Shown: one piece after another, positions 1-38,019 of the stretch
Layout: every line of letters begins with the position of its first letter
How positions within the stretch are numbered: the stretch's first letter is position 1
IMG/VR virus record: IMGVR_UViG_3300032883_000150
Location: 1-38,019 of that record
DNA from: a virus
DNA length: 38,019 nt
Reading direction: 5' to 3' (one strand)
Notes under the pieces: model-generated
The model's input: the letters and a program-made list of their open reading frames with translations, nothing else
Databases searched by the model: none
What the model was told of the DNA's origin: nothing
Position numbers and translations under genes: made by a program

Positions 1-271
1 CATCCCTGGCAGCAACCCCGGCAGCATCCCAGGCAGCATCCCCGGCAGCATCCCTGGCAGCATCCCCGGCAGCATCCCCGGCAGCATCCCTGGCAGCAAC
101 CCCGGCAGCATCCCAGGCAGCATCCCCGGCAGCATCCCTGGCAGCATCCCTGGCAGCATCCCAGGCAGCATCCCCGGCAGCATCCCTGGCAGCAACCCCG
201 GCAGCATCCCAGGCAGCATCCCTGGCAGCAGCCCTGGCAGCATCCCTGGCAGCAACCCCGGCAGCAACCCA
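1..271. repeat. 12-nt tandem array (partial unit + 22 units), coding
   Basis: catccct followed by 22 head-to-tail copies of GGCAGCATCCCT. Variants occur only at unit positions 8 and 12. Array ends at 271 (ggttctccc follows). Confidence 0.95.
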
Positions 272-679
272 GGTTCTCCCGTAGGAGACATGCCACTCAG
301 GCAGCGGTTCGCCATGACAATCCAGATAGTGGATGGATTTGATTTCCTGAATGAAGTCCTCAACTGCTGCGAGGTCCAGTTTCCAGAGCGTCTGTGTCAG
401 CGCCTTGCGCCACTCCCGCCAGACCAATGCCTCCCACTTCTTCGGCGCGTCGGAATACCATGCCGGTAATGTCCCTGGTTCATCGACCTTGAACACCCAG
501 TCCGCCTTCTTCCTGGAGAATATGTCCTTCGGCGCGACCTCCAACCTGACGAAGTCGCGGTCTATCAGTCTGTCATCCAATATGCCGTGCTCGGCCAGTA
601 TCTCCTCGTGGCTGCTGTTTTTCGGCGACCAAAGCACCTTGCCGTCGCGTACTAGAATACAACTCCAAAAATTACACAT
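1..679 (-). CDS. Tetrapeptide-repeat protein, N-terminal part (136-aa globular domain + repeats); continues across the window junction
   Basis: ATG 679-677 has AAGGAG about 8 nt upstream and overlaps the TAA (674-672) of the upstream gene. My translation MCNFWSCILVRDGKVLWSPKNSSHEEILAEHGILDDRLIDRDFVRLEVAPKDIF...LPEWHVSYGRTW runs without stops into the array, in the frame (R/G/W)(D/V)AA. Not in the ORF track because it runs off the window edge. Confidence 0.8.
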   Translation of the reverse strand, partial: MCNFWSCILVRDGKVLWSPKNSSHEEILAEHGILDDRLIDRDFVRLEVAPKDIFSRKKADWVFKVDEPGTLPAWYSDAPKKWEALVWREWRKALTQTLWKLDLAAVEDFIQEIKSIHYLDCHGEPLPEWHVSYGRTWVAAGVAARDAARAAARDAAWDAAGVAARDAAGDAAWDAARDAARDAAGDAAWDAAGVAARDAAGDAAGDAARDAAGDAAWDAAGVAARD

Positions 680-962
680 GATTACGAGTCTCCTTGCGTG
701 CCTCCCTGGCATATTCACATTCTCCGGCCGCCTGCATGATCTGCTTGATGTCGGCGAGTTCTGACTCGATGTAGACTAGGGCATTCTTCGCTTCCATGGA
801 TGTCGGCAAACTCGAAATGCTCATGGTCTTTCCCGTATCCGAAGAGCCGGTAACGGTCCATCCCTCGGCTTGGTTTAGCATCGCGATCGCGCGCTGCAAG
901 CCCTCATCCACCTTCGCGAGCCTGGACGCGAGCGCACGGATATCCTTCTTGCTAAGCGTCAT
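672..962 (-). CDS. Hypothetical protein, helical/coiled-coil-like (96 aa)
   Basis: Internal ATG of ORF 672..1001 at 962, preceded by GGAGGTG + 5 nt. ATGA overlap with the stop of the upstream mini-gene. Confidence 0.65.
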   Translation of the reverse strand: MTLSKKDIRALASRLAKVDEGLQRAIAMLNQAEGWTVTGSSDTGKTMSISSLPTSMEAKNALVYIESELADIKQIMQAAGECEYAREARKETRNHV

Positions 963-1084
963 GTTTGCACCTCCGTCAGGTCCGCCCCGCACTGAGGACA
1001 CTTCCCAACGAAGTTCACGATCGGTTCATCGCATTCGGGGCAACGGGTCAACAGAGCGGCAAGGTCCTCCAGAAACGAGTTCAT
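959..1084 (-). CDS. Zinc-ribbon mini-protein (41 aa; CPEC...CPQC)
   Basis: My translation is MNSFLEDLAALLTRCPECDEPIVNFVGKCPQCGADLTEVQT. ATGA overlaps at both ends (1081-1084 and 959-962). Too short for the ORF track. Confidence 0.6.
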   Translation of the reverse strand: MNSFLEDLAALLTRCPECDEPIVNFVGKCPQCGADLTEVQT

Positions 1085-1239
1085 GCCTTCGCCTCCCGAT
1101 ATTCATTGATGTTCGTGCTTTTGCACTTGGGGCAGCCACGGACTATGACCGGTCCATCATTCCGCACTCGGACCAATTCATCTTCGCGGCTGATGTGCCC
1201 GTGCTTCACGCATCTGTAGTGTTTCATGCCGCGCTTCAT
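1081..1239 (-). CDS. Zinc-ribbon mini-protein (52 aa; C..H...CPKC)
   Basis: C-terminal part of ORF 1081..1434: MKRGMKHYRCVKHGHISREDELVRVRNDGPVIVRGCPKCKSTNINEYREAKA. ATG 1239 overlaps the upstream stop (ATGA). Confidence 0.6.
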   Translation of the reverse strand: MKRGMKHYRCVKHGHISREDELVRVRNDGPVIVRGCPKCKSTNINEYREAKA

Positions 1240-1745
1240 TCTGACACCTTGACCCATCTCCACTTCTCGCCGGGATTGCCTACCGCCTTCACCCTCTCGC
1301 CCGAACCGATGCGCACGACCTTGCCGTCCGAGTTGAGGTAGACCTTGCACGGCCCGCAGGCCTGGTAGTGCTTCCCGGTCTTGTCCGATACCTGGTCGAT
1401 GTCGCGGTTGTGGCACACGGGACAGAAGGTCCAATGCATGTGGTCCTTGTCATAGGGGAACTCGCCTGGGACGGTCTCGGATGATTTGTTCGGCGTCGTC
1501 TGTTCCTTCGGTGTTGGGGTGGTCGGCTTCGGAGCATCCTTCGTTTTCTCTTCGGTCTTCGTTACTGGCACTGGCACGGATGGGACTTCCTTCGGGAATC
1601 CTACTTGTTTCTCCAGTCCGACCATGCCGCCGTTGATGATGCTGGCGAACTCTGGATGATCTACCATATTAGCCAATTTGTCGGCCAGATAGAGCCAGTT
1701 CTGGGCGTAGAAATCTAGATATTCCTTGACGATGGAGACGACCAT
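1236..1745 (-). CDS. Hypothetical protein with Pro/Thr/Lys-rich linker and C-terminal zinc ribbon (CPVC...CGPC)
   Basis: ORF 1236..1838 trimmed to ATG 1745 (GGAGGC upstream, 2 nt after the upstream stop). Confidence 0.7.
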   Translation of the reverse strand: MVVSIVKEYLDFYAQNWLYLADKLANMVDHPEFASIINGGMVGLEKQVGFPKEVPSVPVPVTKTEEKTKDAPKPTTPTPKEQTTPNKSSETVPGEFPYDKDHMHWTFCPVCHNRDIDQVSDKTGKHYQACGPCKVYLNSDGKVVRIGSGERVKAVGNPGEKWRWVKVSE

Positions 1746-1747
1746 GC

Positions 1748-2041
1748 TCAAGCCTCCAGGACGACCTTCGCCTTGCACTTCGGGCAACCCGTCTTGATCT
1801 CGTACGCGTTCAGGACGTGATTCGGGCAGCACGGACATCGAACATTGAGCACCGCCGCAAGCGCCTCGCAGACCGCATCCCGCCGCTCCTCCGCCACCTC
1901 AAGGCCGTCAGTGCAGTCCTTGCACGGGTCAAGGTCCTTCATTTCCGCGACTCGTTCAAGTGCTATCAGGTCCGCATGGGCCTCGATCAGTTTGTCGTAG
2001 ACCCTGGACAGGGCCGCCGGGATGATGATGGGGTCGGCCAT
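1748..2041 (-). CDS. Hypothetical protein with C-terminal zinc ribbon (CPCC...CPKC)
   Basis: ORF-track ORF. ATG 2041 lies just downstream of the upstream stop at 2047. Confidence 0.75.
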   Translation of the reverse strand: MADPIIIPAALSRVYDKLIEAHADLIALERVAEMKDLDPCKDCTDGLEVAEERRDAVCEALAAVLNVRCPCCPNHVLNAYEIKTGCPKCKAKVVLEA

Positions 2042-2046
2042 CTCAC

Positions 2047-2370
2047 TCAGCCCCCTTCCTGCTTCTTTTCCTTCGGCGGCGGCCTCGGTATCGCCTTGTC
2101 GACGATGCCGAAGAGCCTCAATTGCTCCTCTAGGGCGCGCTCGTTCTCTTTCGGATCTCCGAGCAGGTCGACGTATGCCTTGCCGCCGATCCCGCCATTG
2201 CGCGTCCCCGCGACCTCAATACTGTCTCGGCGCTTTACGGAGTTCGCCAGCTCCCGTTCGATGTTCTCAAGACGTATACAGTCGTGTACATGCGCCTTCT
2301 CCAGTGCCTCGACCGCCTGTATCAGCCAGACGATCTCACCCTTCGTTGTCTGTGGTTCTGAGTTCTCCAA
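2047..2370 (-). CDS. Hypothetical protein (107 aa)
   Basis: TTG start at 2370, preceded by GGAGGGAT + 6-nt spacer. Confidence 0.7.
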   Translation of the reverse strand: MENSEPQTTKGEIVWLIQAVEALEKAHVHDCIRLENIERELANSVKRRDSIEVAGTRNGGIGGKAYVDLLGDPKENERALEEQLRLFGIVDKAIPRPPPKEKKQEGG

Positions 2371-2675
2371 CTTACGATCCCTCCTATTCGGTTCTGTGAA
2401 AATGATGAGATGGAGGGGTGGCCGGGCGGGGGTTGAGCAATGGACCTTCGTTGAAAGGAGGAATCTCCCCCGTCCCGGTCATGGAAGGCCGACGCACCGC
2501 AAGGGATGTTGAGAGCGGCGCATCGGTCATCTTTGAGTGGTAGGCCAGAACTTCCGGTGGGGAAGGTCCTAACGAAGAGAGTGGATTCTGGCCCACGTCT
2601 ATAGTAAGCATCCAGCACCGCCTCCAGGTCGGCGGAGCGGTCAGGAGAACGAGTGAAAACATAGGGGTGGAGCAA
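2322..2675 (-). CDS. Uncertain ORF in an otherwise unassigned 310-nt segment
   Basis: TTG 2675 preceded by GGGGGGAT + 6 nt, the same geometry as the start at 2370. A competing ORF 2384..2683 starts with an ATGA overlap on the 2680 stop. The C-terminal third is low-complexity. See finding. Confidence 0.3.
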   Translation of the reverse strand: MLHPYVFTRSPDRSADLEAVLDAYYRRGPESTLFVRTFPTGSSGLPLKDDRCAALNIPCGASAFHDRDGGDSSFQRRSIAQPPPGHPSISSFSQNRIGGIVSWRTQNHRQRRVRSSG

Positions 2676-2679
2676 GTTT

Positions 2680-2832
2680 TCATCCCCCCGGCTTGAAAGA
2701 TGCCTTCTTCGGCATCCGAATTATCTTATGATCGCGCGCCGCCGCATGGCGTATGAGGTTGGCCGCCGAGTGGCGCTTCATGCCGCATTCGCACCGTCCC
2801 TTGTATCGCACGGTCATATGGTGCTTGCTCAT
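2680..2832 (-). CDS. C2H2-type zinc-finger mini-protein (50 aa)
   Basis: MSKHHMTVRYKGRCECGMKRHSAANLIRHAAARDHKIIRMPKK... fits C-x-C-x12-H-x5-H. ATG 2832 preceded by GGAGGGAT + 5 nt, with ATGA overlap on the upstream stop. Confidence 0.6.
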   Translation of the reverse strand: MSKHHMTVRYKGRCECGMKRHSAANLIRHAAARDHKIIRMPKKASFKPGG

Positions 2833-3092
2833 CGCCCATCCCTCCAGAAGACTACGAGATAGATGAAGAACGAGACCATGCTGATGAGGAACGACGCTTC
2901 CGCCAGCTGCAGGAACGTCCCCAGCCAGGGTATCGCATCGATGAACAATGAGTCGAAGGCGACCCCATTGATGATTATCCTTGCAGCGAGGTAGAGCCAG
3001 ACCAACGTGCTGTACGCCCAGGCGGTCAACGTCAGGGCGCGCAGGATGCGGTAGGGCCATCCGGGCAGGCCGATGATGCGGTCAGTTGCCAT
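2829..3092 (-). CDS. Small integral membrane protein (87 aa, 2-3 hydrophobic helices)
   Basis: ORF-track ORF with hydrophobic stretches LTLTAWAYSTLVWLYLAARIII and FLISMVSFFIYLVVF. Confidence 0.7.
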   Translation of the reverse strand: MATDRIIGLPGWPYRILRALTLTAWAYSTLVWLYLAARIIINGVAFDSLFIDAIPWLGTFLQLAEASFLISMVSFFIYLVVFWRDGR

Positions 3093-3234
3093 CTGGATCA
3101 GACTCCCCGAAGAACTCTGAGACGGCCCGAGAGATCGCCTCGGTCCTGGTGGCGAACCTACCCGACCGGACGGACCTCATGACCTTTGCGTCCAATTCGG
3201 GTTTCAATCGAAGGCTTACCACCGGCGTGTTCAT
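3082..3234 (-). CDS. Ribbon-helix-helix (CopG/Arc-like) DNA-binding protein, 50 aa
   Basis: MNTPVVSLRLKPELDAKVMRSVRSGRFATRTEAISRAVSEFF shows the beta-strand + two-helix pattern. ATG 3234 has no SD and a TATA-like box about 27 nt upstream. Confidence 0.75.
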   Translation of the reverse strand: MNTPVVSLRLKPELDAKVMRSVRSGRFATRTEAISRAVSEFFGESDPDGN

Positions 3235-3337
3235 TGAGGCTTGTAATACATTGAAGGATATAATCTTTTCGCTTGTATCTTTTGATAATAATTGGGCTAA
3301 ATCTATATATGACCACCCACTGTTTTGTATTACACCT
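3235..3337. promoter_or_regulatory. AT-rich divergent promoter/operator region between two RHH genes
   Basis: ATTATAT (3258-3264, read on minus) with GAAAAG upstream. CTATATAT (3303-3310, plus). TGTATTACA immediately upstream of both ATGs (3242-3250 on minus; 3326-3334 on plus). Confidence 0.6.
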
Positions 3338-3541
3338 ATGCCAAAGAAGACGGCATCAACGACGAACGTGATCGTAACAGTGAGACTTCCGGCGGGAATC
3401 AACGACGAGATGGACCGACTCCTTGCCACGAGAAAGACGGATTATTCAGACCGCTCTGACTTCTTGCGATGCGCCATCAGGAAGGAGGTGGAGTTCCAGC
3501 GCAAGAAGATAAGTGGACAGATCATCGAGGTGCGAGGATGA
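3338..3541 (+). CDS. Ribbon-helix-helix DNA-binding protein, 67 aa
   Basis: Internal ATG of ORF 3086..3541: MPKKTASTTNVIVTVRLPAGINDEMDRLLATRKTDYSDRSDFLRCAIRKEV. TATA-like box about 31 nt upstream and no SD. Confidence 0.75.
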   Translation: MPKKTASTTNVIVTVRLPAGINDEMDRLLATRKTDYSDRSDFLRCAIRKEVEFQRKKISGQIIEVRG

Positions 3542-3794
3542 CCCGTAATTCATCCCTGCAACCCTCGATGACCTTCCGGCAGGTTTCGTATTCCTGCGGT
3601 TCTATCGGCCTTTCCAACGATAGGGTCAACGTGAATGCTATTGGCGTTTTGAAAGCCCCCTCGCCTCTCAGGGTTTTGCAGCCTATGAGTATTGGGGCAG
3701 GATTCCGTTGCGCGTCGACTGTTAAGAACCTTTCGGCAAGATTAGCGAAAGCGGTATCTCTGCGGTCCAGCAGGAAGAAGACCGTCGTATTCAT
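3522..3794 (-). CDS. Uncertain antisense ORF (90 aa), protein-like composition
   Basis: MNTTVFFLLDRRDTAFANLAERFLTVDAQRNPAPILIGCKTLRGEGAFKTPIAFTLTL... uses ATA/AGA/AGG codons like confident genes. It conflicts with the plus-strand ORF 3538-4101. See finding. Confidence 0.35.
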   Translation of the reverse strand: MNTTVFFLLDRRDTAFANLAERFLTVDAQRNPAPILIGCKTLRGEGAFKTPIAFTLTLSLERPIEPQEYETCRKVIEGCRDELRVILAPR

Positions 3795-4101
3795 GGTGAG
3801 TCTAATTATCATGGCCGCGCTCCTCCTTCTTTTCCTGGGACCGCTGCATCGGCCCGAGATCAAGTTGACGGCGGATGGCGGAAGGTATCTCGTGATCATC
3901 AATTACATAGAGGGAGACATCATTCACCGGCTCAACTTCGACGGCACCGGCCATTTCGAATGGAAGATGACCGGAGCGATGACGGCCAATATCGTCGTCG
4001 AGAGCCGAGATCGAATCAATGTCGTCGTCAAGGCATATATCGATGGCCGTGTAGTCGATTCGCAGATCGGCCTCACCGCAACAGCCTGTGCGAGCCTCTA
4101 G
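3793..4101 (+). CDS. Membrane-anchored beta-rich protein (possible superinfection-exclusion type); may start at 3538
   Basis: TM segment MVSLIIMAALLLLFLGPL followed by a beta-rich domain. Alternative ATG 3538 overlaps the RHH stop (ATGA) and would add an 85-aa basic N-tail ending SSRKK before the TM. Confidence 0.6.
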   Translation: MVSLIIMAALLLLFLGPLHRPEIKLTADGGRYLVIINYIEGDIIHRLNFDGTGHFEWKMTGAMTANIVVESRDRINVVVKAYIDGRVVDSQIGLTATACASL

Positions 4102-5033
4102 GCGCTCAGTCTGACGAACACCAGGGGGGTGGCCCCAGTGCCATTGGTGACCGTCGGGAATGTTCCGGGCAGGGCGCCATAGGTCTGGGCGGCATAGTAG
4201 TAGTTGATGCCGGCGGTTCCAAGGGTATTGTCGAATCCGAGAACATTCAGGACGGCGGCCACCGGCGCGGCCCTCACCGCGTGCGTGGCGTTGTTCGACA
4301 GCATAGCCAGCCAATACGTGTTGCCGCCCGTCAGGCTTTGAACGCAAGCGACGGTCTTGACGCCCGTCGTTGTATTCACGGTTACGCCAGCATCGATAAG
4401 AAGCGTTCCCGGTTCGTTGTTGTTCGTGCAGTTGTAGATCCCGAGGCGGCAAGCAGCTCCGCTCGCGGTCGTCGTGACGTTGATGGCGATGGTGTCCAGG
4501 ATGATGGTCTTCGGGCAATAGAATGGGATGGCGTACATGCGGCCCGATGCCAACGCTCCGCTCGCTCCCAGCGCCGTTCCTGTGGTTGGCATGGTGTACC
4601 AATGTTCGCGCGTGGACCCGGTGCGGCGGCAGGATGAGACGTCCAGCGGCAGGATCGGCGTCCCTGAAAGCGAGGCGTAGGCGATCTGCGCACCATCCCC
4701 GCCGTTGTGGTCGTGCGAGTCCCCGTTGGTCACGCCCCTGTTGCCAGCCGCGACATCGTTCGCCCCCGTCCCCACGTTCTTGGCGGCGGAATCGCCCAAC
4801 GTCGGCTTATTGCCAAGGTTCGTAAAGTCGATCTGAGCGCCGTCGCCTCCGTAATGGTCATGAGCGTCGCCGTTCGTCACCCCGCCAGTGGCTAATGTCA
4901 CGTATTTCAGGCCGATGTCTTGAGAGGAATCGACCGTCAGGACCTGCCCATCCGAACCCGCGGGCAGGACCTTGAAGCGCCCCACCTTGAAACCCCCGAC
5001 CGTCAACGCGCCTTTCGTGTATTGGCTTGCCAT
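4098..5033 (-). CDS. Tail fibre / receptor-binding protein
   Basis: Last gene of the tail block. N-terminal GSDGQVLTVDSSQDIGLKY fibre-type motif. Duplicated NGD(A/S)HDHxGGDGAQI motif. Gly/Thr/Asn-rich C-terminal domain. Confidence 0.8.
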   Translation of the reverse strand: MASQYTKGALTVGGFKVGRFKVLPAGSDGQVLTVDSSQDIGLKYVTLATGGVTNGDAHDHYGGDGAQIDFTNLGNKPTLGDSAAKNVGTGANDVAAGNRGVTNGDSHDHNGGDGAQIAYASLSGTPILPLDVSSCRRTGSTREHWYTMPTTGTALGASGALASGRMYAIPFYCPKTIILDTIAINVTTTASGAACRLGIYNCTNNNEPGTLLIDAGVTVNTTTGVKTVACVQSLTGGNTYWLAMLSNNATHAVRAAPVAAVLNVLGFDNTLGTAGINYYYAAQTYGALPGTFPTVTNGTGATPLVFVRLSA

Positions 5034-5037
5034 GTTC

Positions 5038-8000
5038 TCAACTCGCTTTCACCGTATATTCGCAGATTATCCTTTGCGTCTTCCATTTCGGGAATTGTTC
5101 CGCCGTCCTTAAAGCATACTGCGTGACCGCGCTTCCGCCCGTCGCCGCCGCATAGAGTTCGATATGAGTTATGACATCCGTGCCGTCGATCGTGTACCCA
5201 TTGTCCATCTCGAACTCGGCATGGTAGGAGATCGTGTTGTACCCGCCGCTTGAATACGAGGCGGAGGGGAACTTGGTGCATAGGACGCGGGTGCTGCCAG
5301 TTATTGCCACCCCACTGGCATTGCAGAGTTGCATGTAGTATGTGCCATCGTGGACGGCGTTCTCCCAGCAGCTGAAGAAATAATGGCCTTGCAGGTCCTC
5401 CGGGCTGGTGAACGATTCCGATTTCTCCGACCTCCCGACGGTCTTCGTGAGCCAATTGACCAGAAGACTGTCAGTGTTGTTGACGGTGATCTCCGTCGAA
5501 TCCTCCCGCACTACGATGCCCGTCACTTTCATTTTGAGGGCGCTTATGCCCAACTTGGCGTAATTCAGGGTGATGATGCGCCCACTGCCGTAGTATTTGC
5601 TAGATGTCAACAGGCGCATGAGCTCCGGGTAGATACCGGATACCGTGATCTGACCTTCCCAGATGTCCCTCGATACCGAATCGAGGTATCTGAACGCGGC
5701 ATCGTTCACATCCGCGAGCGTCTTCAGGTTGTCGTCGAATATCTGCTCCACGACTGGGAACTTGCACTTGACGCGGAAGCTGTCCGCCTTGCCCCTGTCG
5801 TCCCGTGCGGCCACCAATGGATAGCCGAATGCGTCCTTGCCCACGACGATGACGCCGCTCGGCCGGTCGCCCGCCTTCTTCGTCAGGCTGCAACCGGTTA
5901 TGCGCAGCTCCTCGTCCGTGGCCGACGAATCGCTGAAGGTCGCGACCGAGGCGTCGCTCAGAGCGTACCGATGTCCCGCCTTGATGTAGTCTATCCCGCC
6001 CAGGCGGTAGTGCCCGATCGCGTGTTGGTATCCCGAATAGGTCCCGCTCGTCTCGAACAGGTCGCTAAGTTCGCGCAGGCATTCGCCCAAGGACTTGCCC
6101 TTGGTGCGGTAAAGGGGCAGGGTGCGGTCGCAATCCGTCGATACCGACGCCGTTACGTCCGGATCCAATCCGATAAGGCTGGTGAACGCCTCTTCCAGCG
6201 TCCTTGTGCCATAGTAATAGTGCAGCAGGCAGCGCTTGTTGACATATGCCTCGTCCTGCATGCCGGCGACGGCGTTGAAGAACTTGGCCTGTTTCATGCC
6301 GGAGGGGCGCTTGTAGATGTAGATCTTGTCCGCCGCCTCATCGACGGCATAGTCCCCTGGAGGCACGTCGACGTACTCGGCCTGATGGATGCTCGATAAC
6401 AGGACGTGGTCCGTGACCGCGACCCATGCGGCACCATTCCAGTATTTGTATTCGGTCACCTCGTAGCGCGGCGCATCCTCTATATCGACGTACTGGTCCG
6501 TCGCGCTCGGCTCGTTGAGGTAGATGTAGTAGGGTCTGCCGACGACCAGTTCCAGCGGTTCGTCGAACCAGTAGGTCCAGGGCCAATACCACGGAGAGCC
6601 GGTCGTGCCGCCGTCCACGCCTATCGTTCCCTCAAGCAGCGGCGCAGTGGTGTCCGGGTTGCCGCTCGAATTGCAGGGCAGTATCTTGAATTGAACATCG
6701 GGCGGTGAATGCACCAGGCCGGGGCTGGAGAGACCGACGCCGCACATCAATGGCTTGGTCGCATAGAACTTCTGCGCTATGGCCGCCTGTTTAATATTGT
6801 ATGTGCTATCCCCTGAGTCGCCCAGGTCTATGCACTCATCGTTGCTTGCCACCTGAAGCGAGACCAATGGCTGCAATATTCCAGCGTCTGTTATCCCCGT
6901 TATCTCGTATCGGTTGTTGGCATCTACCCAGGCCAGGTCCTTCTTGACCGAGTCGCGGTAGTTCTTGTAGACCGTCTTGCCTATCTTCTGGTTCTCGAAC
7001 CATTGAAGCCAATCGCAAGCCTCCACGGTAAGGATGCCATCGCTGCCTTCGCTCATTTTCTGGATCGCGCCGTCGAAGACCCGCGTCTTCTCCCCGGTCA
7101 AAGTCGGATAGAGATAATACCGGACCGAATCGCCCTCATCCAACGCCTGCGCCACGCCGTCGCTCCATCCGGTGAAACTGGAACTGAGAAGGTTATCGGC
7201 GGCGACCGTAGTGGCATTGTCGAGCTTGAAGACGACCTTGCGCGGATGGTTCTCCGTATGATGGAACTCGCGGCCCATGATGCGCGAATCGTTGGAGTTG
7301 TCGGTATATTTGATGAACGGTCCAGTGTCCATATATGTGATGACCAGTCTCGGTCGATGCCCTTCCAGTGTGGCAGTTCCTAGATATGTTTCGACGTAGT
7401 TCGTGCCGCCTACCCCCGGGGCAGTGTTATCGACGTCGCCTTTCATTCTCAGATAGAAGGCGTTCCATCCTCCCGGGGTTATATTGACGGCCGGGATGGT
7501 GAAATCATTGTATATCCCATTCGTGAAACTGGTGACCGAGGCAACGGCGGCACCGATGCGCGTCTTGACGTAATCGGCATCGACCGCTGGCCTTGATGGG
7601 TAACTGTAAACTGGAACGCACACGCTCAACCCACGCTGCGGAGGTCCGTCATCGAACGCCGTGCCGACGATATACAATCCCAGAGTCGCCGAGATGATCG
7701 TCGCATCCGCCGGGATGGCGCTCAGGTCGAAGTGGATGGCCCCCCTGTAGATGTAATAGTGTGTTCCGCCGTTCACGATGCCAGAGCAGTGAATTAGATG
7801 CGAATAGACATCGCCGATGTCCTGGGAAGGGGCGGTCGCGGCGTCCCTCGCTCCGGTGAAGGTCGTTTCGGCGGTGCTGCTCAGGCGCCTGTCGTCAGCG
7901 CCGCTGTATGTCGTGAGGACGGTCGCCGGTATGTAGGTGATGACCAACCTCGGCCGGTGCGTCTGCGATGTCGCCGTGCCGAGATACGCGCCCATCTGGT

Positions 8001-8565
8001 TGTAGTGATTCGTGCCGGATGTGGGGGCGGTATTGTCAACGTCCCCCTTTATCCGCAAATAGAAAGGGTTCTGCGCGCCCGCAACGAGGTTCCCCACCGG
8101 GATGACGAAATCGTTGTATGCGTTGGCCGTGAAACTGGTTGTCGTGGCGATGGCCGCGCCTATGCGCGTCCTGTCGTAGTCGCCGGTGACTGGCGGCTGG
8201 GATGGGTATCCGGCCTCCGCGGCGCAAATGCTCATCCCGGTCTGCGGCGCGCCATCGTCCCATCGGTTGTTGTTCGATACGAATAGGCTTAGAACGGCAG
8301 AGAGTATGGTAGAACCGGCGGGAATGGAGGAGAGGTCGAACCAGATGGCCGCGCGGTACATGATGAAATTTAAAGAGGTATTCCATGAGTTGTGCAATAA
8401 CTCATCCGCGACGTTGCCGACGTTGACGACCCCTCCTGTCGCATCGTCGCGCGCTCCCGCGAAGGTCGCGTTCGTCGATGTGAGTTGGCGGTCGTCGGCG
8501 CCGCTGTAGATCGTCGCCGTGGCCGTATCGTGGCTTATCAAAACCTCGAATTGGGCGACTGGCAT
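5038..8565 (-). CDS. Large distal tail / baseplate protein (1175 aa) with two tandem N-terminal 200-aa beta-sandwich (DNRLRE/CBM96-like) domains
   Basis: Lies between the Dit-position gene and the fibre. Residues about 12-212 and 213-412 are a duplication (YSGADDRxL...FDLSxIPA...SAxL...HRPRLVITY at a 200-aa offset). Confidence 0.75.
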   Translation of the reverse strand: MPVAQFEVLISHDTATATIYSGADDRQLTSTNATFAGARDDATGGVVNVGNVADELLHNSWNTSLNFIMYRAAIWFDLSSIPAGSTILSAVLSLFVSNNNRWDDGAPQTGMSICAAEAGYPSQPPVTGDYDRTRIGAAIATTTSFTANAYNDFVIPVGNLVAGAQNPFYLRIKGDVDNTAPTSGTNHYNQMGAYLGTATSQTHRPRLVITYIPATVLTTYSGADDRRLSSTAETTFTGARDAATAPSQDIGDVYSHLIHCSGIVNGGTHYYIYRGAIHFDLSAIPADATIISATLGLYIVGTAFDDGPPQRGLSVCVPVYSYPSRPAVDADYVKTRIGAAVASVTSFTNGIYNDFTIPAVNITPGGWNAFYLRMKGDVDNTAPGVGGTNYVETYLGTATLEGHRPRLVITYMDTGPFIKYTDNSNDSRIMGREFHHTENHPRKVVFKLDNATTVAADNLLSSSFTGWSDGVAQALDEGDSVRYYLYPTLTGEKTRVFDGAIQKMSEGSDGILTVEACDWLQWFENQKIGKTVYKNYRDSVKKDLAWVDANNRYEITGITDAGILQPLVSLQVASNDECIDLGDSGDSTYNIKQAAIAQKFYATKPLMCGVGLSSPGLVHSPPDVQFKILPCNSSGNPDTTAPLLEGTIGVDGGTTGSPWYWPWTYWFDEPLELVVGRPYYIYLNEPSATDQYVDIEDAPRYEVTEYKYWNGAAWVAVTDHVLLSSIHQAEYVDVPPGDYAVDEAADKIYIYKRPSGMKQAKFFNAVAGMQDEAYVNKRCLLHYYYGTRTLEEAFTSLIGLDPDVTASVSTDCDRTLPLYRTKGKSLGECLRELSDLFETSGTYSGYQHAIGHYRLGGIDYIKAGHRYALSDASVATFSDSSATDEELRITGCSLTKKAGDRPSGVIVVGKDAFGYPLVAARDDRGKADSFRVKCKFPVVEQIFDDNLKTLADVNDAAFRYLDSVSRDIWEGQITVSGIYPELMRLLTSSKYYGSGRIITLNYAKLGISALKMKVTGIVVREDSTEITVNNTDSLLVNWLTKTVGRSEKSESFTSPEDLQGHYFFSCWENAVHDGTYYMQLCNASGVAITGSTRVLCTKFPSASYSSGGYNTISYHAEFEMDNGYTIDGTDVITHIELYAAATGGSAVTQYALRTAEQFPKWKTQRIICEYTVKAS

Positions 8566-9315
8566 CTATATGTCCTCCACCAGTGTGAGAGTGAACGGCA
8601 CGTTCAGTTCGCCGCCCCTGGGAGAACAACGGAAGTCCTCGATGAATGCGTTGTCGACGCTGACGTATTCCGTGACGAGGGCGACGTGATTGCCATTGCC
8701 GCTTTCCTCCTTCATCTGATTTATGCGGTCGATGGCGAACGAGTCCCAGGGAAGTTTGCCGACGACCGTGATGACGCCCGCCTGTCCGCCCCTGCGATAC
8801 ACCCTTCCCTTGTCCCGGCCCTCGCAGAAGTGGTTGGTTATCACTTGGTCGCGCCGAGGCGGGGTAACGCTGTTGATTATGGGCGACCCGGATGCGCCAG
8901 TATTGAATATGACATGCGGCCCCAACGTGTCTGGCAATACTCCAAGCGTCCACTGGAAGTTCTCGAAGCGCAGGAAGCGCGATTGCAGGCGCCCGCCCGC
9001 GCCCTCGTAGATGAAGAACCTCGGTTTGGTGGCCGTCGCGTTGTAGACCTTGAGGGGGGTGGAATAGACGCCATCGTGGGTAAGCGATCCAGACACATTC
9101 ATGGTGATGTAGGAGGTGACGCCGAAATCATAATGGAGATGGAGGACCGCGCTGTTCGCAATGTCGACCGTGTAGGCTTTGATGGAGGCGGCGTTGACCG
9201 TCACGGTATGGGTAGCCAACAGGGACACGTTGTCGTTCACTCCCGGCACTACGCCGCCTACCCAGGTCGAGGTCGTGTTCCAGTTGCCCGTCGCCGCGCT
9301 GCTTATGCTCGCCAT
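8566..9315 (-). CDS. Tail/baseplate structural protein (distal-tail-protein position)
   Basis: Immediately follows the tape-measure-like genes, 249 aa. N-terminus GNWNTTSTWVGGVVPGVNDNV resembles N-termini of beta-helix proteins. Confidence 0.5.
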   Translation of the reverse strand: MASISSAATGNWNTTSTWVGGVVPGVNDNVSLLATHTVTVNAASIKAYTVDIANSAVLHLHYDFGVTSYITMNVSGSLTHDGVYSTPLKVYNATATKPRFFIYEGAGGRLQSRFLRFENFQWTLGVLPDTLGPHVIFNTGASGSPIINSVTPPRRDQVITNHFCEGRDKGRVYRRGGQAGVITVVGKLPWDSFAIDRINQMKEESGNGNHVALVTEYVSVDNAFIEDFRCSPRGGELNVPFTLTLVEDI

Positions 9316-10050
9316 TTACAGACCCCCCATTATCTCAAGCGTGTCCCTGGCCGCCGCCCTCTGCTCGGTCGTTCCCGCACCGCCCTCTGGGAAGTTCACC
9401 GTCTGATTCACCGTCTGGCTTGATCCCTGCCCTTGGCCGAGCAGATACCCACCTATCCCAGCGGCCGCGCCGATCCCCGCGCCGACCAGGGCCACGGCCA
9501 TCGGCCCCTTGCGCAGCACGCTGAGATATGTCTCCGCTACCGCCAACCCCACCGTCGCCGACCTGAGCATGGTCACTATCTGGATCGCGCCGCGCAGCAA
9601 CTGGAAGCCACCGACCACCAAGCCGACCGCGGCGTTGACCTTCTGCATGAAGGCGGCGGTGCTGTCGCTTATCAGGCCCAGCTCGTGCATTGATGAAGTA
9701 AGCCTGGTCATCCCGCGGTAGGTGCTCATGACCGCTATCTGCTGAGTCATGAAGGCGATGTTCTGCCTCTCGGTGACCGCGTAGCCGCGCTCTCCTGCGG
9801 CACTCAGCCTCTGATTGGCGGCCGCCGCCTCGTCGAACGCCTTGGCCTCCGTTCCGGTGACCGCGGTGTATTCGCGCACCGCCGCCGAGCCTTCTTGCGT
9901 GGTCTGCGCCTGCTGTTGCGTGGCGACCGTGGCCTGGTTCGTGAGGTCCAGGGACGTGCGGTTCGCCGCGGCGATGTTGTCCAATGTGCCGGTGACCGCG
10001 TCGGTCGCGGTGAAGACATACTCAAGTTCCGCGCTCATCCCCTCTGCCAT
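9316..10050 (-). CDS. Tape-measure-like protein, part 2 (244 aa)
   Basis: Ala/Gln/Thr-rich helical N-half and Gly/Ala-rich hydrophobic C-half (VALVGAGIGAAAGIGGYLLG). Sits downstream of the chaperone. Confidence 0.5.
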   Translation of the reverse strand: MAEGMSAELEYVFTATDAVTGTLDNIAAANRTSLDLTNQATVATQQQAQTTQEGSAAVREYTAVTGTEAKAFDEAAAANQRLSAAGERGYAVTERQNIAFMTQQIAVMSTYRGMTRLTSSMHELGLISDSTAAFMQKVNAAVGLVVGGFQLLRGAIQIVTMLRSATVGLAVAETYLSVLRKGPMAVALVGAGIGAAAGIGGYLLGQGQGSSQTVNQTVNFPEGGAGTTEQRAAARDTLEIMGGL

Positions 10051-10589
10051 CAGACCACCGCCTGCGCTCTTGCGTCATTCAGGGCCTGCCTGCGCTCGGA
10101 CGGATTGCCCATGTCGAAGGACGGCAACTCCCATGAGCCGCTCGCGAACTGGAAGGTGGAATAGGCGAGGGCCGCCATGCTGACGGCGAGTGCGATGTTG
10201 GCCCAGTCCTGCGCCGCGGCGTGCGCGATCGTCTCGGCGACCGCCGCCGCGGTGGTGATGGCCGCCTGCGCATTGACTGCCGCGGTTATTCCCTCGTATA
10301 CCATCCAGATGGAGTAGTTCACGATGGCCGCCCGATATACCGCCTCGAGGACGCGCCCGGTATCCCCTCCCATCAGCCCGAGGGCGGTCATCGACCATAT
10401 TATGTTAGACATTCCGCGAACGTTGACAAGGCCCTTCATGCTGGAATCGATGCGGGATGTCGCGCCATCGAACTGCCCCGTTCCGGTCGGCTCGGGCAGA
10501 TGGTAGTAACTTTGAGCCAAGGATTCCATTGGCCCGACGGTCTGGTCCGCGACGGTGAACGTGTGTTCAAGCAGGCTTGGAAGCGGCAT
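10050..10589 (-). CDS. Tape-measure-like / tail internal protein, part 1 (179 aa)
   Basis: Hydrophobic Ala-rich segments. ATG 10589 preceded by GGGAGAGG. TGATG overlap with the next gene. Confidence 0.45.
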   Translation of the reverse strand: MPLPSLLEHTFTVADQTVGPMESLAQSYYHLPEPTGTGQFDGATSRIDSSMKGLVNVRGMSNIIWSMTALGLMGGDTGRVLEAVYRAAIVNYSIWMVYEGITAAVNAQAAITTAAAVAETIAHAAAQDWANIALAVSMAALAYSTFQFASGSWELPSFDMGNPSERRQALNDARAQAVV

Positions 10590-11217
10590 TGAACCTCTCC
10601 CGCGCCGCCACCACCGCGTGCGCCTCGTCCTCCATCTCCCCGATCAGCGCGTCCGCTTGCGTCCCGGTCATGTTCTCAAGGGTCAGGTCGCCCGGCAGGG
10701 GAATGCCGAAACGCTGCGCCATCGCCAGGACGCCGCCCGATATGCGCGTCTCGGGACCGGGGGCGACCGCCTCGGTGAGCACATTGTAAAGCGCATCCGC
10801 CTCCGCATCGGGCAGGGACGAGAGCAGTCCGTCGAGGTCCTCTAGGGTCTTCACCCATGCAGGTTCCTGGATGCATGCCAAGGTGAATATGCGCTGCTTG
10901 ACCGCCATCTTCGCGCCCATCTCGACCAAACGTTGCATGTCCTCGCCCGAGAGTTCGCCCTTCGCCTTGATGGTGTTCCAGAGTGGCTTGTAGTCCTCCG
11001 CCAATCTGGCGTATTCCGGGTCGCGCATCAGTTGCATGCTCAGGTCATCGCGGTCGAATTTGCTTATCTTCTTGATGACGACGTAACCCTGCGCGGTCAT
11101 GACGGCCCACCGCTTGCGATGCTCGGTCAGTATGGCCTTCGCTGGCACTAGGTTCTTCCTCACGTCATCCGGCAGTTCGCTGTCGAACTCTATCAGGTCC
11201 CTCTTGTCCAATTCCAT
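10567..11217 (-). CDS. Tail assembly chaperone (positional call)
   Basis: Acidic 216-aa protein between the tail tube and the tape-measure-like genes. No slippery heptamer seen. Confidence 0.45.
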   Translation of the reverse strand: MELDKRDLIEFDSELPDDVRKNLVPAKAILTEHRKRWAVMTAQGYVVIKKISKFDRDDLSMQLMRDPEYARLAEDYKPLWNTIKAKGELSGEDMQRLVEMGAKMAVKQRIFTLACIQEPAWVKTLEDLDGLLSSLPDAEADALYNVLTEAVAPGPETRISGGVLAMAQRFGIPLPGDLTLENMTGTQADALIGEMEDEAHAVVAARERFNAASKPA

Positions 11218-11224
11218 CCGCCCC

Positions 11225-12175
11225 TTACGCTATCGTCAGTCCGTTGAAGATCATCTTCACGGTTTCCTCGTTCAGGTCTTGCTTCAGTTCCGGCAGATCG
11301 TCGGCCACGAATATGCCGCCAGCCAGCGTAACGGTTTCATCGTCGATCGGGATTGTCAGCGCCGTGACCGCCGAGTTCGCCAACTTCGCGGCGGTATAGG
11401 TTTCGTTCTTTGCTGGCAACGTCATCTCGAAGATGATCTGGCGTTTTCCTTCGGAGATGTCGATCGCGGCTAACGGATATTTTACCGCGTCGTTTCCGGT
11501 CTTGACGCCCGGTTCGCGCTGTAAGTTGTTCCTTACGGTCAGCGACCACTTCGTCGGATGGACGTTCGTTAATCCACCGGCGCCGATGTTGATCTGGAGA
11601 ATGCCTTTCCACGTTAGGATTGCGGTAGTTACTATCGTTGGATCGGCTCCGATGACGATGCTTTGGAACGCGGCATAGGTCTTGGTCGTATTGGCTTCAA
11701 CGTATTGCGCGAGTATCTCGGCATCGAACATTATGGCCTTGCCCGGCGCGTCCGCGGAGATCTTCAACTCGTCGATCATGCAACCGTTGTATAGATTATA
11801 ATAACTGGTCGCTCCTTGCGTCTTTCCTACTTCTGCGGTGAATGAACCGAGCCTTCCGTATGTGGTCGTTCCATCCTGGATCCCACTTGTCGCGCCGAAG
11901 GCATAGAGGGCGAAGAACTTTGTCCAGTCGTAGGCAGATGAAACGGCTTGCGCCTTCCCCGAGTAGGAGAATCCGGCTTCGTATGGACCGCGCGAAACGC
12001 TATTGAAACCACGCGAGCCGGTCACGAATTCTTCCTCGACGTTGAAATTGACCTTCGGCTTGATGCTGACCGGCACTCCGGTATAGGTCAGGGCCGTTGT
12101 CAAACTCGTCCCGTATGTCGATTCCGCGCTGAAATAGAGCCGCCTTACCTCGCCCGTCATGTATGTGTTTGCCAT
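11225..12175 (-). CDS. Major tail tube protein
   Basis: 316 aa, beta-rich. Canonical position between neck proteins and the chaperone/tape-measure genes. Confidence 0.65.
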   Translation of the reverse strand: MANTYMTGEVRRLYFSAESTYGTSLTTALTYTGVPVSIKPKVNFNVEEEFVTGSRGFNSVSRGPYEAGFSYSGKAQAVSSAYDWTKFFALYAFGATSGIQDGTTTYGRLGSFTAEVGKTQGATSYYNLYNGCMIDELKISADAPGKAIMFDAEILAQYVEANTTKTYAAFQSIVIGADPTIVTTAILTWKGILQINIGAGGLTNVHPTKWSLTVRNNLQREPGVKTGNDAVKYPLAAIDISEGKRQIIFEMTLPAKNETYTAAKLANSAVTALTIPIDDETVTLAGGIFVADDLPELKQDLNEETVKMIFNGLTIA

Positions 12176-12185
12176 TTCCCTCTCC

Positions 12186-12599
12186 TCATGCCGCCTCGTA
12201 GTAGATGACCAGAAGTTCCAGCGTCATCCTATAAAGTTCTCGTTCAAGGAACGAGTTGTCCGTCCAGCGCCGCTGCACCATGAAGCACAAGCCGGTCGCC
12301 GGATTGTTGTTGTTCGCGTTCACGATGCGGTCCATCTCCGTCCGCATTTCCATGATGTCGGTGCGGTCGTTCGCCCAACAGTCTATTTGGTAAACAGCGT
12401 CGATGCGGTGGAAGGCGTTGGAGCAGTCCTCGATGGTGCGCGGGGCCATCAGCTCGCGTATCATCACCAGCCGCGTCACGTTCCATGATTCACGGTGCCA
12501 CTCGATGCTGAAGCTGGGCGTGAACGCATTGGTCAGGTTGGCCGCCGTCCATTGACCGGAGAACAGGGTCTTGAGCGAGTCGGCGTAGTCGGTCGTCAA
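12186..12599 (-). CDS. Neck / tail-completion protein (137 aa)
   Basis: TTG 12599 preceded by GGAGGTG + 6 nt, overlapping the upstream TGA (TTGA). The ORF track starts it at GTG 12608. Confidence 0.5.
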   Translation of the reverse strand: MTTDYADSLKTLFSGQWTAANLTNAFTPSFSIEWHRESWNVTRLVMIRELMAPRTIEDCSNAFHRIDAVYQIDCWANDRTDIMEMRTEMDRIVNANNNNPATGLCFMVQRRWTDNSFLERELYRMTLELLVIYYEAA

Positions 12600-13582
12600 T
12601 ACGGCCACCTCCGCGAGGCATCATATGACGGCGGCGGCGAGACGTAGACCTCGATGTCGCTTCCGAGTTCCGCGAGCAGGGAATCGACCTGCTTCTCCAA
12701 TGCGGCGATCCGGTCGGCGTAGATGGACTTGTGGCCCGCACCCTGCATCGCCTCGAAGGTCGGCACCGCGGCCATCTTGGCGCACAGTTTGCGCACCTTG
12801 TAGGGCACGGCCGTTACGCCGTATTGGTAGGTGACCTTGACCGCCTGGATCGGATAGTATGGCGATTGCAACAGTTCCACGAATCCGGTCCTCTTGTTGT
12901 CCTCTGATAAGTAGTAGTCCTCCTCGGCACCCGACGTCATCAGTTCGTAGGTGCTGCTGCCGTCGCGGTAGTAGAGGGTGGTTATCGAGATGACCGGGTA
13001 GTTGCGCAACTTCAGTATCGGGCTTCCGTCCCATTCGTATATCTCGTCCGTGGCCGTCTGCTCGCTCCACGTTTTGTTCGTCCGGTCGTCTATCTCGCTG
13101 ACCGCGTCGGCGATGAACCGCTCGATCTGCGCGTTGCTGACGGCCATCAAGCCCGTTGCCGAGGCGTTGGTGATGTCCCTAACGTCCTGCACGGAACAGT
13201 AGGTGTCCTCGCCGAAGTCGCAGTTCGTGAAGGTCCATGCGGCGGCCGACTGCGCGCCGCTGAATCCCTTGAACCTGCACCTTGTCGCCGTCATTGTGGT
13301 CGTCACGGCGGGCATCGTCCAGGCATTGTGCGGCAGCGTTTCGGCGGACTTGATCTGAGCCTTGTTCGTCGCGGTGCCGACGATGGTGATCGTTATCGCA
13401 GTGGCAGCCGATGCGAATCCCGCCCCGGCGGTGTCGTCGAACTGCAACACGGTCCCCGCCCCCATGACCAGGGTGCCGTTGTGACCACCGCTCGTGTCCG
13501 TGACCAAGAGGTATGTGTAAGTTGTGTCGGCCGAGAGGGTCGTCGTCCCGCCGTTGAGGTTGAGGGTTCCGCCTGCTGTCAT
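12596..13582 (-). CDS. Head-tail connector (gp6-like adaptor) with about 125-aa N-terminal Thr/Gly-rich beta extension
   Basis: The C-terminal 200 aa match the gp6-like connector pattern: VQDVRDIT...IERFIADAVSEIDDRTNKTW...LKLRNYPVISITTLYYRDG...DYYL...VKVTYQYG. Confidence 0.7.
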   Translation of the reverse strand: MTAGGTLNLNGGTTTLSADTTYTYLLVTDTSGGHNGTLVMGAGTVLQFDDTAGAGFASAATAITITIVGTATNKAQIKSAETLPHNAWTMPAVTTTMTATRCRFKGFSGAQSAAAWTFTNCDFGEDTYCSVQDVRDITNASATGLMAVSNAQIERFIADAVSEIDDRTNKTWSEQTATDEIYEWDGSPILKLRNYPVISITTLYYRDGSSTYELMTSGAEEDYYLSEDNKRTGFVELLQSPYYPIQAVKVTYQYGVTAVPYKVRKLCAKMAAVPTFEAMQGAGHKSIYADRIAALEKQVDSLLAELGSDIEVYVSPPPSYDASRRWPY

Positions 13583-13583
13583 C

Positions 13584-14819
13584 TTAGATCACCTTCTCTA
13601 TGTCTTCAAGCAAGGCGTTCGCCGCCATGCCGCCTATCTGCTTCTTGGAGAACTGCCGCACGAACGGCACTCGGAGGCAAGTATATTCAAGATATGGATC
13701 GGTCATCGTGACCGCATAACTGTTGAGATCCACCGGGTCGGTGTGCGCGAAGATGTGCGTTACCGAGATGTTGGACAGGAGCTTTATCGGCCGCTCGCAG
13801 ATGAGGTCGTAGAACGTCTGCCCGGCCCCGGTCTTCACCGTCTTCGGGGTCACGGTGCCGTGGATGATGACCGGCCCCGTTCCCGGCGTCCATGTCCCCG
13901 CGCTGACATCGATGTTGCCTTGGCTCTTTATTTCTGAGATGTTCGTGGCGGTGATCGTTCCGTTCGCGCTCGCGGTTATTCCGCCGGTGCCTGCGTCGAT
14001 CTTCGCACCCGCCACGCTCGATGAGATGATGCCCCTGGTGGATGCGGTGATGGAGGTGGCGGAGAGGGATTTGCCATTCACATTCAGAGTCACGAAATTG
14101 TGGTTGCCACTATCTGTTACGAGGATGATGCCGGCACTCAAATCTTTGTCAAGAATATAACTCCGGGGCCCAGTTATTGACCAGTCGGCACCAAAGGTGA
14201 TCTTCAGGAGGCCAGAAATCGTCGGGAAACTAACGTGCTTGTCTGCATTATAAACTGCGAAGGCGATCTCAGCTGCCCCAGAACAATATAATGTACCAGA
14301 ACCTCCAACCAACGCAATAGCGTTCCAATGGGTATATATCGCCACCGAAGTGGTCAGCGAACCGTCAATGGTCAGCGTTCCTCGGAATGCGAAACAGGTG
14401 TTAATAGTATATGATCCAGTGAACCACCAATTCTGTCCAGCCGCAGTGACGCTGGATACGGTCCTGACCGTCTTTCCAACTCCAATCAATTTAATCCATG
14501 TAGTATCAGAATCAATCACCCCAGCGGTCTGCGTGAAGTTCCCCGAACACGACTGCCACCGAGTGTAAGCTCCCTTCCAACCCCCCCCCGCCATGCTGAA
14601 ATCCGAATACCCGAAATCGACAGCACCTTGCGTGATAGTGCCTGAGTAAGTGGCGGCGATCGTGAAGGTACCGAACGTGGCCGCTATGTCCCACGTACAG
14701 TTCTGGACCGAGGTTGCATCGAAAATAATGTTGTCGCCGGCGACGGGAGCTCCGACTGGGCTCCATGTTCCAGTGCTAGCGTTGCCCGCGCCGGCGTTGT
14801 TCCACGTCTTGTTCGCCAT
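13584..14819 (-). CDS. Beta-helix-like virion protein (head or neck fibre candidate), 411 aa
   Basis: N-terminus NKTWNNAGAGNASTGTWSPVGAPVAGDNIIF, then long Gly/Thr/Ser/Ile-rich repeats. Located between head genes and the connector. Confidence 0.55.
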   Translation of the reverse strand: MANKTWNNAGAGNASTGTWSPVGAPVAGDNIIFDATSVQNCTWDIAATFGTFTIAATYSGTITQGAVDFGYSDFSMAGGGWKGAYTRWQSCSGNFTQTAGVIDSDTTWIKLIGVGKTVRTVSSVTAAGQNWWFTGSYTINTCFAFRGTLTIDGSLTTSVAIYTHWNAIALVGGSGTLYCSGAAEIAFAVYNADKHVSFPTISGLLKITFGADWSITGPRSYILDKDLSAGIILVTDSGNHNFVTLNVNGKSLSATSITASTRGIISSSVAGAKIDAGTGGITASANGTITATNISEIKSQGNIDVSAGTWTPGTGPVIIHGTVTPKTVKTGAGQTFYDLICERPIKLLSNISVTHIFAHTDPVDLNSYAVTMTDPYLEYTCLRVPFVRQFSKKQIGGMAANALLEDIEKVI

Positions 14820-14849
14820 CGGCCCAGACCTTATTGATGCTCCTTCATC

Positions 14850-15233
14850 TCACCGATTGACCAGGTCGTAGATCACGTTCACGCCGCTGATGGCATAGGT
14901 CGCATCGCCGTTCGTTATGCGCGAGACGCGTATCGCCGTCATGGAGTTGACGTTGAGTATCTTAGGCAGGCCGACGACGCTGGCCGTTCCTGAGAGGGCG
15001 CAGGTGACCGTCTCCATCTCGCTCGTGGTCCAATTGTTGTCGCCCACGTTCACTTGGAAGGCGGCCGTGACCGTCCCCGAGGATGAGGCGTTCGCCCCCG
15101 TCGCCTTGACGGATACCGTCATCTCCCTGATGTTCTCCAACGGTTTCTCGGGCGTAGTGCTTGAATAGGTAGTATTGGCTGTGATCGTCAGATTGGAGCT
15201 GAAGAACGCTCCCTTGATGATGTTCGTTGGCAT
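14850..15233 (-). CDS. Small beta-rich virion protein (possible decoration protein)
   Basis: 127 aa, Thr/Ser/Asn-rich, in the head module. Preceded by GGAGGA. Confidence 0.45.
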   Translation of the reverse strand: MPTNIIKGAFFSSNLTITANTTYSSTTPEKPLENIREMTVSVKATGANASSSGTVTAAFQVNVGDNNWTTSEMETVTCALSGTASVVGLPKILNVNSMTAIRVSRITNGDATYAISGVNVIYDLVNR

Positions 15234-15260
15234 CTTGGTCCTCCGATTGGTAAGCTGTTT

Positions 15261-15288
15261 GCCGTCCCGCAGAAAAGGCCGGGACGGC
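15261..15288 (-). promoter_or_regulatory. Perfect 9-bp GC-rich hairpin in the post-capsid intergenic spacer
   Basis: GCCGTCCCG (15261-15269) pairs with CGGGACGGC (15280-15288), with a 10-nt loop. No U-run follows on the minus transcript. Confidence 0.4.
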
Positions 15289-15302
15289 GCGATCGTTAGT
15301 GT

Positions 15303-15470
15303 TTAGCCCCCTAGCTGCTTGAGCAGCATGCGGCAGATCTCCTTGACCTCAAGAGGCGTCAGTTCGGTCTTCTTGATGTTGACGGCCGCGCCATCGGTCT
15401 CGATGACCATCTCTCGCATCTTCGGTTTTTCCACCGCTTTCAACTCAAGTTCAGGTTCGGTTCCTTCCAT
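15303..15470 (-). CDS. Hypothetical mini-protein (55 aa)
   Basis: My translation is MEGTEPELELKAVEKPKMREMVIETDGAAVNIKKTELTPLEVKEICRMLLKQLGG, ending at TAA 15305-15303. Confidence 0.45.
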   Translation of the reverse strand: MEGTEPELELKAVEKPKMREMVIETDGAAVNIKKTELTPLEVKEICRMLLKQLGG

Positions 15471-15484
15471 TTTTCTCAGTTCCC

Positions 15485-16183
15485 CTAGACCGTGTACAAC
15501 GGGATGTGCTTCGATACTGTCCCGATCTTGACCAGGATGTAGCCGGCCTGTGTCGCGGAAACGGTCGTGGTCGTGTTGATGACGCTCGTAACCGCCGTGA
15601 AGCGGGCGAACGCAACGACTGGAGCACCGCCTGAAGACACATCGAGTATGTAGTCAAACGCCTTCGCTCCAGCGCCTCCGACATTTATCGCGGCGAAGTT
15701 CGTGATGGTCGCCGCCGCCGCGTTCGAGTTGATGACAAGCCCGTAAAGGTTCGTCGCTGTCAGGGTCGTCGCACATTCGACCGAGCATATCGCCGCCGCT
15801 TCAACGTAGGTCGTCGTTACAGTCCCGGACTGCTCGTATGCCGCCCACAATCCCGCGTGAACTCCGTTCGCTAGATTCGCTTTCACGCGCATCATGAACT
15901 GGCCGCCGAAGATCGATACGTCTGCGGTCTGCGCCTTGTTCACCAGGTATCGGCTATACACTCCAGCCTGAACTGTGAGTGCTGGTAGTACCGAATCGGT
16001 CGACTTGCACTCTGGATAGACGGAGAACAATCCCGCTGTGTTCCCATCGGGATCTGCGGGAATGGTCACGCCCATCGCTTGGCCGAACTCGCCGATGATC
16101 ATCGGCGCTTCGAGCTTGCACCCGTTCATGTCGGAGAAGATAGGACAGGCTGACCTTGCTTTCGTTCTTGGTCCGTTAGCCAT
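15485..16183 (-). CDS. Head-associated protein of unknown role (232 aa)
   Basis: Directly follows the capsid gene (GGGAGGTAAGGGAAC ATG). Ala/Thr/Val-rich. Confidence 0.5.
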   Translation of the reverse strand: MANGPRTKARSACPIFSDMNGCKLEAPMIIGEFGQAMGVTIPADPDGNTAGLFSVYPECKSTDSVLPALTVQAGVYSRYLVNKAQTADVSIFGGQFMMRVKANLANGVHAGLWAAYEQSGTVTTTYVEAAAICSVECATTLTATNLYGLVINSNAAAATITNFAAINVGGAGAKAFDYILDVSSGGAPVVAFARFTAVTSVINTTTTVSATQAGYILVKIGTVSKHIPLYTV

Positions 16184-16198
16184 GTTCCCTTACCTCCC

Positions 16199-17347
16199 TC
16201 ACGCCAGGTCGCGTATCTTGAAGTGCGGAGCGAAGGCCAATGCGGTCAGTTCCCCGAACAGGTCCAGGCTGTGCCTCTCTTCGAAGGCGTCGTGCAGTAT
16301 GGCGTTCGATATCGGGCTCGTCAGGTGCCTTACCGGGCTTGCGACGCGGTATTCCACGTGGTCCAGGCTGATGCCGTAGATACGGCCCGCTCCGTCCGCG
16401 ACCACCTGTGGGCTCTTGAAGATCGGGATGTCGTTGTAGGATGCGACCCTGCTCCCGGTCTCCCTGCCCTTCTCGCTCTGCACGCCGTTCACTCCGAAGG
16501 ACACGCTGATGTAGTCGTTGAACCGCTGGTTGCCGCTCACGAGAGCCGCCCAATCGGCCAATGTGTCGGACTTTGTCAGCATCGCCGCCCTCTCGGGCTT
16601 CATGCCGTAGTCCTCGGCCAACTGCATCTTCTCGTCGATCAGGTTCACGGTCAATGCGCGGTCCACCGCAGATGTTCCGTAGCCGACCTGAGCATCGTAG
16701 GTGTAGGTAGAGTCCCTGTCCAGGGTGTACCAGTCCACATCATTCGCGGTGTAGGATGCGTTCGCGCTGTCAGAGTTGTTGTCAACTTCGTATCCGCCTG
16801 CGATCATGCGGTCGAGCGATTCGGGCAATGCGTCCGCGGTCGTCCCGTTCTGGGTCAGGAGCGCCGTGTCGATGCACCTCGCGAAGAAGTCCATCGCATA
16901 CTGCGCCTGCCAGTTCGATTCTCCCCCGGCCTTGCCGTCCTCGGCCGCCGACTTGACCGTTGCCAATTCGGTGATGTCCCAGGTATAGTTCAGGCGCTTC
17001 AGGGTGATGTTGTAGGTCGCCAGGTCGGGCTTGTCGGTAGCTACCAATGCCCCGGTTTCTGCCACTCCGGCCGCTGCGGTCGCGTGCGCGGTGACGATGC
17101 GCACCCCGGACTTCGCGGTCTGGAAGTCTATCTTCGGCAATATCTTCCAAAGGACGCTGTTCTGGTCCAAATTCATAAAGGTTCTTGGACCGAGCATCGC
17201 CGTGGATACCGCCGTCGCATTGATCACGGGGTCGTCCTTCATGAGCAGGTCGCTCATGCGGCCCACGTCCACTCCTAGGGCGGAAAACTGCTTGCGATAG
17301 GCAGCTTCCACCATATCGTTGTAGGTCTTTACGCGGTTGTCGTTCAT
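16199..17347 (-). CDS. Major capsid protein (HK97-fold, by position and size)
   Basis: 382 aa, immediately after the prohead protease-scaffold. ATG 17347 preceded by GAGGCG (the ORF track starts at TTG 17359). Confidence 0.75.
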   Translation of the reverse strand: MNDNRVKTYNDMVEAAYRKQFSALGVDVGRMSDLLMKDDPVINATAVSTAMLGPRTFMNLDQNSVLWKILPKIDFQTAKSGVRIVTAHATAAAGVAETGALVATDKPDLATYNITLKRLNYTWDITELATVKSAAEDGKAGGESNWQAQYAMDFFARCIDTALLTQNGTTADALPESLDRMIAGGYEVDNNSDSANASYTANDVDWYTLDRDSTYTYDAQVGYGTSAVDRALTVNLIDEKMQLAEDYGMKPERAAMLTKSDTLADWAALVSGNQRFNDYISVSFGVNGVQSEKGRETGSRVASYNDIPIFKSPQVVADGAGRIYGISLDHVEYRVASPVRHLTSPISNAILHDAFEERHSLDLFGELTALAFAPHFKIRDLA

Positions 17348-17355
17348 GGTTCGCC

Positions 17356-18621
17356 TCAATTGTCGGGCACCAACGGTGCCTTCTTCTCGTTCAGGTCGCG
17401 CGCCATTTCCATTACAGACACTCCCGCGCTCTGACCCGCTAGCGGGCCCGAACTCTGAACGACGCCCTTGCGGTCGGGCTGTTGCCCCATCGCTACGGCG
17501 GGTGCCTGGGCTGCAGGCGCTGCCTCAGCCTTCGCGTTCAGTTTCTTCTCAGCCTCGATCGCCTCCATCTTCATTGTCAGCTCCCTGTTCTTGGCCTCGA
17601 CCTCTTCGTACTTCGCCTTGTAGTCGATGGCCGGTGCTGCCGGTTGCGCTGGCGGCGTTGGCGGCTGGGTCGGTGAAGCCGCGGCTTGCACCACGGCTGC
17701 GACTGGCTCCTTCTGTTCCTTCTGCATGTCTGGCTTCTTCTCTTCTGGCATCTTCAGTTCCCCTTTTCCTTCTATCTGGTGCTTGATGGCTCCACAGTAT
17801 GCCTCTGGATTCTCCTTGTCGTGGTTCTTCGAGACGCAGTCCGCGAAGTCGGCGTAATCGCCCATCGGCTTCATGAGCAGATCGGGCGGTGGTATGACGG
17901 ACCACCCTTTCTTCTTCAGGGATGCGGCGATGACGCTGTCGTTCAGAACGATCTCTTTCTCATCGCTGCCCTTGTTTACCCCATCCCCGTCAGGTATAAT
18001 GCTGCCCTCTGAGGCGGCCTCTGACGCTTTGGGGTAATCAACCTTTCGGATTTCGGGCAAACAGCCCTTTATCGCCATGATGAGGCTGCCCGTGTTCATC
18101 GGGTTGAAGACCAGGCCGACGTGATACAGTTCCAGGTCGTCTATCTTGTTGAAGCACATGCCCGACTGGCTGCAATAGCGGACTTTCGAGAGAGCCGAGC
18201 CGCCTATTGAGAAAGCTCGTATCGCGTCCTCGCCCTTGTAATCTGGATTGCGGCCTTTGACTATCCCGTCCATCGCGGCCTTGCCAGCCTTGGACTTGTT
18301 TATCTTGCCCTGTATCCAGAACTTGCGGGGGTTGCTGTCCATCAGGAAGGCCGCATCCGTCACCTTGCCGACGTTGATTCCGTCCTTGTGCCCGTAGGCG
18401 AGAGGCAGATCCACGCCGTCATCTTTCAGGCGGGCGAGGGCCTTCTGGAACGCCTCCATCGTTATCATGTCGCCCGCTTTGTCAATCCCTTCGATGCTCG
18501 CGAAGCCGCTGACAATGCCCGTTAATGGGTCGGCGCTGTCTATCTCGAAGTCGTATTGCCAGTTGCCTTTGTTCACGAATGGACGATTTGGGTCCGCCGA
18601 TTCAAGTTCCCATCCTGTCAT
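17356..18621 (-). CDS. Prohead protease (HK97 gp4/S78-like) fused to a coiled-coil scaffold domain
   Basis: N-half has GFASIEGIDKAGDMITMEAF...LPLAYGHK...AFSIGG. C-half is Lys/Glu/Ala/Pro-rich coiled coil. Strong SD AAAGGAGGA. Confidence 0.8.
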   Translation of the reverse strand: MTGWELESADPNRPFVNKGNWQYDFEIDSADPLTGIVSGFASIEGIDKAGDMITMEAFQKALARLKDDGVDLPLAYGHKDGINVGKVTDAAFLMDSNPRKFWIQGKINKSKAGKAAMDGIVKGRNPDYKGEDAIRAFSIGGSALSKVRYCSQSGMCFNKIDDLELYHVGLVFNPMNTGSLIMAIKGCLPEIRKVDYPKASEAASEGSIIPDGDGVNKGSDEKEIVLNDSVIAASLKKKGWSVIPPPDLLMKPMGDYADFADCVSKNHDKENPEAYCGAIKHQIEGKGELKMPEEKKPDMQKEQKEPVAAVVQAAASPTQPPTPPAQPAAPAIDYKAKYEEVEAKNRELTMKMEAIEAEKKLNAKAEAAPAAQAPAVAMGQQPDRKGVVQSSGPLAGQSAGVSVMEMARDLNEKKAPLVPDN

Positions 18622-18625
18622 GTTC

Positions 18626-18904
18626 CTATCCTCCTTTGAATGAAAGTATCAATGCGAAGTTCGATGCTATGGTCATCGCAACGATGCCGATCGCCCAGAG
18701 GACGATTTCCCGCTTGCTGACGGCCTTTTCGTCCAACTCCTTCTTGACCCGCTCCTGCTCGGCGATGCGCTGCTCGTGATTCGCGCACTTCGGCGAAGGA
18801 CACTGTATCTTATCGACCTTCCCCTCGATGCTCTTGAGCCGGGTGGCTATCTCGACCATGACCATTTCGGGTGTCATCCCTTGGTATTCCTCACCAAAGC
18901 CCAT
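18626..18904 (-). CDS. Small tail-anchored membrane protein (92 aa)
   Basis: C-terminal TM IVLWAIGIVAMTIASNFALILSF, with CPSPKC in the N-half. Confidence 0.55.
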   Translation of the reverse strand: MGFGEEYQGMTPEMVMVEIATRLKSIEGKVDKIQCPSPKCANHEQRIAEQERVKKELDEKAVSKREIVLWAIGIVAMTIASNFALILSFKGG

Positions 18905-18905
18905 G

Positions 18906-19367
18906 TCACAACCCTCCCACGTTCTTCTCGAAGATGGCGCTGGCTATCGCATCCGCTTGCTGCCTTGCCACCTCCACGCCCCCGCGCAGGAATGCCCGCG
19001 GAGGCATGCCCATCTGAATGACGTATTTCGCGAAGTGCTCGCCCTCGCCGTCGGTCCAATGAAGCGCCTTCTTGGTCTTCGGCGTGATAAGTATTGGCGC
19101 GCCTTCTGGCCCGTAGATTCCTGTGCCGAACTCGACGTACGACGCATAGGGTGCGGCATACCAAATGGTCGAACGCATCGGAACGGTCACATCATTGCCC
19201 GACCTCAGTTTGAGATTGCCGGACTTGACCGGACAATAGACCTGCGACCAATAGTAAGCGGTATTGCCGATCTCATGGGTGGTCTCGTTCAGAATGTCCG
19301 GGATCTTCGAGCGCAAGGCATCGAGGTGGGCGGCGAAGTCCTTGATATTGACCTCGATCCGGACCAT
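18906..19367 (-). CDS. HK97 gp10-family head-tail joining protein
   Basis: Motif VKSGNLK...YAAPYASYVEFGTG. ATG 19367 shares one base with the portal stop (TGATG). Confidence 0.7.
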   Translation of the reverse strand: MVRIEVNIKDFAAHLDALRSKIPDILNETTHEIGNTAYYWSQVYCPVKSGNLKLRSGNDVTVPMRSTIWYAAPYASYVEFGTGIYGPEGAPILITPKTKKALHWTDGEGEHFAKYVIQMGMPPRAFLRGGVEVARQQADAIASAIFEKNVGGL

Positions 19368-21673
19368 CAGACGCCTCCGAGCATCGGCCTGAGCACGAAC
19401 GTACATCGTTCATTCGGATGCAGACTGCCGCCATTCGACTTGGTCATCAGTTCATCCAAGGTGTATGGGCCATTGGCAGCGAATTCCATGCAACCGTCGC
19501 AAGCATCGGGCGCCGGAATCCAATCGTAGAGGGCCGTCCCCATTGGGTCTGCGGTCTTGTATGATTGCGCCCTGCCCTGGTTGGCTATGTAGGTCGCCTC
19601 GCTCCTTGCTATCCTTGCTAGTTTCCATGACTCGCCGTCGCTGACCTTGCGCATCTCATCGAGGGCTAGATGCCAGTCCGCCTTGCCCGGCTCGGTGAAG
19701 GTCTTCGCTATCGCATCGCTGAACGCCCTTTGCTGCGCATTGCCGAACTCCGGCAGGACCGATTGGACGCCCGGCCACTTGTTGAACAGGTAGTCGACCG
19801 CCGCATCCTCCCTTGCGGTCCATTCCACGCCCACGCCGCCCGCCTTGAATCCATCCGAATAGAGGCGGTCGACCGAGATTCGTGCCGATTTCACGAGTTC
19901 CTGTCGTAATTCTGCGACGATTTGGTCAGCTTCCTTCTGCAACCTCGCCGCGGTGGGGTCCTTCAAGGCCGCCATGCGTGCAATGCCATTGTCAATTATG
20001 GCCCTGTAAGTGTCATCCAGATTACGGTAGAACTCCAACTCGTCCTTGCGTAGCCCCGCGATCGCGGCGGCCGGGTCGATGTTGCGCGGACCCGGTGCCG
20101 ACTTCATGAGCAACACTAGATCGTCATATCGTGCGGCCTTGCCCGCCATTTTTGGGTTGCCCTCGAAGGCATTGGCGGGTGCCTGCCCTGGCGCTGGCCC
20201 GTTCACATTCGCGGACAAAGTGGGGGGTTGTGAAAACCCCGATTCAGGGGGGAAGCCTCCTGCAGAAGGGATCACCGCCGATTTCTCGGTCGGATAGACC
20301 CGCCCGTCCTCGTCTAACGCGGTATCGTAGCCTGCGTTCCTCCACGCCGCGGCCGCGCTCGCCCATGCCCCGGAGGTCTGAGCTTCCATCAGCTCGTCCT
20401 CCTCCTCGCCCGGTGGGAAGCCCATGTACCAGTTGACGACGTTGAACGCCTCGAACAGCGCCGAGTTGGTATAGGTCTCCGCCAGGCATATCTGTATCGC
20501 GGCGATGAAGTTGGCATTCGTTGCGCGCTGCATGTCAGGTTGCTGCCCCGACTTGCCCGACTCGATTATGCCGCCGACCACGGGCGCGACGCCGAAGGTG
20601 CGGTGTATCTCCTCGATATAGTTCTTGTACCAATCGAGCGACTGCATCTCGACCGGGGTGTCGAGCATCTTGATGAATTGGACGTCCTTGTTCTCAGGCA
20701 GGCCGACCCATGCCATCGCGTGCGGGTTCAACGCGACGCCCTTCTCCACTCCCTGGGCGAGGCGCTTGACGCTCTCATTCGGCGTGCCCTTGAACACCGT
20801 CAGCCCCTGCGGCGTGCGCTGGTCGCGGTAACTGTCATTGAACCATTCGTTCATGAGCAGGATGTTGCCGACCGGGAGCATTAGGCTGAGAAGCAGCGGC
20901 GTGCCGTTCAGGCGCGCCGCGGCGTGGAACAGGTGCCCGTGGATCATCTCGTTCTCGGCCCATCGGGCGGTGATACGTCCTGCGGATTCAATGAACTGAA
21001 CATAGGCCGTTTCCTTGAGCGGCATCCTATGGTCCGGGCATTTCATCCCGTGCCGTTGCGCCTCCTCTGCGGTGAACTCGCGGTCGAGCGGGCAGGAATC
21101 GCAGAAGTAGGTGTCGTCGCCGATGTTGCCCTTCTTGTCGTAGCGGATGGCGATGTTCCCGGCATCCTCCGCGTAGAGCGCCATCGGCATGCCGTCGTCC
21201 CCGTAGGCGATGGAAGTGAAGAAGTCGTCATACGTCAGGAGGTCGGTCACGTTGGCCTTGAGGATGTGCTGGAAGCTGCGCCGGTTCTTCCTGTCCGGCA
21301 TGAGGAGGAGTTGTTCGAGCGCCCTGTATTCGTTACGCTTCGGGTCGTCTGGTCCTATCTCCCCGTCGCCTTCGGGGTCCTTGGGGTAGAAGTCGAAGCA
21401 TCGGTCGTAGTATTTCGTGGTCCTCGTGACCTCGCGCCCTATGATCTCGATGCACGAGCGAACTGGGGCGCACCGTTCGACCATGCTCCTGAGGATGTAA
21501 GTCGGGACGCGCCTCTCCGCCTGCCCCGGCTGTTGCGGGCTGGACACCGCGTAGGCGAATATCTCCTCGGCGTAGGACTTCTGAGATGGGGCGTCCTTGC
21601 CGACCGATCTCTCATCGGCCTTCATGAGGACATCGAGCGCCCTCTGAACCCTTGTGCGAAGCGTCATGGACAA
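19367..21673 (-). CDS. Portal protein fused to an SPP1 gp7 / Mu F-like head morphogenesis domain
   Basis: 768 aa. C-terminus WKLARIARSEATYIANQGRAQSY...YDWIPAPDACDGCMEFAANGPYTLDEL...HPNERCTF is the MuF signature. Portal-sized N-part follows TerL. Confidence 0.85.
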   Translation of the reverse strand: MSMTLRTRVQRALDVLMKADERSVGKDAPSQKSYAEEIFAYAVSSPQQPGQAERRVPTYILRSMVERCAPVRSCIEIIGREVTRTTKYYDRCFDFYPKDPEGDGEIGPDDPKRNEYRALEQLLLMPDRKNRRSFQHILKANVTDLLTYDDFFTSIAYGDDGMPMALYAEDAGNIAIRYDKKGNIGDDTYFCDSCPLDREFTAEEAQRHGMKCPDHRMPLKETAYVQFIESAGRITARWAENEMIHGHLFHAAARLNGTPLLLSLMLPVGNILLMNEWFNDSYRDQRTPQGLTVFKGTPNESVKRLAQGVEKGVALNPHAMAWVGLPENKDVQFIKMLDTPVEMQSLDWYKNYIEEIHRTFGVAPVVGGIIESGKSGQQPDMQRATNANFIAAIQICLAETYTNSALFEAFNVVNWYMGFPPGEEEDELMEAQTSGAWASAAAAWRNAGYDTALDEDGRVYPTEKSAVIPSAGGFPPESGFSQPPTLSANVNGPAPGQAPANAFEGNPKMAGKAARYDDLVLLMKSAPGPRNIDPAAAIAGLRKDELEFYRNLDDTYRAIIDNGIARMAALKDPTAARLQKEADQIVAELRQELVKSARISVDRLYSDGFKAGGVGVEWTAREDAAVDYLFNKWPGVQSVLPEFGNAQQRAFSDAIAKTFTEPGKADWHLALDEMRKVSDGESWKLARIARSEATYIANQGRAQSYKTADPMGTALYDWIPAPDACDGCMEFAANGPYTLDELMTKSNGGSLHPNERCTFVLRPMLGGV

Positions 21674-21741
21674 TCAGTTGCATCCCCTTTTGTGTGAGTG
21701 TTCCATCCCATGGTAAAAAGGTGACGGTAAGGGGTTTGCGT

Positions 21742-22038
21742 CTAGCTCACGACGCCGCTGATGTCCTTGTTCATGTAGCGCAGGACGATGTTCACCATCG
21801 GAAGCGCGCCGCCAAGGATCAGGGCGAATTGCTCCGGGCTGAGGTATTGGTTCCCGAATTGGTCAATGACCATTCCAGCGATCGCGATCATGTTCGCCCA
21901 GAATATCTTGCTCTTGTAGAGCGGCTTGCCCGAGCCGATGTCCACGATCTTCATTCCCTTCGCGGCCAGCTTGGCTTCGAGTTCTTCCAACTCCGCCTTT
22001 TCCGCATCGATGTCCGCTTGCGTCAGTTCTTCTGCCAT
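21742..22038 (-). CDS. Small two-TM membrane protein (holin-like topology)
   Basis: ATG 22038 preceded by GGGGGTGAG. Acidic coiled N-tail, then IFWANMIAIAGMVIDQF and FALILGGALPMVNIVL. Confidence 0.5.
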   Translation of the reverse strand: MAEELTQADIDAEKAELEELEAKLAAKGMKIVDIGSGKPLYKSKIFWANMIAIAGMVIDQFGNQYLSPEQFALILGGALPMVNIVLRYMNKDISGVVS

Positions 22039-22060
22039 AACGTTCTCACCCCCTTTCCAG

Positions 22061-22369
22061 TCATCTCCTGAATGCCTCGTCAACGAACCTAGCATGCTGC
22101 TTCGAACGCATCAGCCGGGCCATCTCCAAAGGCATCCCTAAGCGAGAGTAGACCTTGTAGGGGTCTTCGCTTAGAGCCTTCGGTCGCGCCATCTTGAGCT
22201 TGGGGCGGTCGTTGGGCTTCATGGTCGGATAGTATTGCCAGCCGCAGTTCCAGCATTTGACCGGGCTGTCCGTCGCCCATGCATAAGCCTCAAGGCGCAG
22301 CCGGTCGTCAACCTCATCGAGGCGCTCGCCGCCGACGGTGAGCAACGCTCCGCAACGTCCGCACTTCAT
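22061..22369 (-). CDS. Zinc-ribbon protein (CGRC...CWNC), 102 aa
   Basis: ORF-track ORF. ATG 22369 lacks an SD and has a TATA-like box about 31 nt upstream. Confidence 0.65.
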   Translation of the reverse strand: MKCGRCGALLTVGGERLDEVDDRLRLEAYAWATDSPVKCWNCGWQYYPTMKPNDRPKLKMARPKALSEDPYKVYSRLGMPLEMARLMRSKQHARFVDEAFRR

Positions 22370-22394
22370 CGGGCACGACCTGACGCGATCAACC

Positions 22395-22404
22395 TAAAAT
22401 ATAT
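22395..22404 (-). promoter_or_regulatory. TATA-like box (ATATATTTTA on minus) upstream of 22369
   Basis: The only AT-rich patch between 22370 and 22409. Its spacing to the ATG matches the leaderless promoters at 3235-3337. Confidence 0.35.
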
Positions 22405-22409
22405 CGGTA

Positions 22410-22631
22410 TCATTTCCTGACCGCCCTCTGAAACGCCGGGAGATACGCAACGAAGATGAGAAGCATCGAAGCCAGCATCGCCGCCTCCAACGCGTTCTCG
22501 TGAATGGTATCGAACGCGAGGACCACCCGCCCGGTCGTCAGCAGGGCGATCAACGAGAACGCGAACAGCAACCCAGTGAACCCCACCGCCGTCAGGTATG
22601 CCGCCACGAATACCCGTTCCTGATGTCTCAT
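22410..22631 (-). CDS. Small two-TM membrane protein (73 aa)
   Basis: ATG 22631 overlaps the TerL stop (ATGA). Hydrophobic stretches VFVAAYLTAVGFTGLLFAFSLIALL and AAMLASMLLIFVAYL. Confidence 0.6.
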   Translation of the reverse strand: MRHQERVFVAAYLTAVGFTGLLFAFSLIALLTTGRVVLAFDTIHENALEAAMLASMLLIFVAYLPAFQRAVRK

Positions 22632-24013
22632 CTGCCCCACCAACCGCCGACCCGCCTCGCTGGTGCGGCATCATGCACGAAGGCGACGCCCAGGTCGCTC
22701 TCGCCCCCATCATAGAGTGCGAGCGCTTGCGCCCAGAACTCGTCAGCGTGGCCTATCTCCGCCTGCCTAGTGCTGTCGAACTTGAGGTAGTTGGTCTCGG
22801 AATACTTGCGCTGGATGCTGTTGATGGCCCTTACCAGGACGGGGTCGTCGGGCATCTCTAGGTTCTTCTTCTCGTAGCGCGTCTTGAGCGAGCCGACCAT
22901 GCTTGCCTTGAGCTCGTTGGTCATGTGATAGCCCCAGACGAAGCCGAACTTCTCCCTCAACGCCTCGTCTATCTCCTTGTTGGCCGTGTTGTCGATGTTA
23001 AAGCGTAGCATGTTCGGCTGGGCGAGGATGTAGTTCAGGCGGTCCAGTTGCTCCAGATAGGGGACCCCGGCCCAGACGTACTTGCAGCGCAGCACCGCCT
23101 TTTCCCCTTGGATCTCGTAGATATGCACCGCGCTCAGGTCCCGGTCGCGCGCCACGTCGTAGCCGCCGACGCATGCCTTGCCCTTCAACTGCTCCACGTC
23201 CAGATACGACAGTTCCGGGTTCACGCACGACATGATGAGTTGCAGGGGGAACTCGCTGTTCGCCTCGCCGATGAATTCGTTCTGGAACTCCTGCCTGAAA
23301 CTCAGTTCGTCGTAGGCGCCGCTCGCTCGGATCGCCTGCACATCCAGGTCGGGGCAGGCGGTGTAGGGGATCAGGACCTTGTCGAACTTGCTGTCCGTGC
23401 GCGGGTTCACCCAGATGTCATGGAATAGATTTGCTTCGCCGAACGGGGTGCTTATCCCGATGAACTGCCCGCCCCTGCTGATGCTCGGGGTGATGGCCTC
23501 CATTACGTCCGCGTCCGTCCGGTTCAGGAAGTGCGCGAACTCGTCGGTGATTATCAGGTCCGCCGGGTAGCCCCTGATGGTGCTGGCGCTGTTCGGGAAT
23601 GCCCAGACGCCCCCGCCCTCCCTGAACGTCAGCTCGTGCTTGTTGTCGTCCTTCACTGTGGGCTGGATCATCTCCGGCCAATACTGCCAGGCGCGCCAGA
23701 ACTCATCGACATAGGCTTTGAAGTGGATGCTCTGCCTCTCGCTCGGGGATACCACTAACACCTTGTGATTGTGCAGTATCGCCCGGAACAGCGCGTAGGA
23801 ACCTTCGAAACTCGATATGCCTATCTGCCTGCTCTTGTTGATGAGAGTGAACTGGCTCTTCAGCCCTAGGAGGTCGGCTTGATATGGATAGAGTTCGTGG
23901 CGGCCCGTGCGCCTGAACATCTCGTTGAACAGGGCGACCAATGCAGAGTCTACCATCTGACGCGCCGCCTTAACGGGATGAGGCGCAATCTCGGATTGTG
24001 GCTGCTCCACCAA
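22628..24013 (-). CDS. terL: Terminase large subunit
   Basis: YPYQ, P-loop-like KSRQIGIS, Walker B DLIITDEFAHF, ISTP, and nuclease-half GGYDVARDRD ... HADEFWA. The start could be ATG 23956 instead of TTG 24013. Confidence 0.9.
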   Translation of the reverse strand: MVEQPQSEIAPHPVKAARQMVDSALVALFNEMFRRTGRHELYPYQADLLGLKSQFTLINKSRQIGISSFEGSYALFRAILHNHKVLVVSPSERQSIHFKAYVDEFWRAWQYWPEMIQPTVKDDNKHELTFREGGGVWAFPNSASTIRGYPADLIITDEFAHFLNRTDADVMEAITPSISRGGQFIGISTPFGEANLFHDIWVNPRTDSKFDKVLIPYTACPDLDVQAIRASGAYDELSFRQEFQNEFIGEANSEFPLQLIMSCVNPELSYLDVEQLKGKACVGGYDVARDRDLSAVHIYEIQGEKAVLRCKYVWAGVPYLEQLDRLNYILAQPNMLRFNIDNTANKEIDEALREKFGFVWGYHMTNELKASMVGSLKTRYEKKNLEMPDDPVLVRAINSIQRKYSETNYLKFDSTRQAEIGHADEFWAQALALYDGGESDLGVAFVHDAAPARRVGGWWGR

Positions 24014-24165
24014 TTCCCATGCCTCTGGCAGAACCGCAACGGGCGGTCCTCATCCGGGTCGTCCTCGCGGTTCATCCGATGATAGGGCGCTTGCGCGACC
24101 GCCGGTCTCCTGCATCTTGCGAACTGGCATCTATCCCCGCGATTCCGAGACTCGCGCTTGCGCAT
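23950..24165 (-). CDS. Basic Cys/His-containing mini-protein, candidate small terminase (very tentative)
   Basis: 71 aa, Arg-rich, C-x4-C ... C-x2-H. GGGGGG precedes the ATG. Overlaps the longest TerL start model. Arg-richness could be an off-frame artefact. Confidence 0.3.
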   Translation of the reverse strand: MRKRESRNRGDRCQFARCRRPAVAQAPYHRMNREDDPDEDRPLRFCQRHGNWWSSHNPRLRLIPLRRRVRW

Positions 24166-24202
24166 CCCATCCCCCCGACCGTCTGGCTAGCCGGTCATTG
24201 TT

Positions 24203-24210
24203 GATTTATG
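24203..24210 (-). promoter_or_regulatory. TATA-like box (CATAAATC on minus) upstream of the packaging/structural block
   Basis: AT-rich patch in the 24166-24267 spacer, about 40 nt upstream of ATG 24165. Confidence 0.3.
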
Positions 24211-24267
24211 AGAGAACAACATCCATCGCCCACTACTACGTCTGAACGCGGTTTTCGCGCTTTGATG

Positions 24268-24426
24268 TCATGTCTCCCCGAGAAGTTTCAAGAGGTTCCG
24301 ACGGTCCTTGTAGGGACACGCTCGGCACATCTCGCCCGGGCCGCGGTCCTTCTTCTCTGCGCCTTCGGTGCCGACGCGCGCCGCAAGTGCCTTTGCGAGT
24401 TTCTCCTCTTGTTCGCGGTCGTTCAT
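24268..24426 (-). CDS. Hypothetical mini-protein (52 aa, one CxxC)
   Basis: My translation is MNDREQEEKLAKALAARVGTEGAEKKDRGPGEMCRACPYKDRRNLLKLLGET. ATGA overlap with the upstream stop. Confidence 0.45.
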   Translation of the reverse strand: MNDREQEEKLAKALAARVGTEGAEKKDRGPGEMCRACPYKDRRNLLKLLGET

Positions 24427-24731
24427 CCCCATCCTACCGTGAATCCCTTGGGCATGTCGATGACCGTGAATCCCGCCTTGAGTAAGTTCGCCTCGAAGTC
24501 ATTTTGCGTCATCGCGACCTTGTTCGGTTCGCCCCTCAGTTCAAGCAGCGGTGCCACGCCCATGTTCCTCCGCATCGATTTCAGGACGCGGACCATGCTG
24601 TGCAGTGGGTTGTCCGGCTGCCTTGCATCGTAGGGCATCGAGACGCGCAGGACGGTGCCTTTCGGGAAGTCGTATCCTCTGCGGGTAATCTTGTCAGCAT
24701 CGAAGTATGCCGTCCAGATCTGTTCGTCCAT
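24423..24731 (-). CDS. Hypothetical protein (102 aa)
   Basis: ATG 24731 preceded by AAAGGGGGA (the ORF track starts at 24752). Confidence 0.6.
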   Translation of the reverse strand: MDEQIWTAYFDADKITRRGYDFPKGTVLRVSMPYDARQPDNPLHSMVRVLKSMRRNMGVAPLLELRGEPNKVAMTQNDFEANLLKAGFTVIDMPKGFTVGWG

Positions 24732-24732
24732 C

Positions 24733-25065
24733 TCAATCCCCCTTTCGTTCATACGTCCTGTCTATTTCCTCGTCGGTCGCCATCAGCCGGAACTGTCCGC
24801 AGTTGCCGCAGGTTATCTCCTGTTGCGCGAGCCACCGGTCGTAGGTCTTGCCGTTCTCGCCGTAGCGCCGGGTGATCCAGACCGCAGCCACCCTCGCGTT
24901 GCGTCCGCAATGAGGACACTTGCCTCCGCTTTCCGTCTCTATCGCGTCCGATTGCACGCGCTGTTGCCTCTTGCCCTCGATGTACTTCTGCGGCATCTCT
25001 GCGTTCCAGGGTTTGTCGGGATGTCGCATGCCCGCCTTCTCGATGACTTCCTTTGCCTTCTGCAA
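24733..25065 (-). CDS. Zinc-ribbon protein (CPHC...CGNC)
   Basis: ORF-track ORF. Start uncertain: TTG 25065 has no well-spaced SD, and ATG 25029 is the alternative. Confidence 0.6.
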   Translation of the reverse strand: MQKAKEVIEKAGMRHPDKPWNAEMPQKYIEGKRQQRVQSDAIETESGGKCPHCGRNARVAAVWITRRYGENGKTYDRWLAQQEITCGNCGQFRLMATDEEIDRTYERKGD

Positions 25066-25122
25066 TATACTCAGGTTTGTCCCTCCTGATCTGTTCGTAT
25101 CTCTGACCTCTCAATCCTTAAA

Positions 25123-25989
25123 TCATCCATCTCTCACTGCCTCCGTCTCGTCCAACTTCTCGTACATCTCCGCCGGGAGCATGCCGTAGAGCGCGTGCCC
25201 GAAGTACCTCAAGTCTATCTCCTTCATGTGGCCGCATTCTACCCCTAGATGCACCTTGAACTTCATGCCTGCGTCCCTGGCGCGCTCGTAGAAGTAGACG
25301 TCCTCTCCATGCCGTATCTTCTGCCCTTCCTGCCAGGTCAGCCTGAACCAACTCCCCTGCTCGTCCTGCAGCTTCTCGGCCGTCGCCCGGTCCATCATCC
25401 AGCAACCGCCGCCGACCAGATCCGCGTCGACTACCGGATGCCGGTTCTCCTTCCTTGCCAGGTGAACTGCGTCCTTGATGTTCGCGATGGACCAAGTCGT
25501 GAACGCATTCTTCTCCCCCGGCTTGTTCCAGCGGTACAGTCCGGGAACGGGCAGATAGAATGTGTTGTTGCCGACCTTGACTGGGCCGCCGATCCAGCAA
25601 AGTGGACTGACCAACGGCGCATCGATGTGCAACAGGTCTATCAGGTTCGGCGGCAGGACGATGTCGCTGTCCACCCACATCAGGTGCGTCAGTTCCTTGT
25701 TGTCGAGGAATGCGTGCATCAGTTCGTCGCGCGCCTGGTCCAGCGGGAACGCGGTATTGACCTTTATCTCCGCGAAGACCGTTCCTGAAATGCTCGCGAA
25801 CGTGCCGGTGCTGATGCTCTGGCGGCAGCAGACCGCGGCCATGACCTTCTTGCTCCTGACGTTCCTCTCGAACTGGTCCTTGCATCGGGGACAGCAGAAC
25901 ATGCCCGGGACCGCGTTCTCGCCCAGGTCCTTGGCGCAGTTCCGGCAGATCGGTCCCAATGCTTTCTCTTCCTTCTCTCCTTCGCTCAT
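25123..25989 (-). CDS. GT-A-fold glycosyltransferase with N-terminal zinc ribbon
   Basis: CRNC...CPRC, then WVDSDIV (DxD), GGGCWMM and GEDVYFYERARDAGMKFKVH. ATG 25989 overlaps the upstream stop (ATGA). Confidence 0.7.
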   Translation of the reverse strand: MSEGEKEEKALGPICRNCAKDLGENAVPGMFCCPRCKDQFERNVRSKKVMAAVCCRQSISTGTFASISGTVFAEIKVNTAFPLDQARDELMHAFLDNKELTHLMWVDSDIVLPPNLIDLLHIDAPLVSPLCWIGGPVKVGNNTFYLPVPGLYRWNKPGEKNAFTTWSIANIKDAVHLARKENRHPVVDADLVGGGCWMMDRATAEKLQDEQGSWFRLTWQEGQKIRHGEDVYFYERARDAGMKFKVHLGVECGHMKEIDLRYFGHALYGMLPAEMYEKLDETEAVRDG

Positions 25990-26735
25990 TCCCACTTCAA
26001 CTCCTCTCCGTGATAGGCATCGTAGAGTTGGGCCATGTCCACCATCTTGTGATGACCGACCCGCACGTCGAACGCCACATGCACATTGATGCCTAGTGCG
26101 TTGCACCGCCGGAAGAAATAGGTATCCTCGCCACGCCTCAACGCGCCCGACGGGGAACGCCACACCTGCTTGAACCACTCGCCGTCCTCGTCGATCGTCC
26201 TGGCGAACACGCCCCTGCGCACCGCGTAGCAGTTCCCGACCACGTCGCCTATCGGGTAGATGGGGCGTATGCCCGCTTCCTTACATCGCTTGAATACGTC
26301 CTGCATGGCCTCGCGCGGCATGGTGGCGAGCATCTCCCGCTTGTCGTCCATCCACTGATAGACTGAGATTATCGGTTCCTCGTGGAAGCTGTTGCTGTAT
26401 GGTGCCACTATCTGCGCGCCCTCGACGTCGAAGATGCGCATCAGGTCCTTGCACGCGACAACATCGTCGTCCATGAATAATAGCCAGTCGCAATTGGTCT
26501 TGAGGAACTCGATGACCAACTCGTTGCGCGCGACGTCCAAGCCGAGCGAATCGTTCATCCTGATGGCCTCGAACGCCTTGGTGTCGAGCTGATTGAAGAT
26601 GCGGGGCGCCATGCCGCGCTTAGTAGGGATACCGAGAAAGACCTTTACGGTAGTTCTACGGGATTCGTAGGAATTTGCCAATCGATTTGGCTTTGTCCCA
26701 TCGGTCTTCTTTTCATCATTACGATTTCCGCACAT
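25986..26735 (-). CDS. GT-A-fold glycosyltransferase (paralogue of 25123-25989)
   Basis: LLFMDDDVV (DxD), GNCYAV and GEDTYFFRRCNALGINVHV. ATG 26735 shares one base with the upstream TAA. Confidence 0.7.
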   Translation of the reverse strand: MCGNRNDEKKTDGTKPNRLANSYESRRTTVKVFLGIPTKRGMAPRIFNQLDTKAFEAIRMNDSLGLDVARNELVIEFLKTNCDWLLFMDDDVVACKDLMRIFDVEGAQIVAPYSNSFHEEPIISVYQWMDDKREMLATMPREAMQDVFKRCKEAGIRPIYPIGDVVGNCYAVRRGVFARTIDEDGEWFKQVWRSPSGALRRGEDTYFFRRCNALGINVHVAFDVRVGHHKMVDMAQLYDAYHGEELKWE

Positions 26736-27316
26736 TATCCTACCTTCTTCGCGATGAACAGCGTATCCACGCACTTCCATTCGATCGTCCGGTCCGGGCG
26801 GCCCAACAGTTCCTCCCTGATGATCCTCGCCGGCCCGTCCCAGTTCAGGTCGTGCATCGCGAGTATGCCTTCGGGGGCGATCTTCGGCCACCACATATCG
26901 AGGTCGGCCTTGACCGCCTCGTATTCGTGGTTGCCGTCGATGAACAGCAGTCCGACCGGCTCCGCGCCCCATGACTCCGCCGCCCTTGCGCTGGGCATGA
27001 TGAACGTACTGACATTGCCTATCACGCCCGCCCGTTCGAGGTTCGCCCAGAACTCCGGCAATGTATAGACCGGCCCATTCTGATTGTGTTCTGGGCTGCC
27101 GTGGAAGTGGTCGATGGCTACGATATGATTATTTCCATACTGATTCTCCTGCGCGCCCGCCGCCAGGTAGATGGTGCTCTTGCCCTTCCAACTGCCTATC
27201 TCGACCGTCCAGCCTTTATTGTTCTGTGCCGCTAGTTGATAGAGTTCTGCGCCTTCCTGCTCGCTCAGCCAGCCCTCGGTCGAGTTGGCGTGCTGACGCG
27301 CCTCACTTAGTTGCAT
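26735..27316 (-). CDS. Class I SAM-dependent methyltransferase (Methyltransf_24 / CmcI-like pattern)
   Basis: VEIGSWKGKST (motif I), LLFIDGNHEYEAV, ILAMHD. GGAGGT precedes the ATG. Confidence 0.7.
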   Translation of the reverse strand: MQLSEARQHANSTEGWLSEQEGAELYQLAAQNNKGWTVEIGSWKGKSTIYLAAGAQENQYGNNHIVAIDHFHGSPEHNQNGPVYTLPEFWANLERAGVIGNVSTFIMPSARAAESWGAEPVGLLFIDGNHEYEAVKADLDMWWPKIAPEGILAMHDLNWDGPARIIREELLGRPDRTIEWKCVDTLFIAKKVG

Positions 27317-27818
27317 CTTGACCTCCGATCAATGATGTCAACCGCGCGAACACGCGTTCCTTGACCTCTTCGCTCTCCGATGTTAATGCCTCCACCACCA
27401 AATGCGCGACGTCGGATGGGGCTAGGCCGTTCGGAATGGGCGGCATGACCTTCTCGGCATACAGGCCCGTTATCCTGAACATCTCCTTGAGCAGGTCGAT
27501 GCGGTTGCGCGACCACAGTATCGCCGCCTTCTCGTCCTCATGCATCGCCCGGTCGTAGTTGTCGCTATACTGCTTGAGCTGCTTCGCGAGTTCGGATAGG
27601 GCGTTCTCCTGCGATATTTCGAGGCGGATGGTCGCTTTTAAAACGGATGTTTGTCCGCTTTCGTTCCCAATTCCCATCTTCCTTTTGAAGGCATATACTG
27701 ACTTCCTGGGGACTTCTAATTCCTTGGCGATGTCCGTGTCCGTTTTCCCATCGAGCATCAGTCTCGTTGCTTTGTCCTGTAATCCGAGTTTGATTATACG
27801 ATTGACTTGAGGACACAT
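27303..27818 (-). CDS. HTH DNA-binding protein (regulator or terminase-small-like)
   Basis: N-terminal GKTDTDIAKELEVPRKSVYAFKRKMG, helical C-part. GGTGAT + 5 nt precedes ATG 27818 (TGATG overlap). Confidence 0.55.
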   Translation of the reverse strand: MCPQVNRIIKLGLQDKATRLMLDGKTDTDIAKELEVPRKSVYAFKRKMGIGNESGQTSVLKATIRLEISQENALSELAKQLKQYSDNYDRAMHEDEKAAILWSRNRIDLLKEMFRITGLYAEKVMPPIPNGLAPSDVAHLVVEALTSESEEVKERVFARLTSLIGGQDATK

Positions 27819-28333
27819 CACTCATCACCTATGACGTTGAGTAGGGCGAATTCCCCGAACAATTCCTTGGCCTTTGCATTGTAAATCCTTGCAGCCTCGA
27901 TCTCTGAATCAAATCGACCGAGATAATGGCGAACGTTCGCGCACTGTATTTCGGCCTGCCATTTGTCACTTGGGGGATAGAATGACACGCCTTTGAACCT
28001 AGATGTATGTGAAACGATCCTACGTTGGTTCGCTAGATTCTGAGACTTCGAGCATATACGAAGATTCTCTCGTCTATTATCGAGTGTATTGCCATTGATG
28101 TGGTCTGTTTCCCGCCCCTTCGGAGTACCAATGATTTCTCGGTGCATGAGTTTAGATCCGTGCTTTCCTCTCATATCATTTGGCGTTGTTCGAGCTGCGT
28201 AGGGATATCTTGATTGGTCTCGTTTACTCCCAAAAAAGAGGACATGCCAGGTAAATTGTCTTGCCCATTCATAGTCCTCATCAGAAACTATCGCAATATA
28301 TCCTCTATTTACTGGTACTATCCTTGCCATCAT
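27818..28333 (-). CDS. HNH endonuclease fused to an AP2 DNA-binding domain (homing-endonuclease type)
   Basis: DHINGNTLDNRRENLRICS (HNH_3-type) + SRFKGVSF...KWQAEI...YLGRFDSEIEAARIYNAKAKELFGEFA (AP2). Gene is visibly AT-richer than its neighbours. Confidence 0.85.
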   Translation of the reverse strand: MMARIVPVNRGYIAIVSDEDYEWARQFTWHVLFFGSKRDQSRYPYAARTTPNDMRGKHGSKLMHREIIGTPKGRETDHINGNTLDNRRENLRICSKSQNLANQRRIVSHTSRFKGVSFYPPSDKWQAEIQCANVRHYLGRFDSEIEAARIYNAKAKELFGEFALLNVIGDE

Positions 28334-29451
28334 CCCACCTCCTCGGCCGCTTTGCGCTCGACCTCGACCATGACCCTATATCCTATTCCTTTAAGCTTAG
28401 AGACGGAATGAGATAGGGCATCCAGGTGCGCCTTCGCTTCCTTGATTATGAAGTCGTCCGGGGACGCGACTAAATGATAGTTGTTCTGCCCCTCGCCCTG
28501 CGCCTTCTCCACGATGCCGATGTCCTCTAGTTCGTTTAGCAGCTTGCAGGCGTAGGTGAATGTGAGTTTCCGTCCGCTTTTCAGGTTGTGCGCCGTGGCG
28601 AGCGTCCCGGCCGATGCTTCGCCGAGTTCCTGCAGCAGGAGGACGATCGAGGACCGCATCGTGCCGTTCGCCTTTTCTCCATCAAGTATCGGCATGTTCT
28701 TGGGTAATGGGGCATCCTTGAGGCCCCAGACGAACTCGGCGGGTCTTCGGTTCCCGACGCGCTCCAATGCCACCCTTGCCCTGCGTATCGTTCCCTCGGC
28801 CTCTAGCGCGTGCAGGACGTCGTAGATGAGGCCGTTCCTGATGCCGCATCCGTCCGCTATCTGCCTTGCCGTGCGCCACGGGTGCTTCCTGAGGAATTGT
28901 GTCGTTGCCTTCTTCCCGTTCCAGAAGGGCGAGTTGCCCGATGATGCTTCCTTCATGACCTTCTTGAGGCGTTCTGGATTTGGATGACGCGCCCTCGGCA
29001 AGGCGTGCAGGAATAGGCGCCCCCGGGGACCGACGACGAGGATGCGCCTCAGTCTGCCGGACCGGACCATCGACAGGAGACAAACACGCACCGACCTTGC
29101 GGTGCCGAATATCCTGAGACGTTTCTCGATGAGCGATGCCGGTAGCCACGGTTCGTCGTTGAGTAGTCTGGTTATCCTCTTCTTCAGGTCAGTGTGATAG
29201 AAGAACCTCGAACCGCCTTCAAGAGACATCCCCCCCTTTGGCGGGTGCGAACCTGCGATGGCACAACGTTTGACCCTGCCGACCACGCAGACCTCGACGA
29301 GTTTCTTGTCCTCAAGACGCCTCAGGACGACGAATACGCCCGACTGCCGAAGGCGCAGGCTCTTGGCTATATCATTGCATTTCGACCAACCCCTTTCCTT
29401 GAGGTCGGCGAGTATCCGCGCCTCTAATGCCGAAGGTTTTCCTGTGTGCAT
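28330..29451 (-). CDS. Protein of four tandem winged-helix (MarR-like) domains
   Basis: Four repeats of the pattern helix - HTH - beta-wing. Examples: ILADLKERGWSKCNDIAKSLRLRQSGVFVVLRRLEDKKLVE, and LLQELGEASAGTLA...KLLNELEDIGIVEK. Confidence 0.65.
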   Translation of the reverse strand: MHTGKPSALEARILADLKERGWSKCNDIAKSLRLRQSGVFVVLRRLEDKKLVEVCVVGRVKRCAIAGSHPPKGGMSLEGGSRFFYHTDLKKRITRLLNDEPWLPASLIEKRLRIFGTARSVRVCLLSMVRSGRLRRILVVGPRGRLFLHALPRARHPNPERLKKVMKEASSGNSPFWNGKKATTQFLRKHPWRTARQIADGCGIRNGLIYDVLHALEAEGTIRRARVALERVGNRRPAEFVWGLKDAPLPKNMPILDGEKANGTMRSSIVLLLQELGEASAGTLATAHNLKSGRKLTFTYACKLLNELEDIGIVEKAQGEGQNNYHLVASPDDFIIKEAKAHLDALSHSVSKLKGIGYRVMVEVERKAAEEVG

Positions 29452-29467
29452 CCCATCCCCCCTTTTC

Positions 29468-29860
29468 CTACGGAATCATCGTCTCCAGATAGTTCCTGAG
29501 CGTGTTCAGGTCGTTCGCTTTGTTCAGTTTCGCTAGGTTGATGACTATGAGGTCGTGTCCTTTCAGTGATGTGTCGTACTGCGCCTTCTTCCGTGCAATG
29601 GACTGCTTCGTTGCGTCCGTCTCGACCTCGATTATGTAGTCGGTGAAGCCGTGCGTCGCCCCGCCCCCGTTGCCGTCCGTCCTCCTCCAAGGAACGCGAA
29701 CATAGATGTCCGGTATGCCAGGATAGAGGCTCTTGCGCTGCAGTGCCGATGCGTCGAGTTCCTTGTATCCCCGCTCGCGACAGATGAGTTTGGATTCAAA
29801 GATGGCGTGGCAATGCAACCTGTCGCCGTGCGGTTCGATGAGGATCGGGCGTCCGGTCAT
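29468..29860 (-). CDS. Restriction-endonuclease-like (PD-(D/E)xK) fold candidate
   Basis: E in FESKLI, GIPDIYV, DYIIEVETDATK. The motif spacing is not canonical. Confidence 0.35.
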   Translation of the reverse strand: MTGRPILIEPHGDRLHCHAIFESKLICRERGYKELDASALQRKSLYPGIPDIYVRVPWRRTDGNGGGATHGFTDYIIEVETDATKQSIARKKAQYDTSLKGHDLIVINLAKLNKANDLNTLRNYLETMIP

Positions 29861-30090
29861 TTATCCGCCTCGCTTATCAACACCGTCTGATAGCCACAAC
29901 CACCACAACAATAGCAAGTCTCCGCGCTCGCTGCGCCTACTATACGCGGTGCGACCTGCCCTGTTCCACCACAGCACGCACATATCCGACGCTCGTAGTA
30001 GGTACAGTCATCGCAGACCTCCACGTAATGATTTTCTATCTCAACCAAATGGAGATCTGGAATTGTTGATTCGCAGATGATGCAGGTCAT
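29857..30090 (-). CDS. Cys-rich protein with two DnaJ-type CxxCxGxG motifs
   Basis: CACCGGTG and CYCCGGCG, plus an N-terminal CxxC...CxxC. ATGA overlaps at both ends. Confidence 0.6.
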   Translation of the reverse strand: MTCIICESTIPDLHLVEIENHYVEVCDDCTYYERRICACCGGTGQVAPRIVGAASAETCYCCGGCGYQTVLISEADK

Positions 30091-30383
30091 TTGTCACCCT
30101 CGGGCCGAGAAGACGACTTCTTGAGCCACGGAAGAAGCGCCTCAACATCCTTGGCATATGGCTCATCCTTGTTGATGACCCAGTATTCGTTCTTGTTGTC
30201 GATTTTCTGGAGATAACGAATGAGTGTTGCCTGTTCCTTCGAACTTAGGCGTTCCCTCGCATGTTCAAGTTTTATCACAATGAATTTGCCTGGTGCATCT
30301 TCTAACGTCGGAGAATCAAAAAGATGTCTCAACGTCCAGTCCTCATTCATATCGGCATGAGTTGGATAAAAATTTCTACGCAT
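30087..30383 (-). CDS. Hypothetical protein (98 aa)
   Basis: ORF-track ORF, coupled to its neighbours, in an AT-richer segment. Confidence 0.6.
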   Translation of the reverse strand: MRRNFYPTHADMNEDWTLRHLFDSPTLEDAPGKFIVIKLEHARERLSSKEQATLIRYLQKIDNKNEYWVINKDEPYAKDVEALLPWLKKSSSRPEGDK

Positions 30384-30387
30384 CCTT

Positions 30388-30720
30388 TCATCCCTCCGGC
30401 TTGGGTTCTGGCTTAGGATGTATCACCATGAAGAACCACGAATCACGTGATTCGTTTATCTGGCGCTTGAACATCCAACTCCGGTCTTCGAGGGAGACCC
30501 AGTCGTCGCATTCATATCTGTGGATTGCACCGCAATAAAGGCAGGATACCTGAACCGCTGAATCGTCTTCGTCCGTCAGGACAATCGTATCGTTGCTGCC
30601 GCACATCGAACACTGAGCACCCAGAGCACCGAGCCCAATCCTTATCCCCAACAATCCACCATATCGCGCTCGATAACATGGAGTGCTTTCGAACCACGCA
30701 TCTGATTGTTTCGCATCCAT
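30388..30720 (-). CDS. Zinc-ribbon protein (CSMC...CLYC)
   Basis: ORF-track ORF. Confidence 0.6.
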   Translation of the reverse strand: MDAKQSDAWFESTPCYRARYGGLLGIRIGLGALGAQCSMCGSNDTIVLTDEDDSAVQVSCLYCGAIHRYECDDWVSLEDRSWMFKRQINESRDSWFFMVIHPKPEPKPEG

Positions 30721-31068
30721 CTACTTCCCCTCCGTCTTGTCGTCAACATTCTGCGACTTCGCGCAGTCCTTTCTAATGAATTCGTGAAACCAAACACGCT
30801 TATGCGGTTCCCATCCATTGACTGGATGAAGTTCCTTCCAGCATTCGATGAACGCTGCCGGAGAATCGAACCCTTCCTCTTTGAAACGGACCTCTGCCAC
30901 CGTATTGAGATACTGATAGCTGACGTTGGTCAATTCGAACTCGACTCCGGCGATTAGGAACCTATCACCGGGCTTTCCATAATTCTTGTTGCGACTGGTG
31001 CATGTCTTTCTCCCCTCAAGCGCGGCCTTGGCCATGTCATCCCTGAACGGTATGTCGATTTGAACCAT
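30721..31068 (-). CDS. ASCH-domain-like protein
   Basis: MVQIDIPFRDDMAKAALEGRKTCTSRNKNYGKPGDRF fits the ASCH N-terminal pattern. ATG 31068 preceded by GGGAGTGAAAGG. The ORF-track start 31140 would translate a perfect inverted repeat. Confidence 0.5.
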   Translation of the reverse strand: MVQIDIPFRDDMAKAALEGRKTCTSRNKNYGKPGDRFLIAGVEFELTNVSYQYLNTVAEVRFKEEGFDSPAAFIECWKELHPVNGWEPHKRVWFHEFIRKDCAKSQNVDDKTEGK

Positions 31069-31082
31069 CCTTTCACTCCCAG

Positions 31083-31134
31083 TTATTACATTATTACGCG
31101 GTTTTCTGGAACGTGGTATGTAATAATGTAATAA
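31083..31134. repeat. Perfect 15-bp AT-rich inverted repeat with 22-nt spacer
   Basis: TTATTACATTATTAC (31083-31097) and GTAATAATGTAATAA (31120-31134) are exact reverse complements. Confidence 0.9.
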
Positions 31135-31136
31135 TT

Positions 31137-31496
31137 TCATCGTTTCGCACTCTCCTTGTCGTGGTTCTCCTTATTCTGGGACATCGGTTCCTTCCTCCAA
31201 ACATTTACTGGGTCCATAATATCGGGAGGATGAAATGGTCGAGTAAAATGTCTATATCCAGCTTTGCGAACTATTGATTCCATGCGTCCAAGTGGAGTCG
31301 GTATCTCCACCGCCATGCCCTTGGCCAGAATGCCTTGGCAGAACCTCTTGAAATCTCCTTGTCCTGGATGAAGGGATTCGATAAAGGAAATGATGATAGT
31401 GCCATCCTCTTGCCAGAGATAACCCCAGAACTTATCTGAGGTAAATCCAATCTCCTTGGCCCTCTTAGTTCCCAATTCGATTATGCCATCCATCAT
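31137..31496 (-). CDS. Hypothetical protein (weak GNAT-like motif HPGQGDFKRF)
   Basis: ORF-track ORF, 119 aa. Confidence 0.5.
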   Translation of the reverse strand: MMDGIIELGTKRAKEIGFTSDKFWGYLWQEDGTIIISFIESLHPGQGDFKRFCQGILAKGMAVEIPTPLGRMESIVRKAGYRHFTRPFHPPDIMDPVNVWRKEPMSQNKENHDKESAKR

Positions 31497-31499
31497 CTG

Positions 31500-31592
31500 T
31501 CACCTTCTCGCCTGGAACATATGAGGCACTATCTTGCACTCGCCGCCCGCGTTGTTGACGCAGTCGAGGACGTCACATTTGCTCTTGGTCAT
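31500..31592 (-). CDS. Possible 30-aa Cys-containing peptide
   Basis: MTKSKCDVLDCVNNAGGECKIVPHMFQARR fills the gap between two genes. GGGGAGGA lies 8 nt upstream. Confidence 0.25.
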   Translation of the reverse strand: MTKSKCDVLDCVNNAGGECKIVPHMFQARR

Positions 31593-31593
31593 C

Positions 31594-31803
31594 TCATTGG
31601 TCCTCCCCGCGTTCTGCCTTGAGATGCCTCAGTTTGGTGTTGACTGCGTCTCGGGACTTTCCTATGTGCTTCGCAACGGCGTCGAGATTCTTATGGCGGT
31701 ATTTCCAGAGAGTCTCGATCTCCTCGTACGACCACTTACGGGCTCGAATGTCGGGGAGCGATTCGAGTTCTGGGACGATGAGTTCCTTCTCTTTGTATTT
31801 CAT
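31594..31803 (-). CDS. Myb/SANT-like HTH mini-protein
   Basis: KWSYEEIETLWKYRHKNLDAVAKHIGKSRDAVNTKLRHL. ATG 31803 overlaps the upstream stop (ATGA). Confidence 0.5.
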   Translation of the reverse strand: MKYKEKELIVPELESLPDIRARKWSYEEIETLWKYRHKNLDAVAKHIGKSRDAVNTKLRHLKAERGEDQ

Positions 31804-32153
31804 GGACGGTCGCCTGCCCATTCCAGCAGTTTGGAGAGCGTATAGAAGATTGGTATCCCTCGTTCTGTTGCGATCTTGATTTCCATCATTGTGCCCGCGC
31901 TCTTCTCGTAATTCCCGATGACGTAGACAGCGTCAGCGACCTCCAGCCACGCAAGGGAGGTTTCGTAGAACGGGTCCTTACCGCTGGTTTTGCATCCCGA
32001 TAGGATGTAATGATAGTCGAGCCACGGACAGAAGGGCGCAAGACCTAACTCGAACAGATGTGTCGCGCAACATATCCCGTCCCTCATGTTCTGGAGGACA
32101 TCCAGAACGTTATCCGCGCTGAACGGCCCTGCGACGTAGACCCTGGCCCTCAT
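31800..32153 (-). CDS. Nucleoside 2-deoxyribosyltransferase-like (DUF4406-type) protein
   Basis: N-terminal RVYVAGPFS, later VADAVYVIGNYEKSAGTMMEIKIA. Confidence 0.5.
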   Translation of the reverse strand: MRARVYVAGPFSADNVLDVLQNMRDGICCATHLFELGLAPFCPWLDYHYILSGCKTSGKDPFYETSLAWLEVADAVYVIGNYEKSAGTMMEIKIATERGIPIFYTLSKLLEWAGDRP

Positions 32154-32932
32154 CGTCCCACGACCTTTGAACAGGACCCGAAGTGCTTATGCCGTTCCTT
32201 GATGTCCAGTTCGCCTTCGTCGTCTATCTCCACGACCACCCAGCCGATGTCGGGTGCGGTGATTATGTCGTGCTTGACGGCGAAGGGTGTCCTCGCCTGC
32301 CATCCGGGGGTGATTATGCCCCACTGATGACCGAGGCCGACGCACACCCAGTAATGGGCGTGAGAACGCACCACGAGGTCTATCTTGCCGTACTCCTCGC
32401 GCGCCTGGTTGACGGCCATCAGGAGCATGTCCCTGGCGATCGGCGTCGATCTGTATTGCCACGACGATTTGCTCACCGGCACATTGTGCGCGACGTGGAA
32501 CCGGGAAAGCCCCTCGTTATCGATTATCAGGTCGTCGCCGTACTCGCCATGAAGCAACTCGGCGACGTACTGTTCGAGCGGCCTGTCCTCCATGCAATGA
32601 TACTCCGAGCCTTGGGTGCAGTAGACGTGTTTGGCCTTGATGCGCGAGAGGAGATCCGCTGCCGCCCTCGCTTGCACCGACAGGTCGTTGGTCCATACGT
32701 TCTTGCCCATGCTCTTGCGTTGTGGACCGTCGCAGATGTCCCCGTTCACGATGAGATTGTCGACCGGACCCACCTCTTTCGTCATCTTCATGAAGTAGGC
32801 CAACATGTCCTTTTGAGTGGAGTTCGGCCTTACCGTGGTGCATTCTCCGGTCCTGCTTTCGATGATGACCTTCTCGGGCATCAGTCCTTCATAACCTCCG
32901 ACGTGAAGGTCGCTCACTATCAGGTTTCTCAT
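32150..32932 (-). CDS. Calcineurin-like metallophosphoesterase
   Basis: LIVSDLHVG, NGDICDG, GSEYH, VRSHAH. ATG 32932 overlaps the upstream stop (ATGA). Confidence 0.7.
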   Translation of the reverse strand: MRNLIVSDLHVGGYEGLMPEKVIIESRTGECTTVRPNSTQKDMLAYFMKMTKEVGPVDNLIVNGDICDGPQRKSMGKNVWTNDLSVQARAAADLLSRIKAKHVYCTQGSEYHCMEDRPLEQYVAELLHGEYGDDLIIDNEGLSRFHVAHNVPVSKSSWQYRSTPIARDMLLMAVNQAREEYGKIDLVVRSHAHYWVCVGLGHQWGIITPGWQARTPFAVKHDIITAPDIGWVVVEIDDEGELDIKERHKHFGSCSKVVGR

Positions 32933-33306
32933 ATCTCTCCTCCAACTTCGCTTAGGCATTCATTCTCGACCCATGCAGCATGTCGTTCGATAATGCTCCG
33001 TTCCATCCAATCCATCCCCAGTTTCTTCAGGTTCGCCGCGTAGACCTTGCTTTCGACCTTGATCTCCCGCTTGGTGAGTCCCAGGGTCTGCGCCCAGTGG
33101 GTCAACTCGTGTATGAGGGCGGGGACTATCTCCCCCTCGGTGCAGTGGGGCGTGAGGGCCAGGGTATTCTTGCGAGAGAAATAGAGCGCGATCCACTCAT
33201 TCGACCCGTCGTGGCATTCCTTCGGCGAGGCGAACCTTATCATCGGATGCGGCCTCCACTTCGGCTTTCTGCGCAGTCGGGCGAACAACTGAAGAAGGGC
33301 ATGCAC
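32929..33306 (-). CDS. HExxH zinc-metallopeptidase-like (SprT-like) protein
   Basis: ALIHELTHWAQ is the only diagnostic motif. GTG start with GGGGGGAC upstream. Confidence 0.45.
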   Translation of the reverse strand: MHALLQLFARLRRKPKWRPHPMIRFASPKECHDGSNEWIALYFSRKNTLALTPHCTEGEIVPALIHELTHWAQTLGLTKREIKVESKVYAANLKKLGMDWMERSIIERHAAWVENECLSEVGGEI

Positions 33307-33308
33307 GC

Positions 33309-33575
33309 TCAGTCCCCCCGCCTCATTCGGTATATCGGCAGTCTGTTGCCTCCGCCCCTGTCCCCCACTCTACCGACCGTCCGAAAGCCGATGCGCTCGT
33401 AGTGCGGGTCGCGGGCCAGGATGCTGCCGACGGTTCCAGACGATTCGACCATCCAGCACTTGAAATGCCTGCGCATGGCGAAGGCCAGTTCGGCCGAGGT
33501 GAAATCCTCCGTCATCGAACGCGCCGTCTGCAATATCCGTTTCCTCAGGGATTCGGGGTATCTCACGGTAACCAC
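33309..33575 (-). CDS. Hypothetical protein, possible winged helix
   Basis: ORF-track ORF, GTG start. Confidence 0.5.
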   Translation of the reverse strand: MVTVRYPESLRKRILQTARSMTEDFTSAELAFAMRRHFKCWMVESSGTVGSILARDPHYERIGFRTVGRVGDRGGGNRLPIYRMRRGD

Positions 33576-33673
33576 CCCGCAGCAACGAGCGCCATCAAAC
33601 TCATGCAGACGAAGGCCACCGCGATGAAGAACGCGAGGGCGATGGCGGCGGTACGTTCTGAGACGTCGGTCAT
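33563..33673 (-). CDS. 36-aa single-TM peptide
   Basis: MTDVSERTAAIALAFFIAVAFVCMSLMALVAAGWLP. GGAGGGTG + 5 nt precedes the ATG. ATGA overlap with the upstream stop. Confidence 0.45.
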   Translation of the reverse strand: MTDVSERTAAIALAFFIAVAFVCMSLMALVAAGWLP

Positions 33674-33822
33674 CGCTGCACCCTCCTCTTCTTGCCGTGT
33701 TCCTGAGGCAGGACTTTGCCGCAATTCTTGCACTCGAAACCGATGACCTTACCGGCGCTGATGCTCACGCGGAAGACCGTGCCGCCGCATATCGGGCAGG
33801 GATGGAGGTGAAGTTCGGTCAT
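33670..33822 (-). CDS. Zinc-ribbon mini-protein (50 aa; CPIC...CKNC)
   Basis: MTELHLHPCPICGGTVFRVSISAGKVIGFECKNCGKVLPQEHGKKRRVQR. ATGA overlaps at both ends. Confidence 0.55.
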   Translation of the reverse strand: MTELHLHPCPICGGTVFRVSISAGKVIGFECKNCGKVLPQEHGKKRRVQR

Positions 33823-34256
33823 GCGTACCCCCGCTTGTCATCCGGTGTTGGCGGCATCATGTTCCTGATACCCTCGCCCGCCCGGATGCACTCCTGCCAG
33901 GATTCGAGCGTCTTCAGCGTGTTGTTCCAGAGGAGGATGTGATAAAGCAGGGCATAGAAGAACTCGATACCGGCGTGCATATCGGCGGAGCTTTCTTCGG
34001 TGAACCTGTCGAGCCTTCGTATCTCTTTGAGTGTGCCGTCCCGCAGCATGTTCCATTCCTTCGAGTCGTGTATGACCCCGATCCAGACGGCGCTCACGGC
34101 GGAGATCTGCTCGAACTGTGGGATGAGGACGTATTGCAGTTGGTCCAGGTCGTGCATTATCTGTGCGTCGGTGATGTCCTTCAGTCCGTGGAGTCCCGTT
34201 GGTAGACTGACCGGAACGGGCATGGGTTTCTTCTTGCGTCTCCATGCGAAGGTCAT
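33819..34256 (-). CDS. Hypothetical protein (145 aa)
   Basis: ORF 33819..34292 trimmed to ATG 34256 (ATGA overlap). Confidence 0.6.
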   Translation of the reverse strand: MTFAWRRKKKPMPVPVSLPTGLHGLKDITDAQIMHDLDQLQYVLIPQFEQISAVSAVWIGVIHDSKEWNMLRDGTLKEIRRLDRFTEESSADMHAGIEFFYALLYHILLWNNTLKTLESWQECIRAGEGIRNMMPPTPDDKRGYA

Positions 34257-34621
34257 GGCTCGCCCACCTCCGGCAATAGTTTGCGCGCGCACTCGTCATG
34301 GACCGCGCCCCTGCGCTTCCTCAACGTCAGCCTCTGTCTGTTGTGCGCCATGCCGGTGAACCTCCAGACGAGATGACGGACGGCGACCCCCTCCCCGCAC
34401 AGGGCGCACGCCCTACATTCGGGCCAGTGGTTCAATGATGACCGCCCGATGTTCTCCGGCCCGACATTGACGTGTTCCAATCGCACGCCGTCCAAATGCA
34501 GCCTCATCCTGAGGAAGGGGGTCAGCGCTTCTCGGACCCTGTCGCACCGTTGACGGTGGAGCGCGTTGTGCCGGTCCTTGCGTTCCTTCTTCTTCTGGCG
34601 CTCGGTCGCGGTCGGGGACAT
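34253..34621 (-). CDS. Basic Cys/His-rich protein (122 aa), putative zinc/DNA binding
   Basis: MSPTATERQKKKERKDRH...HWPECRACALCGEG...VHDEC. ATG 34621 shares one base with the upstream TGA. Confidence 0.5.
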   Translation of the reverse strand: MSPTATERQKKKERKDRHNALHRQRCDRVREALTPFLRMRLHLDGVRLEHVNVGPENIGRSSLNHWPECRACALCGEGVAVRHLVWRFTGMAHNRQRLTLRKRRGAVHDECARKLLPEVGEP

Positions 34622-34755
34622 CACTTCGTCCCCCTCAGTCCCTTGCAATGTTCGCACGGCTCTTGCGGCGGGGACTTGCAGACGGCGCACACGGAGCAAA
34701 GCGGACCGCCTTTGAACCCGAGATTCTGGATCGGGCACTTTCCGCAATCGGTCAT
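34621..34755 (-). CDS. Cys-rich mini-protein (44 aa, 8 Cys)
   Basis: MTDCGKCPIQNLGFKGGPLCSVCAVCKSPPQEPCEHCKGLRGTK. ATGA overlap upstream. Confidence 0.45.
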   Translation of the reverse strand: MTDCGKCPIQNLGFKGGPLCSVCAVCKSPPQEPCEHCKGLRGTK

Positions 34756-34985
34756 GTGCGCGCCCCCTTGGACGGCCTGCCGATGCGTTCCTGCTTCGTC
34801 CGCTGATGCTTCGAATCATGCATCATCTCGGCGGCGGAGCGGAACGACTTGGCGGTATGGCGCTTGCAGGGAATGCAGTTGACGCAGACCCCGGGCGGCG
34901 AATGGCACTTGATGCACCGTTCATACGTCGAGACGCACTGGTCCTCGCGCTGGCAGGTATCACAGCAATCCAGTCTCTCAGGCAT
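34752..34985 (-). CDS. Cys-rich mini-protein (77 aa, 10 Cys)
   Basis: MPERLDCCDTCQREDQCVSTYERCIKCHSPPGVCVNCIPCKRH... A G-run precedes ATG 34985. Confidence 0.5.
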   Translation of the reverse strand: MPERLDCCDTCQREDQCVSTYERCIKCHSPPGVCVNCIPCKRHTAKSFRSAAEMMHDSKHQRTKQERIGRPSKGART

Positions 34986-35262
34986 GGCCGCCGCCCCCCC
35001 GCGGGTCCCTGACCCATGCCTTGTAGGCATCGTCCAGCAGGTCGGTCAGCTCGAAGAACGCGACGAAGGGGTCGACCTCGTGCCGCATTATCCTGAGTTC
35101 GAGGTCGAGCGAGATCGAGCGGAGGGGGACGAGAATGATCTCCGCGGCTTCTCTGACCGCCGCCAATGCCGTCTCGACGCTCAGGTCGACGTTGCCGACC
35201 GTGACGGTGTATTCGGCTTTCCCGCCCTCGATTTCCGTATGTGACTGTTGTTCTTTTTCCAT
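34978..35262 (-). CDS. Hypothetical acidic protein (94 aa)
   Basis: ORF-track ORF. AGAAGG precedes the ATG. Confidence 0.6.
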   Translation of the reverse strand: MEKEQQSHTEIEGGKAEYTVTVGNVDLSVETALAAVREAAEIILVPLRSISLDLELRIMRHEVDPFVAFFELTDLLDDAYKAWVRDPRGGGGHA

Positions 35263-35299
35263 TAGTAAGCCTTCTGGATTATGAAAAGGGGAAATGGTT

Positions 35300-35752
35300 T
35301 CATCGGACCGCCCTCGTCTTCTGCTCGTCGATCCAGGCGACGGCTTCCTCCACGCTCTTGAAGCCGCAATCCTTCATCACGTCGAGACGGGAATCGATCC
35401 AATGCTCTAGCTTGACCTGCTTGCCCTGCTTGCCCTGCGCGAACTCCAGGAGTCTGACGCGCGCCTCCAATTGCTTCGTCTTCGCATCGCGATTCGACTG
35501 GCGCAGAGATTCGAGATATGAAAGTTCTGCTTCATCTTCGAGGAGCCTGGCCTTGTCGCGGAAGATCTGCTCGGTCAGGGCGCGGATCTGAGCATTGATG
35601 ATTCCCGCATCGTCGAGCTGGACCTCCCGGATGATGAGCTCACGAACGTAGGCCGCATCGTTCGGGATCTCCGACAACCGCTTGGCCACGGACTCGGGCA
35701 GGCGGATGCAATAAGGGACGGTCGGCTCACCATACTTGCTCTTGCCCGTCAG
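35300..35752 (-). CDS. Ribbon-helix-helix + coiled-coil protein; start codon unresolved
   Basis: The in-frame sequence ...TVPYCIRLPESVAKRLSEIPNDAAYVRELIIREV is a canonical RHH. The first ATG/GTG/TTG in frame is GTG 35689, downstream of the beta-strand. CTG 35752 or ATT 35758 are the only upstream options. Confidence 0.5.
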   Translation of the reverse strand: MTGKSKYGEPTVPYCIRLPESVAKRLSEIPNDAAYVRELIIREVQLDDAGIINAQIRALTEQIFRDKARLLEDEAELSYLESLRQSNRDAKTKQLEARVRLLEFAQGKQGKQVKLEHWIDSRLDVMKDCGFKSVEEAVAWIDEQKTRAVR

Positions 35753-35773
35753 GGGAATCCGCCCCCTGCAAAG

Positions 35774-35814
35774 TGTAAACAGTTTACAGTACAGTAAACA
35801 GTAAACAGTTTCAC
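35774..35814. repeat. Cluster of GTAAAC/GTTTAC heptamer-like repeats (palindrome + direct repeats)
   Basis: TGTAAAC-A-GTTTACA palindrome 35774-35788. Tandem AGTAAAC at 35793-35799 and 35800-35806. Variant GTTTCAC at 35808-35814. Confidence 0.8.
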
Positions 35815-35981
35815 TTCTACTCTCTCTCTCCCGTGCAGTGGAAATGATGGTCTAAAATCCTTCCTGTGGAACTGCTGGACAGGCCCTTCCACTGGAGATT
35901 TCGAAGGCTTGAGCTTCCGCTCGTAGTGCGATCTCTTTGCCCGTTCCGCTAGGTCATCGAGAGAATCTTCCTGCTCTTGGA

Positions 35982-36908
35982 TCAGGGGCGCGCAGGGTAT
36001 GTCCCCGACGGCTCGTCCAGGTAGAGGTCCGTGCTCAAATACCTTTCGTCTGCCTCTTCTGACTGGCCCAGCTCCGAGGGACATAGCTTCCGCATCGCCC
36101 CCCGCATGTCGTCCGCGTCCAGGCCGATGTACGCCCGGAAGGTGATGCCGCTGTCCTCGTGCCTGAGGATCTTCGCGATCGTCTCTACGTCCACGCCCTT
36201 CCGCCATAGGCGGTTGCCGAGCGTCCTCCTCAGGTCGTGCGGAGTGAAGCGAACGCCCGAGGACTCGGATACCTCCCTCAACCGCCGCCACATCTGCAAC
36301 TTGCGGTAGGGGAAGAGCGTCGCCCCCTCCTGGTCCATCGCCTCTAGATGCTGCTTCAGGGACGGTATCGTCATGGCGTTCAGTGCGAGCGGCCTGATCT
36401 TGCCGCCCCCCCGCCCCTTGCTCAGGATCATGGAGAGGTGGCAGGAGAGCAACTCCCTTCCATTCTGCACCGTCATCCTCTCCATGTCTATCAAGCGGCA
36501 GCCGTTGTCCACCGCGAGCGAATAGAGCAGCTCGTGGTCGTTCGACATCATCTTGGCGTTCGAGCGGACCTTCTGCACTGCCTCTTCGGAGAGGAAGATG
36601 CCGTCCACCTTCGGGTGCTGCTTCGCGGAGATGACCCACCGAAGTGCATCCCTGTTGCCCGACCATCTCAGGAAGGTCCGTATCGTCGAGCAGTAGATCG
36701 CCCTGGTGTTGGTCGACCTCTGCATGACCGACTCCATGCGGTGCATCTCCGATAGGATCAGGCGTGACGGGCTCGGCCCTCCTAGAAGTTCCCCGCCGAG
36801 TTCCAGTGCCTGCACGTACTGCGTCCTCGTCGATGCGCTGAGGTGCGTCCTTTCGCTCAAATATTCCCTCATCTGCCTGGTCCAAGCGTCCCTTCGCTTG
36901 TATGGCAT
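35982..36908 (-). CDS. int: Tyrosine recombinase / integrase (XerC/D-like)
   Basis: N-terminal core-binding-like LSASTRTQYVQAL, catalytic-region motifs GRGGGKIRPLAL, HDLRRT, LRHED...FRAY. Confidence 0.9.
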   Translation of the reverse strand: MPYKRRDAWTRQMREYLSERTHLSASTRTQYVQALELGGELLGGPSPSRLILSEMHRMESVMQRSTNTRAIYCSTIRTFLRWSGNRDALRWVISAKQHPKVDGIFLSEEAVQKVRSNAKMMSNDHELLYSLAVDNGCRLIDMERMTVQNGRELLSCHLSMILSKGRGGGKIRPLALNAMTIPSLKQHLEAMDQEGATLFPYRKLQMWRRLREVSESSGVRFTPHDLRRTLGNRLWRKGVDVETIAKILRHEDSGITFRAYIGLDADDMRGAMRKLCPSELGQSEEADERYLSTDLYLDEPSGTYPARP

Positions 36909-36930
36909 TGGACATCACAATCCCTTCTGG

Positions 36931-36946
36931 ATATTTAATATTGAAT
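36931..36946 (-). promoter_or_regulatory. TATA-like AT-rich box upstream of the integrase
   Basis: ATTCAATATTAAATAT (minus), centred about 30 nt upstream of ATG 36908. Confidence 0.4.
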
Positions 36947-37214
36947 GATGACTGGTCTCGTGGCGAAGGGAAGTTATATTGGGGCACTTCTTCCTCCCTG
37001 TTCTTCGGTCTGGGTTCCATACTCCGGCTAGCTGAGGTCTGGTTAGTCCCGGCGATACACCTTGTTTTTTGTCTCGTTGCCCCCACACCGGCACAAGGTC
37101 CGCTATCGCATCTGGGCCCTTCTATTTCGGGAGACACCTCGAACGGGTATAGCCCATGAACCGTCGCAATCACGCCAGTCATCATTCTCACTTCTTCCAT
37201 GCATCCCATCATTT

Positions 37215-37604
37215 CTAAGATTCTATCTTCTTCGTGAATCTCTCGACCCAGATGTCAAACTCTCCGTCGGGCAGAGGATATTCGTCCCCATCCGCCCGTA
37301 GCCGTCTCTGCACGAGCGCCTTCACTTGTCCGAGTCCTTTTGCCTCTTCCAATTTGTTCTCGCGCACCTTGACTGACCAAGAGCCGCACGTGAACTCGAG
37401 GACGGTAAACTCCTCGGAATCCACATCGATGGGGTAGTCGACCTCCTTGCCTTCTAGGTCCTGCTGGGTCATCTTCTCCCGGACCGCTTTCGTCACCATC
37501 TCGGGAAGCTTCTTGAACTCGTCCATCGGGATTGGCTTGCTCTCGACACGGTTACCCTCGGCATCGGTATGGCCTATGGTCACGGTTGTTTCCTTATCTT
37601 TCAA
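37215..37604 (-). CDS. Hypothetical protein (129 aa)
   Basis: TTG 37604 overlaps the TGA of the upstream mini-gene (TTGA) and follows GGGGGTGAGG. The ORF-track start 37787 would overlap two other genes. Confidence 0.55.
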   Translation of the reverse strand: MKDKETTVTIGHTDAEGNRVESKPIPMDEFKKLPEMVTKAVREKMTQQDLEGKEVDYPIDVDSEEFTVLEFTCGSWSVKVRENKLEEAKGLGQVKALVQRRLRADGDEYPLPDGEFDIWVERFTKKIES

Positions 37605-37756
37605 TTCCTCACCCCCTGCCCGCGTGGGCGGTAGACTATCCCACACTCCTTGCAACGCAGCCGTCCGGCGTATGGGCCGGTCATCTGCTGCTTGCGTCTG
37701 CGGGAATGACATAGCGGACATTTGGGGAAGCCGATGAGGGACAGGAGGTCGGTCAT
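37601..37756 (-). CDS. Zinc-ribbon mini-protein (51 aa; CPLC...CKEC)
   Basis: MTDLLSLIGFPKCPLCHSRRRKQQMTGPYAGRLRCKECGIVYRPRGQGVRN. AAGGAGG + 6 nt precedes ATG 37756, with ATGA overlap on the repeat-protein stop. Confidence 0.55.
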   Translation of the reverse strand: MTDLLSLIGFPKCPLCHSRRRKQQMTGPYAGRLRCKECGIVYRPRGQGVRN

Positions 37757-38019
37757 TTGCGAGCCTCCTTCTCCATTCCATAGACATACAAGTCGCCGTT
37801 CACATCGCAGAGCAGCGCGTATCCACGCCTCCAGACCTCCATGCGCGCCTCGGCGTGCTTGCGGTGTGTCTCGCCGATGGGTGGTGCCAGAAGCACTCTC
37901 GCGTAAAGCGCAGCATCCCTGGCAGCAACCCCGGCAGCAACCCCGGCAGCATCCCTGGCAGCAACCCCGGCAGCATCCCAGGCAGCATCCCCGGCAGCAT
38001 CCCTGGCAGCAACCCCGGC
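37753..38019 (-). CDS. Tetrapeptide-repeat protein, C-terminal part (repeats + 51-aa tail)
   Basis: The array frame (R/G/W)(D/V)AA continues into LYARVLLAPPIGETHRKHAEARMEVWRRGYALLCDVNGDLYVYGMEKEARK, then TGA 37755-37753. Confidence 0.8.
   Translation of the reverse strand, partial: AGVAARDAAGDAAWDAAGVAARDAAGVAAGVAARDAALYARVLLAPPIGETHRKHAEARMEVWRRGYALLCDVNGDLYVYGMEKEARK
37910..38019. repeat. Same 12-nt tandem array at the other window end
   Basis: One degenerate unit, 8 full units (37921-38016) and ggc. 37950-38011 is identical to 1-62. Confidence 0.95.

What the first reader, a model, noticed from the sequence alone, without database searches (positions are those of the whole stretch)
1..271. 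In-frame 12-nt tandem array whose only variable positions are two non-synonymous sites
There are 22 complete GGCAGCATCCCT units here, plus 8 full and one degenerate unit at 37910-38019. Only unit position 8 (T/A, once G) and position 12 (T/C/A) ever vary. On the coding (minus) strand these are codon-1 position 1 (AGG/GGG/TGG = Arg/Gly/Trp) and codon-2 position 2 (GAT/GTT/GCT = Asp/Val/Ala). The two Ala codons (GCT GCC) and every wobble position are invariant. So more than 30 copies show zero synonymous differences but frequent amino-acid differences. A 48-nt super-unit (plus-strand order atccct-aacccc-atccca-atcccc) recurs at 1-43, 80-127 and 37945-37992. This suggests a recently expanding or contracting array (slippage or gene conversion). 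Because the unit is a multiple of 3, the array changes protein length without frameshifting. It could be a length-variable spacer or ligand protein, and the DNA could also act as a cis element (iteron-like).
Basis: seen in the sequence. Interest (0 to 1): 0.75.

Follow-up and report, generated by a model that had tools for sequence, protein, structure and literature searches.

The report
Fast-evolving four-residue repeat phage protein
The 12-base repeat is the middle of one phage gene, cut in two because the circular genome assembly broke inside it; it encodes about 30 near-identical four-amino-acid units that differ only at two residues, and it belongs to a large, unstudied family of phage proteins whose repeat arrays change length and order very quickly.

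Summary
Window 1-271 and 37909-38019 hold 12-nt units that vary only at two non-synonymous sites. The one exception is a synonymous change in the terminal unit.

The two blocks are one array. The last 22 nt of the window equal the first 22 nt, and joining them keeps the frame. The joined minus-strand gene encodes 307 aa:
- an N-terminal module with invariant Cys2/His24/Glu47;
- about 30 (R/G/W)(D/V/A)-Ala-Ala units;
- a 50-aa C-terminal cap.

The window is a tailed-phage genome. The protein belongs to a large metagenome-only family with no Pfam, PDB or literature match. In 23 related arrays, units are identical at synonymous sites within an array, but the synonymous codons differ between lineages, which indicates concerted evolution. 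Variation sits mainly in one di-residue. Six protein pairs with 96-100% identical flanks differ about 1.5- to 3-fold in unit number.

AlphaFold predicts the array as a long two-helix hairpin. Best reading: a slippage- or recombination-driven coding minisatellite that sets the length and surface of a helical stalk in an early phage protein.

DGR-type mutagenesis and an iteron role are not supported. Unit number and order in this window are unreliable, and the function is unknown.

The parts
1..271 (-). Upstream (5') part of the coding tandem array in gene orientation: 22 full 12-nt units at 8-271 plus a 7-nt partial unit at 1-7. It encodes (R/G/W)(D/V/A)AA units 1-22.
37909..38019 (-). Downstream (3') part of the same array in gene orientation: 8 full units, a terminal degenerate unit at 37909-37920 (AGGGATGCTGCG, synonymous GCG), and 3 nt.
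37998..38019 (.). 22 nt identical to window 1-22. This is the terminal overlap that closes the circle in register. It lies inside the repeat, so it is weak evidence for the exact junction.
272..679 (-). Codes for the N-terminal part of the protein (136 aa, MCNFWSC...). The start ATG is at 679-677 and GGAG lies about 10 nt upstream. The conserved core is about 95 aa, with Cys2, His24 and Glu47 invariant in 41 diverse relatives.
37753..37908 (-). Codes for the C-terminal cap (LYARVLL...HRKHAEARMEVWRRGYALLCDVNGDLYVYG...), with the stop TGA at 37755-37753. This cap is conserved in all xxAA-type relatives.
37601..37756 (-). Downstream 51-aa Cys-rich (CPLC...CKEC) ORF. Its ATG overlaps the stop of the repeat gene (ATGA). 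Context only.
672..1001 (-). Upstream 109-aa ORF whose stop overlaps the start region of the repeat gene. Homologues lie two genes downstream of the repeat gene in related contigs L025 and L026. Context only.

Best explanation
**Shown.**
- The array is the central segment of a single minus-strand gene of a roughly 38-kb tailed-phage genome. The short-read assembly broke inside the array.
- The gene encodes a three-part protein: an N-terminal alpha/beta module that starts at residue 1 with invariant Cys2/His24/Glu47, about 26-30 or more four-residue units (R/G/W)(D/V/A)-Ala-Ala, and a conserved cap of about 50 aa.
- The array behaves as a coding minisatellite. Units are identical at all synonymous sites within an array. 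Related phages have arrays homogenised on other synonymous codons. Unit number and order differ between otherwise near-identical genes.

**Inferred.**
- Units and blocks of units are gained, lost and recombined by replication slippage or unequal recombination. This happens fast enough to erase neutral differences (concerted evolution).
- Selection keeps Ala-Ala as the packing stripe and keeps a mixture of R/W/G and D/A/V at the two outward-facing positions.
- Crossovers between the two variable sites, 4 nt apart, make new di-residue combinations.
- The array folds as a long antiparallel two-helix hairpin with the N- and C-terminal parts together at its base. Unit gain or loss therefore lengthens or shortens the stalk and re-patterns its surface without disturbing the end domains.

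**More speculative.** The protein is an early-expressed host-interaction protein (takeover or anti-defence). The repeat surface would be the fast-changing binding face and the Cys-His-Glu module the effector.
For: **Frame and junction.**

**Phage context.**
- Phage markers are terminase, portal, protease, major head and minor tail.
- Homologues sit in replication/modification modules, next to DnaB, ERF and SSB; PDDEXK, AAA_24 and a helicase; or Dam and C5 methylases.

**Family.**
- 1688 hits share the same N-module/array/cap layout.
- The N-module has 633 clusters at E<=1e-3 among 1.84 billion representatives, and the match almost always starts at residue 1-2.

**DNA tabulation.**
- WIN (this window's gene), L025 and L026 all use NGG GNT GCT GCC, with 30, 24 and 18 units. 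L027/L028 use NGG GNC GCC GCA and L001 uses GCG GCA.
- Across 23 arrays there are 17 synonymous and 145 non-synonymous allele events against 24% synonymous sites, binomial p = 1e-5.
- Two assemblies of one phage (L027, L028) agree on all 19 units except 1 nt.
- Six pairs with identical flanks differ in unit number. P0012 equals P0006 minus one internal block of 8 units.

**Residue alphabet over 127 arrays and 2053 units.**
- Position 1 is R 33%, W 31%, G 24%.
- Position 2 is D 54%, A 22%.
- Positions 3 and 4 are Ala 95% and 94%.
- Unit order is near random.

**Structure.**
- AF2 for the window protein (pLDDT 84.5) gives helices 137-184 and 192-240.
- AF2 for the 11-unit relative P0003 gives helices 137-155 and 167-187, with the turn at mid-array.
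Against: - Unit number and order in this window come from contig ends in a short-read assembly and cannot be trusted. Some of the length differences between relatives could be assembly collapse.
- AF2 confidence is only 54-70 in the middle of the array. A monomer prediction cannot separate a hairpin from an intermolecular coiled coil. A strict 4-residue period does not match the 3.6-residue helical period over long distances.
- The allele events counted are not phylogenetically independent.
- The restricted alphabet (exactly the residues reachable from NGG and GNY by one substitution) could reflect structural tolerance rather than adaptive diversification.
- There is no experimental or annotated relative, no PDB, Pfam, PADLOC or cultured-phage match, and no conserved partner gene. 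The functional part is a guess from gene position and architecture.
Confidence: 0.6

Rival explanations
1. Assembly artefact. The apparent homogeneity, the unit count and the super-units are products of collapsing or arbitrarily threading a repeat in a de Bruijn graph, so there is no biological hyper-homogeneous array.
For: - The array sits at both contig ends and the overlap is only 22 nt, with a 70-nt/1-mismatch alternative.
- 6 of 24 related IMG/VR loci also run off the contig inside their arrays.
- Some database homologues show frame slips inside arrays: P0079, P0258, P0260.
Against: - The same pattern is seen in arrays lying fully inside contigs (L025, L026, L027, L030-L032).
- Two separate assemblies of one phage agree on it (L027, L028).
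- Over 20 independent lineages with different codons show it.
- Collapse cannot create an in-frame junction with conserved domains on both sides.
Confidence: 0.12
2. Targeted hypermutation of the DGR type. The unit AGG GAT GCT GCC has exactly two adenines, and these are the two variable sites, as expected for adenine-specific mutagenic retrohoming.
For: In this window the two variable sites coincide exactly with the only two adenines of the RDAA unit.
Against: - No reverse transcriptase was found. Pfam and PHROG scans of a subset of the larger ORFs gave none, and the only YxDD-like motif in a minus-strand ORF lies in one whose only functional match is a weak glycosyltransferase hit.
- No second, non-tandem copy exists that could serve as a template repeat.
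- In relatives, adenines stay invariant: CAG in L002, AGC in L001 and L005.
- In relatives, non-adenine sites vary: TAC/CGC in L001, and T/C/G at position 1 in L024 and L030.
Confidence: 0.03
3. The repeat acts mainly as DNA: iterons or an origin embedded in a gene (as lambda ori lies inside gene O), or a packaging or terminus site. Coding would be secondary.
For: - Homologues lie in replication modules.
- The window ends fall in the array.
- The three closest relatives share the identical 12-nt unit although their flanks have dS 0.6-0.9.
Against: - Across lineages the amino-acid pattern is conserved while the codons change.
- Every sibling array has a unit length that is a multiple of 3, and it lies in frame between conserved domains.
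- There is no AT-rich or inverted-repeat flank.
- Under concerted evolution each array counts as one 4-codon unit. By my estimate from the fraction of identical codons in the flanks, shared wobble bases among three lineages have P of about 0.1-0.3, which is not significant.
- Contig ends inside repeats are expected from short-read assembly.
Confidence: 0.07
4. The genetics are the same (minisatellite turnover), but the variable di-residue is not under diversifying selection. R/W/G and D/A/V/G would simply be the structurally tolerated residues (for example Trp-Arg stacking and small residues), so the array is a passive spacer or self-assembling rod with no recognition role.
For: - The same small alphabet recurs in all 127 arrays.
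- Sibling 8- and 9-residue arrays show the analogous [W/R/Y/H/C][D/G/N/E] pair, typical of stacking ladders and turn positions in solenoids.
- Unit order is near random.
Against: - A passive spacer does not explain why three or four alleles are kept at intermediate frequency at both sites in every lineage while all neutral sites are swept clean.
- A mild excess of W followed by R, and a deficit of WW and RR, suggests some patterning.
Confidence: 0.18

Closest known systems
TAL-effector repeat arrays with repeat-variable di-residues (Xanthomonas TALEs, Ralstonia RipTALs, Burkholderia Bat proteins); comparison from general knowledge
   Same: Both are tandem units that are near-identical at the DNA level, with variation concentrated in two adjacent residues per unit. 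Both evolve by recombination and unit gain or loss, and both break short-read assemblies.
   Different: The unit here is 4 aa, not 33-35 aa. No TALE fold or sequence match was found. There is no evidence of nucleic-acid binding. The host is a phage early region, not a secreted bacterial effector. The di-residue order is near random.
In-frame VNTR / coding minisatellite proteins of bacteria (for example staphylococcal Sdr/Clf Ser-Asp repeats, Ehrlichia VLPT, streptococcal alpha C protein)
   Same: The unit length is a multiple of 3. Copy-number polymorphism between near-identical alleles arises by slippage or unequal recombination. The repeat acts as a length-variable stalk. Weak, sub-threshold family hits to SdrC and VLPT appear for this family.
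   Different: Those are surface proteins with signal peptides and wall anchors. This protein has none and lies among early/replication genes of a phage. Here the variation is confined to a fixed di-residue.
Lambda-type origin iterons inside replication gene O
   Same: Direct repeats lie inside a gene, between an N-terminal and a C-terminal domain, in or near a replication module.
   Different: Lambda has four 19-bp iterons plus an AT-rich region. This array has about 30 units of 12 bp with no AT-rich flank, and the amino-acid pattern is conserved across lineages with different codons.
Diversity-generating retroelement variable regions
   Same: Variation is limited to the first and second codon positions and avoids stops. 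In this window the variable sites are the only adenines of the unit.
   Different: There is no RT and no template repeat. Relatives show invariant adenines and varying non-adenine sites.
Short-period solenoid repeats: pentapeptide-repeat proteins and the 8-residue beta-helix of T4 gp5
   Same: Very short units form a regular rod. Sibling members of this superfamily carry 8-residue units that weakly hit Gp5_trimer_C and ALTTAQ repeat models.
   Different: The xxAA array is predicted to be alpha-helical, not a beta-helix. It gives no Pfam pentapeptide hit.
PHROG families 8332, 18326, 15773 and Pfam DUF7666 proteins
   Same: The PHROG models match the repeat segment (E 2e-8 to 4e-4). DUF7666 proteins share the same xxAA array and C-terminal cap.
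   Different: All of these are of unknown function. The PHROG matches cover only the low-complexity repeat. The window protein has the MCNFWSC module, not DUF7666.

Membership tests
Coding minisatellite (in-frame VNTR) | Unit length is a multiple of 3 and the reading frame is continuous with the flanking coding sequence | tested here: met
   12-nt units; the RDAA frame is continuous with the N- and C-terminal domains after the 22-nt join
Coding minisatellite (in-frame VNTR) | Units are near-identical at the DNA level, including synonymous sites | tested here: met
   0 synonymous differences in 29 of the 30 joined units and 1 in the terminal unit. The same holds in L025, L026 and L027
Coding minisatellite (in-frame VNTR) | Copy-number polymorphism between alleles with near-identical flanks | tested here: met
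   Met in relatives: six pairs with 96-100% identical flanks have 16/8, 22/7, 18/12, 28/17, 15/28 and 13/19 units. It could not be tested for this phage itself because no reads or second copy were available
Unnamed 'MCxF[WF]S' N-module / repeat / cap phage protein superfamily | The N-terminal module starts at residue 1-2 and has invariant Cys2, His24 and Glu47 | tested here: met
Unnamed 'MCxF[WF]S' N-module / repeat / cap phage protein superfamily | xxAA array followed by the cap KHxxHAxxRMxVWxxGYxLxCDVxGxLYVY | tested here: met
Diversity-generating retroelement target | A reverse transcriptase gene in the element | tested here: not met
   No RT appears in Pfam or PHROG scans of a subset of the larger ORFs. 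YxDD-like motifs occur only in two ORFs (one of them on the non-coding plus strand) with no RT match
Diversity-generating retroelement target | A separate template repeat that differs from the variable repeat only at adenines | tested here: not met
   The unit occurs only in the array. Relatives show invariant adenines and variable non-adenine sites
Iterons / replication origin | The repeat DNA sequence, not the encoded peptide, is what is conserved, and an AT-rich unwinding region lies next to it | tested here: not met
   The peptide pattern is conserved with different codons. The flanks are coding sequence and the end bins have 58-59% GC
Iterons / replication origin | Bound by an initiator protein; replication starts there | not testable with these tools
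   Needs EMSA or ChIP and origin mapping
TAL-effector-like repeat proteins | 33-35-aa repeats with the TALE fold | tested here: not met
   4-aa units; no Pfam, PDB or Foldseek match
TAL-effector-like repeat proteins | One unit reads one base or ligand subunit through its variable di-residue | not testable with these tools
   Only the formal analogy (a fixed variable di-residue) is seen
Pfam DUF7666 (PF24703) | Match to the DUF7666 model above the gathering score | tested here: not met
   The window protein gives no hit. Siblings P0065, P0088 and P0048 do hit
Pentapeptide-repeat proteins | 5-residue A(D/N)LXX units; Pfam Pentapeptide match | tested here: not met
   4-residue units, no Pfam match, predicted helical

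The most novel reading that the evidence does not exclude
The superfamily is a modular recognition system. A Cys-His-Glu effector module would be delivered to a periodic target (nucleic acid, polysaccharide or a repeat protein of the host) by an array in which each short unit contributes one variable di-residue ([R/W/G][D/A/V] here, [W/R/Y/H/C][D/G/N/E] in the 8- and 9-residue siblings). Minisatellite recombination would serve as the built-in way to rewrite specificity, making this a phage counterpart of TALE/RVD or VLR-type combinatorial recognition.
Probability: 0.1. Interest if true: 0.85.

Novelty: new variant of a known kind. Interest (0 to 1): 0.6.

Why it matters
**Biology.** If this reading is right, a large and so far unstudied family of phage early proteins uses very short coding minisatellites as rapidly re-sizable, re-patternable structural elements. 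The N-module alone has at least 633 clusters at 50% identity. The family would give a clean natural system for studying concerted evolution combined with maintained amino-acid diversity at fixed positions. It is also a candidate fast-evolving phage-host interface, attached to a possible Cys-His-Glu enzyme that nobody has characterised.

**Practical consequences.**
- These arrays break short-read phage assemblies.
- They can create short terminal overlaps inside a repeat (here 22 nt) that might be taken for true genome termini.
- They leave all six frames open, so gene callers produce spurious or frame-slipped ORFs.

Tried and rejected
- **DGR idea.** The only two adenines of the unit are the two variable sites. 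I rejected the idea after tabulating related arrays and finding no RT or template repeat.
- **DNA-level constraint.** WIN (this window's gene), L025 and L026 share the same wobble bases although their flanks have dS 0.6-0.9. This is not significant, because a homogenised array counts as a single 4-codon unit.
- **Annotation.** Pfam, NCBIfam, PADLOC, a PDB sequence profile (whole protein and N-module), and Foldseek against PDB and BFVD gave nothing informative. PHROGs hit only the repeat segment, in families of unknown function.
- **Cultured phages.** tblastn with three family members gave nothing for two; the third gave only one weak (24% identity, E 2e-4) match over its repeat segment in a Mycobacterium prophage. 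Megablast of a structural-gene segment of the window gave no match.
- **Cellular genomes.** Two scans of 185,579 species genomes found one 3.7-kb contig of a MAG.
- **A second copy of this phage.** An exact flank probe found none in IMG/VR and only the already known relative L026 in JGI metagenomes. Copy-number variation within this phage could therefore not be measured.
- **Literature.** Three full-text searches, including literal repeat strings and 'DUF7666', returned nothing relevant.
- **RNA.** Rfam and tRNA scans of the window were empty.
- **Partner gene.** Neighbouring small Cys-rich ORFs are not homologous between phages.
- **Alternative-frame ORF.** The ORF starting at ATG 292-290 (MSPTGEPGLLPG...) was dismissed, because its peptide is not conserved in relatives with other codons.

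Full report
**1. What is in the sequence**

The window begins and ends inside the same 12-nt tandem repeat.
- At the left end there is a 7-nt partial unit (1-7), followed by 22 full units (8-271).
- At the right end there is a degenerate unit (37909-37920), 8 full units (37921-38016) and 3 nt.
- TRF scores the two blocks 407 and 164-185.
- A two-unit probe with up to 3 mismatches hits 27 times against none in 100 shuffles, and nowhere else in the window.
- On the plus strand only unit positions 8 and 12 vary. The single further difference is G to C at position 1 of the terminal unit.

**2. One gene, split by the assembly**

All six reading frames are open across the array, so only the flanks decide the frame.
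- On the minus strand the RDAA frame runs without a stop from an ATG at 679-677, with GGAG upstream.
- It passes through 136 codons of non-repetitive sequence into the left block.
- It leaves the right block into 51 further codons, ending at TGA 37755-37753.

The last 22 nt of the window equal the first 22 nt. Removing this overlap joins the two blocks in register. Simple concatenation would give a 10-nt junction unit and a frameshift. A 70-nt overlap with one mismatch is the alternative.

The joined product is 307 aa with 30 units, or 26 units with the longer overlap. Because the array lies at contig ends of what is evidently a short-read assembly, the number and order of units are a lower-confidence estimate.

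The rest of the window is a tailed-phage genome. The genes identified are all on the minus strand:
- terminase large subunit at 22628-24013;
- portal at 19367-21673;
- protease at 17356-18621;
- major head protein at 16199-17359;
- minor tail protein at 11225-12175.

There are no tRNA or Rfam hits.

**3. The protein and its family**

The protein has no match in Pfam, NCBIfam or PADLOC. Three PHROGs of unknown function match only the repeat.

A search of 5.8 billion proteins gave 1688 hits. All are metagenomic and 200-330 aa long, and the top hits share one layout:
- an N-terminal module, MC[NKE][FY][WF]S...SSHE...DRDFVRxE...W..KVDE..TLPxW[YF];
- a run of x-x-Ala-Ala units;
- the cap ...KHxxHAxxRMxVWxxGYxLxCDVxGxLYVY.

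Some members replace the N-module by DUF7666.

An exhaustive phmmer search with the N-module found 633 clusters (50% identity) at E<=1e-3. The match nearly always starts at residue 1-2. In 41 diverse N-modules only Cys2, His24 and Glu47 are invariant. This suggests, but does not show, a catalytic triad with an N-terminal cysteine.

No relative has a solved structure by sequence profile or by Foldseek. BFVD returns only uncharacterised phage proteins.

The family is missing or nearly missing from several collections:
- cultured phages;
- 185,579 species genomes, where two scans found a single hit;
- the searchable literature.

**4. The N-module is fused to many kinds of short perfect arrays**

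IMG/VR loci and representative proteins show the same N-module followed by several array types:
- YSAA/RSAA;
- (W/R)(D/G)QL;
- (W/R/G)DSV, with a different cap;
- 8-residue units such as SSTVEAWD or SSSAELYG;
- 9-residue units such as SSQVGEMWE;
- LRR-like units of about 20 residues;
- MORN-like units.

In most of the short-unit (4-, 8- and 9-residue) kinds, variation concentrates in an adjacent pair of the type [W/R/Y/H/C/G][D/G/N/E/A/V]. Six of 24 IMG/VR loci run off the contig inside the array, so these arrays commonly break assemblies.

**5.

I tabulated units for 23 arrays.

| Array | Unit | Units |
|---|---|---|
| WIN (this window's gene) | NGG GNT GCT GCC | 30 |
| L025 | NGG GNT GCT GCC | 24 |
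| L026 | NGG GNT GCT GCC | 18 |
| L027 / L028 | NGG GNC GCC GCA | 19 |
| L001 | [TA/CG]C AGC GCG GCA | 16 |
| L002 | [T/A]GG G[A/G]C CAG CTC | 26 |

- L025 and L026 are 79-80% identical to the window protein over the N-terminal part.
- Within each array the synonymous sites are uniform. Between lineages they differ. This is the signature of concerted evolution.
- Summed over arrays, there are 17 synonymous and 145 non-synonymous allele events, against an expectation of 24% synonymous (p = 1e-5). The events are not fully independent.
- Flanks of WIN, L025 and L026 have dS 0.58-0.92. Their shared wobble bases are not significant once each array is counted as one unit.
- Nearly all combinations of the two variable sites occur among the three close relatives. 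This fits crossovers falling between sites 4 nt apart, or recurrent mutation.

**6. Rapid length change**

Among 119 xxAA arrays in this set the unit number ranges from 5 to 39. Six protein pairs with 96-100% identical flanks differ about 1.5- to 3-fold in unit number. P0012 equals P0006 minus one internal block of 8 units. Assembly collapse may contribute to these differences, but two assemblies of one phage (L027, L028) agree on all 19 units except one base.

**7. Alphabet**

Over 127 arrays and 2053 units:
- position 1 is R 33%, W 31%, G 24%;
- position 2 is D 54%, A 22%, N 6%, G 6%, V 5%;
- positions 3 and 4 are Ala 95% and 94%.

The dominant residues are those encoded by NGG and GNY. Unit order is close to random, with WR 1.22-fold over expectation and WW and RR at 0.87-fold. 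Mean net charge is -0.22 per unit.

**8. Structure**

AF2 with a 59-sequence alignment gives pLDDT 84.5.
- The N-terminal part (1-135) is confident.
- Two long helices, 137-184 and 192-240, are separated by a short break.
- Further helices follow, and the model ends in a C-terminal beta-hairpin.
- Confidence falls to 54-70 in mid-array.

The 11-unit relative P0003 gives the same picture, with helices 137-155 and 167-187 and the turn at mid-array. I read this as a two-helix hairpin whose length scales with unit number. An intermolecular coiled coil cannot be excluded.

**9. Explanations weighed**

The best-supported reading is a slippage- or recombination-driven coding minisatellite that encodes a length-variable Ala-packed helical stalk with a variable exposed di-residue, in a phage early/replication-module protein. 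Homologues lie next to DnaB, ERF and SSB, to PDDEXK, AAA_24 and a helicase, or to DNA methylases.

- **DGR-type mutagenesis.** It is tempting for this window alone, because the variable sites are the only adenines of the unit. It fails on three counts: no RT was found, there is no template repeat, and relatives have invariant adenines and varying non-adenine sites.
- **Iteron or origin role.** It is not supported, because selection is visibly on the peptide.
- **Pure assembly artefact.** It is unlikely given the many independent internal arrays, although the counts in this window are unreliable.
- **Selected diversity or tolerated residues.** This remains open.

The biological function is unknown. 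I favour a host-interaction role on position and architecture only.

**10. Verdict**

The locus is a member of a large uncharacterised phage protein superfamily. Mechanistically it is a new variant of a known kind (coding VNTR with concerted evolution, formally TALE-like). It is of moderate to good interest, mostly because the pattern is family-wide, clean and experimentally approachable.

Noticed in passing
window 1-300 and 37800-38019: All six reading frames are open across the array, so mechanical ORF lists contain spurious ORFs here (for example 290..469 + and 37800..38012 -). An alternative-frame ATG at 292-290 would give MSPTGEPGLLPG(L/M)LPG... . That peptide is not conserved in relatives with other codons.
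   Followed up: partly
window 1-22 and 37998-38019: The 22-nt terminal identity lies inside the tandem repeat. Completeness tools that accept terminal repeats of 20 nt or more might score it as a genuine DTR. Here the genome is probably complete, but the junction, and hence the unit number, is not determined.
   Followed up: partly
proteins P0079, P0258, P0260: Database homologues switch reading frame inside their arrays (for example ...AAGGLLQWMLRGLLRGCCEGCC...) and lose the C-terminal cap. These are either assembly or sequencing errors in the repeat or real frameshifted alleles.
   Followed up: no
window 272-679 (-); alignment A5: The N-module always starts at the first residues of the protein. 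Only Cys2, His24 and Glu47 are invariant in 41 diverse members, which could mean an N-terminal-cysteine catalytic triad. No Pfam or PDB relative was found.
   Followed up: partly
loci L001-L024; proteins P0126-P0261: The same N-module is fused to at least eight different kinds of near-perfect short arrays (4-, 8-, 9-, about 17-20-residue units, LRR-like, MORN-like). Most show a variable aromatic/Arg + Asp/Gly/Asn pair. The 8-residue kind weakly hits T4 gp5 beta-helix and ALTTAQ repeat models.
   Followed up: partly
window 1-271, 37909-38019, minus strand: The coding strand carries a GGG or GGGG tract every 12 nt (NGG followed by GNT), which gives possible G-quadruplex or slippage-prone DNA. 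Most xxAA, xDSV and xxQL arrays share this, but L001 (YSAA/RSAA) does not.
   Followed up: no
window 672-1001 (-) ; L025 3325-3537 ; L026 1181-1387: The ORF just upstream of the repeat gene has homologues (42-47% identity) in two related contigs. There they lie two genes downstream of the repeat gene. Linkage is kept but the order is rearranged.
   Followed up: partly
window 30001-32000: GC drops to 0.49 against 0.56-0.61 elsewhere in the window. This may be a recently acquired segment among the early genes.
   Followed up: no
window 28330-29451 (-): A 373-aa ORF has an N-terminal TrmB/MarR-type winged helix (residues 8-54). It also has a second PadR/MarR-like match near residues 180-244 and a weak PHROG hit to a Ren-like exclusion protein. 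It may be a phage regulator.
   Followed up: no
window 5038-8565 (-): The largest ORF (1175 aa) lies among the tail genes but has no PHROG match and only a sub-threshold, probably spurious Pfam hit (TGFb_propeptide). From size and position it may be a tape-measure protein, but this was not tested.
   Followed up: no

Follow-up and report, generated by a model that had tools for sequence, protein, structure and literature searches.

The IMG/VR virus record IMGVR_UViG_3300032883_000150 was analysed over its positions 1 to 38,019, and this whole stretch of 38,019 nucleotides is called the window below. Both of its ends lie inside an array of 12-nt tandem units. Do the two half-arrays belong to one gene, and what could such a gene do for the virus? 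A preliminary description had proposed a single minus-strand gene spanning the junction of the two ends, with a globular N-domain, more than 30 tetrapeptide repeats and a short C-terminal domain. The parts of this gene and its two neighbours are as follows.

690..695, minus strand: Shine-Dalgarno-like AAGGAG, 10 nt ahead of the start codon
272..679, minus strand: start codon (679-677) and conserved N-domain, residues 1-136, from translation and homologues
1..271, minus strand: 5′ portion of the array with 22.5 units of 12 nt, truncated at base 1
37909..38019, minus strand: 3′ portion of the array with 9 units, truncated at base 38019
37753..37908, minus strand: C-terminal tail of 51 residues (LYARVLLAPPIGETHRKHAEARMEVWRRGYALLCDVNGDLYVYGMEKEARK; tail itself 37908-37756) and TGA (37755-37753)
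672..962, minus strand: upstream gene, 96 residues, also annotated in JGI contig Ga0401129_0001821
37601..37756, minus strand: downstream zinc-ribbon protein, 51 residues (CPLCH...CKEC), with an ATGA overlap with the repeat gene

The proposed start was found in place. The ATG is preceded by AAGGAG (695-690), and the TAA of the upstream 96-residue gene (674-672) falls inside codons 2-3 of the repeat gene (ATGTGTAA). As read from the nucleotides, this stop/start overlap suggests translational coupling of the two genes. Translation of 272-679 gives the 136-residue, non-repetitive N-domain (MCNFWSCILVRDGKVLWSPKNSSHEEILAEHG...SYGRT), hereafter also called the head. Its core covers about residues 1-100 (MCNFWSC..SHE..RDFVRLE..P..W.FKVDE..TLP.WY), while residues 100-136 form a subfamily-specific extension. 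The array starts with W137 (WVAA GVAA RDAA RAAA ... GVAA RD), leaves the window at base 1 and resumes at 38019 (GVAA RDAA GDAA WDAA GVAA RDAA GVAA GVAA RDAA), exactly as had been claimed. Tandem Repeats Finder delimited the same two arrays at 1-270 (period 12, 89% matches) and 37910-38019 (period 12). The tail reads LYARVLL...LYVYGMEKEARK, and its TGA lies over the ATG of the zinc-ribbon gene.

The ORF list contains only a GMLP-frame ORF (37800-38012) for the 3′ end of the array, as a check of that list showed. The repeat gene is missing from it because ORFs running off the window end were not listed. In the other frames the flanks of the array are junk, whereas the (R/G/W)(D/V)AA frame is that of complete homologues (P0001, P0013, L016 and others) and of the related contig L014. 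The GMLP-frame ORF is spurious.

Concatenation of the window ends with zero overlap shifts the frame. Between the prefix and the suffix of the window there are three overlaps: an exact one of 22 nt, one of 70 nt containing a single mismatch, and one of 106 nt containing 6. Once the overlap is removed, circular translation stays in frame and gives proteins of 307, 291 or 279 residues carrying 30, 26 or 23 units, respectively. None of the three overlaps looks like the exact k-mer overlap of an assembler, and both ends read as breaks inside the repeat. The public contig L009 of the same strain (JGI 3300038952, 3141 nt) differs from the high-coordinate end of the window at a single base and begins at the very base at which the window ends, the 3′ array part of the window being identical to the start of this contig. 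The gene is split at the window ends because short-read assembly cannot get through the 12-nt tandem array.

A second public contig of this strain, L014 (JGI 3300038952, 14,059 nt), shares 4887 identical nucleotides with the window, and the first 604 nt of the repeat gene are the same in both. L014 runs from the ATG through 19 units to ...RDAA LYARVLL in a single continuous frame. As it spans the gene from ATG to tail, it shows that the N half and the tail are physically linked in the claimed frame. The gene is thus real, and its reconstruction is right after overlap removal; the proposal of a single junction-spanning gene stands with the qualification that the window halves come into frame only after that step.

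The repeat number is less firmly fixed. The 31 full units visible in the window (22 + 9) agree with the 'more than 30' first proposed, but removal of the end overlap leaves 30 or 26, and L014 has 19. The L014 array is even shorter than the N-side part of the window array alone (22.5 units). Either the population contains several array lengths, or one of the assemblies collapsed via a shared 71-nt segment. Exact-pattern scans of viral and metagenome contigs found no further alleles of this strain. The copy number is 19, 26, 30 or more, and the window alone does not fix it.

In order to place the repeat gene in its genome, the other genes of the window were identified by Pfam scans of the larger ORFs and a PHROGs scan of the first ORF batch. 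Nearly every gene lies on the minus strand.

5038-8565, minus strand: fibre-like protein, 1175 residues
11225-12175: minor tail protein
16199-17359: major capsid protein
17356-18621: protease
19367-21673: portal
22628-24013: large terminase (TerL)
28330-29451: TrmB/MarR regulator
35982-36908: tyrosine integrase

Matches of the major capsid protein are confined to tailed viruses of archaea (those of Haloarcula and one of Methanofastidiosa), and one member of the N-domain family is found in a contig binned as Methanomassiliicoccales. Together with the terminase, portal, protease, capsid, tail and integrase genes, this shows that the window is a temperate head-tailed archaeal virus of about 38 kb. 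Because the halves of one gene stand at its two ends in one orientation, the sequence is essentially a complete genome, circular or circularly permuted. Small early genes surround the repeat gene, which stands immediately upstream of the integrase and outside the structural block; it is a non-structural gene. In locus L012 the homologue P0005 is likewise followed by a coupled CPLCH zinc ribbon (L012 3971-4150), then by a C5 DNA methyltransferase fragment, two genes downstream of the homologue. The coupled zinc-ribbon protein may be a functional partner of the repeat protein.

Other features of the window were recorded. Scans of the window for tRNAs and Rfam families found none. In a non-coding gap of about 290 nt directly downstream of the integrase gene, the heptamer TGTTTAC/GTAAACA occurs five times, with copies in either orientation (35775-35809); these may be arm sites of attP, or else operators. 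A 27-nt inverted repeat (36943-36969 / 37161-37187; 78% complementary, arms 191 nt apart) is located in the interval between the integrase gene and a 129-residue ORF upstream of it. The 1175-residue protein that closes the tail module shows weak matches to TGF-beta propeptide and disaggregatase-related repeat domains and is probably a host-recognition fibre.

We then searched for relatives of the protein. The preliminary description could name no family, and neither could we for the N-domain in Pfam, NCBIfam, PHROGs, PADLOC or the PDB. With the merged protein, Pfam returned 0 families at E <= 10, curated repeat families (pentapeptide, LRR, HEAT and others) included, NCBIfam and PADLOC gave no match, and PHROGs matched only in the repeats (phrog_3416, E = 0.22). 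Nor did the family profile match any PDB sequence. The N-domain does recur in hypothetical proteins, as had been recognised. Used alone as the query, it matches 12 proteins with E values down to 5e-68, and the nearest relative is 74-79% identical to the window protein. Head, xxAA array and tail are all present in P0001, P0002, P0004 and P0005, and the tail is 73% identical to that of P0013 (E = 1e-25). Homologues with the same three-part layout, matching at such levels in both N-domain and tail, are far beyond chance. An exhaustive HMM search extended the family to 1618 cluster representatives at E <= 1e-3, of which 302 reach E <= 1e-10 (best 1e-56). The members come from metagenomes and uncultivated viruses. 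Searching isolate phages and plasmids with the N-domains by tblastn gave no match, a scan of species-representative genomes yielded just a Peribacteraceae and a Bacteroidota MAG locus, and further protein searches returned a handful of unnamed matches, the cluster look-up giving solely 'hypothetical protein'.

Residue conservation was calculated over 149 unique heads. Cys2 is found in 100% of them, His24, Glu47 and Asp66 in 99% and Trp74 in 98%. The cysteine is always residue 2, so that the heads share a Met-Cys (MC) start. The window protein has this start as well as H24, E47, D66 and W74.

What follows the head varies. The family plan consists of the head, then a tandem array, then a subfamily-specific C-terminal cap, and the window protein fits it. 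In its own subfamily, xxAA/xSAA tetrapeptides precede a tail of the form LYxxxLL...KH..HA.ARM.VW..GYGL.CDVNG.LYVYG, and in at least 17 complete homologues a single ORF encodes head, xxAA array and tail together. R[MW].VW..G[YW], a motif of the tail, occurs in 18 of the 159 proteins scanned; 17 are of the xxAA type or related (xxAV), and one is a 92-residue fragment. Most family members carry non-xxAA arrays. Some have other tetrapeptides (WDSV, WSSI, WGQL) with a different linker and C-terminal domain, and some have longer units of 8 residues (GSSTVEAW, DSGRAVVH, GNSTVKAY), LRR-like units or units of 11 residues.

In the subfamilies with 8-residue units (for instance DSGRAVVH, GSAKVEAY or DNSHIDAY; loci L046, L057-L063, L070-L073 and L078-L081), weak matches to the T4 gp5 C-terminal beta-helix and to baseplate hub profiles were obtained. 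These matches suggest that such arrays form a beta-solenoid and not helices; close relatives again differ in their number of units. In P0006, a natural variant of 141 residues, the head is followed at once by the final residues of the tail (…SMCGK|LFVYDVAKKEARKK), which looks like a deletion of the whole array plus most of the tail.

To see how the three parts might be arranged in space, the 307-residue reconstruction was modelled with AlphaFold2 from 26 sequences (pLDDT 81.9, pTM 0.69). Head and tail are modelled with confidence. In the head, pLDDT exceeds 90 for strands 5-10, 43-50, 61-65 and 130-134 and for helices 24-30, 79-96 and 103-113; the head core modelled alone reaches 88.4. The tail, also above 90, consists of a helix (269-283) and a beta-hairpin (287-301). 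The array is modelled as two long helices, 137-189 and 200-263, separated by a turn region of low confidence (pLDDT 42-54). The two helices are predicted to be alanine-faced and to fold back as a hairpin, the variable W/R/G and D/V residues pointing outwards. Such a helical hairpin would place the tail beside the head; glycine-rich units may be non-helical. Foldseek searches of the PDB with the full and core models found no fold better than E = 0.5. Against BFVD, the model matched A0A8S5PVB3 (Siphoviridae sp. ctPsO101; TM 0.83, E = 2e-4) and also A0A6J5R2L7 (uncultured Caudovirales phage). Both are 'Fragment' entries of the MC-start family and have the same head and the same array-plus-cap plan.

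The variation within the array is highly restricted. Window units have the form xGG GxT GCT GCC and encode (R/G/W)(D/V/A)AA. Over the 31 units, variation occurs only at positions 1 (A/G/T) and 5 (A/T/C), both nonsynonymous, and third codon positions are invariant except in the last unit. Asp occupies the second residue in 21 of the 31 units and Arg the first residue in 11. Five related arrays also keep the rule of two variable codons with the residue always changed, while the codons of the constant residues are specific to each array (GCT GCC, GCC GCG, GCA GCA, GCG GCA, CAG CTC). At the level of sequence, this pattern points to homogenisation within each array with diversity kept at two residues.

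Array length varies as well. Three pairs of loci with 100% identical flanks differ in their units (11 vs 25, 6 vs 15, and a 9-unit difference), although these are short-read contigs in which array collapse during assembly could account for part of the differences; the 6 vs 15 pair is the most reliable, as a 6-unit array fits within a single read. Units are gained or lost in multiples of 12 nt, and the reading frame is never broken. Among metagenome loci, a contig end truncates 31 of 78 family genes (about 40%), in many cases within the array. Contigs ending inside family arrays were seen in many independent samples (L002, L003, L011, L018, L024-L026, L037, L040, L043 and others). Genes of this head family regularly break assemblies.

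A protein of similar design is known from mycobacteriophages. Tweety gp54 has a head of about 140 residues, 48 AA(G/W/Q)(S/Y) units encoded by a 12-bp unit and a short tail; its two alanines are invariant, variation is found at first and second codon positions only, the third being invariant, and copy number differs among Tweety, Che8 and PMC (PMC2884959). Changes in repeat number tune gp54 against the Phrann gp29/gp30 defence (PMC9262239). The window protein resembles Tweety gp54, Che8 gp57 and PMC gp51 (phrog_3416) in its head of about 140 residues, its array of 12-bp units and its tail of about 45-50 residues. As in gp54, each unit has two invariant alanines and two variable residues, and variation is limited to two residue-changing codon positions. 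As in the gp54 group, copy number differs between close relatives. Tweety and the window, both temperate tailed viruses, also agree in the location of the gene, which in each belongs to the early region and is close to the integrase.

The window protein and gp54 are however not homologous in head or tail: hhalign of the family alignment against the gp54 N-domain gave a probability of 0.7%. With phrog_3416, gp54 scores 1e-142, whereas the E value of 0.22 for the window protein concerns the repeat region only. The variable residues are R/G/W and D/V in the window versus G/W/Q and S/Y in gp54, the array of Tweety gp54 is uncharged, and the host is an archaeon versus an actinobacterium. Counter-defence activity is shown for gp54 only. 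The window protein may thus be called gp54-type by analogy, and is not a member of the gp54 family. A further tandem in-frame repeat, VR2 in bbp36 of Bordetella phage BMP-1, varies in copy number between isolates and was called reminiscent in the Tweety paper (PMC2884959). Its unit is of 24 bp and differs in sequence, and we liken it to the window array by description only.

Overall, the explanation that we tentatively prefer, while putting it somewhat short of an even chance as a whole, is that of one gene of a temperate archaeal virus, split by assembly, whose product carries a length-tunable surface module on a conserved head and likely serves in counter-defence. The N-terminal head of about 136 residues, with its near-invariant Cys2, His24, Glu47 and Asp66, would carry a constant activity, either binding or catalysis. 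The xxAA array would be a module tunable in length and surface. Through slippage or recombination, the viral population would be able to readjust it rapidly to counter a protein of the host or of a rival virus. By analogy with gp54, counter-defence, or else host interaction, would be the most likely role of the repeat protein. No link of the head family to defence by homology was found (no PADLOC match, head not homologous to that of gp54).

A second explanation overlaps with this one and puts catalysis before length tuning. The head would be an enzyme or a metal-binding module, in which the N-terminal cysteine exposed by Met removal acts with His24, Glu47 and Asp66 as a nucleophile/triad or a metal site, and the repeats would be only an interchangeable module for target recognition or oligomerisation. 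The conservation of these four residues over the 149 unique sequences, the invariable position of the cysteine and the confident folding of the head alone (pLDDT 88) argue for it, as does the joining of one head to unrelated repeats (xxAA, WDSV, 8-residue, LRR-like and 11-residue). Indeed, the unlike arrays of other subfamilies (8-residue, LRR-like) may mean that the common function lies in the head rather than in the helical rod. On the other hand, Foldseek matched the models to no Ntn hydrolase, SRAP, papain-like or other PDB fold (best E > 0.5), and no sequence family matched in Pfam, NCBIfam or PDB sequences. Among known N-terminal-Cys enzymes, Ntn amidotransferases and SRAP/YedK were considered and rejected: Cys2 is present, but neither Pfam nor Foldseek gave a match. 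We consider catalysis as the primary function possible, though doubtful.

The composition of the window array raises another possibility, namely DNA mimicry: like Ocr and ArdA, the helical, acidic array would block restriction or further defence proteins that bind DNA. Asp in 21 of 31 units against Arg in 11, the elongated helical shape predicted by the model, the early location of the gene and the C5 DNA methyltransferase fragment two genes downstream of a homologue are all consistent with such mimicry. It does not extend to the relatives, however, whose arrays are neutral or basic (YSAA/RSAA, WGQL/RGQL, WSSI), nor to the uncharged array of Tweety gp54, and Pfam, PADLOC and Foldseek revealed no similarity to known DNA mimics. 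DNA mimicry is therefore improbable.

Two last readings are rejected. An origin of the array as variable region of a diversity-generating retroelement, with mostly adenines as variable nucleotides, could be imagined from the A/G/T and A/T/C alternatives at unit positions 1 and 5, but is hardly credible given that no reverse transcriptase was found in the larger ORFs (Pfam) or in the first ORF batch (PHROGs), that no template repeat or second array copy is apparent elsewhere in the window, and that the variable codons of relatives differ at non-A positions (TAC/CGC; TGG/TAT/GGT/GAT/CGT). Equally implausible is the absence of a single gene, either as two truncated paralogues or with the GMLP/CCQG frame being true and the rest an artefact of repeat assembly: no assembly spans the array of the exact window allele, and plain end-to-end concatenation is out of frame, but the junction of N half and tail in the xxAA frame of L014, the 17 or more complete homologues and the junk flanks of the other frames refute it.

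Returning to the preferred explanation of a tunable module on a constant head, the results bear on more than one virus. Tetrapeptide-repeat proteins have hitherto been a curiosity of cluster F mycobacteriophages, with one functional example, Tweety gp54. What is new here is a gp54-like design on an unrelated head and tail, in an archaeal virus, within a family that comprises at least 1600 sequence clusters and lacks a name, a Pfam model and a structure. Genes of this family are under-annotated, and linear-looking contigs that end in such arrays may be complete genomes. In its widest and more speculative form, which we would think unlikely to hold in full, the MC-start head with interchangeable arrays would be a widespread system of archaeal and bacterial viruses for fast retargeting, made of a constant effector and a cassette-like module. 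The effector would possibly be a Cys/His/Glu/Asp enzyme or metal site. Array length and a two-residue 'code' (W/R/G/Y with D/G/S/V) would evolve by slippage under diversifying selection, providing a germline-encoded variable binder against host defence proteins. Such a system would be systematically lost from databases because its arrays break short-read assemblies. If the analogy with gp54 is true, the family would be a rich and so far unused source of tunable proteins for anti-defence or host interaction, and rapid retargeting would have been solved convergently.

Follow-up and report, generated by a model that had tools for sequence, protein, structure and literature searches.

Putative glycan cassette of one methyltransferase and two paralogous GT-A glycosyltransferases in an archaeal tailed virus

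Three overlapping genes of an archaeal tailed virus are predicted to encode a SAM-dependent methyltransferase (MT) and two paralogous GT-A glycosyltransferases (GT1 and GT2), and gene order and protein similarity support their designation as a glycan cassette. The genes are located on the minus strand of the window, a term used here for the whole stretch of viral DNA analysed (38,019 nt). Our best guess, for which we see about even chances, is that the cassette glycosylates the virus's own virion proteins in the cytoplasm. It is a further example of a system known from other viruses and involves no new principle. The features of the locus and of its surroundings are as follows.

29451..25123, minus strand: chain of genes in the order multi-wHTH regulator, HNH-AP2 endonuclease, HTH/TerS-like protein, MT, GT1 and GT2.
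27316..26735, minus strand: MT, putative class I SAM-dependent methyltransferase of the Methyltransf_24 family, O-methyltransferase-like, with a His/Asp metal-site motif; 193 aa, ATG start, GGAGGT 6 nt upstream.
26735..25986, minus strand: GT1, predicted GT-A fold glycosyltransferase, A197-like and GT2/GT62-related; 249 aa, ATG start.
26463-26471, minus strand: GT1 DxD motif, D89-D-D91 (FMD89-D-D91VV).
26124-26132, minus strand: GT1 G-E-D motif, residues 202-204.
25989..25123, minus strand: GT2, predicted GT-A glycosyltransferase paralogous to GT1, with an N-terminal zinc finger; 288 aa.
25846..25959, minus strand: GT2 Cys4 finger, residues about 11-48 (C15-x2-C18 ... F-C33-C34-x2-C37).
25663-25671, minus strand: GT2 DxD motif, D107-S-D109 (WVD107-S-D109IV).
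25300-25308, minus strand: GT2 G-E-D motif, residues 228-230.
24013..22628: TerL.
31800-32153: nucleoside 2-deoxyribosyltransferase-like gene.

The start of MT overlaps the end of the upstream gene by 14 nt, the MT stop and the GT1 ATG have one base in common (TAATG), and the GT1 stop and the GT2 start form an ATGA overlap. These minus-strand boundaries confirmed the three overlapping, coupled genes that the original prediction had described at 27316-25123, and all the motifs quoted there were found: EIGSWKGKST and FIDGNHEYEAV in MT, FMDDDVV and GEDTYF in GT1, and WVDSDIV, GEDVYF and CRNC...CCPRC in GT2. An alternative start of GT1 is TTG 26681. The JGI call of the GT1 start at Met42 was rejected; the longer form is considered right because the upstream KVFLGIPTKRG strand is conserved in homologues. 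The proposed placement, an isolated operon upstream of the packaging module, needs correction: the three genes close a series of six co-oriented, overlapping genes, of which they make up the distal half, and are sited between the TerS-like gene and TerL.

GT1 and GT2 were related to each other by BLASTP (24% identity over 238 aa, E 3e-25). Because neither protein had a significant match among the curated family models of Pfam and NCBIfam, their GT-A assignment rests on PHROG 34859, on structure prediction combined with Foldseek, and on invariant motifs. GT1 reached the Pfam model Anp1 at E 0.003 and 17.5 bits, below the 28.8-bit cut-off, and GT2 had no Pfam match. PHROG 34859, named 'glycosyltransferase', matched GT2 at 2.3e-11, and GT1 matched PHROG 34859/1574 at about 2e-5. 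The AlphaFold model of GT1 had a pLDDT of 78.7, its first 27 residues being of low confidence and not conserved; that of GT2 had a pLDDT of 87.7 and a pTM of 0.85. The best 50 Foldseek matches in the PDB were all GT-A enzymes except vaccinia H3, a glycosyltransferase-fold protein of the viral envelope. For GT1 they included LH3 (5e-9), STIV A197 (1.5e-7), COLGALT1, ppGalNAc-T2 and Mnn9, and for GT2 LH3 (1.7e-9), ppGalNAc-T2 (6e-8), Mnn9 (2e-7) and A197 (8.5e-7), a ranking of protein-acceptor glycosyltransferases that is an unreliable guide to the acceptor; probability was 1.00 at best and query-normalised TM only 0.45-0.57.

The nucleotide-binding Asp (D84 in GT2, D67 in GT1, within LDxAR), the DxD and G-E-D motifs and the C-terminal His (H254/H228) were invariant in 14 sequences, and both Asp residues of DxD, the E and D of the ED motif and the C-terminal His were likewise invariant in 29 sequences. 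By analogy with A197 D151, the nucleotide-binding Asp, ED and His residues would have corresponding roles. The similarity of the two proteins, the profile and structural matches, which pointed to glycosyltransferases throughout (GT-A enzymes in Foldseek, 'glycosyltransferase' in PHROG 34859), and the invariant motifs thus bear out the pair of paralogous GT-A enzymes first proposed, and support their prediction as glycosyltransferases with intact DxD, GED and His motifs. The family is small, as 5.8 billion proteins contained no more than about 14 clusters of it: orthologues of GT1 were present in five other clusters (56-71% identity) and homologues of GT2 in seven (37-61%). More distant relatives match Glyco_tranf_2_3, Glycos_transf_2 or Anp1 in Pfam, and some are fused to a second glycosyltransferase, to methyltransferases or to sulfotransferases.

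By sequence, the closest solved relative of GT1 and GT2 appears to be STIV A197, with marginal similarity. The profile of the family retrieved A197 (2C0N) as its best non-spurious match in the PDB (E 0.007), with GEDVYFF in common, and hhalign gave a probability of 67.7% and an E of 4.9e-5 over 154 columns; pairwise BLASTP with A197 was not significant, though GED(T/V)YFF and F(M/L)D(D/E)DVV align. A197 is likewise a soluble, minimal GT-A enzyme encoded by an archaeal virus, with an FLDxDVV-type DxD strand, a near-identical GEDVYFF motif and Foldseek E values of 1.5e-7 to 8.5e-7 (target-normalised TM 0.61). It differs in its length (197 aa) and in having no zinc finger, paralogue or neighbouring methyltransferase, and STIV belongs to another realm (Varidnaviria) and has a crenarchaeal host; GT1 and GT2 carry in addition a beta-hairpin insertion and a C-terminal GH.K..D segment. 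The D151E change in the GED motif of A197 delays replication and a knock-out abolishes it (PMC10551542). The STIV capsid protein is glycosylated and A197 is presumed responsible, donor and acceptor not having been identified (PMC10551542).

MT matched Pfam PF13578 (Methyltransf_24) at E 1.1e-26 with 94.2 bits (cut-off 26.3) over model positions 1-104/105, and TylF weakly (2.6e-4). Its best sequence match in the PDB, a distant relative, was 6g7d/6g80/6h40 (E 5.1e-16, residues 11-158); the alignment with 6g7d, of O-methyltransferase type, keeps VEIGxxxGKST, DHxHGSxEH and FIDGxH, with VEIGSWKGKST against VEIGTYCGKST in the glycine-rich loop. The original assignment to a Methyltransf_24 methyltransferase is therefore well founded. 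The entries 6G7D, 6G80 and 6H40 are deposited as 'Methyltransferase domain protein', and we take 6G7D to be MeT1 of Mycobacterium hassiacum, the 1-O-methyltransferase of the methylmannose polysaccharide (mannoside 1-O-methyltransferase). MeT1 methylates a sugar hydroxyl (PMC9883506). The 6G7D protein is the closest solved relative of MT, with conserved SAM loop and His/Asp-rich motifs; MeT1 differs as a bacterial cytoplasmic polysaccharide enzyme that is paired with a mannosyltransferase, ManT, of GT-B (GT4) and not GT-A fold (PMC9883506). Given the O-methyltransferase type of the solved relatives and the adjacent glycosyltransferase genes, the substrate of MT would be a sugar hydroxyl.

Among 50,697 phage records, the major capsid protein (MCP) and the portal protein of the window matched archaeal tailed viruses only, in agreement with the archaeal virus context proposed earlier. 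The virus is uncultured and known from metagenomes only. MT was found in four distinct contigs, with a GT1-type glycosyltransferase downstream in all four. The two genes adjoin or overlap each other both in the window and in the more distant contigs L014 and L015, and three genes separate MT from the glycosyltransferases in L001/L004; this adjacency suggests coupling of MT to the glycosyltransferases. GT1 was present without GT2 in L006 and L007, and GT2 without GT1 in L018 and L020, therefore each can work without the other, and the defined methylated disaccharide expected from two transferases acting in sequence finds no support in the relatives.

Under the favoured reading, the three soluble cytoplasmic enzymes would cooperate in the synthesis or attachment of a small glycan. 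GT1 and GT2 would be metal-dependent and would draw their sugars from host nucleotide-sugar pools, the divalent metal and the diphosphate being held by DxD and the C-terminal His, with the Asp of G-E-D catalytic, as in STIV A197. MT would cap or modify a sugar hydroxyl as an O-methyltransferase-type SAM enzyme. The most likely acceptors would be the structural proteins of the virus (capsid, decoration or tail), which would receive the glycan in the cytoplasm, either ahead of assembly or in its course, by a route that would not use the membrane-bound oligosaccharyltransferase of the host. The activity of the enzymes, their donors, the order or independence of the two transferases, the methylation of the sugar and the acceptor are what we infer from sequence and models.

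The genomic context mildly favours virion proteins as acceptors. The three genes are translationally coupled, and their products are acidic (pI 5.0 for MT and 5.9-6.3 for the glycosyltransferases, with GT2 at 5.9), with neither a transmembrane segment nor a clear amphipathic anchor (maximum KD19 1.34). The GT1 orthologue of L006 (66% identity) lies within the head module, between homologues of the window genes 15485-16183 and 14850-15233 that are themselves only 41-42% identical, a placement similar to that of A197, whose gene adjoins structural (turret) genes in STIV. Glycosyltransferase genes adjoin capsid or tail genes in other archaeal tailed viruses (PMC11706807). Among the annotated genes around 17 distant viral relatives, those for a major head protein, a head protease, a tail fibre and a methyltransferase were the most frequent, but the enrichment of head genes was weak, with one nearby in about 5-7 of the 17 loci against roughly 3 expected by chance (7.5 kb segment, 40 kb genome). 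Against virion proteins also stand the glycosyltransferases that occur alone, the mycobacteriophage MT homologues without a glycosyltransferase nearby, and the location of the cassette, which in the window and its closest relatives is found at the early/packaging junction beside HNH, RusA and MT-A70 genes and away from the structural ones.

A precedent for the arrangement comes from phages of bacteria. As summarised in PMC11600133, cluster O mycobacteriophages encode an O-methyltransferase followed by three tandem glycosyltransferases that modify capsid and tail-tube proteins; cluster O is Corndog-like, and cluster F1 (Che8-like) has two glycosyltransferases (Freeman et al. 2023, as cited in PMC11600133 and PMC11256854). 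In the form outlined by these sources, where tandem glycosyltransferase genes come after a methyltransferase gene on the genome of a tailed virus, the architecture is the same as that of MT-GT1-GT2, and a weak fold match linked the glycosyltransferases to the cluster F phage protein Ardmore gp87 (E 4e-6). The hosts, however, are bacteria, the phages with homologues of this MT are other ones in which no glycosyltransferase gene adjoins, and tblastn of GT1 and GT2 against the 50,697 phage records gave no actinophage match.

GT2 differs from GT1 in its N-terminal finger, which was conserved in five of the seven clade members (P0001, P0002, P0003, P0005 and P0007), with the consensus CxxC-x(13-17)-FCSxxC, and was absent from GT1 and from every other subfamily examined. 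The finger region had a pLDDT of 86-95 in the AlphaFold model, and by residue count the segment has a net charge of about +2. Its Pfam matches were all sub-threshold: DUF2116 'probable treble clef' (8e-4), zf-FLZ (0.0066), zf-FCS (0.015), YHS (0.055) and TRASH (0.17). The zinc ribbon first suggested thus stands as a four-Cys, clade-conserved finger; on these sub-threshold matches it looks more like a treble clef of FCS/TRASH type than a classic zinc ribbon. It could serve as a docking or oligomerisation module. The full combination, in which capsid or tail proteins would acquire an O-methylated glycan in the cytoplasm from a rare A197-related GT-A pair, one member of it targeted by the finger, is possible but only tentatively proposed.

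Remodelling of host surface glycans is an unlikely alternative. The substrates of the cassette would then be dolichol-phosphate-linked N-glycan precursors or other glycan intermediates of the envelope, encountered at the inner face of the membrane, and altered glycans of the S-layer, archaellum or pilus would block superinfection or the re-adsorption of progeny to lysed cells, as in seroconverting phages. In Haloferax, N-glycosylation by the Agl pathway relies on the GT2-family enzymes AglJ/G/I/E/D and the methyltransferase AglP, which build a methylated oligosaccharide; these enzymes act at the membrane on dolichol phosphate, and the oligosaccharyltransferase AglB is required. GT2-like GT-A transferases and SAM-dependent sugar methyltransferases are thus enzyme classes common to Agl assembly and to the cassette. 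One GT1 orthologue carries the JGI name 'glycosyltransferase involved in cell wall biosynthesis', ceramide glucosyltransferase and dolichol-monophosphate mannose synthase are among the names of the fold matches in BFVD, and the cassette of the window lies outside the structural module. Unlike the Agl enzymes, however, the viral proteins lack membrane segments, and they gave no NCBIfam or Pfam match to Agl families; the head-module position of the L006 orthologue also argues against a surface role. The glycan-binding domains of the tail protein, on which the surface-glycan proposal had leaned, were not confirmed (sub-threshold Pfam matches only and no PDB match), and lysogenic conversion is unsupported, as no integrase or lysogeny module was detected in the scanned ORFs.

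It is likewise improbable that the three genes share no pathway and are independent accessory genes gathered at an insertion hot spot between the early and packaging modules, MT methylating a protein, a small molecule or a nucleic acid and each glycosyltransferase having its own target. The single occurrence of GT1 and of GT2 and the three genes that intervene in L001/L004 are in line with this, as are the mycobacteriophage homologues of MT (27% identity), situated beside an HNH gene with no glycosyltransferase nearby. In L006, the flanking genes are 28-42% identical to their counterparts in the window against 66% for the GT1 orthologue, which suggests a mobile single gene. On the other hand, MT overlaps GT1 in the window and abuts or overlaps its partner in L014 and L015, a GT1-type gene follows this MT in every contig that carries it, methyltransferase-glycosyltransferase fusions occur among distant relatives, and MT has O-methyltransferases as its best solved relatives.

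Glycosylation of DNA, with one or both GT-A enzymes adding a sugar to a modified viral base against host nucleases and the GT2 finger binding DNA, is very unlikely. Phage GT-A enzymes that act on 5hmC have R...DDD...ED(Y/F) motifs and are often in tandem and near methyltransferases (bioRxiv 10.1101/2023.12.21.572611), a general pattern that AR..., (D/S)xD and GEDxYF of GT1 and GT2 fit. Some neighbours act on DNA (HNH-AP2 in the window, MT-A70 and RusA genes adjoining the cassette genes in L001/L004), and the nucleoside 2-deoxyribosyltransferase-like gene would also suit this role. PHROG 2675, labelled 'DNA methyltransferase', matched MT, over profile positions 296-444 of 599 only, and the mycobacteriophage homologues are annotated as DNA methyltransferases in some sources. 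However, neither N6/N4 ([DNS]PP[YFW]) nor C5 (PCQ/ENV) DNA-methyltransferase motifs were found in the 193-aa MT, read by eye, and no DNA-methylase family of Pfam matched it. Phage DNA-hypermodification clusters carry a C5-cytosine methyltransferase with 5mYOX/TET, or a thymidylate-synthase homologue; of these hydroxymethyl-acceptor enzymes (thymidylate-synthase homologue, TET/5mYOX, C5-methyltransferase) none was found by Pfam or PHROGs among the 52 window ORFs scanned, several of which had no match of any kind. The transferases are acidic and the finger only slightly positive, and their best structural matches were LH3, GalNAc-T, Mnn9 and A197 and not TarP or JGT, the best matches of DNA GT-A enzymes (bioRxiv 10.1101/2023.12.21.572611).

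Least probable, and hardly to be expected, is a takeover function in which a soluble GT-A enzyme, in the manner of bacterial toxin GT-A enzymes, glycosylates a cytoplasmic protein of the host, for instance one that acts in translation or defence. The viral enzymes are predicted to be soluble and cytoplasmic and their best structural matches modify proteins, but no specific likeness to toxin-type GT44 or Lgt appeared in the best 50 matches, no precedent is known from archaeal viruses, and the placement in L006 points to virion proteins.

Glycosyltransferases of archaeal viruses have been noted repeatedly, none, to our knowledge, with a proven donor or acceptor, and this includes STIV A197, which is essential and has a solved structure. 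Should virion proteins be the targets, archaeal tailed viruses would join actinobacteriophages in glycosylating their own proteins with methylated sugars, with implications for particle stability and receptor interactions. The cassette would then be an archaeal counterpart of mycobacteriophage virion glycosylation and an oligosaccharyltransferase-independent route of protein glycosylation in archaea, and the A197 family would gain a defined acceptor. If its role is more ordinary, it would be one more auxiliary glycosyltransferase module, and a family of about 14 clusters would still merit a proper profile model. Three soluble proteins with clear catalytic motifs, and natural variants that carry one, two or all three genes, make the cassette a compact test case. 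Candidate acceptors are encoded on the same 38 kb genome, where the S/T-rich structural proteins of the head-to-tail block, p127 (26% S+T), p411 (22%) and p328 (20%), make the acceptor question testable by co-expression.

The genes MT, GT1 and GT2, encoding a methyltransferase and two paralogous predicted GT-A glycosyltransferases, are the last three of six co-oriented genes that overlap in series (29451..25123), in the order multi-wHTH regulator, HNH-AP2 endonuclease, HTH/TerS-like protein, MT, GT1 and GT2. The features of the window are the following.

Features of the window (coordinates, strand, description)
29451..28330, minus strand, multi-wHTH regulator of the TrmB/MarR type, 373 aa
28333..27818, minus strand, HNH-AP2 endonuclease, 171 aa
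27821..27303, minus strand, HTH protein, 172 aa, with a weak small-terminase match
27316..26735, minus strand, MT, 193 aa, with GGAGGT ahead of its ATG
26735..25986, minus strand, GT1, 249 aa, with one base common to its ATG and the MT stop (TAATG)
25989..25123, minus strand, GT2, 288 aa, with its ATG overlapping the GT1 stop (ATGA)
24423-25065, minus strand, Zn110 (110 aa, basic, four-Cys, CPHC...CGNC) and p109 (109 aa)
24013..22628, minus strand, TerL
16199-17359, capsid protein (PHROG major head protein, 1.4e-22)
12596-15233, minus strand, p127 (14850-15233), p411 (13584-14819) and p328 (12596-13582), with 26%, 22% and 20% Ser + Thr, respectively, flanked by the head genes and the gene for the tail tube (11225-12175)

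The public gene call of the same virus starts GT1 at Met42; the longer form is correct, since the strand KVFLGIPTKRG, upstream of Met42, is kept in the homologues. The sole other GT1 start was a TTG at 26681. A 57-nt gap separates GT2 from the 110-aa four-Cys protein Zn110, the 109-aa protein p109 and TerL. The regulator contained several winged-helix domains (TrmB, 1.7e-11; also MarR, PadR and Rrf2), and it is odd to find such a regulator, an endonuclease for homing or packaging, and glycan enzymes all joined by translational coupling.

All motifs listed for MT, GT1 and GT2 in the original prediction were found in the sequence. GT1 and GT2 were paralogous (24% identity, E 3e-25) and showed no significant match in Pfam or NCBIfam; PHROG 34859, annotated as glycosyltransferase, was matched by GT2 (2.3e-11) and GT1 (1.5e-5). 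AlphaFold models, resting on a 14-sequence alignment, had a pLDDT of 87.7 and a pTM of 0.85 for GT2 and a pLDDT of 78.7 for GT1. The best Foldseek matches in the PDB were the GT-A enzymes LH3 (1.7e-9), ppGalNAc-T2, COLGALT1, Mnn9, A197 of Sulfolobus turreted icosahedral virus (STIV), mimivirus R699 and GlfT2; among viral models, they were GT-A proteins of uncultured tailed phages, a FkbM-methyltransferase fusion, the SFV1 glycosyltransferase and gp87 of mycobacteriophage Ardmore. The nucleotide-binding Asp (LDxAR), DxD, G-E-D, the C-terminal His-x-Lys and one more Asp were invariant in 14/14 sequences, and DxD, E-D and His remained so in a wider set of 29, an alignment too diverse for use in collection scans. 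Predicted fold and motifs thus place both proteins in the GT-A superfamily, whereas curated family models do not. A non-enzymatic protein of this fold (vaccinia H3-like) was ruled out because all catalytic motifs are invariant. Single-sequence PDB matches (Nup107, L9, L37a) were noise, and matches to SARS-CoV-2 spike in the profile search were spurious and low-complexity-like.

The close family is small, with 8 + 6 clusters among 5.8 billion proteins and just 17 representatives at E <= 1e-30 among 1.84 billion; a third, profile-based protein search added only two weak matches. It grades into a large superfamily (5,277 matches) whose members pass the Glyco_tranf_2_3, Glycos_transf_2 or Anp1 models, some of them fused to a second glycosyltransferase, a methyltransferase or a sulfotransferase.

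GT2 carries an N-terminal zinc finger, C15-x2-C18 ... F-C33-C34-x2-C37; the pattern conserved within its clade, CxxC-x(13-17)-FCSxxC, occurs in 5/7 clusters and was not found in GT1 or any other subfamily examined. Pfam matches were consistent but sub-threshold (treble-clef FCS, FLZ, TRASH, YHS and DUF2116), and the finger was modelled at pLDDT 86-95. Its net charge, about +2 from a count of charged residues, does not suggest a strong DNA binder; we infer a docking or oligomerisation module.

MT belongs to Methyltransf_24 (Pfam, E 1.1e-26, 94 bits against a cut-off of 26 bits). Its closest solved relative was 6g7d/6g80/6h40 (E 5e-16), of which we take 6G7D to be MeT1, a mycobacterial mannoside 1-O-methyltransferase; the SAM loop aligns with it, as do DHxHGSxEH and FIDGxH, both rich in His/Asp. 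Weaker PDB matches were O-methyltransferases too, and canonical DNA-methyltransferase motifs were absent from the MT sequence. The MeT1 enzyme is described in PMC9883506. The original interpretation holds in part: the enzyme classes named were right, by the Methyltransf_24 match for MT and by predicted fold and motifs for the GT-A proteins.

Searching all fetched loci with the window proteins (tblastn) gave the following gene orders.

Gene order in the window and in related loci
Window: TerS-like, MT, GT1, GT2, Zn110, p109 ... TerL
L001/L004 (TerL 70% identical): MT, 141 aa, MT-A70, 133 aa, GT1, GT2, RusA, Zn110, p109, TerL
L014/L015: MT (45-50% identity) abutting or overlapping one glycosyltransferase (40% to GT1), then TerS-like
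L017: GT1, GT2
L018 and L020: GT2, with no GT1 or MT within the upstream sequence at hand
L007: GT1 alone
L006: GT1 orthologue (66% identity) inside the head module

These arrangements indicate that each glycosyltransferase is able to function without the other, that a GT1-type enzyme lies downstream of MT wherever MT is seen among them, and that GT1 acts as a stand-alone mobile gene, expressible together with head genes. The defined methylated disaccharide of the original prediction is therefore unsupported, GT1 or GT2 being alone in related contigs. In L006 (Logan SRR27370447_1374), the GT1 orthologue (9950-10642) is flanked by homologues of the window genes 15485-16183, encoding p232 (42%; no PDB match), and 14850-15233 (41%), with the capsid gene (28%) just upstream. 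Its 66% identity, against 28-42% for the flanking head proteins, and its place between head genes suggest that one glycosyltransferase gene was recently transferred horizontally between distantly related archaeal tailed viruses. The annotated genes most often found close to 17 distant viral relatives were those for major head protein, head protease, tail fibre and methyltransferases; the enrichment in structural genes was modest, and no Methyltransf_24 homologue was found among these neighbours.

Zn110 and p109 keep their place between the glycosyltransferases (or RusA) and TerL in L001/L004, L018 and L020 (39-69% identity), and their linkage to TerL is tighter than that of the glycosyltransferases. 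No family match was found for either, and they could be packaging accessory proteins.

Systems of this kind are already known, and the cassette adds a member. It resembles the presumed A197 system of STIV. A197 was the best non-spurious PDB match of the family profile (E 0.007; GEDVYFF nearly identical), and hhalign gave 68% probability and E 4.9e-5 over 154 columns; the relationship of GT1 and GT2 to it is marginal, though probable. STIV has a glycosylated capsid protein; its replication is delayed by the A197 change D151E, at the Asp of the GEDVYFF motif, and abolished by a knock-out (PMC10551542). The cassette also resembles, in gene content, the virion-glycosylation cassettes of mycobacteriophages, with whose enzymes the window enzymes are not orthologous. 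In cluster O, an O-methyltransferase and three tandem glycosyltransferases are reported to modify capsid and tail tube (PMC11600133); cluster F1 is reported to have two glycosyltransferases (as cited in PMC11600133 and PMC11256854). Glycosyltransferase genes adjoining capsid or tail genes have been noted in other archaeal tailed viruses (PMC11706807). The novelty is minor, namely a rare GT-A subfamily without a curated model, a clade-specific zinc finger and the pairing with MT in an archaeal tailed virus.

MT, GT1 and GT2 were all acidic and lacked transmembrane segments. Starting from fold, motifs, coupling and synteny, we infer activities, donors, order of action and acceptor, and give about even chances to a reading in which the cassette modifies the structural proteins of the virus itself. 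The three enzymes would be soluble and cytoplasmic, drawing sugars from the host nucleotide-sugar pools; GT1 and GT2 would transfer sugar by a metal-dependent GT-A mechanism and MT would O-methylate a sugar. Candidate acceptors are p127, p411 and p328, which may be head fibres or decoration proteins. These three proteins could be assigned to no family; they showed several N-x-S/T sequons and G/T-rich repeats resembling a beta-helix, and their size is unusual for the position of head-tail connectors, which are smaller.

That lipid-linked glycans of the host surface are remodelled, the reading originally preferred, is unlikely: the enzymes have no membrane anchor, lysogeny genes were not found among the scanned window ORFs (nor was an integrase), and the supposed glycan-binding domains of the 1175-aa tail protein (5038-8565, minus strand) reduced to sub-threshold Disaggregatase-repeat and TGF-beta-propeptide matches, with no PDB match. 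Next in probability, and doubtful, is that the three enzymes share no pathway. In mycobacteriophages, homologues of MT lie beside an HNH gene at the end of the genome and have no glycosyltransferase close by, so that the coupling of MT to a glycosyltransferase is not universal. Glycosylation of DNA is very improbable, as no acceptor-generating enzyme was found in the scanned window ORFs (thymidylate-synthase homologues, TET and C5-methyltransferases were sought), the proteins are acidic, and their structural neighbours differ from those of known DNA GT-A enzymes (bioRxiv 10.1101/2023.12.21.572611). Least probable of all is glycosylation of a host factor.

Among the mycobacteriophage homologues (e.g., ON526978.1 57251-57826 and KX621007.1 57783-58358), the GenBank label is 'O-methyltransferase', and 'DNA methyltransferase' is used instead by PHROG 2675 and, for some of these phages (e.g., Patt and Taquito), by their RefSeq copies; in the two records inspected, the gene follows straight after the HNH endonuclease at the right end of the genome.

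Capsid and portal matched 9/50,697 phage genomes, all of archaeal tailed viruses (the Haloarcula HVTV/HCTV group and one Methanofastidiosa virus), and megablast of window 22-30 kb against the 50,697 records gave no nucleotide match. The window proteins are not halophile-acidic and the GC content is about 58%. Capsid and portal affinities, the TrmB-type regulator and the sub-threshold Disaggregatase repeat point to a host that is probably a non-halophilic archaeon, perhaps a methanogen. A search of 185,579 genomes for host or provirus with the glycosyltransferase profile returned nothing; the TerL match was only an unrelated Acidobacteriaceae prophage (26% identity).

The 12-nt tandem repeat CATCCCCGGCAG occupies both window ends (1-270, about 22 copies; 37910-38019, about 9 copies), and the termini share a 22-nt identical overlap. 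This shared array suggests that the genome is complete and either circular or circularly permuted, and that the assembler probably broke it inside an array of about 380 nt. A minus-strand ORF (37800-38012) reads the array as (M/L)LPG repeats. The 487-aa early protein (35749-37212, minus strand) had no Pfam or PHROG match.

The related virus (L001 353-2713 and 3908-4606; L004 1828-4170 and 5365-6063) may carry a DNA-modification module absent from the window. Its members are a protein of some 780 aa that matches PALP (pyridoxal-phosphate enzyme) and, faintly, N6_N4 DNA methylase, a DUF5131 protein that faintly matches radical SAM, and the MT-A70 methylase, whose gene lies between those of MT and GT1. 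In the window, a 117-aa protein (31800-32153, minus strand) matching DUF7768/DUF4406 (1.2e-9) and, weakly, nucleoside 2-deoxyribosyltransferase adjoins a Metallophos-like phosphoesterase (32150-32959), which hints at nucleotide-pool manipulation.
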